The notes under the pieces were generated by a model. The model was given only the letters and a program-made list of their open reading frames with translations, was not told where the DNA came from and did no database searches. The position numbers were made by a program, and so were the translations under genes. A DNA stretch of 64,000 nt from a virus, in IMG/VR virus record IMGVR_UViG_3300031957_002411, positions 32,001 to 96,000 of that record; one strand, 5' to 3'. Shown piece by piece: positions 1 through 64,000 of this stretch (its first letter is position 1; each line of letters begins with the position of its first letter).

Positions 1-62
1 TAAATCCAGTACAGGAAGTAGCCTGCGCTGGAGGTAAATGTGATATTATTTAGGAGGTTATA

Positions 63-488
63 ATGGTTTTTGTGCATTTTAAATTGTTGAACGGAGTAGC
101 AACCAAACCAACTAAGGCTCACCGTGGTGACGCTGGCTATGATTTGTACTCATCTGAGGATACAGTCATTGTTGGCAGACAACGTACAACTATAAAAACG
201 GGAGTCTCTTTAGATATGTCAGAGGGTATGGCTGGATTAATCTGGCCTCGTTCTGGCCTTTCTGTTAAAAAGGGACTAGATGTTTTAGCTGGAGTCGTGG
301 ACTCTGGCTATAGGGGAGAGATCATGGTTTGTTTATACAATACTTCTGACGAAGATGTAGAAATAAATTGTGGGGATAGAATCGCGCAGATTATATTCCA
401 AGAGGTTCCTCTAGTTTCTCTAATAGAATCAGAAAAATTAGAGACCTCGCAACGAGGGAGTAATGGTTTTGGCAGCACAGGCATTTAA
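63..488 (+). CDS. dut: dUTPase (trimeric)
   Basis: Motifs AGYDL, PRSGLS, GVVDSGYRGEI, GDRIAQ, RGSNGFGSTG; AGGAGG RBS upstream. Confidence 0.97.
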   Translation: MVFVHFKLLNGVATKPTKAHRGDAGYDLYSSEDTVIVGRQRTTIKTGVSLDMSEGMAGLIWPRSGLSVKKGLDVLAGVVDSGYRGEIMVCLYNTSDEDVEINCGDRIAQIIFQEVPLVSLIESEKLETSQRGSNGFGSTGI

Positions 489-1146
489 TAATAGAAAAAA
501 GCGTAAAGAACAAAAAGCAAGCAAACCAAACGTTCTGGAGGCTAAGACTGAAAACCAAAAAGATTATATAAGATCAATAGTAGAAAACGACGTTGTTTTC
601 TGTACTGGACCTTCTGGTAGTGGTAAATCATTTATCGCTGCTGGAATTGCAGCACAAAAGATTTTAAAAGACGAGATAGACATGATCATTGTAACTCGTC
701 CTTTAGTTTGTGCAGGTAAAGATATTGGATCTTTGCCGGGAGAACTGAATGAGAAAATTAAACCTTATCTACAACCTATGGAAGAAAATCTACGTTACTT
801 TCTAGGTAGAGATAAGTTTGGTTATTATTTCAATCAGCGTAGGATAAGATTTGAGCCGTTAGAAACAATGCGTGGATCTACGTTTCATGATTCTTACATG
901 ATTTTAGATGAAGCGCAAAACTGTACACTAGAACAAATTAAAATGTTTGTTACACGTATGGGTAGACATTCTAAAGCTCTTATAAATGGTGATAATAAAC
1001 AGACAGATATCTATAAATATACTGGATTAGATACCTGTATGCAAAAATTATCCAATGTTACTGGGGTCGGAATCTCTAAATTAGAGTATCATGATATACA
1101 GAGGAATGGAATTATTGGGGCAGTATTGTACGCACTGGAGAGTTAA
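463..1146 (+). CDS. phoH: PhoH-like ATPase
   Basis: GPSGSGKS Walker A, TRP, GSLPG, MRGSTF, ILDEAQN, TRMG, GDNKQTD; exact start uncertain. Confidence 0.95.
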   Translation: MVLAAQAFNNRKKRKEQKASKPNVLEAKTENQKDYIRSIVENDVVFCTGPSGSGKSFIAAGIAAQKILKDEIDMIIVTRPLVCAGKDIGSLPGELNEKIKPYLQPMEENLRYFLGRDKFGYYFNQRRIRFEPLETMRGSTFHDSYMILDEAQNCTLEQIKMFVTRMGRHSKALINGDNKQTDIYKYTGLDTCMQKLSNVTGVGISKLEYHDIQRNGIIGAVLYALES

Positions 1147-1484
1147 TGTTATACGATTATGGATGCCACGAATGTGGTGAGACTCTAAAGGATGTCAAAC
1201 AATCTATTCATGATGAAGCACTAACACTATGCCCATCGTGTGGTAAACATTCCTTAGAAAGAGTACCATATGGTGGGCTAGGTTCTTTTATGAAGCATGG
1301 ATCTAATACTATTGGTAGTCAAGCTGATAAGAACTGGTCTAACATGGGTCATTATCAAAAATCAGAAATTGAGTCTAAACGCAAGAGAGATCCTGCGGCA
1401 GAAAAGAAAAGGCAAGAGCGAAAAGAAATTAATAAAATGACAGCAAAGCAAAAGGAAAGGTATATAAAAACAGGTGAAAAATGA
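1146..1484 (+). CDS. FmdB-family zinc-ribbon protein
   Basis: YDYGCHECG...CPSCGK N-terminus typical of FmdB/CxxC_CxxC_SSSS proteins. Confidence 0.75.
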   Translation: MLYDYGCHECGETLKDVKQSIHDEALTLCPSCGKHSLERVPYGGLGSFMKHGSNTIGSQADKNWSNMGHYQKSEIESKRKRDPAAEKKRQERKEINKMTAKQKERYIKTGEK

Positions 1485-1819
1485 AATACGTTGAAAAATA
1501 CTCTGTAAAAGATGACAAAAAAGAAACTGACAATAAGCAATATAATTCTTATGGAGAAACAGTGTCAACAGGAGAAGAGAAGATTTATGCAGAATACAAA
1601 GCTATAACTCTATCAGACAGTGTTCAAAAAAAGTTTTTTGTGCTTACATCTAATGGAAGTCTATTTGACCCAAGAGGAACAGATAGCCATAGAATAAATA
1701 CCATTCGTACAGAACTAAAGTCAACATCAAAACAAACATTTGATTATTATTTACAATATCTTAAAACTAAAAATACTTTATACATGCGTAGAGCAGAGAG
1801 GAGTTTTATCAATGGCTAA
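1481..1819 (+). CDS. hypothetical phage protein
   Basis: Overlaps neighbours in the operon; no recognised motif. Confidence 0.7.
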   Translation: MKYVEKYSVKDDKKETDNKQYNSYGETVSTGEEKIYAEYKAITLSDSVQKKFFVLTSNGSLFDPRGTDSHRINTIRTELKSTSKQTFDYYLQYLKTKNTLYMRRAERSFING

Positions 1820-2114
1820 AAAAGGACCAATTAGTAAGATAGAAGCATTCTATATTGAAAGCAAGCAACGAGATCTGACTTTGGCAGAAATTGCAGTTGA
1901 TCTAGATAGGTCAGTATCTTCAATTGAAAAGTATCTCAAGAAATCTGTAGCTGAAGCGCCCAGACAAACTGGTGTTAAAGTTGGCGATCAATTTGCTAGA
2001 AATGACAGAGGTAGCGTTGTAATGACAGAAAATGCTTCACAGATGTCAGACGAAAAAAGAAAGAGTTCTGTTAGAAAACCTCAACATTGTGTAACTAAGA
2101 TTAAGAAGGACTAA
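1812..2114 (+). CDS. small protein with probable helix-turn-helix
   Basis: Start moved to ATG 1812 (GAGAGGAG RBS); LTLAEIAVDLDRSVSSIEKYL is HTH-like. Confidence 0.6.
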   Translation: MAKKGPISKIEAFYIESKQRDLTLAEIAVDLDRSVSSIEKYLKKSVAEAPRQTGVKVGDQFARNDRGSVVMTENASQMSDEKRKSSVRKPQHCVTKIKKD

Positions 2115-2551
2115 TGAGCTATATTTTTGGTAAAGATCAATGGCTAATACGTTATCGCAAACCAGAGAACAGAAGGAAGATCTGGATTTATGTAGTGACC
2201 TCTGATGGTCAAGACATATTTATGGATGACTACAAGCACTGGTTAACATTCCAAGATTATATTGATAAGAATAATTTACAAATTAAAAAGATTGGTCTAC
2301 AATTCAAGTCAACAGTAGTACAGCATGACGTTGAAGATGCTGAAGCAGTGTATGTTATAAAATCTGTAAAAGGAGAATTACATGCAGAAACTCTTCAGTG
2401 CTACACTTTGGGCTTGTTAAAAGATGGAAAAGTTAGTAAAACATTTTACATACTACCTTCCTTGGTACGTGATATAAGATGTGTTGACGATTTTGAAGGT
2501 TGTTTTAAAGAGGCTTTTGTATACAATGTCAGACAGAGCGAAACCATTTAG
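2114..2551 (+). CDS. hypothetical phage protein
   Basis: TAATG coupling to the upstream gene; no recognised motif. Confidence 0.7.
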   Translation: MSYIFGKDQWLIRYRKPENRRKIWIYVVTSDGQDIFMDDYKHWLTFQDYIDKNNLQIKKIGLQFKSTVVQHDVEDAEAVYVIKSVKGELHAETLQCYTLGLLKDGKVSKTFYILPSLVRDIRCVDDFEGCFKEAFVYNVRQSETI

Positions 2552-3047
2552 TCAGAAGTATCAAAAGCAATGGTCTGAAACACATAAGTACAAACATATT
2601 CACACTGGTGAGTATTGTACATTTGAATCATACCTTGCTGAATATTTGATTATCAGATGGACAGAAGCTTTCAAGATGGAAAAACCATCTTATAAATTCT
2701 GGACAGTGGGTGATAAATATCATGACATGTTTATGAGAAACATGAAAGCTGCAAAAGGATTGCAAAAAAAGTTTAAAGAGAGTATAATCTTAGAGGCTAT
2801 CAAGTCAGATCACTTCAAGAAAATATATCACATAGGATTAAAAGCGTATGGACCAAGAGGGTGGAAATATAATCAAGTAGCTGTGCAAGCTATTAAGAAC
2901 TATAACAAAGAGGTAAAGGATGCTGAAAAGCTAGCAAATAAATCCAAGCAAACAAAAAAAATAGTTGAAGAAAAGAAAGAAGTCAAAAGAAGAAAACAAG
3001 TATATTCAAAAAGTAAAAAATCATTAAACAAATTGAGGGATCTATGA
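2526..3047 (+). CDS. hypothetical basic phage protein
   Basis: Probable ATG at 2526; ATGA overlap with recA. Confidence 0.65.
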   Translation: MSDRAKPFSQKYQKQWSETHKYKHIHTGEYCTFESYLAEYLIIRWTEAFKMEKPSYKFWTVGDKYHDMFMRNMKAAKGLQKKFKESIILEAIKSDHFKKIYHIGLKAYGPRGWKYNQVAVQAIKNYNKEVKDAEKLANKSKQTKKIVEEKKEVKRRKQVYSKSKKSLNKLRDL

Positions 3048-4156
3048 GCAAGTTAAAAAAGAAAAAGATAGCAAACAAATTTGATACCGATGTTGTAAGT
3101 AATTCAATTGTTAGCAAGTATGGCGATGTTGTTTGCACTGGCACAGATGTACTAGAAACTATCAATAGATTAGAGGTTATTGGTGTTTCCCCTGCGTTGG
3201 ATATTGCGCTTGGCGGTGGCTTGAGGGAAGGTTCTGTTGTTGTAATGACAGGCGATCCCAAGTCAGGCAAAACAACAACAGCATTACACTTTGCAGCAAA
3301 GTGTCAAGCCAAAGGAAAGCGTGTGATTTACCTAAATACTGAAGGTAGATTATCAAAACAAAACTTTGATGGTATTAAGGGTCTAGACCCTGAAGGTATT
3401 CTAATTGTGCAATCTACAGATGATAAGATTTTATCAGCAGAAGAATTTTTAAACATTACAGAGTATTATATTAATAATGATCCGGGTTGCTTGATCATTG
3501 CAGATTCGTTGTCCAACATGGTTCCATCAGTAGAGCTAGATGGTGAAGTGCGTACAGGTGTGCGTAACGCATTACCTCGATTGCTATCTATGTTTTTCAA
3601 GCGTATCAGTGGTTCGCTAATGAAGAACAAGACTATTCTCATAGCTGTAACTCATAATATTGCAAATACTGGTGGATCACCATATGCTCCAGCAAAGATG
3701 GCAGACTGTGGCAACATGCTACAGTATCAGGCTGGCACTAATATGGTAATCACACACCGTGGGCGTTGGCAAGTACCAAAAGATACTGGGCCTCACGTTG
3801 GTCAAATTGCCAACTGGAATATCAAAACATCTTGTGCTGGCGGTACTCCCAACAGCACAGCAGAAAGTTGGATTAGATACGGAATTGGTCTAGATGAAGT
3901 CCAAGAAGTAGTTCAAATTGCTTGTGAGTTTAGACTAATAAAAGCCGCTGGAGCTTGGTACACAATACAGTGTGCTGTTGATAACTTAGAAGATCCGGTA
4001 GTACAGAACATACTATCTGCCAATAAAATTTCTGATAAACCAGAAGATATAGAAAGATTTTTTAAATTTCAAGGTGCTAATAATTTAGCGACATTTCTTA
4101 ATGATAATCCAGACATTGCGACATTTGTATACGACAAAATAAAGGAATTATTTTGA
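3044..4156 (+). CDS. recA: RecA/UvsX-like recombinase
   Basis: ALDIALGGG, Walker A GDPKSGKTT, YLNTEG, Walker B IIADSL, AAGAWY C-terminal motif. Confidence 0.92.
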   Translation: MSKLKKKKIANKFDTDVVSNSIVSKYGDVVCTGTDVLETINRLEVIGVSPALDIALGGGLREGSVVVMTGDPKSGKTTTALHFAAKCQAKGKRVIYLNTEGRLSKQNFDGIKGLDPEGILIVQSTDDKILSAEEFLNITEYYINNDPGCLIIADSLSNMVPSVELDGEVRTGVRNALPRLLSMFFKRISGSLMKNKTILIAVTHNIANTGGSPYAPAKMADCGNMLQYQAGTNMVITHRGRWQVPKDTGPHVGQIANWNIKTSCAGGTPNSTAESWIRYGIGLDEVQEVVQIACEFRLIKAAGAWYTIQCAVDNLEDPVVQNILSANKISDKPEDIERFFKFQGANNLATFLNDNPDIATFVYDKIKELF

Positions 4157-4222
4157 ATATAGAAACTATACTAAATATATGTGCTGGAATTATACTTGCA
4201 AAAATTCTAATAGGAGTTGTTA

Positions 4223-4645
4223 ATGAAGGTTACTGGTATAAATGGCAAAGAATACGCTTGGAATTTAACAAGCTATTCCGTAGACGCAAACGACAAACGC
4301 AAGCGGTCAAAGTTCCACGTTCGCGCAAGAGAACTCTTGAAGACTATCTTCCATAGCTACAGGATACTAGAAGAAGTTAAATTACCGGGAAGTACTGAAT
4401 CGCACAGAAAAGGTGTACTATATTTAGATTTTTATATACCACAGATTATGATGGCTATAGAGGTTCATGGTCAACAACATTATGAATACACACCATTCTT
4501 CCACAAGAATAAAGCAGACTTTGCACTTGCGCAAGCCAAAGATGATGATAAGATTAGATGGTGCGAATTAAATAAAATTGATATAATAGTATTAAAGCAC
4601 TCTGACACAGACGAGCAATGGAGAGATCAAATTGAAAACGGTTAA
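4223..4645 (+). CDS. PD-(D/E)XK / DUF559 (Vsr-like) endonuclease
   Basis: LYLDFY...AIEVHGQQHY...DDDKIRWCELNKI pattern. Confidence 0.75.
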   Translation: MKVTGINGKEYAWNLTSYSVDANDKRKRSKFHVRARELLKTIFHSYRILEEVKLPGSTESHRKGVLYLDFYIPQIMMAIEVHGQQHYEYTPFFHKNKADFALAQAKDDDKIRWCELNKIDIIVLKHSDTDEQWRDQIENG

Positions 4646-5093
4646 TGAGCAGTTGGCTGACTTGAAGGCTATGGTTGATGAATTTCTAGGTGGCAATAAC
4701 ACTAGATTTGCTAACTTTAAAGAAGAATTTTTACTAGCTGCTGACTTATCCCAAGAACAGATTAGAGCTTTGACTAAGGACGAATTGTTTGAAAATGGAT
4801 ACATTTTATATAGTTATGCTTCATACATACAGGACGAAATGAACATGCAAAAAATTGCACTAGATTGGTGCAATGATAAGCTAGATAAGATGGTAGCTAA
4901 GAATATAAATGAATTTAACCCATATACTAAACACGACATGCGTAGACAGTTGATTGTCATGAATGACGAGTTCGCAAACGCTGTAGATCACTACAGACAG
5001 ATCGCTCACGCAAGAGTGCAATCATTAGAGGGTAAGGTATACGAACTAAAAAGAAAAGCAGATATATTATTAGAGAAAGGTAAAAGATCATGA
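4632..5093 (+). CDS. helical protein, possibly UvsY-like recombination mediator
   Basis: Coiled-coil character, size and position downstream of recA; function inferred only. Confidence 0.45.
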   Translation: MKTVNEQLADLKAMVDEFLGGNNTRFANFKEEFLLAADLSQEQIRALTKDELFENGYILYSYASYIQDEMNMQKIALDWCNDKLDKMVAKNINEFNPYTKHDMRRQLIVMNDEFANAVDHYRQIAHARVQSLEGKVYELKRKADILLEKGKRS

Positions 5094-5509
5094 ATCTAAA
5101 AAGTTTTGTTGATGGTTTAGACAATTCGGAAAGAGAAGAGTTACTAGATATTCTTACAGGACGTATGGATCAGTCTACAACAATGCCACCACACATTGCT
5201 AAGGAGTTTGAGGAAGAAGTTGAAAAACCTCAAAGAGCGCAAGAAGATTTTACAATGCACAAGAATAAAAGTAATAACGGTGTTAAAAATAAGAGAAGAG
5301 AACCAGTAAAAGCTAGAGCAAATACTTGGACAGATACTGGAGAACACAAAGAAGTAGCAACTCCAAATGTGCAAAGGACTCCTAGAAATAGGCCATCGCC
5401 CAAAAAGAAAGATGTTCGATGTAATACTTGTGGCAAAACGTTTAAGGTAAATGCTAGTATTGTGTATGGTGAATACTACAGGTGCGAAAGGTGCGTGGGG
5501 TCACGATAA
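5090..5509 (+). CDS. hypothetical protein with C-terminal zinc finger
   Basis: CNTCGK...RCERC at the C-terminus. Confidence 0.65.
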   Translation: MNLKSFVDGLDNSEREELLDILTGRMDQSTTMPPHIAKEFEEEVEKPQRAQEDFTMHKNKSNNGVKNKRREPVKARANTWTDTGEHKEVATPNVQRTPRNRPSPKKKDVRCNTCGKTFKVNASIVYGEYYRCERCVGSR

Positions 5510-5514
5510 GTATT

Positions 5515-5928
5515 ATGATAAAACGAATAGATTCTAGCCACAATATAGATGAGTACTTTGATTGTGTTAAGGATTTAATGAGAAGTAATGCTAGGCCAGA
5601 TGATGATAAAGAAGCTTTGTCTAAAATCATGTATCCTACAAATAATTATCATGTATATGTTTATATTTATTATGGTAAAATAATTGCTACAAGCGCTATA
5701 ATGTATGAGTACAAAATACGATACACACGACCAAAGGCTTATATTGAAGACGTTGCTGTACACCCAAAGCATAGAGGTAAAGGTCTAGGTAAAAAAATGG
5801 TGGAACACTGCCTGTCTTGTGCTAAAAAAAGAAACTGTTATAAGGTAGTATTGAGTTGTGATGACAATGTTGTAGGTTTTTATGAAAACCTTGGGTTCAA
5901 AAAAGAAATAAACTTTATGGTTAAATAG
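5515..5928 (+). CDS. GNAT acetyltransferase, GNA1 (glucosamine-6-phosphate N-acetyltransferase)-like
   Basis: AYIEDVAVHPKHRGKGLGK, CYKVVLSC, FYENLGF. Confidence 0.8.
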   Translation: MIKRIDSSHNIDEYFDCVKDLMRSNARPDDDKEALSKIMYPTNNYHVYVYIYYGKIIATSAIMYEYKIRYTRPKAYIEDVAVHPKHRGKGLGKKMVEHCLSCAKKRNCYKVVLSCDDNVVGFYENLGFKKEINFMVK

Positions 5929-5929
5929 T

Positions 5930-7399
5930 ATGGAAAAGTTGTTAGATGTTGGTGCAGAACGAGCAGTGCTAGCTGGATTACTCCAGTATGGCATAGATGG
6001 ATATGTTGGAATATCTGATTTGATTACTTCTGAAACGTTTGGGAATACGAATAATCAAATTATATACAACTGTATAGAAAAGATTATTGCTGATGATAAA
6101 TCTGTGGACATAGCATCTATATTATCTGCCGCAGAGCAGCTTAATCATTCAGACATTATTAATACTAAGCAAGAATTGAAATATATAAAATCTCTGATGG
6201 TCTTTCCAGTAAACAGAGACAATATTTTTAATTTTGCAATACAGATGAAAAAGTTTGAATTTGCTAGAAAAATTAAGAAACTTACTAGTAAAGTTCACAA
6301 AGATATGGATGATGTCACTGGTTCTGAAACAATCAATGAAATCATACAGAAATTAGAAGATCCTGTAACAGACTTTCTAAGGGAAGATGATGGCGGTGAG
6401 AATCCAGAAAAAATTGGCTCAGGAGCAGAAGATTATGTCAAATTTCTCGAAGAAAATAAATGCGATATCATTGGTATACCCACGGGATTCGCTAGATATG
6501 ACGAAGCCATTGGGGGTGGTCTTAGACGAAAATGCGTTGACCTTGTATCTGCAAGACCAAAAGTTGGTAAGTCAGTATTCGCTGATAATGTTGCCCTTAA
6601 CGTATCTTCACTAGACATTCCAGTTTTAGTTTTAGATACTGAGATGTCCAAGGAAGATCATCTGAATAGATTAATTGCAAACATAAGCGGCGTTCCCATA
6701 AACGAAGTAGCAACTGGAAAATTTGTAGAAGATCCCTACAAGCAGCAAAAGGTTCAAGAAGCGGTACAAAAATTATCTGACATACCATATAGTTATGTAA
6801 GTGTCGCTGGCAAACCATTTGAACAAATTCTAAATATTATTAAAAGGTGGATAGTACAAGAAGTAAAAACTGATGATTCTGGAAAAACAAATGATTGCGT
6901 GGTCATCTATGACTATCTTAAGCTGATGTCATCTTCATCTATTACAAACAATATTCAAGAATATCAAGCATTAGGATTCCAGATTACCTCTCTTCATAAT
7001 TTATGCGTTAAGCTAGACATACCATGTCTATCTTTCGTGCAATTAAATAGAGATGGAATCACAAAAGAAAGCACGGACGCTGTAAGTGGTTCTGACCGCT
7101 TGATATGGCTGTGTACATCTTTTAGTATATTCAAAACAAAATCTACAGAAGAATTAGCTGAAGATGGACCAAACGCAGGAAACAGAAAGCTTGTACCCAT
7201 TGTTTCTCGTCATGGTGCTGGTATGGATGATGGAGATTACATCAATATGCAGATGCAAGGCGCACACGCAAAACTGATAGAGCTACAATCCAGAAATGAA
7301 TTTAAGAATCAACCAGTAGGCGATACTGGGCTAATCAACAATGACTCTATGAAAAAACTAGCAAATGAACTTAAAACAGATCAAGAAGATGCTGAATGA
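5930..7399 (+). CDS. dnaB: replicative DNA helicase, DnaB family
   Basis: AERAVLAGL, GIPTGF, ARPKVGKS, TEMS, IYDYLKLM, QLNR. Confidence 0.95.
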   Translation: MEKLLDVGAERAVLAGLLQYGIDGYVGISDLITSETFGNTNNQIIYNCIEKIIADDKSVDIASILSAAEQLNHSDIINTKQELKYIKSLMVFPVNRDNIFNFAIQMKKFEFARKIKKLTSKVHKDMDDVTGSETINEIIQKLEDPVTDFLREDDGGENPEKIGSGAEDYVKFLEENKCDIIGIPTGFARYDEAIGGGLRRKCVDLVSARPKVGKSVFADNVALNVSSLDIPVLVLDTEMSKEDHLNRLIANISGVPINEVATGKFVEDPYKQQKVQEAVQKLSDIPYSYVSVAGKPFEQILNIIKRWIVQEVKTDDSGKTNDCVVIYDYLKLMSSSSITNNIQEYQALGFQITSLHNLCVKLDIPCLSFVQLNRDGITKESTDAVSGSDRLIWLCTSFSIFKTKSTEELAEDGPNAGNRKLVPIVSRHGAGMDDGDYINMQMQGAHAKLIELQSRNEFKNQPVGDTGLINNDSMKKLANELKTDQEDAE

Positions 7400-8387
7400 A
7401 AATGCACATCTAGTTTTTGCAGAACTAGGCATGAAGTGTGAAACATTCTCAGACAATATATACTCTACGTGTCCAGTGCATGAGGGCAGCGATAATCCAA
7501 GAGCTTTCTCATTTTCTCCACAAAAAGGTATATGGAAGTGTTGGACGAGGGACTGTCAATCTGAATGTGGAAACGATCTGTTTGGTCTTATCGCTGGAGC
7601 TTTATCTGCACAGGAAGGCAGAACAGTTGAATTTAAAGAAGCTTTAGCTTGGGCGTGTAAGATTTTAAATGTAAAACAAACGTATACCCGTGGAACTCCT
7701 AGTCCAGTAGAAGAATTAGAAGATCCGTTCCAACAAATGATAAATATTATGAGTACCATGCCCGCTCCACATGAACATAAAACAGTGGAGATGGATGTAA
7801 ATATCGAGATACCATCACAGTATTTTGTGGAGAGAAACTATAATAAAAGAACTATGAAACACTTTGGGATTGGCGATTGTTATTCTAAGTGCAAATTAAA
7901 TGAAAGGGCGATAATTCCTATACATGACGAAAGTGGAAAACGATTAATTGGATTGATAGGAAGATCTACTAGAGACTACAGAATACCCAAATTTTTATTT
8001 TATCCTACTGGTTTTGACAAAAGATACTGTTTATACAACTACCACAGGGCAATCAAAAAAGCAATAGAAACCTCTTGCCTCTATATAGTTGAAGGACAAG
8101 GCGATGTCTGGAAACTATACGAAGCGGGAGTTCACAATGCTGTGAGCATCTTTGGTAAAACTGTATCAAGTCAACAACAACAAAAACTAATGAGTATACC
8201 AGTAACACATTTAATTATACTTACTGACAATGATCAAGCAGGAAGAGAGTCTAAGGTTCAAATAAAAAGGGATCTTGGAAGAATGTTCAAGCTTACTTTT
8301 CCAAAGCTAGCTCATAAAGATGTTGGAGATATGAAGGTAAAAGATATTAAATTAAACATTTTATCTAATCTAAAGGGTACTTACTAA
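7365..8387 (+). CDS. dnaG: DNA primase (CHC2 zinc finger + TOPRIM)
   Basis: CPVH...WKCWTRDC, IIPI, IVEGQGDV, TDNDQAG, KDVGD. Confidence 0.93.
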   Translation: MNLKQIKKMLNENAHLVFAELGMKCETFSDNIYSTCPVHEGSDNPRAFSFSPQKGIWKCWTRDCQSECGNDLFGLIAGALSAQEGRTVEFKEALAWACKILNVKQTYTRGTPSPVEELEDPFQQMINIMSTMPAPHEHKTVEMDVNIEIPSQYFVERNYNKRTMKHFGIGDCYSKCKLNERAIIPIHDESGKRLIGLIGRSTRDYRIPKFLFYPTGFDKRYCLYNYHRAIKKAIETSCLYIVEGQGDVWKLYEAGVHNAVSIFGKTVSSQQQQKLMSIPVTHLIILTDNDQAGRESKVQIKRDLGRMFKLTFPKLAHKDVGDMKVKDIKLNILSNLKGTY

Positions 8388-9133
8388 TGGTAAAGATTAT
8401 AGGAATATCAGGAAGAAAACAGGCTGGTAAGAATACAGTCGCTAACTATATAAATGGCGATATACTAAAAACACACGGTATGGTAGATGATTTTTCAATA
8501 AATACTAATGGCGAATTAGAAATAAACACAACTGACTCAAACGGTCACAAAGATTGGGGCGTGTTTGATGTAACCAGAAAAGATAATTCATTTCTTGAGT
8601 ATGCAGAAAAAGAACTTTGGCCTTACGTAAAGCTGTATCATTTTGCAGATTCTCTCAAAGAAATTGCTATAAATTTGTTTGATATCAACGCTGTAAAAGT
8701 TTATGGAACAGACGATCAAAAAAACACAATGACAAAAATAAAATGGCAAAATATGCCTGAGTATAATGGTGATAAATCAGGTAATATGACTATAAGGGAG
8801 TTTCTTCAGCATTTTGGAACAAATGTCATGAGAAAAATAAAAAACGACATATGGGTGTCTGATACCATAAAAAGGATTCTTTTTGAAGATTCTGAGGTAG
8901 CAATTATACCAGACGTTAGATTTCCAAATGAGGTAGATACAATACAGGAAAATGGTGGAATTGTAGTTAGATTAACTAGAGATGTATATACTGATAAACA
9001 CAAATGTGAAGCATCTTTAGATCAAGAAAACTTTAATTGGGATAAGTTTGATTACATTGTTGATAATAATAATTGTAATATAGATAGTCTGTGTGAGTCA
9101 CTGGAACAAATTAAACACATATGGAGTAATTAA
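8387..9133 (+). CDS. deoxynucleoside monophosphate kinase (T4 gp1-like)
   Basis: GISGRKQAGK, FADSLK, REFLQHFGT, PDVRFPNE. Confidence 0.88.
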   Translation: MVKIIGISGRKQAGKNTVANYINGDILKTHGMVDDFSINTNGELEINTTDSNGHKDWGVFDVTRKDNSFLEYAEKELWPYVKLYHFADSLKEIAINLFDINAVKVYGTDDQKNTMTKIKWQNMPEYNGDKSGNMTIREFLQHFGTNVMRKIKNDIWVSDTIKRILFEDSEVAIIPDVRFPNEVDTIQENGGIVVRLTRDVYTDKHKCEASLDQENFNWDKFDYIVDNNNCNIDSLCESLEQIKHIWSN

Positions 9134-10171
9134 ATGTTAGTAACCTACATAAGATCATCTAGTTATAATAATTATGCATACTGTCAAATGCAATACTTTA
9201 TAACATACAATCTTGGGCATCAATCTAAGAGTGGCAAGAAAGCAGACATGGGTACAATGGTACACAAGGTCATGGAAGTTTTAGCTGGATTGAAAAAGTA
9301 CGAGCAAGACAAACCAAAGGTTAAATTTTTAAAAGTAGATGACGACGCTATTGGTAAGTTTAAGTGTAGAAAAGAAGAACTGCATACTGATGAATTAGTA
9401 AATCAATTAATTGATCTCAGCATAGATTCCTATGAAGCAAAGTCTCCCCACAGTTTTAGCAAAACGGATAGATCAGAAATAGCAAAAACCGCTTGGTGCT
9501 TTTTAACTCACAGCGATTGTCAATTCGATCCTAGACTAAGGGATATTCACTATCCAGAACCGCACTTTGATATACCTATTGAAGAAGATTGGGCTAAATT
9601 TGAGTATGAAATAGATGGCAAAAAGGTTACTGGTAGATTAGCAATCAAAGGCACAATTGACCTTGTAACTAAGATTAATGATGATACAATAGAGGTTGTC
9701 GATTGGAAAACAGGCAGGAGAATGGATTGGGCTACGGGGGAAGTCAAAGATTACGAGAAATTAGAGAATGATCCACAGTTATTATTATACTATTATGCAA
9801 TCTCTAAACTATATCCTGAATTTCCTAACAGAATCATGAGTATTTTCTTTTATAAAGACAAGGATGGTAATCCTGACCCGTCGCCTTTCAGTATATGCTT
9901 CTCACCGGAAGATGAAGAAAGATTCTTAGAAATGCTAAAAAATAGAGTAAATGAAATTAGACAAAATATGCTGCCTGAACCCCTAGATCCTAACAGAAAA
10001 CACTGGAAATGCACTGCTTTATGTCATTTTTGCAAGAACAATTGGCCCGGAACTGACGAAAAAATGTGTATTTATATAGAGAAGTACTTGAAAAAACATG
10101 GAATGGAGAAAACTGTTGCTGATTGCAGCAGGGAAGGTTTTGATATAGGATTTTACGAAGCACCGGGATAA
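9134..10171 (+). CDS. PD-(D/E)XK exonuclease (RecB/AddB/Cas4-like, probable Fe-S staple)
   Basis: N-terminal Cys, GTMVHKVME, GTIDL, VDWKTG, QLLLY, C-terminal Cys cluster. Confidence 0.85.
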   Translation: MLVTYIRSSSYNNYAYCQMQYFITYNLGHQSKSGKKADMGTMVHKVMEVLAGLKKYEQDKPKVKFLKVDDDAIGKFKCRKEELHTDELVNQLIDLSIDSYEAKSPHSFSKTDRSEIAKTAWCFLTHSDCQFDPRLRDIHYPEPHFDIPIEEDWAKFEYEIDGKKVTGRLAIKGTIDLVTKINDDTIEVVDWKTGRRMDWATGEVKDYEKLENDPQLLLYYYAISKLYPEFPNRIMSIFFYKDKDGNPDPSPFSICFSPEDEERFLEMLKNRVNEIRQNMLPEPLDPNRKHWKCTALCHFCKNNWPGTDEKMCIYIEKYLKKHGMEKTVADCSREGFDIGFYEAPG

Positions 10172-10176
10172 AGGAT

Positions 10177-11043
10177 ATGATAAAAAAAGATAATAAATTA
10201 CTGACGATAGGAATGGCTACCTACGATGATTATGACGGTTTGTATTTTTCAATACAGAGTTTACAGTTATATCATCCAATCGCTAGAAGTGATGATGTAG
10301 AAATACTAGTTATCGACAATAATCCAGACAGTGAACACGGAAAAGCGACTAAGAATTTAGTAGAAGGATGGATAAAAAACGGACGATATATACCATTTAC
10401 AGCAAGAAAAACAACAGCTTGTAGAAATGAGATTTTCAGGAATGCAAGGGGCAGATATACAATATCTATGGATTCTCATGTTCTGTTCATGAAAAATTCA
10501 TTAGAATCCTTGATACAGTATTACGGAATGAATCCTAATTGTAAAGACATAGTTCAAGGACCACTAATTTATGATGACTTAAAACTGGCTTCAACTCATT
10601 TCAAAAAAGATTGGGGTGGTGACATGTATGGTAAATGGGCTACAGATAAAGAAGGTTTAGCGACTAATAAGCCTTTCCCCATACCAATGCAAGGATTAGG
10701 TGTATTCTCTTGTGAGACGCATAATTGGAGAGGTTTTAATAAATATTTTAGAGGATTTGGTGGAGAAGAAGGATATATTCATGAAAAATTTAGAATGATG
10801 GGCGGCAGGGCCATATGTTTACCGCAATTTAAGTGGCTTCACAGATTTGGAAGACCCGGAGGTGTTCCTTATCCACTAAAAATAGAAGATAGAATATGGA
10901 ACTATTTTATAGGATGGTTAGAACTGTATCAGGATGAAAATCATCAAATGATACAAGACATTTATAATTATTTTAAAACTCGTATTCCTGTGCAGACTTT
11001 AGACAATATTCTAAATGAAGCTAAAGAAAAAATGTTAATTTAA
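10177..11043 (+). CDS. glycosyltransferase family 2
   Basis: LTIGMATYD, VIDNN, MDSH, GFGGEE. Confidence 0.8.
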   Translation: MIKKDNKLLTIGMATYDDYDGLYFSIQSLQLYHPIARSDDVEILVIDNNPDSEHGKATKNLVEGWIKNGRYIPFTARKTTACRNEIFRNARGRYTISMDSHVLFMKNSLESLIQYYGMNPNCKDIVQGPLIYDDLKLASTHFKKDWGGDMYGKWATDKEGLATNKPFPIPMQGLGVFSCETHNWRGFNKYFRGFGGEEGYIHEKFRMMGGRAICLPQFKWLHRFGRPGGVPYPLKIEDRIWNYFIGWLELYQDENHQMIQDIYNYFKTRIPVQTLDNILNEAKEKMLI

Positions 11044-11053
11044 GGAGAATAAA

Positions 11054-11899
11054 ATGCCCACACCTAAACGTGGAAAAGAAGAAGATCGCAATAAATTCAT
11101 GTCCAGATGTATGCGTGATCCTAACATGAAAGAAGATTACAAGGAAGGCAATCAAAGAGTTGCTGTATGCCTAAATCAAGCTACAGAGGGTATGGATTTG
11201 ATTCAAAAAGCAGACTTTGAGAAACAAGTTAAAGAATATGGATATGCGGAAGAACTTGATGAAAACAATTTTTACGTTCCAGCAGAAGCTGAATACGAAG
11301 ATTTTGGGGAACCAGAAGAAGAATGGGACATTTCGATAGCAAAACCGGGACTTTGGGAAAATATTCGCAGAAAAAAAGAACGTGAAGGCAAGAACTATAA
11401 GCCAGCTAGAACTGAAAAAGAAGGTAGGCCCACACAAGAGCAACTTAAAAGAGCGCAATCAGAACCAAGCGAAAAGCAAAAAAAAGCTCTTGATAAAAAC
11501 AAAGATGGCAAGATCAGCAAGGAAGATTTTGAATTGCTACGTAAAGGTAAAAGTTCGTACAAGTATGAAGATCCAAAAACAGGACAAGTATTTACCTATA
11601 CAAGAAGAGGTAACTATAAAAATGGAGATACGCCCTTAATATATAAAGGTGAAGCAGCGGAATATCAGGGTAGAAAAGTTAAACTTGGTAAGCCATTCCT
11701 CACTCCAGACGGTCCTAAAAAAAGAAGCGTATATGTAAAGAATGATAAAGGTAACGTAGTCAAGGTAAACTTTGGCGATCCTAATATGGAAATTAAAAAG
11801 GATAATCCTGCAAGAAGGAAGTCTTTCAGGGCTAGACATAACTGCGATAACCCCGGACCACGCTGGAAAGCACGATACTGGTCCTGCAAAGCTTGGTAA
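11054..11899 (+). CDS. modular basic protein with EF-hand and C-terminal DUF6321-like domain
   Basis: EF-hand loop DKNKDGKISKED; C-terminal KVNFGD...RRKSFRARHNC...ARYWSC module familiar from marine phage hypothetical proteins. Confidence 0.7.
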   Translation: MPTPKRGKEEDRNKFMSRCMRDPNMKEDYKEGNQRVAVCLNQATEGMDLIQKADFEKQVKEYGYAEELDENNFYVPAEAEYEDFGEPEEEWDISIAKPGLWENIRRKKEREGKNYKPARTEKEGRPTQEQLKRAQSEPSEKQKKALDKNKDGKISKEDFELLRKGKSSYKYEDPKTGQVFTYTRRGNYKNGDTPLIYKGEAAEYQGRKVKLGKPFLTPDGPKKRSVYVKNDKGNVVKVNFGDPNMEIKKDNPARRKSFRARHNCDNPGPRWKARYWSCKAW

Positions 11900-11909
11900 G
11901 GAGTAAAAA

Positions 11910-12536
11910 ATGAAATACATTAACGATATAGACAAACAAATATGTAAATCTGACGAGGGCAATATGGCTAAGGGCCAGCTTATGAAAATCTCTAAGCAGG
12001 CTGGAGAGCTAGCTGAAAAAATACAAAGTGGTATGAATTTAGACGCTTGGGTACAAGACAAGATATCTAAAGCAGAACATTTTATTGAAGCGGCATATGA
12101 CTTCATGATGTACAGCGAAACAGAAGCGTCACAAACACAAGCAGACAAGCCGGGACCAAAAGATCCTAGAAGAACTCCTGCGCCTAAGAAAGATCAGAAA
12201 AAGGGCAGTAAGAAAAACAAGCCTGATAGTGCTAAAGATGATAAAGGTAAGATTAGCTTTAATCAAAGCACTACAAAAAGGCTACAGCAAAAAGTAAAAG
12301 AACATAACGCAAAGGGTAAGGGTAGCAAGGCAACGCTTGGTATGCTCAAGGCAGTGTACAGAAGAGGTGCTGGTGCATACTCTACTTCTCATGCGCCTAA
12401 AATGAGTAGAGATGGTTGGGCTATGGCTAGAGTAAACGCCTTTCTTACGCTACTCAGAACAGGTAGACCCTCTAACTCAGGTTATAAACAAGACAATGAC
12501 TTGTTGCCCAAGGGACATCCGAGAAGTTCAAAATGA
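11910..12536 (+). CDS. modular basic protein with DUF5824-like domain
   Basis: LKAVYRRGAGAY...SH...WAMARVNAFL; N-terminal EGNMAKGQL...LDAWVQDKI module. Confidence 0.65.
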   Translation: MKYINDIDKQICKSDEGNMAKGQLMKISKQAGELAEKIQSGMNLDAWVQDKISKAEHFIEAAYDFMMYSETEASQTQADKPGPKDPRRTPAPKKDQKKGSKKNKPDSAKDDKGKISFNQSTTKRLQQKVKEHNAKGKGSKATLGMLKAVYRRGAGAYSTSHAPKMSRDGWAMARVNAFLTLLRTGRPSNSGYKQDNDLLPKGHPRSSK

Positions 12537-12754
12537 CACTAAAGAAAAAATGGATCGAGCATTTAAGTGAAAATCATATGACCTACTGGGAACATTGGAA
12601 GTTTGCAGTGAGTCATGGGCTAACATGTGTAAAAGCTGGAATATACTTGTGTATACATGGCTTTTTCCCTTGTTGGTACAGAAAAGCCGGAACTAAACTA
12701 GTGCATAAATTAGAACAAGATTTTACTGAGAGAGAAAATGAGCTTAATAAATAA
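12533..12754 (+). CDS. small DUF6356-like protein
   Basis: HLSENHMTYWEHWKFA...IHGFFP pattern. Confidence 0.65.
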   Translation: MTLKKKWIEHLSENHMTYWEHWKFAVSHGLTCVKAGIYLCIHGFFPCWYRKAGTKLVHKLEQDFTERENELNK

Positions 12755-13442
12755 AGTATCTGCGATTATTGATAACAAAGTTCCACTGAAAGATCTTACA
12801 TATTCTCAACCATTTGTGTATGAATCAGGACAGGGTATACTTAGTATAAATTGGAAAAATATTCTACCAAAACCACCTGCTAATGACAGCATAACCACCA
12901 AAAAAGAACTAGATTTGGTCATTGAAGCAGCAGCTAATAGAAGTAATAAAGCTACTGAACTAGTATATAAAGTAGACGATGACCCTTTGCATTTATTCTA
13001 CGATTTTCTAGAAAAGAAGAAATTAGAATATAATAGAAGTCTGTTTGACGAATACTATAATATATTAGAGTCTTACATGTATGCTACAAAATATCATTAC
13101 AATAGACCTAGACCAGAGCAAATTGCACCTTATTACAATCAAGAAGTCAAAGTTATATATACATCTACGCATCAAACTCCAGCATATCCTAGTGGTCACA
13201 CAGCGTATGCAGCCTTAGCAGCACATATGTTATCTAAGAAATTTCCAGAATATAAAAAACAATTTTTCGACTTGGCAAAACAGGCTGGAACTGCTAGAAT
13301 ATTACAGGGGGTTCACTTTCCCTCTGATAATGTCGCTGGAATAACTCTCGCAAAATTTATATTTAAAGAGATTGAAAGGAAGGTCCAAGATGTCTCAAAA
13401 AGAACCAAAACGTATCCCTCTGACTACACCCGGACAACCTAA
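12738..13442 (+). CDS. PAP2 / class A acid phosphatase (vanadium haloperoxidase superfamily)
   Basis: Three PAP2 motifs: KYHYNRPRP, YPSGH, RILQGVHFPSD. Confidence 0.9.
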   Translation: MSLINKVSAIIDNKVPLKDLTYSQPFVYESGQGILSINWKNILPKPPANDSITTKKELDLVIEAAANRSNKATELVYKVDDDPLHLFYDFLEKKKLEYNRSLFDEYYNILESYMYATKYHYNRPRPEQIAPYYNQEVKVIYTSTHQTPAYPSGHTAYAALAAHMLSKKFPEYKKQFFDLAKQAGTARILQGVHFPSDNVAGITLAKFIFKEIERKVQDVSKRTKTYPSDYTRTT

Positions 13443-13488
13443 GCGTATAAAAGAACCTAAAAGAAGGCCGTTGCGACCAAAGAAATAA
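13390..13488 (+). CDS. 32-aa Lys/Arg/Pro-rich peptide (not in ORF track)
   Basis: MSQKEPKRIPLTTPGQPKRIKEPKRRPLRPKK*; AAGGAAGG RBS-like sequence upstream; fills the gap before the next gene. Confidence 0.55.
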   Translation: MSQKEPKRIPLTTPGQPKRIKEPKRRPLRPKK

Positions 13489-13516
13489 TTGATTTAGGAC
13501 TTCACAAGGAAACGAA

Positions 13517-14371
13517 ATGAACGTTGTACCCATACCACCTTCGTATAACGAAGATCAATCTCTATCACTAAAAGATACAGAATTTTACATTAAATTTCTA
13601 GAAGTAAATCATTGCCAAGCAGTGATGACTACCGCTGGAACCTCCCAGTTTAATCTACTGTCTATAGAGGAAATCAAGGAATTAAACTCATGTGTGTGTG
13701 ATTTTTCTGGTAAAAAGATTATTGGTTTACCACCTTTATCTCTTGTAAAAGTAATTGAATTTGTGAAATCCTGCACAGAGTCGGAAGATTCGCACTGGAT
13801 GGCATTGTACCCAGACAGATACTACGACGATGATTCTATTGTTGAATATTTTCTAAGGATTAGAGAGCATACTAACAAAGCTATTTATGTTCACGGTATG
13901 TTTACTAGATCTGGATACGGAGGTACTTGGAATTACACCGCTGATGTTTTGAATAAACTGTGGGATCAAGGCATTATATGTGGAATTAAAGAAGAACATA
14001 GCGACCTTGCCAAAGCATTCAATGTTCTAAATAAATGCCCTAAAAATCTAGATGTAATCGTAGCTGGAGGCAGTATGAGAAGACATCAGTTTTTAAAGAA
14101 CGCTGGAGCAAACTCTTTTCTTGCTGGCATTGGTAATATATTTCCTAGCATAGAACAGAAATATTGTGATGGTGTTGATATTGATAAATGCTTGCAAAAA
14201 GAAAGTACGTTGTTTAGTACATTCGGAAAGTATGGTTGGCACAGATCTCTAAGAATAGGTCTTGCTCTATCTAATCTTTGTTGTTATAATGATAGAATGC
14301 CATATCCAAAGAGAGACACAGAAGTTGTCAACGCAATAAAGAAAGTTTTGGAGAAGATATCAAATGTATAA
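13517..14371 (+). CDS. DapA/NanA-family class I aldolase
   Basis: TAGTSQFNLLS, Schiff-base GIKEE, TIM-barrel size. Confidence 0.8.
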   Translation: MNVVPIPPSYNEDQSLSLKDTEFYIKFLEVNHCQAVMTTAGTSQFNLLSIEEIKELNSCVCDFSGKKIIGLPPLSLVKVIEFVKSCTESEDSHWMALYPDRYYDDDSIVEYFLRIREHTNKAIYVHGMFTRSGYGGTWNYTADVLNKLWDQGIICGIKEEHSDLAKAFNVLNKCPKNLDVIVAGGSMRRHQFLKNAGANSFLAGIGNIFPSIEQKYCDGVDIDKCLQKESTLFSTFGKYGWHRSLRIGLALSNLCCYNDRMPYPKRDTEVVNAIKKVLEKISNV

Positions 14372-15167
14372 AACTTGGATATTGGGACCATGCTCTATAG
14401 AGTCGGAAGCATTGTTTTTCGAGTGTCTTGCTGAAATCAACTCAATTATGGATACTAGAACTGTTCATAGAGAATCCGATGATACATGGTACATGAAAGC
14501 TAGTTTTGATAAGGCAAATAGGACATCCTTACATGGTGGTCGTGGTCCGGGTCTGGAAGAAGCTTTAAAAATATGGGCTGCTGCAAAAGAGAAATACCCA
14601 AAAGTTAAATTTACAACAGATGTGCATGAGTGCCATCAAGTAGAAAAACTAAAGGGTGTTATTGATGTAGTGCAAATACCAGCATTTTTGTCGCGTCAGA
14701 CTGATCTTATTGTAGAGTGTGCTAAACACTTTGATGTTGTCAATATTAAAAAAGGTCAATGGCTTGGTCCAAATAACCTTAAAGCTTCTGTAGATAAGAT
14801 TAAAGAAACAAACGATAAGTGTCAAGCTTGGGTTTGTGACAGAGGATCAAACTTTGGTTATCATGATTTGTTTGTAAACTTTGGAATTGTAGACGAACTC
14901 AAAAAGTGTTATGACAAAGTAATCCTTGATTGCACACATTCAACCCAAAGATCCAGAGAAGTGTATGGCGTACAAGGCGATCCAGTATTAGCTGAGAGAT
15001 ACTTTTTAGCTGCTGATATTTTTAATTACGATGGAGTTTTTGCAGAGGTTCATCCTAGACCAAAAGAGTCTGTGTCAGATGGAGAATGTCTTATTGATCT
15101 TGAACGACTTCGTTCTTTAGTTATAGAGGCTAAATCTATTAAAAGATTGAGAGAAAAATTACGATGA
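14364..15167 (+). CDS. kdsA: KDO8P synthase (3-deoxy-D-manno-octulosonate 8-phosphate synthase)-like
   Basis: GPCSIES, KASFDKANRTS, TTDVHE, QIPAFLSRQTDL, NIKKGQ, DCTHS, EVHP, SDG. Confidence 0.93.
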   Translation: MYKTWILGPCSIESEALFFECLAEINSIMDTRTVHRESDDTWYMKASFDKANRTSLHGGRGPGLEEALKIWAAAKEKYPKVKFTTDVHECHQVEKLKGVIDVVQIPAFLSRQTDLIVECAKHFDVVNIKKGQWLGPNNLKASVDKIKETNDKCQAWVCDRGSNFGYHDLFVNFGIVDELKKCYDKVILDCTHSTQRSREVYGVQGDPVLAERYFLAADIFNYDGVFAEVHPRPKESVSDGECLIDLERLRSLVIEAKSIKRLREKLR

Positions 15168-15838
15168 TAATGCAAACTCTTTTACACACCAATCCTATAG
15201 AGGACATGAAAGATGTGCTAGTAGAAGACGGTGTTTTTAAGATTGATAATTACATTTCTGATACAACTCTACAAGAATTATACGACGATGTGCTACAAAG
15301 ATGCACTACTGAGGCCGGTCATTATGAGTTTGGAAGAAACTACAGGGGTGGAGACTTATCAACATATAATAAGTCAAATATAATTCATAGAGTATACAAT
15401 GCGGAATGGATGAGAAAACTACATGATTTGTACACTGGTAGGCCACAGACATATGGAATGAACGTATTTGCTACGCATGATTATAAATACGATGGAGAGC
15501 TAGCTAGAAATGGTTGGCTACACTTCGATAGACATTGGAGGCTAAAGTTTTTTCTGTACCTTACCGATATAGACGTTAGTTCAGGTGCATTTAGTTGTTC
15601 AGTTGGTTCTAGATTTGCTGGATCAGTGCTTAGAGAAAAAGCTTGGCAGCAACCTAAATATGAAGACGTAAAAAATAGGATAGAGCTAGATTATCCAGAT
15701 TTAATTGATAAATATCCAGCAGAACCAGTTGAGGGCAAAGCTGGAACTTTAATAGTATTTGATACGGACACTTTCCATAAGGGTGGCAAGTGCGAAGATG
15801 GAAAAGAAAGACTAATCGTGAGGTTGCATTGTGGATAA
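15164..15838 (+). CDS. PhyH-like 2OG-Fe(II) dioxygenase
   Basis: HFD, FLYLTD, GKAGTLIVFDTDTFHKGG, R. Confidence 0.8.
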   Translation: MIMQTLLHTNPIEDMKDVLVEDGVFKIDNYISDTTLQELYDDVLQRCTTEAGHYEFGRNYRGGDLSTYNKSNIIHRVYNAEWMRKLHDLYTGRPQTYGMNVFATHDYKYDGELARNGWLHFDRHWRLKFFLYLTDIDVSSGAFSCSVGSRFAGSVLREKAWQQPKYEDVKNRIELDYPDLIDKYPAEPVEGKAGTLIVFDTDTFHKGGKCEDGKERLIVRLHCG

Positions 15839-17000
15839 AGTTAAATTTCTTGATTTAGGCAAACAACCTATAGCAAATAGATTTTTAAGTAAAGATGATT
15901 TTGAGAATGAATTTTTCTATAATCTTCAAGTTGGCGTAGACAAAGAAACAATGCTAGTTACACACATGAACTATGTAGATGCACCACTTATGTTCAATGA
16001 CAACTATGCATATAGGGGTTCAATGTCAAAGACTATGGTTAATCATTTTCAGAGTTTTAGTTCATTGATCAGAACATCCTTAAAACCTGAAGCAAAGATT
16101 TTAGAAATAGGTAGCAATGACGGAGTGTTCCTAAAAAATTGGCATACAGATAATACTATTGCTGTAGAGCCTTGTGGTAACTTTGCAAAAGAAACAAATG
16201 ATTTAGGATATAAAACATATGATGAATTTTGGACAGAGGATTTAGCAGAAAGAATAGTAGAAGAACACGGTCAGATGGACTTTATTTTTTCAGCTAATTG
16301 TATGTGTCACATACCAGATTTAGACCAAACTTTTAACGCTATAGTAAAAGTCATGGATCATAATGGTATATTTGTGTTTGAAGACCCATCATTATTACAA
16401 ATGATTTGTTTAAATTCATATGATCAAATATACGATGAACACCCACATGTATTTTCAATAACATCTTTAGATAGAATATTAAGAAAACATGGACTATTTA
16501 TAATTAAAGTAGAAAATACTACAGTGCATGGTGGATCAAATAGAGTATGGGTTCAGAAAAAACATGCAAATAGGGATAGAACAGTAGAAGATAATCTCAA
16601 TGCAGAAAGAGTAATGGGGCTTTGTGATATGTCTACTTATGATAAATTCGCTGAGTCTGTAGACAAGTCAAAAAATGATTTAGTAAATCTGTTGAAAAGA
16701 TGTAAAGCTGATGGTAATAAAGTTATATCATACGGCGCAACTTCAAAATCAACTACTGTATTTAATTACTGCAATATTGGAACTAATCTTATTGACTATA
16801 TTACAGACACTACCCCTGAAAAACAAGGACTTTATTCTCCCGGTATGCACATACCAATTATACCACCGGAGCAGGGAGTTGATAAAACAGTAGACTTTGC
16901 TTATTTAGGTGCTTGGAATTTTGCTCAAGAAATACAAGAAAAAGAAAAGAACTTTCATGGGAAATTTATAACACATGTACCTACAGTAAGGATATTATGA
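15831..17000 (+). CDS. NDP-hexose C-methyltransferase
   Basis: LDLGKQPIAN, LEIGSNDG, YDEHPHVFS, HGGSNR, YGATSKS, KQGLYSPGMHIPI, AWNF. Confidence 0.9.
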   Translation: MDKVKFLDLGKQPIANRFLSKDDFENEFFYNLQVGVDKETMLVTHMNYVDAPLMFNDNYAYRGSMSKTMVNHFQSFSSLIRTSLKPEAKILEIGSNDGVFLKNWHTDNTIAVEPCGNFAKETNDLGYKTYDEFWTEDLAERIVEEHGQMDFIFSANCMCHIPDLDQTFNAIVKVMDHNGIFVFEDPSLLQMICLNSYDQIYDEHPHVFSITSLDRILRKHGLFIIKVENTTVHGGSNRVWVQKKHANRDRTVEDNLNAERVMGLCDMSTYDKFAESVDKSKNDLVNLLKRCKADGNKVISYGATSKSTTVFNYCNIGTNLIDYITDTTPEKQGLYSPGMHIPIIPPEQGVDKTVDFAYLGAWNFAQEIQEKEKNFHGKFITHVPTVRIL

Positions 17001-17398
17001 ATTATCACGAAGACGATAGGGGTCAAAGATTATTTGATCTGTTTCCAGAACTTAATGGTCAAGTAAATATTACCTATGTAAACTCAACAAGCCATGTTGT
17101 AGCTTGGCATAGACACGAAATACAAACTGATTATTGGTTTTGCCCAAAGGGTTCTTTTAAGGTTGGTTTAGGATATGAAAGAGATGATGGTACGGTAGAT
17201 GTAGATGTAGTTTGGCATTATATATCAGACAAGAACCATCGTGTCCTTGAAATACCTCCGGGCGTGTGGCACGGATATAAAGCTTTACAACCAGAATCAA
17301 TTATGTTATACTACCTTACAGAAAAATATAATTTTGCAGATGAAGAAAAAGTTTTACCCGGAGCGTTCCACGAAGATTGGAACACAATAAGTCAATGA
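16997..17398 (+). CDS. rmlC: dTDP-4-dehydrorhamnose 3,5-epimerase-like cupin
   Basis: EDDRG, AWHRH, IPPGVWHGYKAL; start moved to ATG 16997. Confidence 0.8.
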   Translation: MNYHEDDRGQRLFDLFPELNGQVNITYVNSTSHVVAWHRHEIQTDYWFCPKGSFKVGLGYERDDGTVDVDVVWHYISDKNHRVLEIPPGVWHGYKALQPESIMLYYLTEKYNFADEEKVLPGAFHEDWNTISQ

Positions 17399-17847
17399 AG
17401 ACTAAATATGGACTACCAACAGTTCAAGATATAAAGATTATTAGCTTTCCACTCAATATTACTACGTTGGGTAACGGTCAAAATGCTGGTCATCTAGTGG
17501 CAATTAATATGCCTGAATTGCCTTTTATTCCTAAAAGGATGTTTCATGTGTCAAATGTTCAGCATAGATTTGATCGAGGTAGACATGCACATTATGATAC
17601 TACTCAATTGATAACGTGTGTAAGCGGTAGCGTTAAGCTAACTTTGAAAGATGGAATAGGTGGCGTTGTGTCTTTCAATCTATCACAACCTCAAACTGCC
17701 ATCCTTGTACCTAGAATGATATGGGATGAAGTGAATTACGCTGACTCTCAATCTACTTTATTGGTTTTTAGTGACACAGAGTACGATCCAGAAGATTACA
17801 TTATCAGTTGGGATAAATATATAAATGAATATAATAAAACCTCATGA
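17395..17847 (+). CDS. FdtA/QdtA-family sugar 3,4-ketoisomerase cupin
   Basis: PFIPKRMF, RGRHAH, VPRMIW, LLVFSDTEYDPEDYI. Confidence 0.85.
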   Translation: MKTKYGLPTVQDIKIISFPLNITTLGNGQNAGHLVAINMPELPFIPKRMFHVSNVQHRFDRGRHAHYDTTQLITCVSGSVKLTLKDGIGGVVSFNLSQPQTAILVPRMIWDEVNYADSQSTLLVFSDTEYDPEDYIISWDKYINEYNKTS

Positions 17848-18472
17848 AAACTTTGATGCTTGGTATATTGACAATTTTGTACCATCAAGCGGATTAGTTA
17901 GAGCAGCAGCAGAAAGTTTTGATAGACTAGCACCTGAGTGGTGGGTCTCATATGGCGATGAAGGACAGATAGGTAAATGTTCTCCCGCATCTATACAGTC
18001 AATTACGCATGAGTGCTTAGTGGTAATGGACTACATAGCGACACATTTTGACACCACTGCGATAAATAAGAAAGACAAAACTTTCCCAGATTTAACTGGT
18101 TACGGTGGTGGTATGATGGTGACACCAAATAAAAATGGTGAAGGAGGGTTTCTTGGTATGCACATAGATGCTCAAACTCACAAGCTTCACACAAACTGGA
18201 AGAGAGAATACAGTGTAGTTCTTGGTTTATCAGAAGACTATGATTCTTCGTTCGATCTAAGATTGCACAATGGAGAGCAACATTGCAGATTACCTTACAA
18301 ATTCAATAGACTAAATATATTTAAGTTTCATGAAAACTCTTGGCATGGATTTCCAGAGATTACAAAAGGTAAAGACAGGAAAACTATTGGCCTAATGTAT
18401 TGGTCTATAACAGATGAGGAAATGTCTTTTACTAAAGCTAGATTTAATAGGGAACTAAATTTTAATGAATGA
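17825..18472 (+). CDS. 2OG-Fe(II) oxygenase
   Basis: GGG, GGFLGMHID, KFNRLNIF, SWHGFP, RKTI. Confidence 0.82.
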   Translation: MNIIKPHENFDAWYIDNFVPSSGLVRAAAESFDRLAPEWWVSYGDEGQIGKCSPASIQSITHECLVVMDYIATHFDTTAINKKDKTFPDLTGYGGGMMVTPNKNGEGGFLGMHIDAQTHKLHTNWKREYSVVLGLSEDYDSSFDLRLHNGEQHCRLPYKFNRLNIFKFHENSWHGFPEITKGKDRKTIGLMYWSITDEEMSFTKARFNRELNFNE

Positions 18473-19454
18473 TGTTTGCTTACTAGTCACAGTTAGGACA
18501 AGAAGAGATAATATACCAAAACTATGTGGTTACTACAAAGACTTTCCTTGTAGAAAAATATTATCAGATAATTACGACACACCATATGAAGATATCGAAC
18601 TAATTAAAGAGTGTGGATTTGAGTATATACATAGTGATCCTAGCAAATGGTGGTGGGATATCCTAGCAGATATTTCTTTAAGTATTGAACAAAAGTACAT
18701 GATACAAGTAGCAGACGATGATAGAATATTAAAATCAGGTCTGATAAAAAGTTTAGATTTGTTAAGACAAAATGAAGATATGGTCACATGCGATGGTGGT
18801 CAACTAGGATTTAATGTGGCACATAATCCAGATATTTCAAGAGTTACTGTAAAAAACTTAGGAAGTGGTTCGTATTACAAACAAAATACAATGAACCCTG
18901 ATTCGCGGCAACGATTAATAAATTTTTATTTTCATAATTACTATGATATCATACATTCAGTTCATAAAACTGAAGTACATGCTAGAGTATATGATTTCTT
19001 AAGAAGTAGTGGCGCAAGGAAATCCCTAAACGCAGAGGGGAATTTTTTCACAATTATGGCTCTAGATGCAGGCAAAAAGGGTTCTGTTGCTCCATATGCA
19101 ATGTTAGTTAGAAATACAAACACAAAAGACAGAGAAATAGAAATGGGTCATGAAAGGAAGTTGTATGAATTACTTGGTTGGAATTTAGATTCAGAATTTA
19201 CTGAGAAAAAACAAAATTTGGTAGAATTATCTGAAATTGTTCTAAAAGATACTTTACTTTTAGATAAAGATCAAAATACTGTAGATAAAATTGATTTTCT
19301 ACATGGACTGACAACTGCCTATATTAAATTCTGGAGAAGAGATATACATAGTAAGAGATTTACTCCGTGTCCTGATAGACGTTTAGATTTCAACGAATAT
19401 ATGCACGAAAGTCAAGTTACAGAAATATCTAACTGTATAAGGAATATGAAGTGA
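18465..19454 (+). CDS. GT2-fold glycosyltransferase (TIGR00180-like)
   Basis: ADDD DxD motif, HSVHKTE; paralog-like to 20754..21761. Confidence 0.6.
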   Translation: MNDVCLLVTVRTRRDNIPKLCGYYKDFPCRKILSDNYDTPYEDIELIKECGFEYIHSDPSKWWWDILADISLSIEQKYMIQVADDDRILKSGLIKSLDLLRQNEDMVTCDGGQLGFNVAHNPDISRVTVKNLGSGSYYKQNTMNPDSRQRLINFYFHNYYDIIHSVHKTEVHARVYDFLRSSGARKSLNAEGNFFTIMALDAGKKGSVAPYAMLVRNTNTKDREIEMGHERKLYELLGWNLDSEFTEKKQNLVELSEIVLKDTLLLDKDQNTVDKIDFLHGLTTAYIKFWRRDIHSKRFTPCPDRRLDFNEYMHESQVTEISNCIRNMK

Positions 19455-20155
19455 GATTACTAGTATCTGGTGGGAATGGCAAATTTTGCAATAAACTTAT
19501 ACAAAAAAATAAAGATCATGAAATATTTGCGCCTGATAGATATGACATGGATATTACTAATATTAATTCTGTAAAAAGCAATATTAGTAAATTCAAACCA
19601 GATATATTTTTACACGCAGCAGCACTGACTAGACCAATGGTTAACCATGTAGACAGGCCACACATAAGTATAAAAACTAATATTATTGGTACTGGAAATG
19701 TCTGTTTAGCTTGCATGGAAAGTAATCTAAAACTAGTCTATATTTCTACTGATTATGTATATCCCGGCACGAAAGGTGATTATAGAGAAGATGATCCCCT
19801 TTTACCAGTAAATGAGTACGCTTGGTCTAAATTGGGTGGAGAATGTGCTGTGCATTTATACAAAAATTCACTTATAATTAGGACTTGTATGACAGAAAAA
19901 CCCTTTGTGCATACCCACGCATTAGTAGATTGTAAAAAAAGCATGATTTATATTGACGATGCAGCAGAAATATGCTTGAAAATTTTAGGCCAAACGGGTA
20001 TCATTAATTTAGGCGGGTCTCCTACTTCTCCTTACGAATTTGTAAAAAAAGATAATAAAGACATAGGGAAGATATATATGGAAGACGTATCAGATGTTGA
20101 TATGGCTGAAGATAGTACGATGAATATAGACAAGCTAAAAAAGGCATTGACATGA
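19451..20155 (+). CDS. rmlD: dTDP-4-dehydrorhamnose reductase
   Basis: GGNG, HAAALT, YISTDYVY, YAWSKLGGE. Confidence 0.88.
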   Translation: MRLLVSGGNGKFCNKLIQKNKDHEIFAPDRYDMDITNINSVKSNISKFKPDIFLHAAALTRPMVNHVDRPHISIKTNIIGTGNVCLACMESNLKLVYISTDYVYPGTKGDYREDDPLLPVNEYAWSKLGGECAVHLYKNSLIIRTCMTEKPFVHTHALVDCKKSMIYIDDAAEICLKILGQTGIINLGGSPTSPYEFVKKDNKDIGKIYMEDVSDVDMAEDSTMNIDKLKKALT

Positions 20156-20757
20156 AAAAATTAAATTTAGGATGTGCATGTCGATTTTTAGAAGGATATA
20201 TCAATATAGATATGGATTCTATTGAGGACATAAAGCACAGATATCCAAACGTAAATATAAATGATAACATAGAATTTATTCAAGCAAATGTATTAGAATT
20301 GCCATTCGACGATGAATCAATTGATGAGGTTAGGTGTGACGCATTAGTAGAACATTTTTCATTCAAAGAAGAATCATTGTTTTTTAATGAAGTCAATAGA
20401 GTTTTAAAATCAGGGGGTAATTTTAATTTCTCTACTCCCGATTTTGATGAGACAATTAGAAAATGGACACAGGCTAAAGATGATTGGAAAGAATTTTTTA
20501 GAAACGATGAAGAGGCTATCAGGAATGAACATTGGTTTGGCAATAATTCCTATTCTACAGAAAATAAGTGGGGCTATTTAACAGCTTGCATCTTTGGCAC
20601 ACAAAATGGAGTGGGACAATTCCACAAGAACGCATATACTGAAGATAAAATTATAGCTATTTGCAAAGCAATGGATTTTACTCCACCAAAAATTACCCGA
20701 TTTATATGGAAAAAAGATAGAGATATAATGCTTCAAGCAGAGACCTTTAAGAAATGA
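20152..20757 (+). CDS. class I SAM methyltransferase (type 11)
   Basis: KLNLGC, GYINID, LPFDDESID, VEH, RVLKSGG, STPD. Confidence 0.85.
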   Translation: MKKLNLGCACRFLEGYINIDMDSIEDIKHRYPNVNINDNIEFIQANVLELPFDDESIDEVRCDALVEHFSFKEESLFFNEVNRVLKSGGNFNFSTPDFDETIRKWTQAKDDWKEFFRNDEEAIRNEHWFGNNSYSTENKWGYLTACIFGTQNGVGQFHKNAYTEDKIIAICKAMDFTPPKITRFIWKKDRDIMLQAETFKK

Positions 20758-21761
20758 ATTTAGAAGATTGCTTATGTGTTCTTATACCACTTAAAGGTAG
20801 GGAAATAGAAACGCACAGAATAATAAAGTACTTTCAAAAGGTAAAGCTACCTTTTAAAATCCTATTTGCTGATGGTGGCGATAGGGACTTATCTTACGAT
20901 ATAGACAGAACTAATCTAGATATAGAATATTTTTACAATGGTCCAGATAGAACCATACATGATTTCATGCGCAAGATGCGTATAGCGTTTGATAAAATTG
21001 AACAACCGCTTACAATAATGGTAGATAATGATGATTTTATTTCCGTGTCTGGAATGATAGATGCAATTAAATATCTAGAAAAACATGATGAATTTTCTAG
21101 TTATAGAGAGAATGTTTTTTCCTGTAACAGTTTTGTGCCATTGTATGAATCAACATCTATTGATGATGACGATTTATTTTCCAGAATTTTTTCCGCTATG
21201 AATAATAGAACTGTATCATGGCATGATGTAACAAGAACCCACTACAATAAAATATTGTTTAGAATATTAGATCAATGCAATGTCAACGATCTACAGATGA
21301 CTTTTTCTTCTCATATGTTTTGGTCTGAAATTTATGGAAAGTCTTACAAAGGCTTTGATAAAAACTACTACTACCATGTTCTTAGTAATAGCTTAGTGCA
21401 AAACAGAGGAATATTCACTAAATACAACCAATGGATGTTTGACAAAAAATTTGAAAACTCTTTTTCTATTATATTAAGCGCTGCATCTCAAGCTATAGCT
21501 ACGGTTCATGACGCAACCATTCTCGAAATAAAGGATAGACTTGGTGGATTTTATCTAATAGATTTAGCGAAAAGGAACAACATTTCAATTTCAGAACTTA
21601 ATCTCATGAAATATATTAATCAATCCAATAAATACGATGATATTTGTAAGAGGTTGGTAAAACCAGTTCATGATGCGCCCCTATCTTTTAAAATAACTAA
21701 TAATTATACTAATGAAATTACGCCACATGAAGAACTTAGCATAGTAAGGGCATTAATATGA
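20754..21761 (+). CDS. GT2-fold glycosyltransferase (TIGR00180-like)
   Basis: VLIPLKGR, FADGG, VDNDDF. Confidence 0.7.
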   Translation: MNLEDCLCVLIPLKGREIETHRIIKYFQKVKLPFKILFADGGDRDLSYDIDRTNLDIEYFYNGPDRTIHDFMRKMRIAFDKIEQPLTIMVDNDDFISVSGMIDAIKYLEKHDEFSSYRENVFSCNSFVPLYESTSIDDDDLFSRIFSAMNNRTVSWHDVTRTHYNKILFRILDQCNVNDLQMTFSSHMFWSEIYGKSYKGFDKNYYYHVLSNSLVQNRGIFTKYNQWMFDKKFENSFSIILSAASQAIATVHDATILEIKDRLGGFYLIDLAKRNNISISELNLMKYINQSNKYDDICKRLVKPVHDAPLSFKITNNYTNEITPHEELSIVRALI

Positions 21762-22519
21762 AACAAGTTATTAATTGGATGCCAGAATCTGATCCATACA
21801 CAAAAAAGGGCGAAATTGAAGTTCACTCTATTATACATGATATCATGTCAAAAGATGGTCATCATAAATTTAAAAGTAAACAAAATAGAATAAACATATT
21901 AGAACAAGCAGAGAAAGTGATAGATAAACGTATATCTGGTAACGTTTTGGATATAGGATGTGGTAATGGATATGCGTCTATATTCCTAGCTAAAAATAGA
22001 CCAATAGACGTTGTACACAGCATGGAATGTAACATGCCTGCAATTGACGGTCTAGTAAGAAACCATTTTATTCAAGCGGGGATAGATGATAACAAATACG
22101 ATCTAGTCTTGGGCAGCTTTAACAATATTAAGATGAAGCAATTTTATAATTATGTAGTATCTTTAGGCGCTTTGCATCATTCATCAAACTTACTTAAAAC
22201 TGTATCTGAAATTTACTCGTCATTGCAATGTGGTGGATACTTGATAGCCCACGAACCATACATGAGTAGTTTTACTCCAAATAAAAAGTATTTACAAAAA
22301 GATAGCACTTCAAAAAAAGTACAAGGATTAGTGGATTGGAAAGAGTCTAACAGAGATGACCACTTCTTTAGAGAATGCGAATGGCTTACAGCGTTTCATC
22401 ACGCAGGATTTAATATTGTTTGTTTTGAGCGCGAGAGTAAAGATGATGATATACTAAATGCAATCATAGTATTACAAAAACCACACAAAGAGCTAGAATA
22501 CATCCCACATAAATGGTAA
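21758..22519 (+). CDS. class I SAM methyltransferase
   Basis: VLDIGCGNG, GALHH, GGYLIAHEP. Confidence 0.88.
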   Translation: MKQVINWMPESDPYTKKGEIEVHSIIHDIMSKDGHHKFKSKQNRINILEQAEKVIDKRISGNVLDIGCGNGYASIFLAKNRPIDVVHSMECNMPAIDGLVRNHFIQAGIDDNKYDLVLGSFNNIKMKQFYNYVVSLGALHHSSNLLKTVSEIYSSLQCGGYLIAHEPYMSSFTPNKKYLQKDSTSKKVQGLVDWKESNRDDHFFRECEWLTAFHHAGFNIVCFERESKDDDILNAIIVLQKPHKELEYIPHKW

Positions 22520-22529
22520 GGAGACAATA

Positions 22530-23237
22530 ATGAAAGGCATAATATTAGCTGGTGGAACAGGTAGCCGTTTGTACCCACTAACAAAAGTGACTAATAAACA
22601 CCTTTTGCCCATAGGATCATTCCCTATGATTCATTATCCCATAATTAGCATGACAAATGCAGGAATTAAAGATATTATGATTATCAGTGGAACTGGTCAT
22701 GTTGGCAATATGATTAATTTTTTAGGAAGTGGAAGTGGATACGACTGTGATTTTACTTTTAAGGTGCAAGATAGACCAGATGGAATAGCTGGTGCATTAA
22801 AGCTTTGCAAAAATTTTGTTGGGAACGATAGTTGTCTTGTCATACTTGGTGACAATATTTTTGAAAGAGATCTATCTAAGGATGTAAAAGAGTTTAAATC
22901 TGACATGAAATTATTTTTCAAACAAGTACCAGATCCAGAAAGATTTGGCGTAGCAGTTTTGAACAAAGAAGACAAATTAGTTAAGATTGAAGAAAAGCCT
23001 AAAAAACCAAAAAGTAATCTTGCATGTATGGGCGTATACATGTATAATAGTATGGTGTTTGATTGTCTAAATAAAATTAAAAAATCACCTAGAGGTGAAT
23101 ATGAAATTACAACAGTTAATAATTGTATGTTGAGAAAATACGAATCAGAATTTAGTATTATAGATGGTTTTTGCGTGGATGCAGGAACTATGGAGTCTTA
23201 TCACGGAACAAGCAGGTTAATGTATGAGCAAGAATAA
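22530..23237 (+). CDS. rmlA: glucose-1-phosphate thymidylyltransferase
   Basis: GIILAGGTGSRLYPLT, NKHLLP, LGDNIF, EEKP, SPRGEYEIT, DAGT. Confidence 0.95.
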   Translation: MKGIILAGGTGSRLYPLTKVTNKHLLPIGSFPMIHYPIISMTNAGIKDIMIISGTGHVGNMINFLGSGSGYDCDFTFKVQDRPDGIAGALKLCKNFVGNDSCLVILGDNIFERDLSKDVKEFKSDMKLFFKQVPDPERFGVAVLNKEDKLVKIEEKPKKPKSNLACMGVYMYNSMVFDCLNKIKKSPRGEYEITTVNNCMLRKYESEFSIIDGFCVDAGTMESYHGTSRLMYEQE

Positions 23238-24180
23238 TGTACTGATAACGGGCTGTGCTGGTTTTATAGGTAGTCACTATCTAGACCTACTATTACAGAA
23301 CGGTCACAAAGTTATAGGCGTGGACAGCATGACCTATGCCAGTAAACTTTCTAACTTTGAACATCACATGACTGATAAAAACTTTGAATTTCACAAAGCA
23401 GATATTTGTAGAACAATGTTCATGATTGCTTTATGTGAAATACATGAGATTGATTATATAATAAATTTTGCCGCTGAAACACATGTGGATAATTCCATAT
23501 TAGGTGGTGATTGTTTTATTAACTCCAATGTCTCAGGCGTTAAATCCTTGATGGAAGTTTGCAAACGATTAGAGATTCCCATATGTCACATATCTACAGA
23601 TGAAGTATACGGACCAATAAAACAAGGATCGTTTAGTGAATATGCTAATTTATCTCCAAAAAATTATTATTCAGCTACCAAAGCTGCTGCTGAACATATA
23701 GTGTCTGCTTATGCAAACACATTTAAAGTGCCTTACACTATGGTAAGAATGAGCAATAATTACGGCCCAAGACAACATGACGAAAAGTTTTTGCCAACAA
23801 TACTAAGATCTATAAAGCAAGGCACTAAGATACCATTATATGGAGATGGAAAACAAGTAAGAGATTGGATTTTCGTAAAAGATTCTGTGAATATAATATA
23901 CAAAATATTAGAAGAGTATGACAGATTTGAAGAAATACCATTTAGTAATCAGGTTTATAATGTAAGTTTACGTGATGAAAAACAAAACAAAGATGTCATA
24001 CAAAGTGTTCTTTCACTTATGAATCTAGAGTGGGACGATCATGTGCGATACGTGGAAGATAGACTTGGACATGATGTGCGATACAGTATTCACAATGAGA
24101 AGATAGGTGATATAATTGAAAGCATTGATACTACTAGTTTTGAAAATGGACTAAGAAGGACAATCCAATACTATGAATAA
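23224..24180 (+). CDS. rmlB: dTDP-glucose 4,6-dehydratase
   Basis: TGCAGFIGS, FAAETHVD, ISTDEVYG, YSATKAA, NNYGPRQ, GHDVRY. Confidence 0.95.
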   Translation: MSKNNVLITGCAGFIGSHYLDLLLQNGHKVIGVDSMTYASKLSNFEHHMTDKNFEFHKADICRTMFMIALCEIHEIDYIINFAAETHVDNSILGGDCFINSNVSGVKSLMEVCKRLEIPICHISTDEVYGPIKQGSFSEYANLSPKNYYSATKAAAEHIVSAYANTFKVPYTMVRMSNNYGPRQHDEKFLPTILRSIKQGTKIPLYGDGKQVRDWIFVKDSVNIIYKILEEYDRFEEIPFSNQVYNVSLRDEKQNKDVIQSVLSLMNLEWDDHVRYVEDRLGHDVRYSIHNEKIGDIIESIDTTSFENGLRRTIQYYE

Positions 24181-24856
24181 ATTAGCAGTTATTCCCGCTA
24201 GAGCAGGATCTACTAGACTTAAAAATAAGAATACTTACCCACTGTTGGGCGAACCTCTGATAAGGTGGGTGACAAAATCAGTAATTTGTTCTAAACGTTT
24301 TGATAAAGTCTTAATATCTACAGATAGTGATGAAATATTCAATTGTGTAGAAGATTTAGAAGTAGAAAGACATGAAAGACCTGAAGAACATGCAACAACA
24401 AAATCAACAGTCTTAGACGCGATGATAGATTTAATGGAAAACTACGAAACGCATGATGTATTTTCTTACTTTTTACCAACGTGTCCATTTATCACTTCTG
24501 AACAGGTGGCTTCTGGCGTTGACATGTTAGAAAAATATAGGTGCGATTCAGTTATTAGTATGACAGAAATGCAAGACACTGTACAATTAGCCTGCCTAAT
24601 GAGTCAAGATAGGGTGCTTCCAGTTTTTGACAATCTTGAAGCTGGTCTTACTAACAGTAAATTTATTAAAAAATACTACAAACCTTCAGGCGCATTTTAC
24701 ATGGGATTCTGGGACTCAATACTAAAATATAGAAACTTTTTTGTAGGAGATACAAGAGGTGTACTTATACCAACAGATAATTCAGTTGATATAAATAATA
24801 TTGAAGACATACATTACGCTGAAACGATAGGAGCAAAGAATGGTTATTTATGTTGA
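24173..24856 (+). CDS. CMP-ulosonic acid (NeuA/KdsB-family) cytidylyltransferase
   Basis: IPARAGSTRLKNKN, STDS, PTCPF, GAFY, SVDIN. Confidence 0.9.
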   Translation: MNKLAVIPARAGSTRLKNKNTYPLLGEPLIRWVTKSVICSKRFDKVLISTDSDEIFNCVEDLEVERHERPEEHATTKSTVLDAMIDLMENYETHDVFSYFLPTCPFITSEQVASGVDMLEKYRCDSVISMTEMQDTVQLACLMSQDRVLPVFDNLEAGLTNSKFIKKYYKPSGAFYMGFWDSILKYRNFFVGDTRGVLIPTDNSVDINNIEDIHYAETIGAKNGYLC

Positions 24857-25145
24857 TATAGATAATACGATTTGTAAAACTAATAGTTCTGCTGAGTATG
24901 ATAAAGCAGTGCCAATTAATTCAAGAATTGAAAAAATCAACAAGCTTTATGACGCTGGACACACTATAATATATTGGACAGCTAGAGGAACTAAAACAGG
25001 AAAGAATTGGAAAGACTTAACAGTGAGACAATTTAGAGAATGGGGCGTAAGGTGTCACGAATTACATTTTAAAAAGCCAGTGTACGATCTGTTTATTGAT
25101 GATAAAAATATAGAGTCTAATACTTATTTTGAAGACGTAGATTGA
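24840..25145 (+). CDS. small HAD phosphatase
   Basis: DIDNTIC, WTARG, KP, FIDDK. Confidence 0.85.
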   Translation: MVIYVDIDNTICKTNSSAEYDKAVPINSRIEKINKLYDAGHTIIYWTARGTKTGKNWKDLTVRQFREWGVRCHELHFKKPVYDLFIDDKNIESNTYFEDVD

Positions 25146-25157
25146 TAGGAGAAAACA

Positions 25158-26723
25158 TTGAACTGGTTTCCATTGAAGAACTTTACGCATTATAGTTTAC
25201 TAAGAGGATTCTCTAAGCCACACGAACTTGCAAAGATTTGTGCTGACAATGATTATCCAGCATGTGGTATTACAGACTACAAATCTATATCAGGCGCTGT
25301 GTCTTTTCACCAAGCTTGTAAAAAAGTTGGAATCAAGCCAATCATAGGATGCTCATTTGATAACACGACTGTATACGCAAAAAACAAAGATGGATGGCAC
25401 GATCTAATACAAATGGTATCAATGACTGACGAAAATGGCAACATGCCAACAGATATTGCTAAAGATATTATTAGTAGAAATAACCTAGTAGCACTACCAA
25501 AATCTAAAGATAAAATAAAACCTTCGTATTATGTAAAAAAAGAACAAGCTGGATTACATAGAGTTTTATTATGTTCTGCCCTAAAAACAACACTGCCCAA
25601 AATCCAAACTCAAATACGTAAAAAAGAATTAGACAAAGATATACTAGAGTACTTCAATAAAGATGATAAATGTGTCACTGAAGGTGAGGTGACTAAAGAA
25701 TTAGAATACATATACAATTCTTGTGAAGAATACGATATACTAAGCCCACCAATGTTGCCTACCTTTGTTTGTCCTAATGGTATGTCACAAGAAGAATATC
25801 TAACAAATATGGCTAGAAAGGGATATACTGAATTATTAAAACCAAAGGTTGGTAAAGACAAAGAAAAGCAAAAAGTTTATGGTGACAGATTTCAGAAAGA
25901 GTTAGAGGTAATCAGAAATGCAGACCTGTTTGGCTACTTCTTGATTGTTCAAGATATTATCAGACATATAGAAAAAGATATGGGTTGTTTAGCTGGACCG
26001 GGGAGAGGATCTGCTGCTGGTTGTCTGATATCATATCTTATTGGAATCACTAAGATTGATCCAGTAGAACATGATTTGCTATTTGAAAGATTTTATAATG
26101 CGGGTCGTAATGCTGGTGGTAACGTTTCTTTGCCCGATATTGACATGGACGTTCCGGGCAAGAGAAGAGATGATGTCATAGACTATCTCAAGGAAACATA
26201 TGGTAAAGAACATGTTAGTCAAATGATTACGTTTGGAAGACTACAGGGACGTAGTGCTATTAAAGAAGTTTTAAGAATTAATGATGCTTGTTCCTTTAGC
26301 GAAATGAACACTATAACTAAAAGTGTTCCAAATGAAGCAGAAATATCTGACCAACTGGTAGAAATGGACGATGAAGATAGATCAATTATTAAATGGTCTC
26401 TCATGAATCGTGCAGACGAACTAAGAGATTTTTGTCATATAACAGACGATGGAAAGCTTGAAGGTGACTACGCAGAGTATTTCCAGCAAGCAATAGAAAT
26501 AGAGGGAACTTTTAAAACGCAGGGTAAACATGCTGCTGGTGTTGTCATATCAAAAGACAAGCTGAAGAATGTTTGCCCAATGGTAGAACAGAAAGGATCT
26601 ATTGAAAAGATAGCAGGTTTAGAAATGTCTGATCTAGAAGCGCTAGGTCATGTAAAATTTGACGTTCTAGGAATCAATCTTCTAGATAAACTCATGAAAA
26701 TTAAGGAATTAACTAATGGCTAA
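25158..26723 (+). CDS. dnaE: DNA polymerase III alpha (DnaE), N-terminal half: degenerate PHP + palm/thumb
   Basis: THYSLLRG, GITDY, GPGRGSAAG, FERF, PDIDMD, GKHAAGVVI, KFDVLG; TTG start with GGAG RBS. Confidence 0.93.
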   Translation: MNWFPLKNFTHYSLLRGFSKPHELAKICADNDYPACGITDYKSISGAVSFHQACKKVGIKPIIGCSFDNTTVYAKNKDGWHDLIQMVSMTDENGNMPTDIAKDIISRNNLVALPKSKDKIKPSYYVKKEQAGLHRVLLCSALKTTLPKIQTQIRKKELDKDILEYFNKDDKCVTEGEVTKELEYIYNSCEEYDILSPPMLPTFVCPNGMSQEEYLTNMARKGYTELLKPKVGKDKEKQKVYGDRFQKELEVIRNADLFGYFLIVQDIIRHIEKDMGCLAGPGRGSAAGCLISYLIGITKIDPVEHDLLFERFYNAGRNAGGNVSLPDIDMDVPGKRRDDVIDYLKETYGKEHVSQMITFGRLQGRSAIKEVLRINDACSFSEMNTITKSVPNEAEISDQLVEMDDEDRSIIKWSLMNRADELRDFCHITDDGKLEGDYAEYFQQAIEIEGTFKTQGKHAAGVVISKDKLKNVCPMVEQKGSIEKIAGLEMSDLEALGHVKFDVLGINLLDKLMKIKELTNG

Positions 26724-27396
26724 TAGAGACTTTATTGTATTTGACTTTGAAACAGGAAGTCGTAATCCTCATAAAACACAACCCACGCAAATTGCTGCTT
26801 TGGCTTTAGATGGTCGTAATCTTGCTATGAAAGGTACATTCAACAGTGAAATTAGACCTATCTTAAACGACGAAGCCGCTATTGCTGCTGGGTTAGATCC
26901 AATTGAAGACGGAGCATTAAAAGTTACAGGAAAAAATAGAAAAGATCTAGCGAAGGCTCCAACTCTAAAATCAGTTTGGAAAAAGTTTTGCACATTTGTA
27001 GATAAGTATAATTGGAAAAAAGATCCATTTTATAATCCTATACCTGTTGGATATAATATTATAGGATTTGACATGGTTATAATCAACAGGTTATGTAAAG
27101 AGTATGGACCATTTGACGATGCTAGACAACAGCAAAAAATATTTAGCAGAGTTCACAAATGTGACGTTATGGATAACATGCATATGTGGACAGAGGGTGA
27201 TCCTAGCATCAGATCTATCAGCATGGATACGTTGCGTGAACGCATGGGACTGTCGAAAGAAAATGCACATGATGCGTTGCAAGATGTTAAGGATACGACT
27301 AATATATTTATAAAGCTACTAAAGACTCATCGCGCAGTTTACCAAGAAATACAACTAGACAAGGCTTTTGCTAATGGAAACCTCTACGTTAAGTAA
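26716..27396 (+). CDS. DEDDh 3'-5' exonuclease (DnaQ/epsilon-like)
   Basis: ExoI FDFETG, ExoII YNIIGFD, ExoIII HDALQDV. Confidence 0.9.
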   Translation: MANRDFIVFDFETGSRNPHKTQPTQIAALALDGRNLAMKGTFNSEIRPILNDEAAIAAGLDPIEDGALKVTGKNRKDLAKAPTLKSVWKKFCTFVDKYNWKKDPFYNPIPVGYNIIGFDMVIINRLCKEYGPFDDARQQQKIFSRVHKCDVMDNMHMWTEGDPSIRSISMDTLRERMGLSKENAHDALQDVKDTTNIFIKLLKTHRAVYQEIQLDKAFANGNLYVK

Positions 27397-27724
27397 AGTA
27401 TGCAAGACCTGTGGTATAAAAAAGTCAAACGATGAGTTTGTAAAGGCTGATGGTCAACATCGCTCAACGAGAAACAGATGCAAAGATTGTCATAAAGCAC
27501 AAGCAAACATACGAAAGAAGTTAAGAAAAGAAAACCCACCGCCAAAAAGTGGGAAATGTCCAATATGTCAAAAGCATACAGAGGATTGGGTTTTAGATCA
27601 TTGCCATGTTAATGAAAGTTTTAGAGGATATATCTGTAGATACTGTAACTCTGGGATAGGATTGTTAGGCGACGATGTAGACGGTGTGGTCAACGCATTG
27701 AATTATTTAATTGAAAGAAGATAA
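27368..27724 (+). CDS. endonuclease VII-family His-Me endonuclease (probable homing endonuclease)
   Basis: KVCKTCG...CKDC zinc finger, CPICQ...LDHCH...RGYICRYCNSGIG. Confidence 0.85.
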   Translation: MLMETSTLSKVCKTCGIKKSNDEFVKADGQHRSTRNRCKDCHKAQANIRKKLRKENPPPKSGKCPICQKHTEDWVLDHCHVNESFRGYICRYCNSGIGLLGDDVDGVVNALNYLIERR

Positions 27725-29283
27725 TGAAATACAACGACGAAAAAACTTGGCAGTTGTTTGAGGAAGGCAAAACAAAAGGTGTCTTCCAGTTAGAGAGTAA
27801 TCTTGGTAAGTCTTGGTCTAAGAAATTAGCACCAAGTAATATAGAAGAATTGTCAGCACTTATTGCGATTATTCGTCCGGGCTGTTTAAAAGCATATGTT
27901 GATGGAAAATCTATGAGCCAACATTTTATTGATCGTAAGCATGGTCGTGAAGAAGTCACGTACCTACATGAATCTCTAGAAGAAATTTTAGCACCAACGT
28001 ATGGCGTTCTTGTGTATCAAGAGCAGTCCATGCGTATTGCGCAAAAAATAGCAGGATTTGATCTACAAGAAGCAGATGAGCTTCGTAAAGCCATTGGAAA
28101 GAAAAAGGCTGACCTAATGGCTAAAGTTAAAAAGAAATTTATAGCTGGTGCAAAAAAGGTTGGTATAGTCAACAAGGAAGAAGCAGAAGAAATATTTGGA
28201 TGGATTCAAGCATCTTCTAGGTACGCATTTAACAAATCACATAGTATATCATATGCTGTTTGTTCATATTGGAGCGCGTATGAGAAAGCTCATCATCCAG
28301 AAGAATTTTTCTTATCATATTTGTACTATGCAAATGAAAAACAAGACCCACATCAAGAAGTATATGAATTATTTTCTGAGGCAAAGTTATTCGATATTCA
28401 AGCAAGAACACCAAGTCTTGCAAATTTTGATACAAAGTTTAATGCTAAAAAGGGTAAAATATATTTTGGTATAAAGGATATTAAATCACTTACAGGTAAA
28501 ACTGGAGACAGAGTTGTTGACTCAGTAAAAGAAGTAGAAGAAGAACTAGGAAAACCAATGACTAAGTTCACATGGGTTGAAATACTCTTGTTCTTTGCTC
28601 CCAAAATTACTTCAACAGCTTTTAAAGCGCTTGCTTCTATAGGATTTTTTAGGGACTTTAAGGATAAAATATCTAGAAATAAAGCTCTATACGACTATGA
28701 TATATACAGATTACTAACCAAGGCAGAGCAAAAATGGATACAAACAAATTACCAAACAAAGAAATGGAAAACTTTTATAGCCTGCTTAGAGGATTTAGCA
28801 CCAACAAAAAAGAATGGTGGTGGAACCCACAAAATCGAAAGATCGCAAGCTGTTGAGAATGAGATACAGTTATTACTAGACCCTCCATACGCCTTAGATG
28901 ACGACCCAAACTGGATTATAGATCAAGAAACTAGATTTCTAGGATGCCCAGTATCAATGACTAAGGTAGAGGTTGCAGATACTTCAGCAGCTAATACCAC
29001 TTGCAAAGATATCATAAATGGTAAGAAAGGCAAAGATATATGTGTAGTGGGCAACATTCAAAGAATGGCAGACTATACTATCAGCAAGGGTGACTCAAAG
29101 GGGAAGCTCATGTCATTTCTAACCATAGAGGATGACACATGCATTTTAGATAGTGTTGTAGTATTTCCAAAAATTAGACAGAAATATAAATATATATTAT
29201 ACGAAGGTAATAATCTGATATTTTGCGGCTCTGTTGCCAAACACGAAACATCTCTAATAGTCGATAAAATTTATGAAATTTAA
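27724..29283 (+). CDS. dnaE: DNA polymerase III alpha (DnaE), C-terminal half: fingers, HhH, OB
   Basis: GVFQLES, IRPG, YGVLVYQEQSM, ADELRKAIGKK, YAFNKSHS, MSFLTIEDDT. Confidence 0.93.
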   Translation: MKYNDEKTWQLFEEGKTKGVFQLESNLGKSWSKKLAPSNIEELSALIAIIRPGCLKAYVDGKSMSQHFIDRKHGREEVTYLHESLEEILAPTYGVLVYQEQSMRIAQKIAGFDLQEADELRKAIGKKKADLMAKVKKKFIAGAKKVGIVNKEEAEEIFGWIQASSRYAFNKSHSISYAVCSYWSAYEKAHHPEEFFLSYLYYANEKQDPHQEVYELFSEAKLFDIQARTPSLANFDTKFNAKKGKIYFGIKDIKSLTGKTGDRVVDSVKEVEEELGKPMTKFTWVEILLFFAPKITSTAFKALASIGFFRDFKDKISRNKALYDYDIYRLLTKAEQKWIQTNYQTKKWKTFIACLEDLAPTKKNGGGTHKIERSQAVENEIQLLLDPPYALDDDPNWIIDQETRFLGCPVSMTKVEVADTSAANTTCKDIINGKKGKDICVVGNIQRMADYTISKGDSKGKLMSFLTIEDDTCILDSVVVFPKIRQKYKYILYEGNNLIFCGSVAKHETSLIVDKIYEI

Positions 29284-29330
29284 TTGGTTTTTTTAACTGT
29301 ACAAGCTAATATACTAAGATAGGAGAGAAT

Positions 29331-29648
29331 ATGAACAATTGTTGTTTTACTGGATACCTTGTAGAAAACCCTAGAACGTCAGTGGTCGGAGATGTCGTAC
29401 TAGCTGAGTTTACTGTGGTCGTATATAATTATAGAAGAACAAAAAGCACTGGAGAAAAGAGTAGGATACCCACTTACTTAAATTGCGAAGCTTGGCACAC
29501 AGGCGCTGAAACTATCGAAAGATTTGCAACAGAAGGAACAAAAATTACAATAAACGCTTCAGCAAAAAATAGATCTAAAGATGATGAGTCTGTTGTTTTC
29601 AGAATAAACGAATTTGACATATGCAGTCAAGACTATAACGAAGAATAG
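29331..29648 (+). CDS. ssb: single-stranded DNA-binding protein (OB fold)
   Basis: MNNCCFTGYL..NP, CEAW, AE; short acidic tail; AGGAG RBS. Confidence 0.8.
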   Translation: MNNCCFTGYLVENPRTSVVGDVVLAEFTVVVYNYRRTKSTGEKSRIPTYLNCEAWHTGAETIERFATEGTKITINASAKNRSKDDESVVFRINEFDICSQDYNEE

Positions 29649-29654
29649 GACAAG

Positions 29655-31301
29655 ATGAGAAAGAAAAGAATATTATTCTGCACAGAGGCGACATTTCTAA
29701 ACACTGGCTATGCCACCTACACTAGAGAAATGCTTAAGTACTTACACAGTACAGATAAATATGAGTTGGCAGAATTAGCAGCTTACGGAGAACCAAATGA
29801 TCAAAGAGCAAAGGGCATACCTTGGAAATTTTATGGAATTATGCCAACAAATAATGCAGAGACAAATGAATACAATGCTAAACCCACTAACCAGTTTGGT
29901 GAATTTAGATTTGAAGAAATATGTTTAGATTTTAAACCAGATATTGTCTGTGACATCAGGGACTTTTGGATGCTTGACTTTGCAGAAAGGTCTCCATACC
30001 GCAAGTTTTTTAAATGGTGTATCATGCCAACAGTTGATGCAAGACCACAGGCTAGACAGTGGATTGCAACATACTCTTCAGCAGACGCTTGTTTAACATA
30101 TTCCGATTGGGCTGGGGATGTACTTAAACAACAAGCTGGAGATCATATCAATTATTTAGGTTCAGCCCCACCTTCTGCACATCCAGCATATGAACCTAAA
30201 GACAAAATTGCACTACGGAAAGCTTTTGGTATAAATGAAAATGCTAAAATCATTGGCACAGTTATGCGCAATCAACGTAGAAAATTATACCCAGATTTAT
30301 TTAAAGCATTTAGATTACTATTAGACAGTGTAGATAATCCAGAAGAATATTTCTTATATTGTCATACAAGCTATCCAGATCTTGGGTGGGAACTACCAGA
30401 ATTGATACAAGAAAACAACATCGCCTCTCACGTTTTATTTACATATGTTTGTAGAGAAACGCAACAGCCTTTTGCATCTTTGTTTAGAGGTGCTTCTGCT
30501 CAATCTCCCTATACTGGTAAATGGGGATCAACACTATCTAATGTGAGACAAGGCTTAAGTTATGAACATTTAGCAAGTGTAATTAATTTATTTGATTTAT
30601 ATGTTCAGTATGCAAATTGTGAAGGTTTTGGATTACCGCAAGTAGAAGCAGCAGCATGTGCAGTGCCAGTAATGGGTACTGATTACTCTGCTATGGAAAG
30701 TGTTCTCAGGCAACTGGATGGTACGCCCATTAAACCCAAAGCGCTCTATAAAGAGCTAGAAACTGGTTGTCTGAGAGCCGTTCCAGATAATGAACTGGCA
30801 GCAAAATTGTTTAAAGAATTTTTTGAATTACCAAAAACTGTTAGATCTAAAAAAGGTTTTGATACTAGACAGAAATTTTTAGATCTTTTTCAATGGGATA
30901 AATCTGGCAAAGTGTGGGAAAGCTATTTTGATAGTGTAGAAATTAGACCTGATACTGAGACTTGGCTATCGCCAGTTGACATACAAAATCCAGAACCAAA
31001 ACCAACTATATCACCAGAAACTAAGCACAATGATTTAGCACAATGGCTAATTGTAAATGTTCTAAAAGAACCAGATAAAATTGGAAAGTATTTAGAATCT
31101 AGATTAACAAGAGATTTAATGTATGAATGTATGTCTGCATCAACAGCTGGTATGTACTTTAATGAATTTTCTGCTGCTTTTGACGGAAAGAATCAAAGAC
31201 ATCCATTTAATTTTGACATTGCTTATAATGAGATGGCTAACATACGTTTAAGAAAAAACAAATGGGAACAAAAAAGAGCGGAGGTATTTGGGATAGAATG
31301 A
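29655..31301 (+). CDS. glycosyltransferase family 4
   Basis: TGY, VMRNQRRK, EGFGLPQVEAAAC. Confidence 0.9.
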   Translation: MRKKRILFCTEATFLNTGYATYTREMLKYLHSTDKYELAELAAYGEPNDQRAKGIPWKFYGIMPTNNAETNEYNAKPTNQFGEFRFEEICLDFKPDIVCDIRDFWMLDFAERSPYRKFFKWCIMPTVDARPQARQWIATYSSADACLTYSDWAGDVLKQQAGDHINYLGSAPPSAHPAYEPKDKIALRKAFGINENAKIIGTVMRNQRRKLYPDLFKAFRLLLDSVDNPEEYFLYCHTSYPDLGWELPELIQENNIASHVLFTYVCRETQQPFASLFRGASAQSPYTGKWGSTLSNVRQGLSYEHLASVINLFDLYVQYANCEGFGLPQVEAAACAVPVMGTDYSAMESVLRQLDGTPIKPKALYKELETGCLRAVPDNELAAKLFKEFFELPKTVRSKKGFDTRQKFLDLFQWDKSGKVWESYFDSVEIRPDTETWLSPVDIQNPEPKPTISPETKHNDLAQWLIVNVLKEPDKIGKYLESRLTRDLMYECMSASTAGMYFNEFSAAFDGKNQRHPFNFDIAYNEMANIRLRKNKWEQKRAEVFGIE

Positions 31302-32410
31302 AAGTTTTATACATAGGACATTTTAGAGAGGCTGGTGGTTGGTCTAATGCTGCTATAGATTTTGCATTAGCGTTAGATAAAGTTGGTGTTGACGTTGTTT
31401 GTAGAGATATAAAATTAACTGACAAACAATCTGAACTACCAGATAGAATAAAAGAATTAGAACAAAAAACATTAGACAATGTAGATTATTGTATTCAAAA
31501 TGTTTTACCACACCATCTTGTAGCAACGGACAAATTTAAAAAGAATATTGCGTATTTTTTTAGTGAGACAGCATCCATAACTAGCTCTTGGATAGACAAT
31601 CTAAATTTGATGGACGCAGTGTGGGTTCCTAATGAAACTAATCGTGATGCATTACTTGACAGTAAAATTGAAACTAATGTAGATGTCATACCTGTGCCAT
31701 GTGATCTATCTAAATTTGCAAAACAATATGATAAATTAGACATGTTAGAGGTAAATGATCAATTTAAATTTTATACAATGTGTGATTTAAATAGTCGCAA
31801 AAATATAGAATCTATCATAAAGTGTTTTCACAGTGAGTTTTGCAATGGAGAACAAGTAGCATTAGTTTTAAAGATTAATAAATATGGATTGTCTCCAGAT
31901 CAAGTAGGATTAGAATTTGAAAATATATCAAAAAATATAAAGGAACGAATGAGAATCGGCCCTGTTTCAAGTCTTGCAAAAGAAGTTATCATACCTACTT
32001 ATCTATCAAATGATCAAATGGCGCAGTTGCATAAAACTTGCGATTGCTACATCAATCTTTCTCATGGAGAAGCTTGGTCTATACCAGCTTTTGACGCGAT
32101 GGCCTTTGGTAATACACCTATATGTGGCAAAGAAGGTGGACCAAGACAATTTATAAATAAGGGCGATAAAAATACAGGATGTCTCGTAAATGGTGTGTAC
32201 GATGTATGTTTCCATATGGACCCAGCTTTTGATTTTCTCTTTACAGGTAGAGAAGAATGGTTTCACCCAAGTGAATCAGAAGCAAAAAAAGCAATGAGAT
32301 ACTACTACGAAAACAGAGACAAAATTGACAAATCAACTGGCTTGAAACAAGCAGAAAAATTTAATTATGAAGTTATTGGAAATAAGATAAAAGAGGTATT
32401 ACAGTTTTGA
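31298..32410 (+). CDS. glycosyltransferase family 4
   Basis: MKVLYIG, RKNIE, DCYINLSHGEAWSIPAFDAMAFG; start moved to ATG 31298. Confidence 0.88.
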   Translation: MKVLYIGHFREAGGWSNAAIDFALALDKVGVDVVCRDIKLTDKQSELPDRIKELEQKTLDNVDYCIQNVLPHHLVATDKFKKNIAYFFSETASITSSWIDNLNLMDAVWVPNETNRDALLDSKIETNVDVIPVPCDLSKFAKQYDKLDMLEVNDQFKFYTMCDLNSRKNIESIIKCFHSEFCNGEQVALVLKINKYGLSPDQVGLEFENISKNIKERMRIGPVSSLAKEVIIPTYLSNDQMAQLHKTCDCYINLSHGEAWSIPAFDAMAFGNTPICGKEGGPRQFINKGDKNTGCLVNGVYDVCFHMDPAFDFLFTGREEWFHPSESEAKKAMRYYYENRDKIDKSTGLKQAEKFNYEVIGNKIKEVLQF

Positions 32411-33411
32411 GTAATCACAAAATTAAAAAAATAATACAAGCATGTAATTCTCCTAAAAAGGAAAAGTATAACATTCTTACATTTCCTACGCATGAAAGAT
32501 ATGAAACTCAACTGTGTAAAACAGGTCATAACTTTTATTCGTTTAGCATGGATGGTCAAAAAGAGTGGAACGCCGAACAAACTAAACCTCCAGCAAACTA
32601 CTACATACTGCCTAAAAATGAATTACCAGCATTCACAGAAATAGATATGGTATTAGTGCAGAGCAAGTTCTGGCAGTTTCAAATTGCTGCTCAAATATTA
32701 GAAACTTTGCCGGTTCCAATGATTGTTCTTGAACATACTTTACCAACACCACGAACCCATAATCCTGAACAAATTGATCAAATGAGACAAATGACAGGTC
32801 ACGTAAATATATTCATATCTAAATTCTCTCAACAACAGTGGAATATAAATTCTATCAACAATTATGTTCTTCATCATGGTATTGACTCAGAAACTTTTAA
32901 ACCTTTAGATATACCAAAAGAGAATCACATCCTTACAGTTGCTAACGATTTTAAGAACAGAGATTTTTGTTTAAATTACGCAGGTTGGGAAAGAATTACT
33001 AATGGTATGAACGTAAGATTAGTGGGATCAAAGAATGGTGAGGGATCAATAGTGTGCGACAGCGCAGAAGATATGGTTAAAGAATACAATAAATGCAAAA
33101 TATACTTAAATACAACTACGCTTAGTCCAATACCAATGTCTTTGTTGGAAGCAATGGCTTGCGGTTGCGCCGTAGTGTCAACAGCAACATGTATGATTCC
33201 AGAGATTATTAAGAATGGTGAAAATGGATTCATATCGAATGACGAGTCAGAAATAAAAAACATGATAGATACTCTACAAAATAATGATGAACTAAGAAAA
33301 ACTATGGGAGAAAATGCTAGAAGCACCATCACAAAGCACTTTTCTGAAACAGCATTTATAAATAATTGGAATGAAGTATTCAAACAAGTTTATGAGGTTA
33401 GTCAAATATGA
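32407..33411 (+). CDS. glycosyltransferase family 4
   Basis: HGID, PMSLLEAMACG, PEIIKNGENG. Confidence 0.9.
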   Translation: MSNHKIKKIIQACNSPKKEKYNILTFPTHERYETQLCKTGHNFYSFSMDGQKEWNAEQTKPPANYYILPKNELPAFTEIDMVLVQSKFWQFQIAAQILETLPVPMIVLEHTLPTPRTHNPEQIDQMRQMTGHVNIFISKFSQQQWNINSINNYVLHHGIDSETFKPLDIPKENHILTVANDFKNRDFCLNYAGWERITNGMNVRLVGSKNGEGSIVCDSAEDMVKEYNKCKIYLNTTTLSPIPMSLLEAMACGCAVVSTATCMIPEIIKNGENGFISNDESEIKNMIDTLQNNDELRKTMGENARSTITKHFSETAFINNWNEVFKQVYEVSQI

Positions 33412-33830
33412 AAATACAAATTACGGAAGGTCAGGGCAAGAATGTAGAAGGTTATAATAATATACATATAACACATTCTGCTGGATCATTACCACAAATA
33501 GTTGATCATTCTTGTGAGGAAGTAGTTTTAAATAACTCTCTAAGCAAACTTGCTAGACAAGAAAGTCTAGAGGTGCTACAGCTAGCCTGTAGCAGATTAA
33601 GACTAGGTGGTAAAATAGCCATATACGATGTAGATGTTAAGTCTCTTTGCAGAAAGTACGTTAACAAAGAAATTGATCAAACTGAAATGAGTAAAGAATT
33701 GCTTGATCTAACAAACTGTATAGAAATCAATGAAGTAAGAAATATACTAAAGCAACACGGAATTGTTCTAGAATCTTGTGGTATCAAAGGTTATCAATAC
33801 GAAATCATAGGTCATAGAAAAAATACTTGA
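33408..33830 (+). CDS. degenerate methyltransferase-fold protein
   Basis: GYNNI, DHSCEEV, RLRLGG resemble the type-11 MTase at 20152 but lack the LGC SAM motif. Confidence 0.5.
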   Translation: MKIQITEGQGKNVEGYNNIHITHSAGSLPQIVDHSCEEVVLNNSLSKLARQESLEVLQLACSRLRLGGKIAIYDVDVKSLCRKYVNKEIDQTEMSKELLDLTNCIEINEVRNILKQHGIVLESCGIKGYQYEIIGHRKNT

Positions 33831-33831
33831 T

Positions 33832-34575
33832 ATGAATAAACAAAAGTGTATTACCTCTACACGACACACTGATGAGTCCATATCCAAAGAAATGGTGTCC
33901 ATCATTTTCCTGTGTGATACTCCGGGTTATAGAATGAAGTCCTATGGCCCTATGCCTTTGATACCAATGCAAAAAAATAAATTAATAGATTTACAAGTTA
34001 GCAATATTAAGAAGGCATTTCAAAACTTCGAGATAATTCTGTGTGTAGGATATGATGCAGATAAAGTTTGTAAATATGTCAGGGGTAGATTTAAGAATGC
34101 GAATCTAAGAATTGTAGAAAATCAAAACTATCATAAATCAAATTCTTGCGAAGGAGTAAGACTTTGTTTAAATAATATAGTTAATGACAAAATTATAATA
34201 GTTGATGGTAGCTTGCTAGTGCATCCAGACACATTGAGATCAATACACAGTAAAAAATCTTGCATCATGACTGAACAAAAGTTTTATGAAAATTTAGAGA
34301 TAGGCGTGAATGTGGGTGAAGAAGGCATTATAGAGCATTTTGGATTTGGTGCGCATCGCCCTTGGTCTGAAATAGTATATTTAAATAATAACGACATAAT
34401 TGAAAATCTTAGAAGAATTATATCTGGTATAAATTACAAACAAAAATTTTTATTTGAAGGATTAAATGAACTAATAAAAACTAAAAAACATATGATACAA
34501 GTGATTGAAAACACACACCCCATCAAAAAAATAAACAATATAAAAACATACCATAAGCTAAGGGAAATAATATGA
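33832..34575 (+). CDS. sugar-phosphate nucleotidyltransferase-fold protein (divergent)
   Basis: PGYRMKSYGPMPL, CVGY, VENQNY, IVDG. Confidence 0.65.
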   Translation: MNKQKCITSTRHTDESISKEMVSIIFLCDTPGYRMKSYGPMPLIPMQKNKLIDLQVSNIKKAFQNFEIILCVGYDADKVCKYVRGRFKNANLRIVENQNYHKSNSCEGVRLCLNNIVNDKIIIVDGSLLVHPDTLRSIHSKKSCIMTEQKFYENLEIGVNVGEEGIIEHFGFGAHRPWSEIVYLNNNDIIENLRRIISGINYKQKFLFEGLNELIKTKKHMIQVIENTHPIKKINNIKTYHKLREII

Positions 34576-35423
34576 GAATTATCATAGATAATTATAGCGA
34601 TGCGTATACTACCCAACCAATGCAATTTCATAGACAGTTTTTAGAACAAGGGATTGAAAGTAGTATGCTTGACATGTCTAGTGTTAGTGTTTATGACGCT
34701 ATGGATACTTTGAAGCCAGATATATTAATTACGTCTGGAACGAAACTAACTAACTCTATAGTTCAATATCTTAGCGAAGATAAGGGTAAAAAATTAGTAT
34801 TAAACATAGACAATCTACAGAAAGACCAAGTTCAGCAAATTGCCGATCTTTTAAAACAAAACAGCATATCAACAATATGTTTTATAACTTCAGACTACTC
34901 ACTTCCACAAAAGATAGATAAAATAAATGTGGTAAAACTGTTGCCATCTGTGGACACATACATGATTCAAGGATTAGACTTTGATTACAATATAGAGATT
35001 GGATTAGTCATAGACAATTTGATAGATGATATTGGCTATCCCAATACTTTTCATGTTATATCTGCAAATCCAGACCTAGTTAACAAAACTGATATTAGCC
35101 TGAACTGCTTGGGTTTACGTTCTATATACAGTAAGTATAACAACATTGTCATAAAAGATCTAAAAAATGTAAACCAAATACTATTTGACGCTTTAGCTTT
35201 TGGCAATAAGGTATACTACGACAATAAAGAAGACAATGGACTAGGCGAAAAACTAAAATCTATTTTTAAGATTGACTTAGAACTAAATTACAACAATGAA
35301 AACAAAACGCAAGATTTTAGTGAAATTAAAAAGATTATCATGGAAAAGCATACTGATAGTAGAAGAACTAAAAGTCTTCTGTCACAGATAACAGGAAACT
35401 TTAAAGAGGCAAATAATGATTAA
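34572..35423 (+). CDS. hypothetical protein, possibly GT-B-like
   Basis: KPDILI, LFDALAFG, EKHT C-terminus reminiscent of GT/DUF3880 proteins; weak. Confidence 0.5.
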   Translation: MRIIIDNYSDAYTTQPMQFHRQFLEQGIESSMLDMSSVSVYDAMDTLKPDILITSGTKLTNSIVQYLSEDKGKKLVLNIDNLQKDQVQQIADLLKQNSISTICFITSDYSLPQKIDKINVVKLLPSVDTYMIQGLDFDYNIEIGLVIDNLIDDIGYPNTFHVISANPDLVNKTDISLNCLGLRSIYSKYNNIVIKDLKNVNQILFDALAFGNKVYYDNKEDNGLGEKLKSIFKIDLELNYNNENKTQDFSEIKKIIMEKHTDSRRTKSLLSQITGNFKEANND

Positions 35424-35862
35424 TTTAGGAATATATATTAAAGACTTGTCTAACACACCTTTGCTACAGGCTGTACAGTCAGAAATAGCAAAAGCTAAGA
35501 GTGACGGTGACGTATCCGATGTAAGTATCTTTTTTGATGACATAGGACCAATTAACTTTAAAATAGACGCAGGTATTTTTAATTCAACAGATTTGTGGCA
35601 TTTCAACGGACACTTAATAACAACTTGTTTAGAAACATTAATTAAATCTACAAGCATTGTGAATAATATGAATCTGTATTACTGTTTTGATTTACGATCT
35701 GCCTATGATACTTTATCTATGATTAGAGCAGTAAATAAACATGATATATCTACAATAGCATTTGATAATGATAGTGCTATGAATTTTTACAGACTAACTG
35801 GAAGAAAACCTAAAGCTATATGTGATAAGTTTTCTGGAGTTGTCAAAACAATTATGGGTTAG
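35416..35862 (+). CDS. hypothetical phage protein
   Basis: Overlapping ORF in the operon. Confidence 0.65.
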   Translation: MINLGIYIKDLSNTPLLQAVQSEIAKAKSDGDVSDVSIFFDDIGPINFKIDAGIFNSTDLWHFNGHLITTCLETLIKSTSIVNNMNLYYCFDLRSAYDTLSMIRAVNKHDISTIAFDNDSAMNFYRLTGRKPKAICDKFSGVVKTIMG

Positions 35863-35866
35863 AATT

Positions 35867-36631
35867 ATGGAAGAAAATAAAATAGTCAAAGAATATAATG
35901 CTGGTAAGAGTACATACGAAATAGCTAAAGAATATAATACTTACGCAAATAAAGTAAGGCGTATATTAATAAAGCATGGCGTGGCGATAAAGTCAAAAAG
36001 TGATGCTCAAAAGAATGCGCTTAAAAATGGAACTGCAAAAATTCCAACACAGGGTCAAAAGAGGACAAAAGAAGAAAGACTAAAAATCAGCAAAGGATTG
36101 CAGGAGAGATGGACGAATATTAGTGATGAAGAATACGAAAAACATGTAGAACAAGCAAAGAAAAGATGGTCTAAGCTTACAGCGTTAGAAAAGAAAAATA
36201 TGGCTAGTGCAGCATCGTCCGCTATACGCAAAGCAGGTAAAGAAGGGTCTAAATTAGAAAAATTCCTGAAAGAAGAACTGACTAGGAGTGGTCACAAGGT
36301 AGAGGCTCATAAGAAAAATTTGATTCCTAATGAAAGACTAGAAATTGATCTATACTTTTCAAAGCTAAAAACGGTAATAGAAATAGATGGACCATCGCAC
36401 TTCCTACCCGTTTGGGGGGAAGAAAAGCTACAGAAACAGATAAAATCTGATAAAATTAAAACAGGGTTGATTTTAAGCAAAGGCTTTGCTATAATTAGAG
36501 TGAAGCACTTATCTGATTCACTATCCCTGTCAAAGCAGGAGGATTTGAAAAACAGGCTATTGTCAATACTTGAAGACATTGAAACAAGATTTCCGATAAA
36601 ATCTAAGAGGTATATTGAAATTGAAACGTGA
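35867..36631 (+). CDS. putative homing endonuclease (HTH + NUMOD3-like + DUF559/Vsr nuclease)
   Basis: EYNAGKSTYEIAKEY HTH, KRTKEERLKIS, SKLE, EIDL, IEIDGPSH, GFAIIRV. Confidence 0.75.
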   Translation: MEENKIVKEYNAGKSTYEIAKEYNTYANKVRRILIKHGVAIKSKSDAQKNALKNGTAKIPTQGQKRTKEERLKISKGLQERWTNISDEEYEKHVEQAKKRWSKLTALEKKNMASAASSAIRKAGKEGSKLEKFLKEELTRSGHKVEAHKKNLIPNERLEIDLYFSKLKTVIEIDGPSHFLPVWGEEKLQKQIKSDKIKTGLILSKGFAIIRVKHLSDSLSLSKQEDLKNRLLSILEDIETRFPIKSKRYIEIET

Positions 36632-36641
36632 AAGGACTAAA

Positions 36642-37406
36642 ATGTTAGAAACAGAAGAAAACCTTTTTGAAGGAGTAGAAGAATTGAGTACACCATCAAA
36701 CACAGATACGTCTGTAAAAAATGTAGTTTTAGAAGATGCTCCATCTATGCTCTCACCAGAGTGGCATGATTACGCCATGACGCTATTTCAGGAGGATGAG
36801 CTAATGAACGGGCATCCTCTCGTAACGGGCCTTAGAAGGGTATCTGAGCTTGTTTTAGGGCCAATGACGTTTAGTGGTCCAACTTGGGTAAAACCTACAG
36901 ATCGTGACGACCATCATGGAAGGGCCACAGTCATATTTACAATAGAATTTGCCAATGGTTTAAGATGCTCAGAGGTAGCAGATTCTTGGGAAGGCAATAC
37001 AGACGACATGTTTTGCGCATTCGCTGTAGCTATTGCTAGCACAAGAGCAGAAGCTAGGGCGTTGCGTAAAGTCCTTAAGATCAAGGGCGTTGCAGCAGAA
37101 GAACTTACAAAGAAAGATACAGCAAAAATTGTGCGAGATCTATCAAAACAAAACAGCAGTAGTGCTGGAGAATTTGATGATTCTAGCAGAATGAGTGATG
37201 CACAATACAATTTTATTGATGTAAAGTGCAAACAGCTGAATGTGGATGGAGGAAAGTTATTCAAGGATGTGTTTAAGGTAGATCAAAATCGCAAGATTTC
37301 TAAGAAAGTGGCAAGTGATATTATTGGAGTTCTCAATAATTATCAACAAGATAAAAGTACTATACCCAGCGAATTAGTGGGTTATAACCAAGAGTGGAGA
37401 AATTAA
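36642..37406 (+). CDS. putative Rad52/Sak-like ssDNA-annealing protein
   Basis: GLRRV, ATV, AD, ASTRAEARALRKVL, AEE; C-terminal SDAQ...ASDII helical module; AAGGA RBS. Confidence 0.55.
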   Translation: MLETEENLFEGVEELSTPSNTDTSVKNVVLEDAPSMLSPEWHDYAMTLFQEDELMNGHPLVTGLRRVSELVLGPMTFSGPTWVKPTDRDDHHGRATVIFTIEFANGLRCSEVADSWEGNTDDMFCAFAVAIASTRAEARALRKVLKIKGVAAEELTKKDTAKIVRDLSKQNSSSAGEFDDSSRMSDAQYNFIDVKCKQLNVDGGKLFKDVFKVDQNRKISKKVASDIIGVLNNYQQDKSTIPSELVGYNQEWRN

Positions 37407-37739
37407 ATGAAGCTTACATATACAACAGGAAATAAGAGGATCACAGCAGAATTTGAGGCAGATACTCACAGAGAGTTGTTTACTCAAATTTCTAAGTTTC
37501 AAGAAGTGTTTGAGGAAACTAAGTGTGGCAAATGTGGTTCTGAAAATCTTAGATTTGTAGTAAGGACTGTAGACGACAATGAATATTACGAACTAAGATG
37601 CACTGACTGTGGAGCTAAACTTGCATTTGGCTCAATGAAGAAGGGTGGAGGTCTATTCCCTAAACGTAAGGATGGAGACACTTGGCTACCTGATGGTGGT
37701 TGGCAGAAGTGGAATCCAAAGAAAAAGGCTATGGAGTAA
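37407..37739 (+). CDS. zinc-ribbon protein
   Basis: CGKCGS...YELRCTDCGAKLAFG. Confidence 0.7.
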   Translation: MKLTYTTGNKRITAEFEADTHRELFTQISKFQEVFEETKCGKCGSENLRFVVRTVDDNEYYELRCTDCGAKLAFGSMKKGGGLFPKRKDGDTWLPDGGWQKWNPKKKAME

Positions 37740-37773
37740 AAAGAAGGGGGTAGCGAAAGCTACCCCTTTTTTT
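37740..37773. terminator. bidirectional intrinsic terminator between convergent arms
   Basis: A-rich flank, stem GGGGTAGC (37747-54), GAAA loop, GCTACCCC (37759-66), T7 run; lies between two convergent stop codons. Confidence 0.9.
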
Positions 37774-38470
37774 ATGTCAAATACTCTACTGTAAAATAGA
37801 GTCCATATTGAGTCTTACTTCCAACAATATCTGGCTCAGAACTTAGAGCCACATACCAATCATGAAAAGTAGAAGAATGTGTGCTAGATTGATTTGTTGT
37901 ATATCCAAGACCTGTATCCGTGTCATTTGCACTAGTATTTTTACCGCTAGGTCCGGGTGAATTAGTGAACGTCATATCTGTCATTGCGATACCAGAACCA
38001 AAAGTTTGCCAAGTATTTTCTGTTCTCCCTCTAAAATCGAGTTGATTTTTAGTTTGGTCTGTAGCAGGATGTCTAGCTTCGTAAACATATGTGGTTACGC
38101 CGTATGCATTATTATCTATATCAGATCTATCAAAAATACGTAATTTACAATTTTGTACTTTATAAGATGTATCTGACTCAAATCTAATATTTAGTGGGCA
38201 TAGGTAATTAGGTAGATTATTAAGATTAATTGCTGTAGCACCATTTACTGATACTGTCGATCCACCGTCTTGATACGCTGTATTGTTGAGCTGTGCGGCC
38301 TCTGTCGTGCCATCAGCGCTAGTAACAAACGTTGTAGTTTGTACATTATCAACAGGAACGGAAGCACCAAAAGAGCTACCATAGAAGCCTATACCGCTAC
38401 CCGCTGTATGATCAATCAAAGTCTCTGTATCTGTGCCTTTTATATTGGCATAAAATTTAATATCTGGCAT
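37772..38470 (-). CDS. hypothetical virion protein
   Basis: Thr/Gly/Asn-rich beta-type composition; AGGAG RBS; last gene of the - strand arm. Confidence 0.7.
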   Translation of the reverse strand: MPDIKFYANIKGTDTETLIDHTAGSGIGFYGSSFGASVPVDNVQTTTFVTSADGTTEAAQLNNTAYQDGGSTVSVNGATAINLNNLPNYLCPLNIRFESDTSYKVQNCKLRIFDRSDIDNNAYGVTTYVYEARHPATDQTKNQLDFRGRTENTWQTFGSGIAMTDMTFTNSPGPSGKNTSANDTDTGLGYTTNQSSTHSSTFHDWYVALSSEPDIVGSKTQYGLYFTVEYLT

Positions 38471-38503
38471 GGAAAAACTCCTATAAAATGGTGTCTACGT
38501 ATT

Positions 38504-38512
38504 ATTATACAC
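38504..38512 (-). promoter_or_regulatory. GTGTATAAT motif (candidate late promoter)
   Basis: Identical 9-mer in two short intergenic gaps upstream of - strand genes. Confidence 0.45.
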
Positions 38513-38517
38513 GAAAA

Positions 38518-41500
38518 TTAGCTAACAGTAAGGTCTACGTATTGAACTCTATCATAGCCCTGTATGCCATCCTCCTCGAAAGTTGTATGGGTAATGTCAT
38601 TTCTAAAGAAATAGAAGCAATCATATGCTCCGTCAGAATTTGGTGTAACTTCTACCTGAGTTTGTTTAATTGTTTGTACAGCTTCTGTCCCCGGCCCATT
38701 TGCGTTGGTGCTAGGCCCATCTGTTAGCCTGTAAAAGCCATGATATCTGGGTGCGTATAAGATATCGACTTTTTCATAAACAATACCTTGTTTGGCGACT
38801 ATTGTGGCAGAACTGCCATTCTCGTTGGTAATTGAAAACTCAAATCCCGGTTGAAACTTGGTTCCTCCTCTAAAATCTTCTGGCATAAATCCCTCGCCTC
38901 TCATTTCATTTTGTGTTCCATCTGGAGCTGGTTCTAGGGCAAACCTTGGTTTGGTAGCCGCTCCGTTTGCACCCGGAGTTACTGTAACCTTAACGCCATT
39001 TGGTCCTTGAAATACTTCATCACCAGCGAAAGATTCGCCAGCAATAGGATCTCCTCTTATTTCTATGCCTTCATCAGAGATAAACGTATTATCAAGAATT
39101 TCTAGAGAATCAAGTCCAATTACACGTTTTTTAGAAACAAAACCACCTCTTGTATTAATCCCGTCAGTATCAAGAAACTCACCACCAGTGAGTAACTGAC
39201 CTCTAGCAACAGTGTCTACATTCCAGTATTCCACTGGACGAACTAATTCAATACCGCTTCCTATCACAGCACCCGCACTAAGATCTCTTCCGCTGCTGTA
39301 TCCTGTTGGAACTCGAAAATCAGTATTGTAAGCTGCTTCATCTATGAGTACTATTCTTCCTTCTACATCTTCAGCTGTTGTTTGTTGAGCGTAATTTATT
39401 GCACCCGCACTTGCTTGACCAGCTTCGACTGAACCATCGTCTGATTGAAATACTTTAAAATATAATTCAGTGGTTGTAGCAACAGTGCCTTTAGTTCCAC
39501 CTGCAAAATGTAAAACAGCGAAAAAAGGAGCAATAAAAACTGTCTGTTCGCGTGGGTGATAGTCAAAAACCCTAACGTACAAAGCCGTATCACCAAATTG
39601 ACTTAAATCTGGATCTGAAGTTCCAACACCCCAAGATGAAGATCTTTGACCAAGCCTATTCCCACCGCTTGAAAAGAGACCAACCACTGATCTCATAAAT
39701 GACTGAACTGCACTTTGAGCAACATTAGTGTCAGCAGCTGAGAATGCACCAAAAAATCCACCAGCAGAAAAATTAATAGTCCCACCACTACTTCTACCCA
39801 CTGTATTTTTAGCTGTGATGATTCCATAAACTTCAGCCCCATCACCGTCATCACCATATCCAGCTGTTGATGAAAAAGCACCTATGGCATGAGCGGTTTG
39901 CTTGATTGCACCCGGATGATGATTATAAAGATCATAAGCAACAGTTGTGTAACCTCCACCTGTCGGCTCTCCGACATATGGATTACCTCTGGTTAGAGCA
40001 TCCCCTAATCCCATGTTTGCCGGAATTGGAACCACGGGTGGAAAAGGTATGATAATCTCTGTCCTGCCTGCATATTCATTTCTCATCCTACGAAATTGTC
40101 TTGGTCCGTAAGTAAGATTAGGTGCGCCTTCATATGGCTTTTGCGAGTCCGGCCCTTCAGTTGATAAGTCATCCATAGCAGCCATCGCACTTGTCAAGGC
40201 TGTAAATTGAACTTTAGAAGGGTTCAACGGCGGTAGACTATTTGTCGCTCCGTTTTCAAAATATCTATAATTATAATGCCCACCATTAAGTACATTAGTA
40301 AAGTCATTATTATTTACAGCTAGAGCAATATCATAATAACTTTCAACTGGTGATTCAAAAGAATTAACAGCTATTTCAGCAGGAATTTGTCTTCTATCAC
40401 GTACATCATTTAGATTAGAAGCAGCTACACCCACAGCCGTTTCTACAGCAGCAGTTGCAGATGTAACTTGTTTTATAGCTCCAGCATCATCTGCTACAAA
40501 AGTTTTTCTATGACCGTTAGGAAACACCGGCCCCCAAAAGAATGGATATTCACTGTTAAGGTAAAATCCCTCAAATTGACCCGTACTGACCTGTATGTTA
40601 GGTGGAGGTAATGACAAATTAATAGCTATATAATCAGCACCCAATTTATATTGATCAAAAATACTACTTTGAATTATTCTACTGTTAATAGTAAAGTTGC
40701 TTGCATCAATATATGTTGGAGCCTCTGAAAAATTTGGATTACCTTTCTGATAATATCTACTTCTTACAGTCTCTTCAATGTCTAAAAATCCCAAAGGTCC
40801 AAAAGCTCGGTGTTGAGCATTCTCTTCATAGTCATTCATAAAATACGTTGCGGCACTAGCTATGAACTTAGCAAACTGCCAATTGGATCTAATAACATTT
40901 TCTTCAGGAACTGGCTCTGGCTTTTCTCCCATATCGCCAACAATCCATTCGCCACCAATCCAATGACAAAAAACTCTTTCCCCAGCGGCATATTCTCTTG
41001 GACCTCTATTTATAACTCTAATTTTTTCTGGTGTTACATTTCCATCACAGTCAACCATATTAGGTCCAAACATATGTGGATTTCCTTGCTCAATAGAAAG
41101 AGGCATGGCTAAAGCACTAGTATATCCTGATTCATTTTTAGAATTACTCGTATCATAATAACTACTAGAACTAATCGAATCAGCTTGATCACTAGTCAGC
41201 TCATTAGCATTAATGTCAGCAGAGTCTAGAGCTTCTAATAACTTAGCTATCAGGCTGGATGGATACTCCCAAGTACCAGTGGTTTGATCATAGTAAAATC
41301 TAGTTGGAGCAACAACAGCATCGCCGGGACGAACATCATCGCTAGGCTTACTTTGTTTGTAGTTTCCCATGCCAGCATTTCTAGTAGCCGACAAGGAATA
41401 AGGAGTGCCAGCTGGAGTTTTTGGAACATCAGCAAAAACAGGTACACCTTGGTTTGCAATTACTCTCTCTCTTTTTAATTGTCCAGCATCTCCAATTCTT

Positions 41501-41943
41501 ACTGTAAATGTGCCAGTGGTTGCACTTTCCTCTAAAGAATTTTGTATCTGTCTTATCTTTCTTAGTTGCGCTGGTGGCTGATCTGTGTCTGTGTCATCAA
41601 TATTATCTTCATACCATAGAAGAATATTTTCTAATTCACTAATACTTATACTGGCATCTTCATATTTTTTAGTTGAATTATTAAATCTTTGATATTCAAA
41701 ATTACCAACTCCACCGACTGCACTCATAATACCTTCTAAAGTAAAATCTGATATAGCTTCATAGCCATTATCTGTTAAGCCAGTATTTATGTTTTGTTGA
41801 TGAAATGTATTTCCTTGTATCGTGTCTAAATCAAACAAAGTAAATGATGCAAGACCACCCCAAGTAAGTGCTTCATTATCAGTCGTAAAAACGTGTTGTG
41901 CTTTTTTGTTAGCTTGAAATTGTCCTCTAAACAGCGCCATCAT
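38518..41943 (-). CDS. large virion/tail-associated protein (~1140 aa)
   Basis: Start probably ATG 41943/41940 (GGAGGA RBS); acidic Gly-rich composition; tail-module position. Confidence 0.7.
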   Translation of the reverse strand: MMALFRGQFQANKKAQHVFTTDNEALTWGGLASFTLFDLDTIQGNTFHQQNINTGLTDNGYEAISDFTLEGIMSAVGGVGNFEYQRFNNSTKKYEDASISISELENILLWYEDNIDDTDTDQPPAQLRKIRQIQNSLEESATTGTFTVRIGDAGQLKRERVIANQGVPVFADVPKTPAGTPYSLSATRNAGMGNYKQSKPSDDVRPGDAVVAPTRFYYDQTTGTWEYPSSLIAKLLEALDSADINANELTSDQADSISSSSYYDTSNSKNESGYTSALAMPLSIEQGNPHMFGPNMVDCDGNVTPEKIRVINRGPREYAAGERVFCHWIGGEWIVGDMGEKPEPVPEENVIRSNWQFAKFIASAATYFMNDYEENAQHRAFGPLGFLDIEETVRSRYYQKGNPNFSEAPTYIDASNFTINSRIIQSSIFDQYKLGADYIAINLSLPPPNIQVSTGQFEGFYLNSEYPFFWGPVFPNGHRKTFVADDAGAIKQVTSATAAVETAVGVAASNLNDVRDRRQIPAEIAVNSFESPVESYYDIALAVNNNDFTNVLNGGHYNYRYFENGATNSLPPLNPSKVQFTALTSAMAAMDDLSTEGPDSQKPYEGAPNLTYGPRQFRRMRNEYAGRTEIIIPFPPVVPIPANMGLGDALTRGNPYVGEPTGGGYTTVAYDLYNHHPGAIKQTAHAIGAFSSTAGYGDDGDGAEVYGIITAKNTVGRSSGGTINFSAGGFFGAFSAADTNVAQSAVQSFMRSVVGLFSSGGNRLGQRSSSWGVGTSDPDLSQFGDTALYVRVFDYHPREQTVFIAPFFAVLHFAGGTKGTVATTTELYFKVFQSDDGSVEAGQASAGAINYAQQTTAEDVEGRIVLIDEAAYNTDFRVPTGYSSGRDLSAGAVIGSGIELVRPVEYWNVDTVARGQLLTGGEFLDTDGINTRGGFVSKKRVIGLDSLEILDNTFISDEGIEIRGDPIAGESFAGDEVFQGPNGVKVTVTPGANGAATKPRFALEPAPDGTQNEMRGEGFMPEDFRGGTKFQPGFEFSITNENGSSATIVAKQGIVYEKVDILYAPRYHGFYRLTDGPSTNANGPGTEAVQTIKQTQVEVTPNSDGAYDCFYFFRNDITHTTFEEDGIQGYDRVQYVDLTVS

Positions 41944-44900
41944 TTCCTCCTTTATTTTGAGATTGTCCCCAAGTTGCAATTTTTGAACTTGGTATACCAT
42001 CTTCTTTAAAATATAAATCCCTAGATGCTCTTTGACTTGGCATCTCTTGTGATGTCATATTGGGATGTCCCGGTTCTAAAGATGTGGGAACTCTACCTTG
42101 CCCCACTGTGTTTGAAGCAGTATTGTATCCTGCCTGATTCATAAGCCCAAAATTTCCTTGAAATTCCTGAGCTGCGTCATTTAGCTGCTCATCTGAAAGT
42201 ATTGATCCTTTAACTTCAACATTCGTTGAATTAACAATATTACTACTATTTCCAAAATTATCTGGACCGGCCTGAAAACCTCCCGGCCTGTAGTTCTCTA
42301 ATTGTGGCATGATAGTAATTATTTCATGTCTTGGTGCATTTCTAGAAGATTGGTCTCCCCCACCAGCAGAATTAATTGACCTTAAAGCACCTCCTAGAGA
42401 ATTATAAAGAGCGGTTATGTTTACGTTGCCAGACTGTCCTTTACCAAAGCCTTTTCTCAGCTGTGCATTTCTCTCGTCTTGAATTCTTTGCTGCTGCCTT
42501 GTTATTCTTGCAATATTTCCTTCTCTTTGTTTTTGTAATTTTCCAAACTTCATTGTGTATAAAGAAAGTTGATATTCTGTATTAATTCCATTTGCTCCAA
42601 CATTAACAGTAATATTAGATACCAAAGGACCATTTGCAGAAATAGCTCTACCTAGAAAAACACCACCGAAAGGAACACCAGCAACCTGAAATGCACCGCG
42701 ACCAGATGTTAATAAAGCTCCAGTTGTTAATCCAGCTTTAATGTTTCCAGCTGCATTCATGCCAGCGTATCCATTAAAGTTCCAAGGCGCTAAATTTTCG
42801 TCCTGACTAAATTCTATTTTTCCTCCACCATTTTGAGTTGCCCAAGGTCCATAAGTCCTGTCTCTGGATAAGAATGGGATAGCCACAACGTCTGGATAAA
42901 CCGGAGAACCGGGAACGAATTGCTTACTTACTTCAGTGAAACCTTGATTTTCTCTTACCTTATTTATAGCTTGAATAAGACCTTCGCCCAAAGGTGGAGT
43001 TGCGTATTCTCTTGTTAAATTAGTTGGTGTGCCTCTAAGGGCTGGTCTATTAAAACCACATAAACCTCTCACAACATCTGCTCCAAGAAAATGCTTTATA
43101 AGTAAAGTATTACCAGCTTGCAGTGGGCCATCTCTAAGTCTAGAATCTATAGATGGTTCTGCCCTATTAGGCAAAGTTATCAAACAGTAAATATGATTTG
43201 TATCTGGGAAAAATACAGTAATACCATTTTCAGTAGTAGCGTCATAGTGAACGACATCACATGCAGCACCAGCTCTCTGCAATGGGATTGGCTGTGCATA
43301 TGAATATCCAATTGCATTCTCATATTCACAAGTATCAGGATTAAATATTTTCTTTTCAGGAGATATGGTCCAATTAAAATTAACATGTTGCCCATAAACT
43401 TTAAGTTTTTGCTGTGAAGTTTGGGGAGCCATATAAAATTCTTCATCCACAGTGGCTTTTACAAAAGCTACTTGTGCTGCTAAATTACTACCCGGAGCTA
43501 GAGCCTCTTGCCCATCACTTAAATTATCCAAACTATAGCTAAGATCAGGAACTGAAAAGCCAGCCTGATTAACTTGAAGACTAATTGTATCTGGACTAAA
43601 TGATTTAAATAACAAATGTTGAGAATGATCAAATCTAACGTATGCAGATGTTCTGTTGTTTCCAAGATCAAATAATGTAAAATCTGCTGGAGCCAAACCT
43701 TGGAAGATATGCAAAGCTTGATCTCCATCTCCACCATTATTGTTTAATAAGTCAGACTCATAATAACCACCTTGAGTCGATGGAGTATAGTTAAATTCAA
43801 ACTGCTTAGTAAGTGGGTTAAAATTATGTTCCAATGCTCCTACATAATCACCCGCATCTCCTAAAATTGCATCTTGCACATCAGGTCTTTGATATCCACC
43901 TGTAGTAATGTTTCTAGGTGGAAAACCAAAAGGTCCATTTGCAATATTTCCTCTATTATCTCTCGTTATAGTTTTATCATAGTATAGATTAACTTTTTGA
44001 GGAACTTTAACCAAAAACTTTTTACCTAAACACTCTTCAGCTACGCCTTTAACAAAATCAAAAACTTTTTTAGCATTTTCAAATCCTTGTTTTTCTAATG
44101 TTTGTGACACGCGAATGACATTTGCTAGTCTTCCTCTCTTATTTTGATTTACACGTTTCAATCCTTTTATCAAACGTTCCTTTTCTATAGTTGACAAGTC
44201 AGTTCCGAGTTGGTCTTCTAAAGTGCCATCTTTAATATCTTCAATAATCATTCCCATAGTTTCTGCTTCTTGTTCAACAGCTTGAACAGCAGCATTACCA
44301 ATAGATAGTGCAGAAGATGATGGCAAACCTATTGCCGTAGCTCTACCATAATATAGAGGATATCCATAATTAGGATTACAACCTACATTGCTTCCGTCGT
44401 TGGGCCAAACAGATCTGGGAACAGTAACTGCATAATTATTAGAAATTCTAGGATGATGTTGAACTGCTAGGCCAATTGGAGGTGTTGCCTGAAGCGCTGC
44501 TCCTTCTTCTACATCATTTGCTTCAGTACTTTCCATATAAACATTATCATAATCAATTAAAAATTCTGACCACCTTTTAAAACCAGCTAAAGCAGATCTA
44601 AGCTCTAACTCAGTTGTCACATAGAAATTTCCAACGCCTATAGCATTTAAAGAAGTGGCATCTAACATAATCTGTTGATATGCTCCAATACCCTTCGGTA
44701 AAGCAACAATTTTTGAATTTTTAGAATCAGCACCTACTTTTCTAGGAAGTGTTCCAAAGTAAGGTAGGATCTGATACGATAGCGATTCTTCTAAAGTGTA
44801 CCTTTTTGCCCAAGCTGGATTTCTATCAGAATAACCATGAAAATAATACATCTCTACTTCATTAGCGCCAACGACAAATTTATCGGTAGTAACAGTAGTT

Positions 44901-46084
44901 AATTCTTTTCCAAGACTTTTTGACGTTATATTGGTTCCTGTTGGAAGTGCATCTAGGTAATCTTGAAGTGCGTTAGCGCTTTGAGCTTGTGATCTATCTA
45001 TTCCATCAACCCTTATTATGCCATGTAAAGCACCATCGCCAGTTTGATTAGCGAATCTTTGTTCTAAAAAGTTAGATGCAGGGTGATTAGTTATGGGCAA
45101 CAGGGTAACAAACAGTTCTGTATTTGAAACCTCACAAACTTCTAAACATAAATCAAGCAAAGTCATTTGATCATAATCAATAAAATATAAATCATCTAAT
45201 GCTGGCAGTCCAGAAAGGTCTACCATGTAATTATAGCCTCTAAACTTTATAAATCCCCCAAAACCAGCTTCATCATAAAGTGCAGGAATATCTCCAAAAA
45301 AACCTGTAAGAGCATTGATTGCCTGAACAACTCTGAAGAATGGTATACCTTGTGGGCATCTCCTAGAAAAACCAGTGCCTGTTATTGGAAAACCTTTAAC
45401 TCCACCTCCAAATTCTAGAGATTGTTGGACATTAAGAGCTAGTTCTCCGAACATATCACTTCCACCCGGAAAAAGACTCTTTGTGAAAAGACCAAATGGT
45501 AGAAAATCGTCAGGCGTATTAAACTCTAAAAATCCGTATATATTAAGTAAATTATCGTTATTAAATGTAGAGCCAGCATAACTATTTAAAATAAGAGAAA
45601 CATTCGATAAAACTTCTCTGGGGTCTGTTAACTGACAAGAAATACTTGGATTACCACCAATGTCTCTCGACTCGTTAATAGCCTGTAGAATACCGCCAAA
45701 ACAAAAATGATTGTTACCACCAGCAACTTCATTTCCATAGATATTATTAAATACATTTATGTATGAAGTTGGTATATCGCTTTGCTTGTCACCAAATAAG
45801 AAGAAAAGAGGAGCGCCCGGACTTGGTGGATCAAAATTATCACCTACTAACACTTCGCCAGTAACTGGATCTTCATGTTCAAAATATTCATCAGGAGTTA
45901 AGTTTACACTAAGAGTAGATGGACTATCACCAAAGCCTGCTGTGCAAGTAAAATCCTTAATCGTTGTGTTTAAAAAAGTTTGTTGTTCATAAGCTGGCAC
46001 GAGCGTGGTAGATGGTTGAAAATACTTTTTAAGTTTTTCACCATTTCCAGTGTTACCATCACTTCCTCTAAATAAACTAGACAT
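41927..46084 (-). CDS. large tail/baseplate hub-like protein (1385 aa)
   Basis: N-terminal GFGDSPSTLSVNL and FGGILQ, C-terminal PLVSNITVNVG..GINTEYQL typical of hub proteins; context. Confidence 0.6.
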   Translation of the reverse strand: MSSLFRGSDGNTGNGEKLKKYFQPSTTLVPAYEQQTFLNTTIKDFTCTAGFGDSPSTLSVNLTPDEYFEHEDPVTGEVLVGDNFDPPSPGAPLFFLFGDKQSDIPTSYINVFNNIYGNEVAGGNNHFCFGGILQAINESRDIGGNPSISCQLTDPREVLSNVSLILNSYAGSTFNNDNLLNIYGFLEFNTPDDFLPFGLFTKSLFPGGSDMFGELALNVQQSLEFGGGVKGFPITGTGFSRRCPQGIPFFRVVQAINALTGFFGDIPALYDEAGFGGFIKFRGYNYMVDLSGLPALDDLYFIDYDQMTLLDLCLEVCEVSNTELFVTLLPITNHPASNFLEQRFANQTGDGALHGIIRVDGIDRSQAQSANALQDYLDALPTGTNITSKSLGKELTTVTTDKFVVGANEVEMYYFHGYSDRNPAWAKRYTLEESLSYQILPYFGTLPRKVGADSKNSKIVALPKGIGAYQQIMLDATSLNAIGVGNFYVTTELELRSALAGFKRWSEFLIDYDNVYMESTEANDVEEGAALQATPPIGLAVQHHPRISNNYAVTVPRSVWPNDGSNVGCNPNYGYPLYYGRATAIGLPSSSALSIGNAAVQAVEQEAETMGMIIEDIKDGTLEDQLGTDLSTIEKERLIKGLKRVNQNKRGRLANVIRVSQTLEKQGFENAKKVFDFVKGVAEECLGKKFLVKVPQKVNLYYDKTITRDNRGNIANGPFGFPPRNITTGGYQRPDVQDAILGDAGDYVGALEHNFNPLTKQFEFNYTPSTQGGYYESDLLNNNGGDGDQALHIFQGLAPADFTLFDLGNNRTSAYVRFDHSQHLLFKSFSPDTISLQVNQAGFSVPDLSYSLDNLSDGQEALAPGSNLAAQVAFVKATVDEEFYMAPQTSQQKLKVYGQHVNFNWTISPEKKIFNPDTCEYENAIGYSYAQPIPLQRAGAACDVVHYDATTENGITVFFPDTNHIYCLITLPNRAEPSIDSRLRDGPLQAGNTLLIKHFLGADVVRGLCGFNRPALRGTPTNLTREYATPPLGEGLIQAINKVRENQGFTEVSKQFVPGSPVYPDVVAIPFLSRDRTYGPWATQNGGGKIEFSQDENLAPWNFNGYAGMNAAGNIKAGLTTGALLTSGRGAFQVAGVPFGGVFLGRAISANGPLVSNITVNVGANGINTEYQLSLYTMKFGKLQKQREGNIARITRQQQRIQDERNAQLRKGFGKGQSGNVNITALYNSLGGALRSINSAGGGDQSSRNAPRHEIITIMPQLENYRPGGFQAGPDNFGNSSNIVNSTNVEVKGSILSDEQLNDAAQEFQGNFGLMNQAGYNTASNTVGQGRVPTSLEPGHPNMTSQEMPSQRASRDLYFKEDGIPSSKIATWGQSQNKGGNDGAV

Positions 46085-46418
46085 TTTTATCGCTCCTTAA
46101 TTTATATCCTACAGTTCCTTCGTTTGTAGGAAAAATACCAAGTACAGCATTTGACGTTGCTGAAGCTGGCCCACGATTGGTTGATATTGCGCTAACTTCA
46201 GTAACTACACCACCAATTACTTCGTGAGCAGCAAGTAATCCGTAATACGAGCTGTTTGCTTCACCAGAACTAACTATACCATCATCAAAAATATTAGTGC
46301 CTTTAAAACCACCGTTTAAACCTCTGTTGTATCTGCTATTTACACTGTGTGCAGGATCATCAAAATAATTACCTTTTGATGGATAAGCTAAAAGACCGCT
46401 TGGGCTAGGTAATGACAT
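46077..46418 (-). CDS. small hypothetical virion protein
   Basis: Fills the gap and overlaps the downstream start. Confidence 0.65.
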   Translation of the reverse strand: MSLPSPSGLLAYPSKGNYFDDPAHSVNSRYNRGLNGGFKGTNIFDDGIVSSGEANSSYYGLLAAHEVIGGVVTEVSAISTNRGPASATSNAVLGIFPTNEGTVGYKLRSDKNV

Positions 46419-46419
46419 A

Positions 46420-46428
46420 ATTATACAC
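46420..46428 (-). promoter_or_regulatory. GTGTATAAT motif (second copy)
   Basis: Occupies the 11-nt gap immediately before ATG 46418. Confidence 0.4.
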
Positions 46429-46429
46429 C

Positions 46430-47896
46430 TTAATCAGATAATTCATAAGTCCAACTACAGTTCAAGCTATAAGCGCCTGTTTTTGGATTCCAAGTTTCTT
46501 GAGGAGCATTCACAAAGTATTTCCTTACATTACTTTCTTGTGATGGAGATAAATCATTTACTATTCTTGATATTTCAGTAGCAAAAGGCGCAACTAAACT
46601 GGGCTTGGTTAGAAGTAAGTCAGATCTACTATCACCATAACCAAGTCTGCTAGGATCAACTACGAACTCGATACTTAAACTTCTAGTAAATTCAGTTCTA
46701 GTTCCCATGCCCTGAAGTATAGGTCCAGTACCTCTACCTATAATTGGTATCACACTAAATACATCTCCGGGGTACGTATCATTGATAGTAATATTTTCAG
46801 TTAATACTCCATCAAAAATATTAACTGGTCTATTGTCAAAACTTATGTTATAACTAACAGTACCCTCATCAGGATTAAATGCTGCACTAACTGATTTTGG
46901 TTGACTATTCATGCTGTGTTCTGTAGCACCGTTCGCCCTTGTGTACAAATGAGAAGCAGTGCCAAAATCGCCATTATTAGACAAACTTAGCCATTCAGTT
47001 CTAGCATTATCATCTGCATTACTACCTGTGCCATCAGTTGTTGTGTCAAATCCACGTATGTTTCCATCTATAGAAACTTCAGTAAATCCTCCTGTACTAG
47101 AAGATGTATTTACAGTAAAGGACTCATGATGCTTGTTGCCAGAAGGTCCAATAAGCCAAGTATCTGAAATAGTATAACTACCAGCAGCTACATCAATACT
47201 TTGTGACCTTCTATGTTTATAAGAAGCATAGCCTTCTAGTTCTAGTAGACCAGCTTCTAAACCACCGTCTGGATAAGCAGCAGCAGAAGTAGCATCATAA
47301 CCCGCATTGGTAAGATATGTTTTAGCGTTGTACCATGCCGCACATGAACCAGCAGGATCACCAGTAGTAGAATCATCTACATCAGCATTTTCTCTGCCAA
47401 CCGCAGTAACGTTTCTCGTCACTGTGTAATACTTTATATTTTCCCCATAAGTATTATCTTGTTCTACACTGTAATCTTCGCCAAAAGATTCTATTTTACC
47501 TGCACCACCATCACCACAAGCTTCAGCGGTAGCGTCTCTACTATAAGCTATTAGATTTACTGTGTAGGGTGCGTGGTTAATGTATACACCCTCTCCAAAA
47601 CTTATATCCAAAAGTCTACATTGAAATTCTTGATTTCCAACTTCTAGCTTTACCCACTCTTTATCAACAAAGTGACTTTCAATACCCTGCTGCGAACTAA
47701 GTATAACATTTAATCTAGAAGAAGGGACTTCTGCTTCATCTGAGCCTCCACCAGATATATCAACAACAAAACCAGTTAATGTTATATTATATACTTTAGT
47801 AAACCTAGCCGTTTTATTTCTGTCTTGGGATACAGATATGCTGACAAACGGTGCTGGTATTATGTCGCTACCTTCAACTTTTACTACTGATGCCAT
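46430..47896 (-). CDS. virion protein with ~4 internal repeats (distal-tail-like)
   Basis: Repeating modules ending GSYTISDTW / GTVSYNISF / GAYSLNCSW; AAGGA RBS. Confidence 0.65.
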   Translation of the reverse strand: MASVVKVEGSDIIPAPFVSISVSQDRNKTARFTKVYNITLTGFVVDISGGGSDEAEVPSSRLNVILSSQQGIESHFVDKEWVKLEVGNQEFQCRLLDISFGEGVYINHAPYTVNLIAYSRDATAEACGDGGAGKIESFGEDYSVEQDNTYGENIKYYTVTRNVTAVGRENADVDDSTTGDPAGSCAAWYNAKTYLTNAGYDATSAAAYPDGGLEAGLLELEGYASYKHRRSQSIDVAAGSYTISDTWLIGPSGNKHHESFTVNTSSSTGGFTEVSIDGNIRGFDTTTDGTGSNADDNARTEWLSLSNNGDFGTASHLYTRANGATEHSMNSQPKSVSAAFNPDEGTVSYNISFDNRPVNIFDGVLTENITINDTYPGDVFSVIPIIGRGTGPILQGMGTRTEFTRSLSIEFVVDPSRLGYGDSRSDLLLTKPSLVAPFATEISRIVNDLSPSQESNVRKYFVNAPQETWNPKTGAYSLNCSWTYELSD

Positions 47897-47917
47897 GATT
47901 ATTTCCTTTGTATGCTA

Positions 47918-50900
47918 TTATGGACTTGGCGTTGTCGTAACACCACTAGAATATAAATTAAAACCAGATCCAGAGAATACTCCAGAAACCATATCTGGAA
48001 TGTTGCTAGCATATAGTCCCAATCCACTACTTAATACACGCCCTTCAGCTACTTCTGCGAATAAATTCATGGAACCACTAGCTACTGGAGGTCTTCCACT
48101 GGTGTATAGAGTGAAGTTTCTATTATCAATTGGAACTCCTCTGAACCTTTGTCCTGTTATTTCTTTTATAAATGGTCTGTGGACAACAAAGCCTCTTTGT
48201 GAAGGATCTTGACCAGATACTTCTAAGAATATCTCTCCCTCATTATTTGTATACAAAACTCCACTTGTTTCATGCTCTGTATTTAATCCACCGCTATTGT
48301 GAACTTCAAGATATATAAAATCACTAACGTTAGATGTTTGAGATCTATCTATGCCAGAATCACTATATATTCTAGCTTGTAAGAATATTCCGGTGTTGGC
48401 AGTTGTCTGGTCTGGGACTCTCAATATACCATCACTAACATACGCAGCGCCAGCGTCTAGCCCCATCGTAAATGTTGTATGATTACCACTAGTCGCAAAC
48501 TTATGATGAGGAGATCCTACAGCAAATATGTAATCACTATCTGATGTCTTATCTCTAGAGACAGACAAAGCTTTACCAAAGTAATCATTTTCAGATCCAG
48601 ATGCAGATACTGTCTTTTGCAATCTAGAATTGTAACCCTGTGGTACGAGTTTCTGTACCAGCTGCCAATCTTTAGTTCTGCTATCCCAATCACTTACTGC
48701 GTCTTCATAGACAAAAACTGCTCCATTATTAAGAACAGCTGTTACTCCACTGCCACCTAGAGCATACTCATGCCTTACGCCCGACTCACCCATGTCATAT
48801 ATATTTCTTTCAGGTATATCAATAGAAGCAGAGAACGCTTTATGATTAAATGCTCCACTTGCTTCACCTCCCCTAGAGAATATCATTTCCTCAAAATTAG
48901 GGAAGTCATGCCCCGGCGCTCCAACAGCAAGTACATCATCACGGAAATCAACTGAATAACCAAATTGATCAGTTACTCTAGTAAGATGATCTAGCTCTCC
49001 AGAAGTGTAAGCGTGATTACCCAAATGCAAAGAACCAGATGCAAGCTCTACATCAAATATATCTTGACCAACATTAATACTCGTAGGTCTAAACTTACGA
49101 ACTACGTTCCAACTCTTACTACTTCCACCAACTACACCGTAATCACTCAAGGTTCTAGTTCCACGCTCGTACAAGAATGCAGAACCAGCACCACCTCCAT
49201 AGCTAGTAATCGTTCCAGATATTGCTTCGTATCTAGGCGTGTTACCAGAAACAGCAGTCCAAGTAGTTGGAGTTTCTGAAGAGAAAGCAGCAAAAGGTGA
49301 ACCAACAACAAGTTTATTATCACGTATAGCTACAGAGTATCCAAACAAATCACCCGGATATCCAGAAGGTAATTTGTCAAAATCAAGATAATCATAACCT
49401 TTATCTTTGAGTAGTTGTGGCATCTGCCCATAGAATGCATCAGCATACATAGTGCCATCTATAATTCCACTAAACTTAGCAGTTCCCCCGTAGATATATT
49501 GTTCTTGATCAAATGATGCAATTTGTGCTTTTTTAAGAGCAGGTACTTGTTCGGGGCGAGGAGGAAGATCTGTTGGCAATATATACAATGGACTTTCACC
49601 AATATCAATATCTAAAATAGTAATAACATTTCCATTTCTTTCTGCTGCTGGATCAACATCATCCATGAAATTATTCATCTGTAATCCTGAAGTTGGAGTA
49701 GTTCCATCTCCAGCGAACCTAATCATTAACCCAGAATTACCAGTGGAGTTAAAGAGTTTTTGAGGACTAGATTGAACAGGGGCTTTGATTCTTGATATCA
49801 CATTGTAGGAATTGCCCTGATTTTCATCTGGGAAAACAGTGTCTGGATATAAACTATTTAGAAAATCAGCAACAGTGTCATGTATAACTCCATTTTCATT
49901 AGCAATCCTACTACCCTGAATTAGACTAGCATCAGTCAAAACAGTAATCCTAGACTTATCAACGCCAACATCAAAAGGTCTTTGGTGATATACTTCTTGG
50001 GCTGCTACAACTGGACCGTCATCAATTAAACCATCAGGATTTCTTTCAATAAATATTCCAGAACACTCAGTAGATGGACAGTATTTCATGCTATTTGTGC
50101 TGACAGGTCTTGATTCAGTGACTGTCGTAACTACTTCTGGAGTTCCCGGTATAATAATTTCTCTTTCACCAACCTTAACTGGAACTGGTGTAAGTTTTAC
50201 ATCAGAAGGTAGTAAAGCTCCAGAAATTCCAACAATACGTGTTGTAGATGGATTGAAGCTTAATGATTGAGCCTGTTCTAAAGTATAGTTAATCTTATTT
50301 GCATCCATGTAAATGGTAATTTCATTAACATCAATAGCAGTAGTACCATCTCCACTTGGGATATAAATATTTATTGATTCATGATTTACTGACCCATCAA
50401 ACTGAAACTCTCTTTGTCTTGGAGTAAATGCGTTAATATCATACTTTTGCTGCTCAGATCTAGTCTTATGTATACGAGCGCCAATAAAGTCATTAGCAAC
50501 AGTTCTAAATTCATTGTGTTGAGGATTGCCCGGAATATGAATAACGTCTTTTATTTCTACATTTGAACCACTTGCTTGTGCGCCATATCTTCTATCGCAA
50601 TTACTAATTAAGAAATTGGTTTGTAATTTTTCATTAAAGTTTGCAGATATAGTATCAACGAATACTCTATAACCAGAACCAGCTAGAACAGGGAATGTTA
50701 CGGAGGCAACACCTGTCTTCAAATATGGCACATCAATTATTTCAATGAAGTCATCAGTTATATTATGTATATCATTACTGTTTCTACTTTGTGAACTAAG
50801 TAAAGCAGTGCCTCCAGATCTTATATCAACGCAAACTAAAGAACCTAAAGGAATATCTCGAATCTCAGCAATAGTATTATTGCTAATCCTTCCATATGCA

Positions 50901-53900
50901 TTTTTTAATTCAATAGAACCTTTCAAATCTGAGTATGCAAACATTTCAGTAGACGGAGTGGTGCTTCCCTGTAGCGTAACTCCATTTGGAAGTCTAAAGT
51001 CTGTTACATCTGCGTACTTACCTCTAGCTTCTAATAATAAAGGTTTAATATTTATACCTAAACTATTTGCAATTTTCTCAACAGCTCGTATCCTATCAAT
51101 ACTAACTGATGATTCATTGCTACTACTACGACCTAAAGTAATATATAATTTTTTATTATTTGTTGAAAGCCATTCTTTAATAAATCCCATCTCTCTGTTA
51201 AACACTGTATCACTTATGGGATCACCATTATCGTCTAGCAGTGTCGGATTAGCAATCCAAGCAGCTTGATAATGATCGTTGTCTACATAAAATTTAAATG
51301 TTGTAATAGTATCTAATTTTCCGTCAGAAGGTATAGAGGCTTCAAGTAAAGCATCTAAGATAGACTCTTCTCTAGCTTCAAAGAATGAGTCAGTTCCTGT
51401 CCAATCAGCAATGAAAGCGAAGTCTTTTAGTCTCTCTGTTTCACTTCCAACCTCGTAAAGAAGATTGTCATAGAATAAAACATGTCTATCGTCACGACCA
51501 CTAAATATAAATGATCTTAGCTCTGTCTCAGTAGTGCCAATTAATATTACCTCTGACGAGCTTTCTGCATATTTTTCTTTAGCAGTTATTACCAAAGGCT
51601 GGATATTAACAGATGACCTCTTCTGTTCTTTTTCTGGATTGGATTCCCCTCTTAGAATATTAGTTTTATTAAACGATTGATCTGGAGTAGTTATAAATTT
51701 ACTAGGACTTGAAGTAGGCTGTATATTTAAATTAATACGCTTGTAATTATTTGAGTCAGCTGACCAGTAAAAAGCAGCCTCTTCAAAGGGATCATCTCCA
51801 AACACATCTTCAGATATAATTTCAGTACCCATTATATCTTCAATAATTATTTCATCTGGTGTAGCTGGTGTCACCTTCTCAAAACTAACATGTTCTGAAG
51901 CCACCATCAGAGGAATTGGCTCATAATTTATTAAAGTAGGAAATACTGGACAATCACCTTCACCAAGGCAACATCCATAATCAAGTTCATTAACAGTTCC
52001 AAACGCAAAAGCTAGATTAACTGGATATATGATAACTCCAAGACCTCTTGGGTCTTCACAAAAGTCATTCCATTCTGCTCTAAGGTCTCCACCGTGTTGA
52101 GGTATCATATTACATCTACTGTTTAGATCTGCATAACTTGGAAAATCTCCTATTTCTGGAATGCCAAGAATATTCTTTCTTTCTTCACAAGTATATGCTT
52201 CGTATATACCGGGGTAATTTAGTTTTATATCACCCACGCCTGATGCGTAAAGATCAGTACTAAGAACATAAGTTGATGTAGTATTTCTAGGAACAAAGGA
52301 TGGTATTACATTTGGTTCATTTTCATTGAATTCTTGGTCATCAAGTCTATTCGACCCAATCATAGATTCAAACGAATTTCTAGCAGGAACAATCGTCATT
52401 CTAGAATCTAATCGTTGAAGAATCTTATTTATTATTGCAGTGCCTTCTGCGTAAATCCCATTACCTTCAAATCTAGGATCATCAGCGACAAGAACTAAAT
52501 GTCTATCACCAAGACCCAACCAATCTTGTATGTTGTCTAAAACTTCATCACTTAGTGCATCTATTTCTGGAGTTATTATAAATGCTAATCCTGCGTCATT
52601 AGGAATGTCAACTTCACTCTCTGGCAGTCTAGTAAATGTTTTGGAATTTGAAGCAAAAATCTGCGACATGTGATCAAACAGATTAGCACCTTGTGATTCA
52701 ATATTTACAGATCTATGTTTGTTACCAAACAAAGTAAACTCTACAGCTTTATTGTTGTGCGGATAGTATCTTCTAGATTCAAAAACAGTTACAGAACCAG
52801 CATTAACACTATTGTACCATTGACTTTTAATATGTGTTACGTGATTGTAGTTAGTTTGTGGCCTCCACCATAGATCAATTAATCTAAGTGGATCGCCAGT
52901 ACCTATGTCGTCATGTAAAACGCTATCAGTTGGCGCACCAGCTGCTACTATACTACCATCCTCGTTAACTGCAACACTGTAGCCTAGCCTTGGAGTAGGA
53001 GCAAACTTATTAAACAACCAGCTCCATTCACCTCCCGGTTTTATTTCTGAATACTTATATTCTTTTATTAAATCATAACAATGTATATTATTATCTCTAC
53101 GTAACTGCAATTTACCACTTGGTGTTAATTCATCATACACAGCATTGTCAGCAACACTATTACTACCTGCCTCGCTTTGAAGACTTTGCCACCTTCTAAG
53201 CATGGTTCTCAAGTATCCCGTTGGATTGTCATTAGACCCAACATCAGAAAGCCAACTACCCACATAAGGTCTTGGATCTACGTAATTTTTTTGCCATATT
53301 TGAACTGCTTCATTAATATAAGGAGAGCCAATAGCAATAACATTTGCATCATCACTAATTGCAACAGCGTGTCCAAATCTATCTACCGTATTATTATTTA
53401 ATGTTGTTGGAGAATAAATCTCATCTATGATATTCCATCCAGAAACTCCATCATTATTTTCTTCTTCAAAAACAACAACTACACCACCACTAGGTGGAGC
53501 TACATTGAATGTAGCAGCATCAACGTCGAAGTTACCTATAAAGTTAGCAAACAATTCAAAATCTCTAGAATTTTTCATTCTATCTAAATCTAAAGTTTGA
53601 CGCAACAATTCATTGGAAAGATCTATCCACCTTTCTCCTCCAAGCTCTCTATTTGTAAACTCAGTTGTAGCTCCAGATCTAGGAGTTCCACCTATGTCTG
53701 TCACACCACTAGCAAGAGAGTATTCTGCATACCAATCTTTAAATCTATCGAATGAAGCACCTAGTTTTCCTGCTCCCATAGAAAAGCTATCATCAATAAT
53801 AGCAGAAACAATTACAGGTATATTATTGTTTGGTTTTGTTGCATCATACTTGAATACGCCACTCTCTGCACCGTGGAAGATTTGTTTTAGTTGTTCAAGC

Positions 53901-56900
53901 ATTTTGTCATCTGTAGCTTGCCATCCACCAGTTTGATTGTTATCAGTTCGTTTGTGATTATTAATCTCAAACTTGAACACTGTTCCATCTGCTTCTGGAT
54001 CTATAAATTCGTTAGGATCTGCATTAGCGTCATCCAAAACAGGCTCAACTACAATAATCTTAGGATCTATTTTAACAGCAGGATCACAATAGAACTTATA
54101 TAGTAAATCATGTTCTTCAATGACAGATAGAACATCACGCCATGTTTGCGTAATAGGATGTCCACCCGGACCACGGAATGTGCGCTCTTGCACAAATGGA
54201 GATGTAAAGACAAACAGGGCTACTTGTAAAGAATCTGGAACTGGGTCATCAAATCTTCTAGACCACTTACCGTTTGGCGCACCTGCAACAATAATAGGAC
54301 TGTTTCCAGAGCTAGACATGTCTAATGAATATCCTAGATTTCTACCTTCTTGGTTAAGCGTCCAGTTAGTCTGTATAGCAGCGAATGGAAGATCCCTCTG
54401 ATTGGCTGTCCCTTCATTCAATCTAGTAATGACGGATCTTGTCTTGCTATCTCTTCTCATTCCCTCTGGATAAGCCAGTTCTGTTACTAGAGAGAATCCA
54501 GATTTATCATCTTGCTCAGACCAATCAAAGCCGGTAGGTGCAGGATTTCTTTTGTACACAAATACTGAACCAGCTTCTCCAAGAGAATACGATCCAGTGA
54601 AATCGTGTACTTCACGATATGGCGCACCCACAAGTAAGTAGTTGCCCTTTGCTTTAACGGATGCTCCATATTCGTCACTGTAATCTCGACCAGAAGCTTC
54701 AGGAGTACTAACAACGCCAGAAGCTCCAGATATACCATCAGCAATTAACTTGATACCAGAGAAATTAACTTCATCATTAAACCCATACTCTATGCTCATT
54801 GATGCTGGAACACTTTTTCTGTCAGTGCCTCCAGACTTACCAAATATAGTCATTTCATAAGGAGAGTCAGGCACAAGTCCAGTATATTTTCTGATTCCAT
54901 AGAAGTGACCACTGTATCCTACATCTGTTTTAAAGCCACTAGTAGCTAGATTAGTATACAATCGTTTAGGTCTAAATATTCCAGCTTCTACACAATCATC
55001 ACCAAATGTTTCTCCGTGGATAGTAATTGGAGTCTCAGTTGCTCTTTCAAAATTGAAGTCACAGCTGCCAAATGCTGTCAAATCAACACCACGTATTTCA
55101 TCATTGGCTTCTAAATATGAATAATCAGTTTCATTTGCTAGAATACCTGTTCCAACATTTTCATTAGTCCAGTTGATGAAGTTGGAAGCATTGTCTGTAT
55201 TCGCCAAGAATGCGTAACTCATAGTTACAAGGTTTAGATTAGAAACTCCAGAAGGCACAACTCTAGAACCAATTACAAACAGAGGCATTTGATCTATATT
55301 TGTATCTTGTACTGGCTGTACTGTATTCTCAGTATACAGATTCATTAACTGTGTATCTGTAGTAGGATCTGGAATTGTACCATGTACGAATAAAGATTGT
55401 TGTTGATCTGTTTCGATCACGCCATCAGAGAATGAAAATAAACCTATACTACCAGATGGTGGCAGTGGTGTGATGTCCGTAGTGACAAATAAATTCATCT
55501 CAGAACGAGCATCCAACTCTATCTTACCACCAACAAAAAGACTAATAGCAGGATTATGAGTTTGTATATGTGGCTCATGACCAAATAATTCACCAATAGA
55601 ACCAAAAGAATTTAGACTTGGATCAAATGTTATACTTCCCTCGATGGTGCTAGTCACTAATGTCAAAGGTGGAATACTACCATTTATAGGATCGAGCGAT
55701 ACAATATTTGTACCAGAAGTGTAAAGATTAGCACTTCCACTAGCTACAGGAACAGCTTCACCGCTTGTGTATAGATTAAAGTTTCCAGAGTCTATGACAT
55801 GACTATTTACAAAGAACTCTATAGCTTGATTACGAATAGTGCGACCGTCAACATAGAAAGTAAATCCAGATTCAGGGATTATTATTCCAGAAGCCAAAGC
55901 CTCTTCAGCTCTAAGATTTACAGCATGTAATTTAAGATTAGATCTAAATGATGTGCCAGATGGATATGCTAAGTCATACTGAACAAACATTTCATCTAAA
56001 TCAAAATTGTAATATGCTTCAGTCTTTTCTCTATCAATTACATCGCTGTTGAAGTCAGCCCAAGGTTCTGAGTTGTCAATAAAATCTTCATAAGTGAAAG
56101 TACTGCTCAACTTTTGCCAGCAACCACTCTGCTCTAAGTAGTGTGCCTTACGATTTACTAAGCCATAATTACTTCTTTCAAGCTCACTGGTGTCGTTATA
56201 TTGTGGCGCATAAAGGCTAACAATTAACTTAGGACCAGTTGTTCCATCTGACCATGTAACATTATTATCAATGTCATGTTCCATTATGGTGTCAACAACT
56301 AATCCTCTTTGTGTAAAATCGTAACCTCTCGGTAAAGATTTAGATATTCTAGGTGTGACTGCGTAAAATCTATCACTATTGTCATCTCTTGGCACACTAA
56401 GATTAAATCTTAACATGTCATTTTCTATCTGAGAATGATAAGCTAAACCTGATACATTTATAGAGCCACTTGGTAAAGCAGTATCAGTCCTTTGAGTATA
56501 ACCACTACCATCATGAGATAGGTTAAAGATAACAAAATCCTTGCCTACTCTTGTTGTAAATCTATCAAACTCATGATTAAATTGACAAATCTTAAAGTCA
56601 CCCAAGTGCCACTTTTCAGTTTCATCGTTTACATATTCCCAGAAATTGTATTGTCGTTTATCGTAAGTAAGACTGCCACTATCAAATGGTACTTTAAGAG
56701 TCCTGAAGTAACCAGAGGCAGAGGTTTGCTGCATTACTCTAGATTGCTCAGACGGAATCAATCCTTGAACAATATTAGCACCACTAGCATTAAATCCACC
56801 TAAACCTATGTCTGTTATAAATGCGTTAATACCTATACCAGAACCATAAGAGTGACCAGCAATGATGTCGCTATTGCCTGATTGCATGACAAAGGTATTA

Positions 56901-59803
56901 GATCTTGCTCTAAATATATTATCTCTAGAGGAATCATCATCAGTATATAATTTAAGATAACGACTATCATTATCATTATAAGTTAGTAGTACGCTAAGTG
57001 GATAACTATACTTACTATACAATTTTGTATCAAAGACAGAGTTAATACTACCATCAGTGGCTCTAGCATATCCAGCAAGATATCCACCACTGTAACCAAG
57101 AGCAAATTCAAGTTCTTCTCCACTATCCCATTTGGATAACAGCACCCCAGAATCCCAAAGGTTGTAAGAGCTTCCACTAATACTTATGTCAGGAGAAAAT
57201 CTAACATAGGCCGAGAAACCTCCAGAAACTGGGATGCCGCTTCCAAAATTAATATTACCATCTACTCCAGATACTCTAATAGCTTTATTGAATGAATCAG
57301 AGATTCTACCTTTAAGTTCATGGTCTGATTGCACCCAATCAAGAGTTTTATATGATCGTTGCGAAGTATCAAAAATGCCACTACTGTTAAATCTAAGACC
57401 AATGTTTTCTACTATGCTGGCGTTTGCGTCAGAGTTAAAGAAACCACTAGCTGCCGCAGCAGCAAAAGCACCTATTGGGTTAGACAAAACAAAATTATCT
57501 TGAACGCGAGTGAAATCATAGAAGCCACTCATGAACGGAGTTTCTAGTTCTGGATTATAAAATCCATAGCCAAACTGAACTGGGTTGAATGGACCATTTA
57601 CAATCTCACCATCAACGCCTCTCCATCTTCTTGAATAATTTGTTTTAAGTGTTGATTCTTTATCTAATTCTTTATATCCATGAGGTATATTTTCTATCAA
57701 AGATGAATCTACAACTGTGATGTCTGAATTAATGTTTGTTGGAAAATCAGAAGAACCTGAAGGTAGAGCAAAGAACTCTGATCTGTGGAATGGCCTATTG
57801 TTATCTTGATGACCAACAACATGGAGAGGGAAAGCGTTGGAAGGCTTATAAGTAAATGATAAATATGCATGTGCAATTGCAGCGCCGCTGGGGAATGGGA
57901 ATATATCAAGATATAAATGTTCAAAGTAACTACTATCATTGTATGTAGTACTAGCACCTAGATCAACATCATCTTCATATATTTTTAGAGGTATTGTATA
58001 CTCTGCAAATTCTGTGCTATTTATAACAGGGCTTGTTGGAAGAGAATAATGATCACCACCTTCATTGTTAGTTCCAGATGTTGCGAAGTAACTAAACTTA
58101 TCAGAGAAAGTTTCTGTAGATATTCCAAGATCGTCAATCCCACCAAACCCAGACTCAACTGGCATTACACCAATGCCAGAAGGATGCTCACCAGAAGCAT
58201 TCTGTAGGAATCCACCTATCTTTGGAGTTATGTGGAAAAGTTTGTCATCGCTATATCCCACAACGTCTACAACAAAATCTCTAGTTCCAATTGCTTTTTT
58301 AGCTATTATCTTAAGTTCTATATCTTCTATTTGGAAGAAAGAATCTACTTCAGCAAAGTTTTTGCTTTGAGCTGTTTTCAACCCAAATCCAAACTGTCTG
58401 TCAAATTCACCATCTCTCAAGCCAAAGACAGAAGTTGGTGGTTCATGACCAAACTTTAATTTAAGTTTACCTGAGTCAGCAACGTCAGATGTCGATACTA
58501 ACTCAATAAATCTACCTTGATCGCTTGACCTTAAGGATTGAGTAATTTCATTCTCAACCTCATAATTAAATACATTACTATCATTCTTCCAAACTGAATT
58601 TTCACCAGATGGGTAAATAGTAGTATCATAATTGTAAGCTAATACTTGAGATGGTAATATCTCTCTTACTGAACGTAATCCTGTTTCTTGTGATTTTATG
58701 TATACTCCAAGATCGCCATTATCTATAATTCCAGACACACCTAAAGCACCACCGCTTGCCATGATTTCTATGGCTGCTATATTCAAAGTATCATGAACAT
58801 TTACGCCAGTTGGAATGCAGCTCTGGTCGTAGCCAATACTAAAGCCTTCAGTGAATGAGTCGTCATCTGGTCTGCATTGTACATCTATATCTAAATTTAA
58901 TGTATAACCATTACTCATATTGAGTATGGGATAATTAGCGTTAGATGTTAGCAACTTTGCATTATTAGTTTCAGCTTCAGATATATATGTTACATAATTT
59001 TTGTAATCACTATTGTCAGTATCAGCGTCACCTATGATATCAAAATCTTTATACTTAGTAATGAGATTGCCAGAGGGATCTTCTAATCTAAGATTTGAAA
59101 GTGTGTACTTTGGTGGCACATTAGAAGAAGATGAATTGAGTGGCGCTATAGCTCTAATAATTAAGAAGCTATCACGCATAGCAGGATATGGAGGATCTAC
59201 AAAACATTTGAATTTAAATGTTGTTTGTTCAGAAAGATCTCCACTTATAGCGATATTTTGGTTTTCATTTGCTACCAAGAAACTTTGTTTGAAATTGCCG
59301 GTAAATACACCTTCGTCAATATAATCTATTTTACTATCAGTATCTGTAATATCGGTGTGATTAAGAGTTTTAATAATAGTATTATTACCACTATCAAGAA
59401 TTAAATCACCACTGGGATATATCTTTTTAGTAGATATAAAATCATCTAAGCTTAATAGAGAACTATAATTACCTGCAAGTTTATCGACCGTGCCAGTTTT
59501 AATACTACCTGTACCAATAGTACGAGCTATAATGTTTCCTTCAATTAAATCAATAGTAGCATTAACAAATGCGTTTTTAGATGTATTGTCTGTTGGTTGT
59601 GCGCTTATTGATAGAGATGGCTTTTTTATACTTGATATGCTTTCAAATCTATGTATAAAACTATGAAAAGTTGTAGAACCTAATAAGGATGTTTCTGTAT
59701 TCAAATTTGTTAGCGCATTACCTTGAACAGATATCCCAGACAATAGCTTACTAGAGCCAGAAGGTCTACCTGTCATTTTAGCGCTGCAAAAAAAATCACT
59801 CAT
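47918..59803 (-). CDS. giant (3961 aa) adhesin-like virion protein: LamG-like, beta-strand repeats, 7 FG-GAP blades
   Basis: Seven (F/L/Y)G.S(V/L)...G(A/S)P units, LamG-like stretch ~56800-57300, NLYTSG repeats, very Ser-Gly-rich. Confidence 0.8.
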   Translation of the reverse strand: MSDFFCSAKMTGRPSGSSKLLSGISVQGNALTNLNTETSLLGSTTFHSFIHRFESISSIKKPSLSISAQPTDNTSKNAFVNATIDLIEGNIIARTIGTGSIKTGTVDKLAGNYSSLLSLDDFISTKKIYPSGDLILDSGNNTIIKTLNHTDITDTDSKIDYIDEGVFTGNFKQSFLVANENQNIAISGDLSEQTTFKFKCFVDPPYPAMRDSFLIIRAIAPLNSSSSNVPPKYTLSNLRLEDPSGNLITKYKDFDIIGDADTDNSDYKNYVTYISEAETNNAKLLTSNANYPILNMSNGYTLNLDIDVQCRPDDDSFTEGFSIGYDQSCIPTGVNVHDTLNIAAIEIMASGGALGVSGIIDNGDLGVYIKSQETGLRSVREILPSQVLAYNYDTTIYPSGENSVWKNDSNVFNYEVENEITQSLRSSDQGRFIELVSTSDVADSGKLKLKFGHEPPTSVFGLRDGEFDRQFGFGLKTAQSKNFAEVDSFFQIEDIELKIIAKKAIGTRDFVVDVVGYSDDKLFHITPKIGGFLQNASGEHPSGIGVMPVESGFGGIDDLGISTETFSDKFSYFATSGTNNEGGDHYSLPTSPVINSTEFAEYTIPLKIYEDDVDLGASTTYNDSSYFEHLYLDIFPFPSGAAIAHAYLSFTYKPSNAFPLHVVGHQDNNRPFHRSEFFALPSGSSDFPTNINSDITVVDSSLIENIPHGYKELDKESTLKTNYSRRWRGVDGEIVNGPFNPVQFGYGFYNPELETPFMSGFYDFTRVQDNFVLSNPIGAFAAAAASGFFNSDANASIVENIGLRFNSSGIFDTSQRSYKTLDWVQSDHELKGRISDSFNKAIRVSGVDGNINFGSGIPVSGGFSAYVRFSPDISISGSSYNLWDSGVLLSKWDSGEELEFALGYSGGYLAGYARATDGSINSVFDTKLYSKYSYPLSVLLTYNDNDSRYLKLYTDDDSSRDNIFRARSNTFVMQSGNSDIIAGHSYGSGIGINAFITDIGLGGFNASGANIVQGLIPSEQSRVMQQTSASGYFRTLKVPFDSGSLTYDKRQYNFWEYVNDETEKWHLGDFKICQFNHEFDRFTTRVGKDFVIFNLSHDGSGYTQRTDTALPSGSINVSGLAYHSQIENDMLRFNLSVPRDDNSDRFYAVTPRISKSLPRGYDFTQRGLVVDTIMEHDIDNNVTWSDGTTGPKLIVSLYAPQYNDTSELERSNYGLVNRKAHYLEQSGCWQKLSSTFTYEDFIDNSEPWADFNSDVIDREKTEAYYNFDLDEMFVQYDLAYPSGTSFRSNLKLHAVNLRAEEALASGIIIPESGFTFYVDGRTIRNQAIEFFVNSHVIDSGNFNLYTSGEAVPVASGSANLYTSGTNIVSLDPINGSIPPLTLVTSTIEGSITFDPSLNSFGSIGELFGHEPHIQTHNPAISLFVGGKIELDARSEMNLFVTTDITPLPPSGSIGLFSFSDGVIETDQQQSLFVHGTIPDPTTDTQLMNLYTENTVQPVQDTNIDQMPLFVIGSRVVPSGVSNLNLVTMSYAFLANTDNASNFINWTNENVGTGILANETDYSYLEANDEIRGVDLTAFGSCDFNFERATETPITIHGETFGDDCVEAGIFRPKRLYTNLATSGFKTDVGYSGHFYGIRKYTGLVPDSPYEMTIFGKSGGTDRKSVPASMSIEYGFNDEVNFSGIKLIADGISGASGVVSTPEASGRDYSDEYGASVKAKGNYLLVGAPYREVHDFTGSYSLGEAGSVFVYKRNPAPTGFDWSEQDDKSGFSLVTELAYPEGMRRDSKTRSVITRLNEGTANQRDLPFAAIQTNWTLNQEGRNLGYSLDMSSSGNSPIIVAGAPNGKWSRRFDDPVPDSLQVALFVFTSPFVQERTFRGPGGHPITQTWRDVLSVIEEHDLLYKFYCDPAVKIDPKIIVVEPVLDDANADPNEFIDPEADGTVFKFEINNHKRTDNNQTGGWQATDDKMLEQLKQIFHGAESGVFKYDATKPNNNIPVIVSAIIDDSFSMGAGKLGASFDRFKDWYAEYSLASGVTDIGGTPRSGATTEFTNRELGGERWIDLSNELLRQTLDLDRMKNSRDFELFANFIGNFDVDAATFNVAPPSGGVVVVFEEENNDGVSGWNIIDEIYSPTTLNNNTVDRFGHAVAISDDANVIAIGSPYINEAVQIWQKNYVDPRPYVGSWLSDVGSNDNPTGYLRTMLRRWQSLQSEAGSNSVADNAVYDELTPSGKLQLRRDNNIHCYDLIKEYKYSEIKPGGEWSWLFNKFAPTPRLGYSVAVNEDGSIVAAGAPTDSVLHDDIGTGDPLRLIDLWWRPQTNYNHVTHIKSQWYNSVNAGSVTVFESRRYYPHNNKAVEFTLFGNKHRSVNIESQGANLFDHMSQIFASNSKTFTRLPESEVDIPNDAGLAFIITPEIDALSDEVLDNIQDWLGLGDRHLVLVADDPRFEGNGIYAEGTAIINKILQRLDSRMTIVPARNSFESMIGSNRLDDQEFNENEPNVIPSFVPRNTTSTYVLSTDLYASGVGDIKLNYPGIYEAYTCEERKNILGIPEIGDFPSYADLNSRCNMIPQHGGDLRAEWNDFCEDPRGLGVIIYPVNLAFAFGTVNELDYGCCLGEGDCPVFPTLINYEPIPLMVASEHVSFEKVTPATPDEIIIEDIMGTEIISEDVFGDDPFEEAAFYWSADSNNYKRINLNIQPTSSPSKFITTPDQSFNKTNILRGESNPEKEQKRSSVNIQPLVITAKEKYAESSSEVILIGTTETELRSFIFSGRDDRHVLFYDNLLYEVGSETERLKDFAFIADWTGTDSFFEAREESILDALLEASIPSDGKLDTITTFKFYVDNDHYQAAWIANPTLLDDNGDPISDTVFNREMGFIKEWLSTNNKKLYITLGRSSSNESSVSIDRIRAVEKIANSLGINIKPLLLEARGKYADVTDFRLPNGVTLQGSTTPSTEMFAYSDLKGSIELKNAYGRISNNTIAEIRDIPLGSLVCVDIRSGGTALLSSQSRNSNDIHNITDDFIEIIDVPYLKTGVASVTFPVLAGSGYRVFVDTISANFNEKLQTNFLISNCDRRYGAQASGSNVEIKDVIHIPGNPQHNEFRTVANDFIGARIHKTRSEQQKYDINAFTPRQREFQFDGSVNHESINIYIPSGDGTTAIDVNEITIYMDANKINYTLEQAQSLSFNPSTTRIVGISGALLPSDVKLTPVPVKVGEREIIIPGTPEVVTTVTESRPVSTNSMKYCPSTECSGIFIERNPDGLIDDGPVVAAQEVYHQRPFDVGVDKSRITVLTDASLIQGSRIANENGVIHDTVADFLNSLYPDTVFPDENQGNSYNVISRIKAPVQSSPQKLFNSTGNSGLMIRFAGDGTTPTSGLQMNNFMDDVDPAAERNGNVITILDIDIGESPLYILPTDLPPRPEQVPALKKAQIASFDQEQYIYGGTAKFSGIIDGTMYADAFYGQMPQLLKDKGYDYLDFDKLPSGYPGDLFGYSVAIRDNKLVVGSPFAAFSSETPTTWTAVSGNTPRYEAISGTITSYGGGAGSAFLYERGTRTLSDYGVVGGSSKSWNVVRKFRPTSINVGQDIFDVELASGSLHLGNHAYTSGELDHLTRVTDQFGYSVDFRDDVLAVGAPGHDFPNFEEMIFSRGGEASGAFNHKAFSASIDIPERNIYDMGESGVRHEYALGGSGVTAVLNNGAVFVYEDAVSDWDSRTKDWQLVQKLVPQGYNSRLQKTVSASGSENDYFGKALSVSRDKTSDSDYIFAVGSPHHKFATSGNHTTFTMGLDAGAAYVSDGILRVPDQTTANTGIFLQARIYSDSGIDRSQTSNVSDFIYLEVHNSGGLNTEHETSGVLYTNNEGEIFLEVSGQDPSQRGFVVHRPFIKEITGQRFRGVPIDNRNFTLYTSGRPPVASGSMNLFAEVAEGRVLSSGLGLYASNIPDMVSGVFSGSGFNLYSSGVTTTPSP
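55200..55880 (-). repeat. ~12 degenerate peptide repeats (x-L-[FY]-[TV]-x-G)
   Basis: FTFYVDG, FNLYTSG, ANLYTSG, ISLFVGG, MNLFVTT, QSLFVHG, MNLYTEN, MPLFVIG; four more copies at the C-terminus (47920-48130). Confidence 0.7.
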
Positions 59804-59805
59804 TT

Positions 59806-62800
59806 TTATACTACCATACCGTCCCGTGTTAGTGATCCATCAGGACCAACGCTGTATTCACCAATAGCGTCTGAAACGTATTGCATAATATCGTTCTTAA
59901 GATTAGCAGTTAGATTATTTATAAATGAAGTGCCAGTTAGATTGACATTAATATTAGTTGTATCTAGTTTAATTTGGAATTGTGTATTTTGTAGGTTAGA
60001 AATATTATTAGCAAGTTGTGTGTTAAAATCTCTAAGTGAAGCGCTGAATGAATTTAGGACTTCTGGGCTTACGCCCATTCCACCACCTCCACCAGCTACT
60101 GGATTTTTACTGCCCTCATGTAGATATTGAACTTGTCCTCCTCTAGACATACCCTTGGCTGTGCTTCCTCCGCTATTCATAGATTGTAATATTGAAAGGT
60201 TATTACCACGTTGCACAGCAGATCTACGAACAACAAACTCGCCCGGAGTCAACATGGCAGGAACAGTATCAGTACCCTTTGGTACAAACATTCCTTTGCT
60301 AGCATAAACCATTCCACCTTTTGCAAAACCTGCTGCTGCTAATCTTTCTTTAACAGCTTCTAATTGTGTTTCAGCTGCTTGCATTTGAAGGTTGGCAGCA
60401 TCAAGCATCCTTGCCGCAGAATCAGCTTCAAGTTGAGCTGTTTCTGGTAGAGTTTGAGCTAATGCAATAATTTCTTGATTTATTGCATTTTCTTCGTCTG
60501 TTGTTCCAGCTATGACTCCAGCTTGATCAGCCATTCCAAAGCGAGATAAAGCACCAGCAGCAGCATTTTCAAGCACTCCACCACTACCGCCGATCTGTTG
60601 ACCAAATACAGTCTGTACTCCAGCATTCTGCATGTTTTGTAAGTTTTGCACAGCGCCACCCATGCCAGCCATTCCGAAAGATGACATCAAATTTTGATCA
60701 CCAAGGGCAGCTGCGGCAGTAGCTCCTTGAGTTGCACGACTCTTAAAGAATTCTTCAAAATCACCAGATATTAAAGATTCTAGACCTTTCTTTTCTTCAG
60801 CATTTCTAGCTTTAATTAATTCAAGTTCTCTCTGTTTTTCACTAATAAGTGCGCGGGTAAGATCAGCCTGTTCTTTTATAGCTGCGTTGAGACGATCTTG
60901 TTCGCCTTGCATCGCAGTGCCTTCCATTCTACCAATATCACCACCGCCAGCAACATTAAGTCTTGTTCCTTGTATTCTATTTGCTCTTGCTGTAATTTCA
61001 TTATTTCTTTGACGTATTTCACCGGCACTACCAGTTCTCAACTGAGTTAAACCAAGGTTGGAAGTACGGGCATTAGATTGTGCTATCAAACTTTGTTGAC
61101 GCTGTTGTGAGGTTACAGCTGGCCCACCAGCTTTAGCAATAATTTCAGCAGCTTCCAATTGTACCGCAATAACCTTAGCATTAGCATCAGCTAACTGATT
61201 CTCCAAAGCAATTCTCTTCTTGAGAATGCTAGCCATCTTTTGTTCAATTTCAGCAGATTTTTTTATAGCCTCTTGAAATTCTTTTAAAGACTCTTCTCCA
61301 AATTGATCAACAAGTTTCTGTAAAACACTGAAATCACCCCTATTCAATGCGTCTATATCACCTTGCTCTAGGTCAGCAGTAGATATCAAGGATTTTAGAT
61401 TGTCAATCTGTGTATCAGACATTATACCTTGCATCTGCTGTCCTATTTGATCAGCAAAGGCTTGTTTTAATTCTTGTGGATTCAGAGGGCCGTCTTTTGC
61501 AGGATCAAAACTTTTCTTTAAGTTTTCAATCACACTCGGAACTGCTGCTTGTGCTGCGTTAATTCCTGTAGTAGATTCTTTAAACTTATCAATTTGATCA
61601 GCACTAGCTCCAAGATTTTCTAAGGCTCTAGCACCTGTCTGGACAGCGCCAGCAAAAACGGCAGGGTCTAAGGCTGCACCCGCAGCAGTTAGACCAGCTT
61701 GTAAAGTACCCAAAGCATTCTCAATACTACTATTATCACCTAAATCTTCAAAATTACCTAAATTGTTTAGTGCGACGATAGAAGCGTCAGCAGCGGCATT
61801 TACATTTGTAAGTCCAAGATTTAATAATTCAAATTGTTTTCTAGCTCTTTCTACATCTTTTTGTATACTATCAAAAATATCTTCTAAACTAACGCCAGCT
61901 CTATCAAACGCTGCACGTAATGCTGGATCTAAACTAGCAAAAAATCCTTGAAAGTCACCACCAGAAGCTGCCATAGCTCTTGCTTGAGCTTGAACAGCAG
62001 GCATTGCTATCTTAGTTACATCTTGATCTCTAGCTTCTTGAGCTTTTCTCTCTTCTCTTCTGACTGTGGCGGTGGTTTTTTCCATTCCAAGCATCTGTCT
62101 TATTTGACCCGGAACACCACCAAGAAAACCAAACATAGAGTCACCACCACTTGAACTTCTCTCTGATGCCGTTACTGCCTCTTTTCCTCTTCTATTAGCT
62201 TCACTAGCAGATTCAGCAGCTGCGATGGCTGGTTCCAAAAATTCTGCTATAGAAATATTACCTTTGGTATATTCTTGGGCTGCTTTAGCTGCGTCTTCAT
62301 GAGCCTGAGCTAGTGCTTTTGCAGTAGCAGCTGCCTGTGCCTGAGCAGCAGCTTGAGTTTTAGCAACTTCAATACTAGGCTTTAAGACTTGAGCTATCAA
62401 TAATCCAAAAGCAGCGCCTATAGCAGCGCCAATTGGACCACCAAGTAAAAAGCCAAGAACAGCGCCGCCGCCTGCACCAGCTGCCTGAATACCCACTGAA
62501 TCAAATCCAGCACCCTCCACAGCGGCTCGCTCTGCCGCTGCAACATTACCGTCTTCTATGGCATATGTTAGCCTTTCAGTGACTCCATTTAATTTTTTCA
62601 ATAATCCAACAAAAAGATACATACCAGCGGCAGCAATCGCTGCTGCGCCAAATGCTTGTGTAACACTGCCAACAGCTGCACCAAGCTTTCCAAACTTGTC
62701 GCCTAATACGGTAAAACCTTGTCCCTGCTTCAATGGACCCATTCTTTCCTGAATGCCAGCCATTTTTCCGAATTTAGATGTGCCTAATCTATCACCAAAA

Positions 62801-64000
62801 TTTATACCCATTTGTTGACCGATATTAGTAAATGCCGATTTGCCTTCTCCCCCAAACAAGGCAAACATGCTGGAAACATTTGCTGCCTTAGCAAGTTCAG
62901 TAAGTCCTGTAGCAGCTGCTGTAATTGTAGTTCCAAATTCTAGAATCGAACTAGTATTTCTCATGAAAGCGCTGGTATTCTCATCAATAACTGGCATCAA
63001 AGCTTGTATAGAACCCAAAGCTAGAGTAAGACCTAAAGCACCGCTGATTCCTCCTTCTGCTTCACCACCATTCTTAAATCTTTGTACCTTACCGCCTGTA
63101 GCATATCTATTGATTTTTTTAAGATTACCATAACCAAAAGCTTCAGCAGATTTTCTATTTACAACAAATTCACCGGGAGTAAGAAGTGCTGGAACTGTGT
63201 CCGTACCAGCGCCACTAATGCCTCCACCTTTATTTCTTCTTGCGTATCTACCAGTAACGTTTGAGGGGCTAAGAGGAGATTTACCATGATCAATTAGATA
63301 TCTACCAAAACCCCCAGATGTACCAGTAATTTGATCTAACAACATCTCTTCTGTTGTTTTGTTAGATGTAAGATATTGCTTATACTGATACGTACCCCTA
63401 TTAGCAGCGTTACGAGCTGTTTTAGACGATGTTACTAGCGTGCTAGAAGGAATCTTAACTCCTCTACCAGCACCAGAACCTTTAGCCTTGGGAAATTCTT
63501 GTTCAGGGTTCAATGACTGTAATGCTGATAGTCTGGACTCAGCTACCCGACTAGGCTTTCCTTTGGTTTCATAAGCGTCATAACCTGCGGGTCTAAATGT
63601 TGCTCTGAATTTTTTCCCAGTAGGCGCGACCATTGCGCTAAACGTATCTCCATCATCCATTTTTATGCTTCGTTTATCTAGGCTAGCTAATTCTGCCATG
63701 CCGCCTGCTTTATATTTATTAATACTAGATAAATTTTTAGCACCAAAAGCTTGTACAGCGCTTTTACGAATTACAAACTCTCCCGGCGTAAGCATAGCTG
63801 GCACAGTATCAGAGTTTCCAGTACCGGGAACTGTACCTCCTCTATTCATACCTAAAGCTCCCTTAATACCACCAAATGCGCCTCCAAGACCCTTAGCGAT
63901 CTTAATAGTAGCGAAAGCTGCGATAAGTGGAATTAATGGCTTGATAGCATCAGCGACTTTCAAAAATGCACTAGCAATGTTTAAAGCAGAATTAGCTATA
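59806..64000 (-). CDS. tail tape measure-like protein, C-terminal part (5' truncated by window)
   Basis: Frame stays open to base 64000; Ala/Gly-rich helical and coiled-coil content, hydrophobic GGPIGAAIGAA segments, three GG..DTVPAxLTPGEFV repeats. Confidence 0.85.
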   Translation of the reverse strand, partial: IANSALNIASAFLKVADAIKPLIPLIAAFATIKIAKGLGGAFGGIKGALGMNRGGTVPGTGNSDTVPAMLTPGEFVIRKSAVQAFGAKNLSSINKYKAGGMAELASLDKRSIKMDDGDTFSAMVAPTGKKFRATFRPAGYDAYETKGKPSRVAESRLSALQSLNPEQEFPKAKGSGAGRGVKIPSSTLVTSSKTARNAANRGTYQYKQYLTSNKTTEEMLLDQITGTSGGFGRYLIDHGKSPLSPSNVTGRYARRNKGGGISGAGTDTVPALLTPGEFVVNRKSAEAFGYGNLKKINRYATGGKVQRFKNGGEAEGGISGALGLTLALGSIQALMPVIDENTSAFMRNTSSILEFGTTITAAATGLTELAKAANVSSMFALFGGEGKSAFTNIGQQMGINFGDRLGTSKFGKMAGIQERMGPLKQGQGFTVLGDKFGKLGAAVGSVTQAFGAAAIAAAGMYLFVGLLKKLNGVTERLTYAIEDGNVAAAERAAVEGAGFDSVGIQAAGAGGGAVLGFLLGGPIGAAIGAAFGLLIAQVLKPSIEVAKTQAAAQAQAAATAKALAQAHEDAAKAAQEYTKGNISIAEFLEPAIAAAESASEANRRGKEAVTASERSSSGGDSMFGFLGGVPGQIRQMLGMEKTTATVRREERKAQEARDQDVTKIAMPAVQAQARAMAASGGDFQGFFASLDPALRAAFDRAGVSLEDIFDSIQKDVERARKQFELLNLGLTNVNAAADASIVALNNLGNFEDLGDNSSIENALGTLQAGLTAAGAALDPAVFAGAVQTGARALENLGASADQIDKFKESTTGINAAQAAVPSVIENLKKSFDPAKDGPLNPQELKQAFADQIGQQMQGIMSDTQIDNLKSLISTADLEQGDIDALNRGDFSVLQKLVDQFGEESLKEFQEAIKKSAEIEQKMASILKKRIALENQLADANAKVIAVQLEAAEIIAKAGGPAVTSQQRQQSLIAQSNARTSNLGLTQLRTGSAGEIRQRNNEITARANRIQGTRLNVAGGGDIGRMEGTAMQGEQDRLNAAIKEQADLTRALISEKQRELELIKARNAEEKKGLESLISGDFEEFFKSRATQGATAAAALGDQNLMSSFGMAGMGGAVQNLQNMQNAGVQTVFGQQIGGSGGVLENAAAGALSRFGMADQAGVIAGTTDEENAINQEIIALAQTLPETAQLEADSAARMLDAANLQMQAAETQLEAVKERLAAAGFAKGGMVYASKGMFVPKGTDTVPAMLTPGEFVVRRSAVQRGNNLSILQSMNSGGSTAKGMSRGGQVQYLHEGSKNPVAGGGGGMGVSPEVLNSFSASLRDFNTQLANNISNLQNTQFQIKLDTTNINVNLTGTSFINNLTANLKNDIMQYVSDAIGEYSVGPDGSLTRDGMVV

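What the first reader, a model, noticed from the sequence alone, without database searches (positions are those of the whole stretch)
63060..63850. Thermonuclease (SNase)-like cargo domain bracketed by repeat motifs inside the tape measure protein
Seen in sequence: between two copies of the motif [N/A]xGG...DTVPAxLTPGEFV...IN(K/R)Y.xGG (aa ~39-88 and ~243-300 of the listed ORF) lies a ~150-aa basic, non-helical insert (~63275-63680) containing DDGDT, RPAGYDAYE and GGFGRYL. Established knowledge: these match, in order, the three staphylococcal-nuclease signatures (DGDT, RLxGIDAPE, DxYGRxL), and tape measure proteins are ejected into the host. Inference: the repeats are cassette borders or maturation sites, and the TMP acts as a polyprotein that delivers an effector nuclease at infection, with swappable cargo between repeats as in polymorphic toxins.
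Basis: partly seen in the sequence, partly recalled or inferred. Interest (0 to 1): 0.85.

Follow-up and report, generated by a model that had tools for sequence, protein, structure and literature searches.

The report
Staphylococcal-nuclease-like cassette inside phage tape measure
The tail-length "ruler" protein of an uncultured marine phage carries a divergent staphylococcal-nuclease-type domain in a slot fenced by two copies of an old lambda-like motif, and an almost identical phage holds an unrelated domain in that slot, so the ruler probably carries exchangeable enzymes into the host.

Summary
The ORF is a 1791-aa TP901-type tape measure protein (TMP). It starts beyond the window end. It holds three copies of a ~53-aa DTVPAxLTPGEFV module. 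Modules 1 and 2 bracket a ~150-aa insert (window 63241-63693).

The insert is a remote staphylococcal nuclease (SNase) homologue. Its family keeps DGD, R, D and E invariant. Its profile matches a shorter TMP cassette family (hhalign 98%, E 5e-14), and that family matches staphylococcal nuclease in PDB (E 6e-9). An AF2 model (pLDDT 87) has SNase and SN-like domains as its only Z>=5 matches among 48,161 chains (best Z 6.4, modest). The third motif (GGFGRYL = YGRGL) is not secured, and no Pfam SNase hit exists.

The "cassette" idea is supported. A TMP 84-100% identical elsewhere (one window 67%) carries an unrelated 94-aa segment exactly between the modules. That segment's family shows no nuclease fold here.

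The module matches lambda gpH 733-783, next to the region where gpH is cleaved. Cleavage, release and nuclease activity in this phage are unshown.

Earlier agents of this scan noted the same architecture on other DNA, with a different cassette. The verdict is a new variant of TMP-embedded enzyme domains. Interest is moderate to high.

The parts
59806..64000 (-). Tape measure protein gene. This is the window part, aa 395-1791 plus the stop codon. The gene continues 1181 nt past the window end to its ATG. Full length is 1791 aa (P0002).
   Evidence: PF10145 PhageMin_Tail at aa 128-311, 80.8 bits against a cut-off of 33.2.
63871..63978 (-). Hydrophobic, Gly-rich segment (aa 402-437) directly before module 1.
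   Evidence: Kyte-Doolittle 19-residue window peaks of 1.35-1.54. Translation checked.
63694..63852 (-). Module 1 (aa 444-496), a DTVPAMLTPGEFV module ending in YKAGG.
   Evidence: Module HMM E 4.6e-26. Translation checked.
63241..63693 (-). SNase-like cassette (aa 497-647). The domain defined by the A1 profile spans aa 490-654, i.e. 63220-63714.
63643..63654 (-). DGDT (aa 510-513), the counterpart of SNase D19-G20-D21-T22. D, G and D are invariant in 18 of 18 homologues.
63568..63594 (-). RPAGYDAYE (aa 530-538). R530, D535 and E538 are the counterparts of SNase R35, D40 and E43. All are invariant in 18 of 18 homologues.
63295..63315 (-). GGFGRYL (aa 623-629), with invariant R627. It is a candidate counterpart of SNase R87, but the assignment is ambiguous.
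   Evidence: Invariant R. The AF2 model puts it at the start of the last strand of a hairpin. hhalign instead pairs it with the helix-2 segment of the canonical cassette.
63085..63240 (-). Module 2 (aa 648-699), a DTVPALLTPGEFV module ending in YATGG.
   Evidence: Module HMM E 1.5e-24. Translation checked.
62983..63054 (-). Hydrophobic, Gly-rich segment (aa 710-733) directly after module 2.
   Evidence: Hydropathy peak of 1.67. Translation checked.
60130..60309 (-). Module 3 (aa 1625-1684), 107 aa before the C-terminus. Its position corresponds to the single module of lambda gpH.
   Evidence: Module HMM E 1.7e-22. Lambda comparison.

Best explanation
The gene encodes the tape measure protein of an uncultured, low-GC marine tailed phage. 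Between a first and second copy of a conserved ~53-aa module lies an exchangeable slot. The same module occurs once near the C-terminus of lambda gpH. In this phage the slot holds a divergent member of the staphylococcal nuclease (thermonuclease) superfamily. This domain has an OB-fold core, the Ca-binding Asp pair, Arg and Glu, and a ~55-aa lineage-specific insertion after helix 1.

Shown:
- Homology and fold of the domain, and conservation of its catalytic residues.
- Slot exchange between near-identical TMPs.
- Homology of the module to lambda gpH.

Inferred:
- TMPs leave the tail ahead of the DNA and form the trans-envelope conduit. This is established for lambda gpH* (PMC12617516). The cassette would therefore be carried into the host envelope at the moment of infection, before any phage gene is expressed.
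- The cassette is flanked on both sides by hydrophobic, Gly-rich segments. It would most likely be displayed as a loop next to the entry channel.
- There it would act as a divalent-cation-dependent nuclease on host or competing nucleic acid.
- The Ca dependence of canonical SNases (recalled knowledge) favours the periplasmic side in seawater.

Release by cleavage near the modules is possible by analogy with gpH to gpH* plus gpHC. It is not required for this mechanism.
For: TMP identity:
- PF10145 scores 80.8 bits.
- 3421 proteins reached E<=0.001 to aa 440-720 among 8000 scored candidates. Of the 120 listed, 113 carry a precomputed PF10145 hit.

SNase homology and fold:
- The insert family A1 (18 sequences) has D, G, D, R, D, Y, E invariant in the positions and spacing of SNase D19-G20-D21, R35, D40 and E43.
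- A1 against the short cassette family A2 gives hhalign probability 98.2%, E 4.7e-14, over the 41 columns from DGDT to DAYE.
- The A2 profile against PDB sequences matches staphylococcal nuclease at E 6.3e-9 over positions 3-119. DGD, R, D, E and GR are aligned, and 228 distinct sequences matched.
- 2 of the 6 A2-type cassettes scanned have PF00565 as their best Pfam hit (19.7 and 18.0 bits).
- The AF2 model has pLDDT 87.1 and pTM 0.83, with strand-strand-strand-helix order as in SNase.
- An unbiased VIA search of 48,161 chains found 4 with Z>=5, and all four are SNase or SN-like: 1sta_A (Z 6.4, rmsd 3.8, 103 aligned, 18% identity), SND1 (5.5), an eTudor domain (5.4) and Tudor-SN (5.2).
- In a second look, 211 of 999 chains reached Z>=5. 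The 50 rows shown are all staphylococcal nuclease (Z 6.2-6.6, 94-106 aligned, 18-23% identity).

Cassette slot:
- P0012 is 84-100% identical per 50-column window outside the slot (one window at 67%) and 22-29% identical in the three windows over it.
It always starts next to module 1.

Module:
- The module HMM hits lambda gpH 733-783 at 22.5 bits.
- gpH* forms the trans-envelope channel. gpH is cleaved in the Gly-rich region at about 690-710 (PMC12617516, passages).
Against: Weak or missing sequence and fold support:
- There is no direct sequence hit to SNase. 0 of 18 A1 members hit PF00565 even at E<=10. The whole TMP and the insert alone also give none.
- The insert and the A1 profile find nothing significant in PDB sequences.
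- Foldseek gives no match with E<=0.001 in PDB or BFVD. SNase rows there have TM about 0.2.
- Z 6.4 is in the range that the tool's own note calls common for unrelated models.

The second catalytic arginine:
- The R87 equivalent is unproven. The best profile alignment of the C-terminal halves (E 6e-4, probability 29%) pairs GGFGRYLIDHG with SNase helix 2, not with YGR.
- SNase helices 2 and 3 are not evident after the last strand.

Context:
- No activity, virion or processing data exist.
- The alternative cassette of P0012 shows no nuclease fold (best Z 3.0). The slot is therefore not demonstrably a nuclease slot.
- No peptidase domain was detected in the six ORFs downstream. PHROGs named only one of the ten ORFs upstream, as a baseplate-wedge/tail-fibre-connector family, with no peptidase-named hit.
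- An active nuclease beside the phage's own DNA end would need to be kept latent.
Confidence: 0.5

Rival explanations
1. The modules, or their (F/Y)xxGG ends, are maturation sites. The TMP is cut there during tail assembly or after ejection, and a free soluble SNase effector is released into the cell.
For: - The module is homologous to lambda gpH 733-783. That segment lies just after the Gly-rich region where gpH is cut into gpH* and gpHC (PMC12617516, passages).
- Each module begins and ends with an xGG motif. Ten [FYMK]xxGG sites occur in the protein, and most sit at module edges.
- The cassette borders in the P0002/P0012 swap coincide with these motifs.
Against: - The lambda cleavage site and its protease are unknown. 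The module itself lies inside gpHC, not at the inferred cut.
- No peptidase domain was found in the six ORFs downstream. PHROGs named only one of the ten ORFs upstream, with no peptidase-named hit.
- In 14 of the 29 SNase-bearing proteins, no second module follows the cassette directly. Bracketing is therefore not universal.
- No proteomic data exist.
Confidence: 0.25
2. The domain is a non-catalytic SNase-like OB fold. It would serve as a nucleic-acid-binding or structural element of the TMP, for example gripping the leading DNA end in the tail tube or plugging and gating the channel. The SN domains of Tudor-SN, which bind but do not cut, would be the model.
For: - The closest folds include the non-nuclease SN-like domains of SND1/Tudor-SN and eTudor proteins (Z 5.2-5.5).
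- The R87 equivalent and SNase helices 2-3 are uncertain or missing.
- The domain carries a large lineage-specific insertion.
- In lambda the DNA end sits in the tube beside the TMP (PMC12617516, passage).
Against: - The metal-ligand Asp pair, Arg and Glu are invariant in 18 of 18 homologues that are only 32-79% identical to the query. They are also invariant in the 8 short-form cassettes.
- Such conservation is not expected of a mere binding scaffold. That SN domains used only for binding have lost these residues is recalled knowledge and was not tested here.
Confidence: 0.2
3. The resemblance to SNase is chance. The insert would be a TMP-specific domain of unrelated origin that happens to carry DGD and DAYE.
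For: - No Pfam hit and no direct PDB sequence hit.
- Foldseek is not significant.
- The VIA Z score is only 6.4.
Against: - Two independent routes converge on the same family. The sequence route runs A1 to A2 (E 4.7e-14) and A2 to SNase (E 6.3e-9). The fold route gives SNase or SN-like domains as the only Z>=5 matches among 48,161 chains.
- The motif residues have the same order and spacing as in SNase and are the invariant ones.
Confidence: 0.05

Closest known systems
Staphylococcal nuclease / thermonuclease family (Pfam PF00565; PDB 1stn, 1sta and others)
   Same: The insert shares the OB-fold core with the beta1-beta2-beta3-helix order. It has DGD, then R-x4-D-x2-E, with the same spacing. 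These are the Ca-ligand aspartates, the phosphate-binding Arg and the general-base Glu. The best structural matches are to this family.
   Different: The insert sits inside a 1791-aa virion protein and is not a secreted stand-alone enzyme. It has a ~55-aa insertion (a hairpin plus two helices) after helix 1. Helices 2 and 3 are not recognisable. The YGR arginine assignment is ambiguous. It scores below every Pfam threshold.
Short SNase cassettes in related TMPs (family A2: P0031, P0042, P0044, P0049, P0051, P0054, P0060, P0066)
   Same: These occupy the same slot directly after module 1. They are homologous over the segment from DGDT to DAYE (E 4.7e-14).
   Different: They are 101-137 aa long and lack the insertion. 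They retain the KYGR motif and helix 2. They are recognisably canonical: PDB E 6.3e-9, and PF00565 at 18-19.7 bits.
Lambda tape measure protein gpH (processed to gpH* and gpHC)
   Same: The ~53-aa module matches gpH 733-783. In both proteins the module follows a hydrophobic, Gly-rich stretch. For module 3, it also lies about 70-110 aa from the C-terminus. gpH* is ejected and forms the trans-envelope channel (PMC12617516, passages).
   Different: Lambda has one module, no cassette and no known enzymatic activity. It belongs to a different N-terminal family: PF06791 and PF09718, against PF10145 here. The function of the module is unknown, because this part of gpHC is unresolved in lambda.
TMPs with embedded cell-wall hydrolase domains (mycobacteriophage TM4 Tmp; T5 pb2 C-terminal peptidase)
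   Same: These are enzymatic domains carried inside a tape measure protein and delivered at infection. Sources: TM4, PMC1796659, search listing only; T5 pb2C, as cited in PMC12617516 passages.
   Different: Those domains attack peptidoglycan, whereas here the fold is that of a nuclease. No paper in the library describes a nuclease in a TMP. Searches were read as listings only, and the four papers holding both "tape measure" and "thermonuclease" treat them as separate genes or topics (one checked by passages).
Repeat-fenced cassettes in TMPs noted earlier in this scan (e1-5732841 and first-reader notes)
   Same: The architecture is the same (module, cassette, module), and the same kind of swap is seen between near-identical TMPs (retested here).
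   Different: Those notes concern a G.xFE...DFP...DAK cassette read as PD-(D/E)xK-like. Here the cassette is SNase-like.
Polymorphic toxins / polyvalent proteins (Iyer et al. 2017, PMC5512222)
   Same: A conserved delivery scaffold carries interchangeable enzymatic domains.
   Different: The cassette here is internal, not C-terminal. No immunity gene was examined. The paper holds none of the terms "tape measure", "tape-measure", "SNase" or "staphylococcal nuclease" (find mode).

Membership tests
Staphylococcal nuclease superfamily (PF00565) | OB-fold barrel with helix 1 between strands 3 and 4 | tested here: met
   The AF2 model has pLDDT 87.1. Its only Z>=5 matches among 48,161 chains are SNase or SN-like (best 1sta_A: Z 6.4, rmsd 3.8, 103 aligned). 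In the second look, 211 of 999 chains reached Z>=5, and all 50 rows shown are SNase. Z is modest and Foldseek is not significant.
Staphylococcal nuclease superfamily (PF00565) | Ca-ligand Asp pair (D21, D40), Arg35 and Glu43 in the order DGD...R-x4-D-x2-E | tested here: met
   These residues are invariant in 18 of 18 A1 sequences. The columns align from A1 to A2, and from A2 to SNase D19-G20-D21, R35, D40 and E43.
Staphylococcal nuclease superfamily (PF00565) | Second phosphate-binding arginine (R87 in the YGR motif before strand 5) | tested here: inconclusive
   R627 (A1 position 138) is invariant and starts the last strand of a hairpin in the model. However, hhalign pairs GGFGRYLIDHG with the helix-2 segment of A2 (E 6e-4, probability 29%). 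Model coordinates could not be inspected.
Staphylococcal nuclease superfamily (PF00565) | Score above Pfam's gathering threshold (21 bits) | tested here: not met
   0 of 18 A1 members hit PF00565 at E<=10. The insert alone and the whole TMP also give none. The related short cassettes reach 19.7 and 18.0 bits.
Staphylococcal nuclease superfamily (PF00565) | Ca2+-dependent hydrolysis of DNA/RNA to 3'-phosphates | not testable with these tools
   This needs an enzyme assay.
TP901-type phage tail tape measure protein (PF10145) | PhageMin_Tail domain above the cut-off in a very long protein of the tail gene block | tested here: met
   PF10145 scores 80.8 bits against a cut-off of 33.2 at aa 128-311. 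The protein is 1791 aa. Neighbouring genes are a 3961-aa FG-GAP protein downstream and a baseplate/tail-fibre connector PHROG upstream.
Lambda gpH-type C-terminal module | Sequence similarity to gpH 733-783 | tested here: met
   The module HMM hits lambda gpH at 22.5 bits, E 3.7e-9 for this one-sequence test. No Pfam family covers the module: PF09718 ends at gpH residue 701, and the three modules of this protein give 0 hits.
Lambda gpH-type C-terminal module | Proteolytic processing of the TMP next to the module | not testable with these tools
   Processing is known for lambda only, with site and protease unknown (PMC12617516). No proteomics exists for this phage.
PD-(D/E)xK nuclease fold (for the alternative cassette of P0012, family A3) | Restriction-endonuclease-like alpha-beta-beta-beta-alpha-beta core carrying E...D...(D/E)xK | tested here: inconclusive
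   In 27 sequences G33, E37 and K77 are invariant and F56 of DFP is nearly so. The AF2 model (pLDDT 75.3) is mostly helical with two short strands. The best VIA Z is 3.0, with no Z>=5 among 48,161 chains. The A3 profile found nothing in PDB sequences. The P0012 cassette gave no Pfam hit, and ten other inter-module segments, several with the same motif pattern, gave no hit with E<0.1.
Polymorphic toxin systems | Variable toxin domain on a conserved scaffold, exchanged between close relatives | tested here: met
   P0002 and P0012 are 84-100% identical in the flanks (one window 67%) and unrelated in the insert. 229 inter-module segments fall into 78 single-linkage clusters, or 108 stricter clusters.
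Polymorphic toxin systems | C-terminal position of the toxin domain and an adjacent cognate immunity gene | tested here: not met
   The cassette is internal: aa 497-647 of 1791. No immunity gene was looked for.

The most novel reading that the evidence does not exclude
A large clade of marine phages uses the tape measure protein as a modular injection vehicle. Lambda-gpH-type modules would act both as recombination fences and as processing or docking sites. The slots between them would hold ready-made enzymes that reach the host envelope or cytoplasm with the first protein to leave the tail, before any phage gene is expressed. Here the enzyme is an SNase-type nuclease, and elsewhere it is an unrelated domain. 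This would be a virion-borne, rapidly exchangeable takeover or counter-defence arsenal, analogous to polymorphic toxins.
Probability: 0.17. Interest if true: 0.85.

Novelty: new variant of a known kind. Interest (0 to 1): 0.62.

Why it matters
Enzyme domains inside tape measure proteins are known only as cell-wall hydrolases (TM4, T5). A conserved nuclease-type active site in that position would mean that some phages deliver a nucleic-acid-cutting enzyme with the very first protein that enters the cell. That bears on host takeover, on exclusion of competitors and on evasion of early defences.

The exact swap between near-identical TMPs shows that the slot is an evolutionary hot spot with defined borders. 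The homology of those borders to lambda gpH ties the finding to an old open question: why, where and by what gpH is cleaved. The unresolved part of gpHC thereby becomes a concrete, conserved target for experiments in a tractable model phage.

Tried and rejected
Searches that gave nothing useful:
- The insert alone against Pfam (E<=10) and PDB sequences: no hit.
- The A1 profile against PDB sequences: only retinol-binding protein (E 0.086) and cyanophycinase (E 1.5). Both were rejected as chance.
- All 18 A1 members against Pfam: 0 SNase hits.
- Foldseek against PDB and BFVD: 0 matches with E<=0.001. Thermonuclease-named rows are enriched among the weak ones, but with poor TM scores.
- Protein atlas: no usable hit for the insert. 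For the P0012 cassette, only scores below 0.9.
- PF00565 in the phage's own 135.8-kb record: 0 matches at E<=10.
- tblastn of aa 440-699 against 50,697 phage records: 21 records. All matched only a module (17-22% of the query), and none matched the insert.
- The A1 profile against longer proteins: 3 hits only. The tool warns that this search is weak.

Neighbourhood:
- PHROGs on ten upstream ORFs: one ORF with hits, a baseplate/tail-fibre connector family and one family of unknown function.
- Pfam on six downstream ORFs: only FG-GAP repeats, and no peptidase.

Idea tested and not supported:
- I had considered that the slot alternates between two nuclease folds (SNase and PD-(D/E)xK). The A3 family gave no PDB sequence hit. 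The P0012 cassette gave no Pfam hit, and ten other inter-module segments gave none with E<0.1. The AF2 model's best structural match is Z 3.0.

Other negative checks:
- GC content of the insert (0.37-0.45) does not differ from its flanks.
- The three modules are only 68% alike as DNA (mean column identity), with no long identical run.
- Supplementary files of papers were not consulted.
Full report
WHAT IS THERE

The window is bases 32001-96000 of a 135,790-bp linear virus record, estimated 83% complete. GC content is about 0.30-0.43. Fetching the flank shows a single 1791-aa gene, P0002, whose window part is 59806-64000 on the minus strand.

The protein carries PF10145 (PhageMin_Tail) at aa 128-311, scoring 80.8 bits against a cut-off of 33.2. 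It is therefore a TP901-type tape measure protein (TMP). Directly downstream lies a 3961-aa ORF with FG-GAP repeats. Upstream, one of ten ORFs hits a baseplate/tail-fibre-connector PHROG. The other upstream ORFs have no family hit, so the phage is far from cultured ones.

THE REPEATS

It locates three copies in P0002: aa 444-496, 648-699 and 1625-1684, at E 5e-26, 2e-24 and 2e-22. The consensus printed is KFASGGSVPGKGTDTVPAMLTPGEFVINKSAVQKIGLGNLKKINKKYAKGGVV.

As DNA the three copies are only 68% alike (mean column identity), with no long identical run. The conservation is therefore at the protein level.

The module is very widespread. 3421 proteins reached E<=0.001 to aa 440-720 among 8000 scored candidates; 113 of the 120 listed carry PF10145. 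Among 50,697 phage records it occurs in Gordonia phage TMPs, in Ralstonia phages and in a "transmembrane protein" of T4-like cyanophages.

No Pfam family covers the module. The module HMM matches lambda gpH at aa 733-783, at 22.5 bits and E 3.7e-9 for this single-sequence test. PF09718 (Tape_meas_lam_C) covers gpH 627-701, just upstream of the module.

According to passages of PMC12617516:
- gpH is cut in a Gly-rich region at about residue 690-710 into gpH* and gpHC.
- The site and the protease are unknown.
- Residues ~690-817 of gpHC are unresolved.
- gpH* forms the trans-envelope channel.

In P0002 each of modules 1 and 2 abuts a hydrophobic, Gly-rich segment (aa 402-437 and aa 710-733). Module 3 lies 107 aa from the C-terminus, as the lambda module does.

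THE INSERT IS SNASE-LIKE

Direct searches fail:
- No Pfam or PDB sequence hit for the insert.
- No significant hit for a profile of 18 homologues, A1.
- None for any of the 18 members scanned singly.

An exhaustive phmmer search of 1.84 billion representatives found only 13 clusters at E<=1e-3 (7 at <=1e-10, 1 at <=1e-30). The 13 listed proteins are 176-6311 aa long. Nine exceed 2000 aa and the four shortest (176, 348, 511, 951 aa) may be fragments. All 13 carry at least one copy of the module.

In A1 (32-79% identity to the query) 15 columns are invariant. They include D-G-D of DGDT, and R, D, Y, E of R-x4-D-A-Y-E.

The link to SNase comes through a second, shorter cassette family, A2. It has 8 sequences of 101-137 aa in the same slot of other TMPs.
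- A1 against A2 gives hhalign probability 98.2% and E 4.7e-14 over the 41 columns from DGDT to DAYE.
- The A2 profile hits staphylococcal nuclease chains at E 6.3e-9 over nearly its whole length. It aligns DGD with D19-G20-D21, R with R35, D and E with D40 and E43, and GR with G86-R87.
- Two of the six A2 cassettes scanned have PF00565 as best Pfam hit, at 19.7 and 18.0 bits, just under the cut-off of 21.

Independently, an AF2 model of the insert (pLDDT 87.1, pTM 0.83) was compared with 48,161 representative PDB chains. Four reached Z>=5, and all four are SNase or SN-like domains:
- 1sta_A: Z 6.4, rmsd 3.8 A, 103 of 137 residues aligned, 18% identity.
- SND1: Z 5.5.
- An extended Tudor domain: Z 5.4.
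- Tudor-SN: Z 5.2.

A second look at Foldseek's top 999 chains gave 211 with Z>=5. The 50 rows shown are all staphylococcal nuclease (Z 6.2-6.6).

RESULTS AGAINST THE SNASE READING, OR LIMITING IT

- Foldseek itself gives no match at E<=0.001 in PDB or BFVD. Its SNase rows have TM about 0.2.
- The VIA tool notes that a best Z of 7-8 is typical even for models without true relatives. The fold evidence counts only because it agrees with the sequence route.
R627 of GGFGRYL is invariant and begins the last strand of a hairpin in the model, as R87 does.
- However, extended and C-terminal-only hhalign runs pair GGFGRYLIDHG with the FGxKLIxAGLA segment of A2. That is SNase helix 2. The alignment has E 6e-4 and probability 29%, and the YGR pairing did not appear.
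- Relative to SNase, the domain has a ~55-aa insertion after helix 1 and no recognisable helices 2 and 3 after the last strand.

I could not inspect the coordinates. The superposition of the catalytic residues therefore rests on alignments, not on geometry.

THE SLOT IS EXCHANGEABLE

P0012 (1722 aa) is 84-100% identical to P0002 in every 50-column window outside the insert, except one window at 67%. It is 22-29% identical in the three windows over the insert. There it has an unrelated 94-aa segment that starts after YKAG and ends at the shared Y-A-(R/K)-R-N-K-G-G, which opens module 2. P0023 and P0048 carry that same cassette.

Across the session's proteins, 229 inter-module segments of 60-750 aa fall into 78 single-linkage clusters, or 108 under stricter criteria.

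Among the 120 distinct TMPs:
- 18 carry an SNase-type cassette.
- 63 carry the P0012-type core (G.xFE...DFP...DAK).
- One (P0066) carries both in tandem, and is included in both counts above.
- 40 carry neither.

This set was retrieved with this very region as the query, so the proportions are biased.

Over all 131 proteins, 29 have an SNase-type cassette (21 long form, 8 short form). It always starts directly after module 1. A second module follows at once in 15 of them. In the other 14, which include giant TMP-like proteins of 4324-6311 aa and some fragments, it does not.

THE ALTERNATIVE CASSETTE

Earlier notes of this scan read the G.xFE family as PD-(D/E)xK-like. I tested it.
- In 27 sequences G33, E37 and K77 are invariant.
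- The profile finds nothing in PDB sequences.
- The P0012 cassette has no Pfam hit. Ten other inter-module segments, several with the same motif pattern, have none with E<0.1.
- The AF2 model (pLDDT 75.3) is mostly helical.
- Its best structural match is Z 3.0, with no nuclease among the rows shown.

The claim that two nuclease folds alternate in the slot is therefore not supported here. It is not excluded either.

HOW IT MOST LIKELY WORKS

Shown:
- An SNase-superfamily domain with conserved metal-ligand, Arg and Glu residues.
- Its location in a bounded, exchangeable slot of a TMP.
- Homology of the slot's borders to the gpH module.

Inferred from established TMP biology (lambda gpH*, T5 pb2; passages):
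- The TMP leaves the tail first and builds the conduit.
- The cassette lies between two hydrophobic segments, so it would be displayed beside the channel at the moment of entry.
- There it would act as a metal-dependent nuclease.

Canonical SNases are Ca2+-dependent extracytoplasmic enzymes. That is recalled knowledge and would favour a periplasmic site of action in seawater. The substrate is unknown.

Cleavage near the modules is possible by analogy with lambda. Nothing here shows it. No peptidase domain was found in the six ORFs downstream, and PHROGs named only one of the ten ORFs upstream.

NOVELTY

Enzymatic domains in TMPs are known as peptidoglycan hydrolases. TM4 is documented in PMC1796659 (listing only). 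T5 pb2C is cited in PMC12617516.

Three full-text searches, read as listings, turned up no paper describing a nuclease domain inside a TMP:
- "tape measure protein" with "nuclease domain" and "phage".
- "tape measure" with "thermonuclease".
- "tape measure protein" with "embedded", "nuclease" and "ejected".

The one paper with many hits for both "tape measure" and "thermonuclease" lists them as separate genes (passages). The polyvalent-protein paper holds none of the four terms sought.

This scan had already noted the fenced-cassette architecture on other DNA, so the architecture is not new to the scan. New here are the SNase identity of the cassette, its two forms, and the negative test of the PD-(D/E)xK reading.

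VERDICT

- It is a new variant of a known kind (a TMP-embedded enzyme domain).
- Interest is 0.62.

Noticed in passing
window 47918-59803 (-): A 3961-aa ORF lies directly downstream of the TMP. Its only Pfam hit is FG-GAP repeats near the C-terminus (PF14312, E 5.8e-18). It is presumably a giant tail-tip or fibre protein. ORFs of 488, 113, 1385 and 1160 aa follow, with no Pfam hit.
   Followed up: partly
proteins P0127 (6311 aa), P0129 (5601), P0131 (5565), P0132 (5023), P0130 (4367), P0123 (4324): These are giant TMP-like proteins with two to six modules and an SNase-type cassette after the first module. If they really are tape measures, they imply extraordinarily long tails, or a role other than measuring length.
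   Followed up: no
protein P0066, aa 523-873: Slot 1 holds a short SNase cassette and a G.xFE...DFP...DAK core in tandem, so cassettes can be stacked as well as swapped.
   Followed up: partly
phage records GU071095 / NC_015279 (S-SM2, about 7677-7841), P-TIM68, SynMITS9220M01, Bellamy: The same module occurs in a "putative transmembrane protein" or hypothetical protein of T4-like cyanophages. Those phages have contractile tails and a different TMP.
   Followed up: no
window about 37700-38500: Gene orientation and GC skew switch here. The plus-strand genes end at about 37.7 kb, and the minus-strand tail block runs from 37772 to beyond the window end.
   Followed up: no
protein P0134 (682 aa, JGI): This PF10145 protein carries an A1-like domain (30% identity, 89% coverage). 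Its source names it "CII-binding regulator of phage lambda lysogenization HflD", which is probably a misannotation.
   Followed up: no
BFVD entry A0A6J5NQ80 (1342 aa, uncultured Caudovirales phage): This large phage protein is named "Staphylococcal nuclease (SNase-like), OB-fold". It appears among the weak Foldseek rows, together with baseplate hub proteins. It may be another structural protein with an SN-like domain.
   Followed up: no
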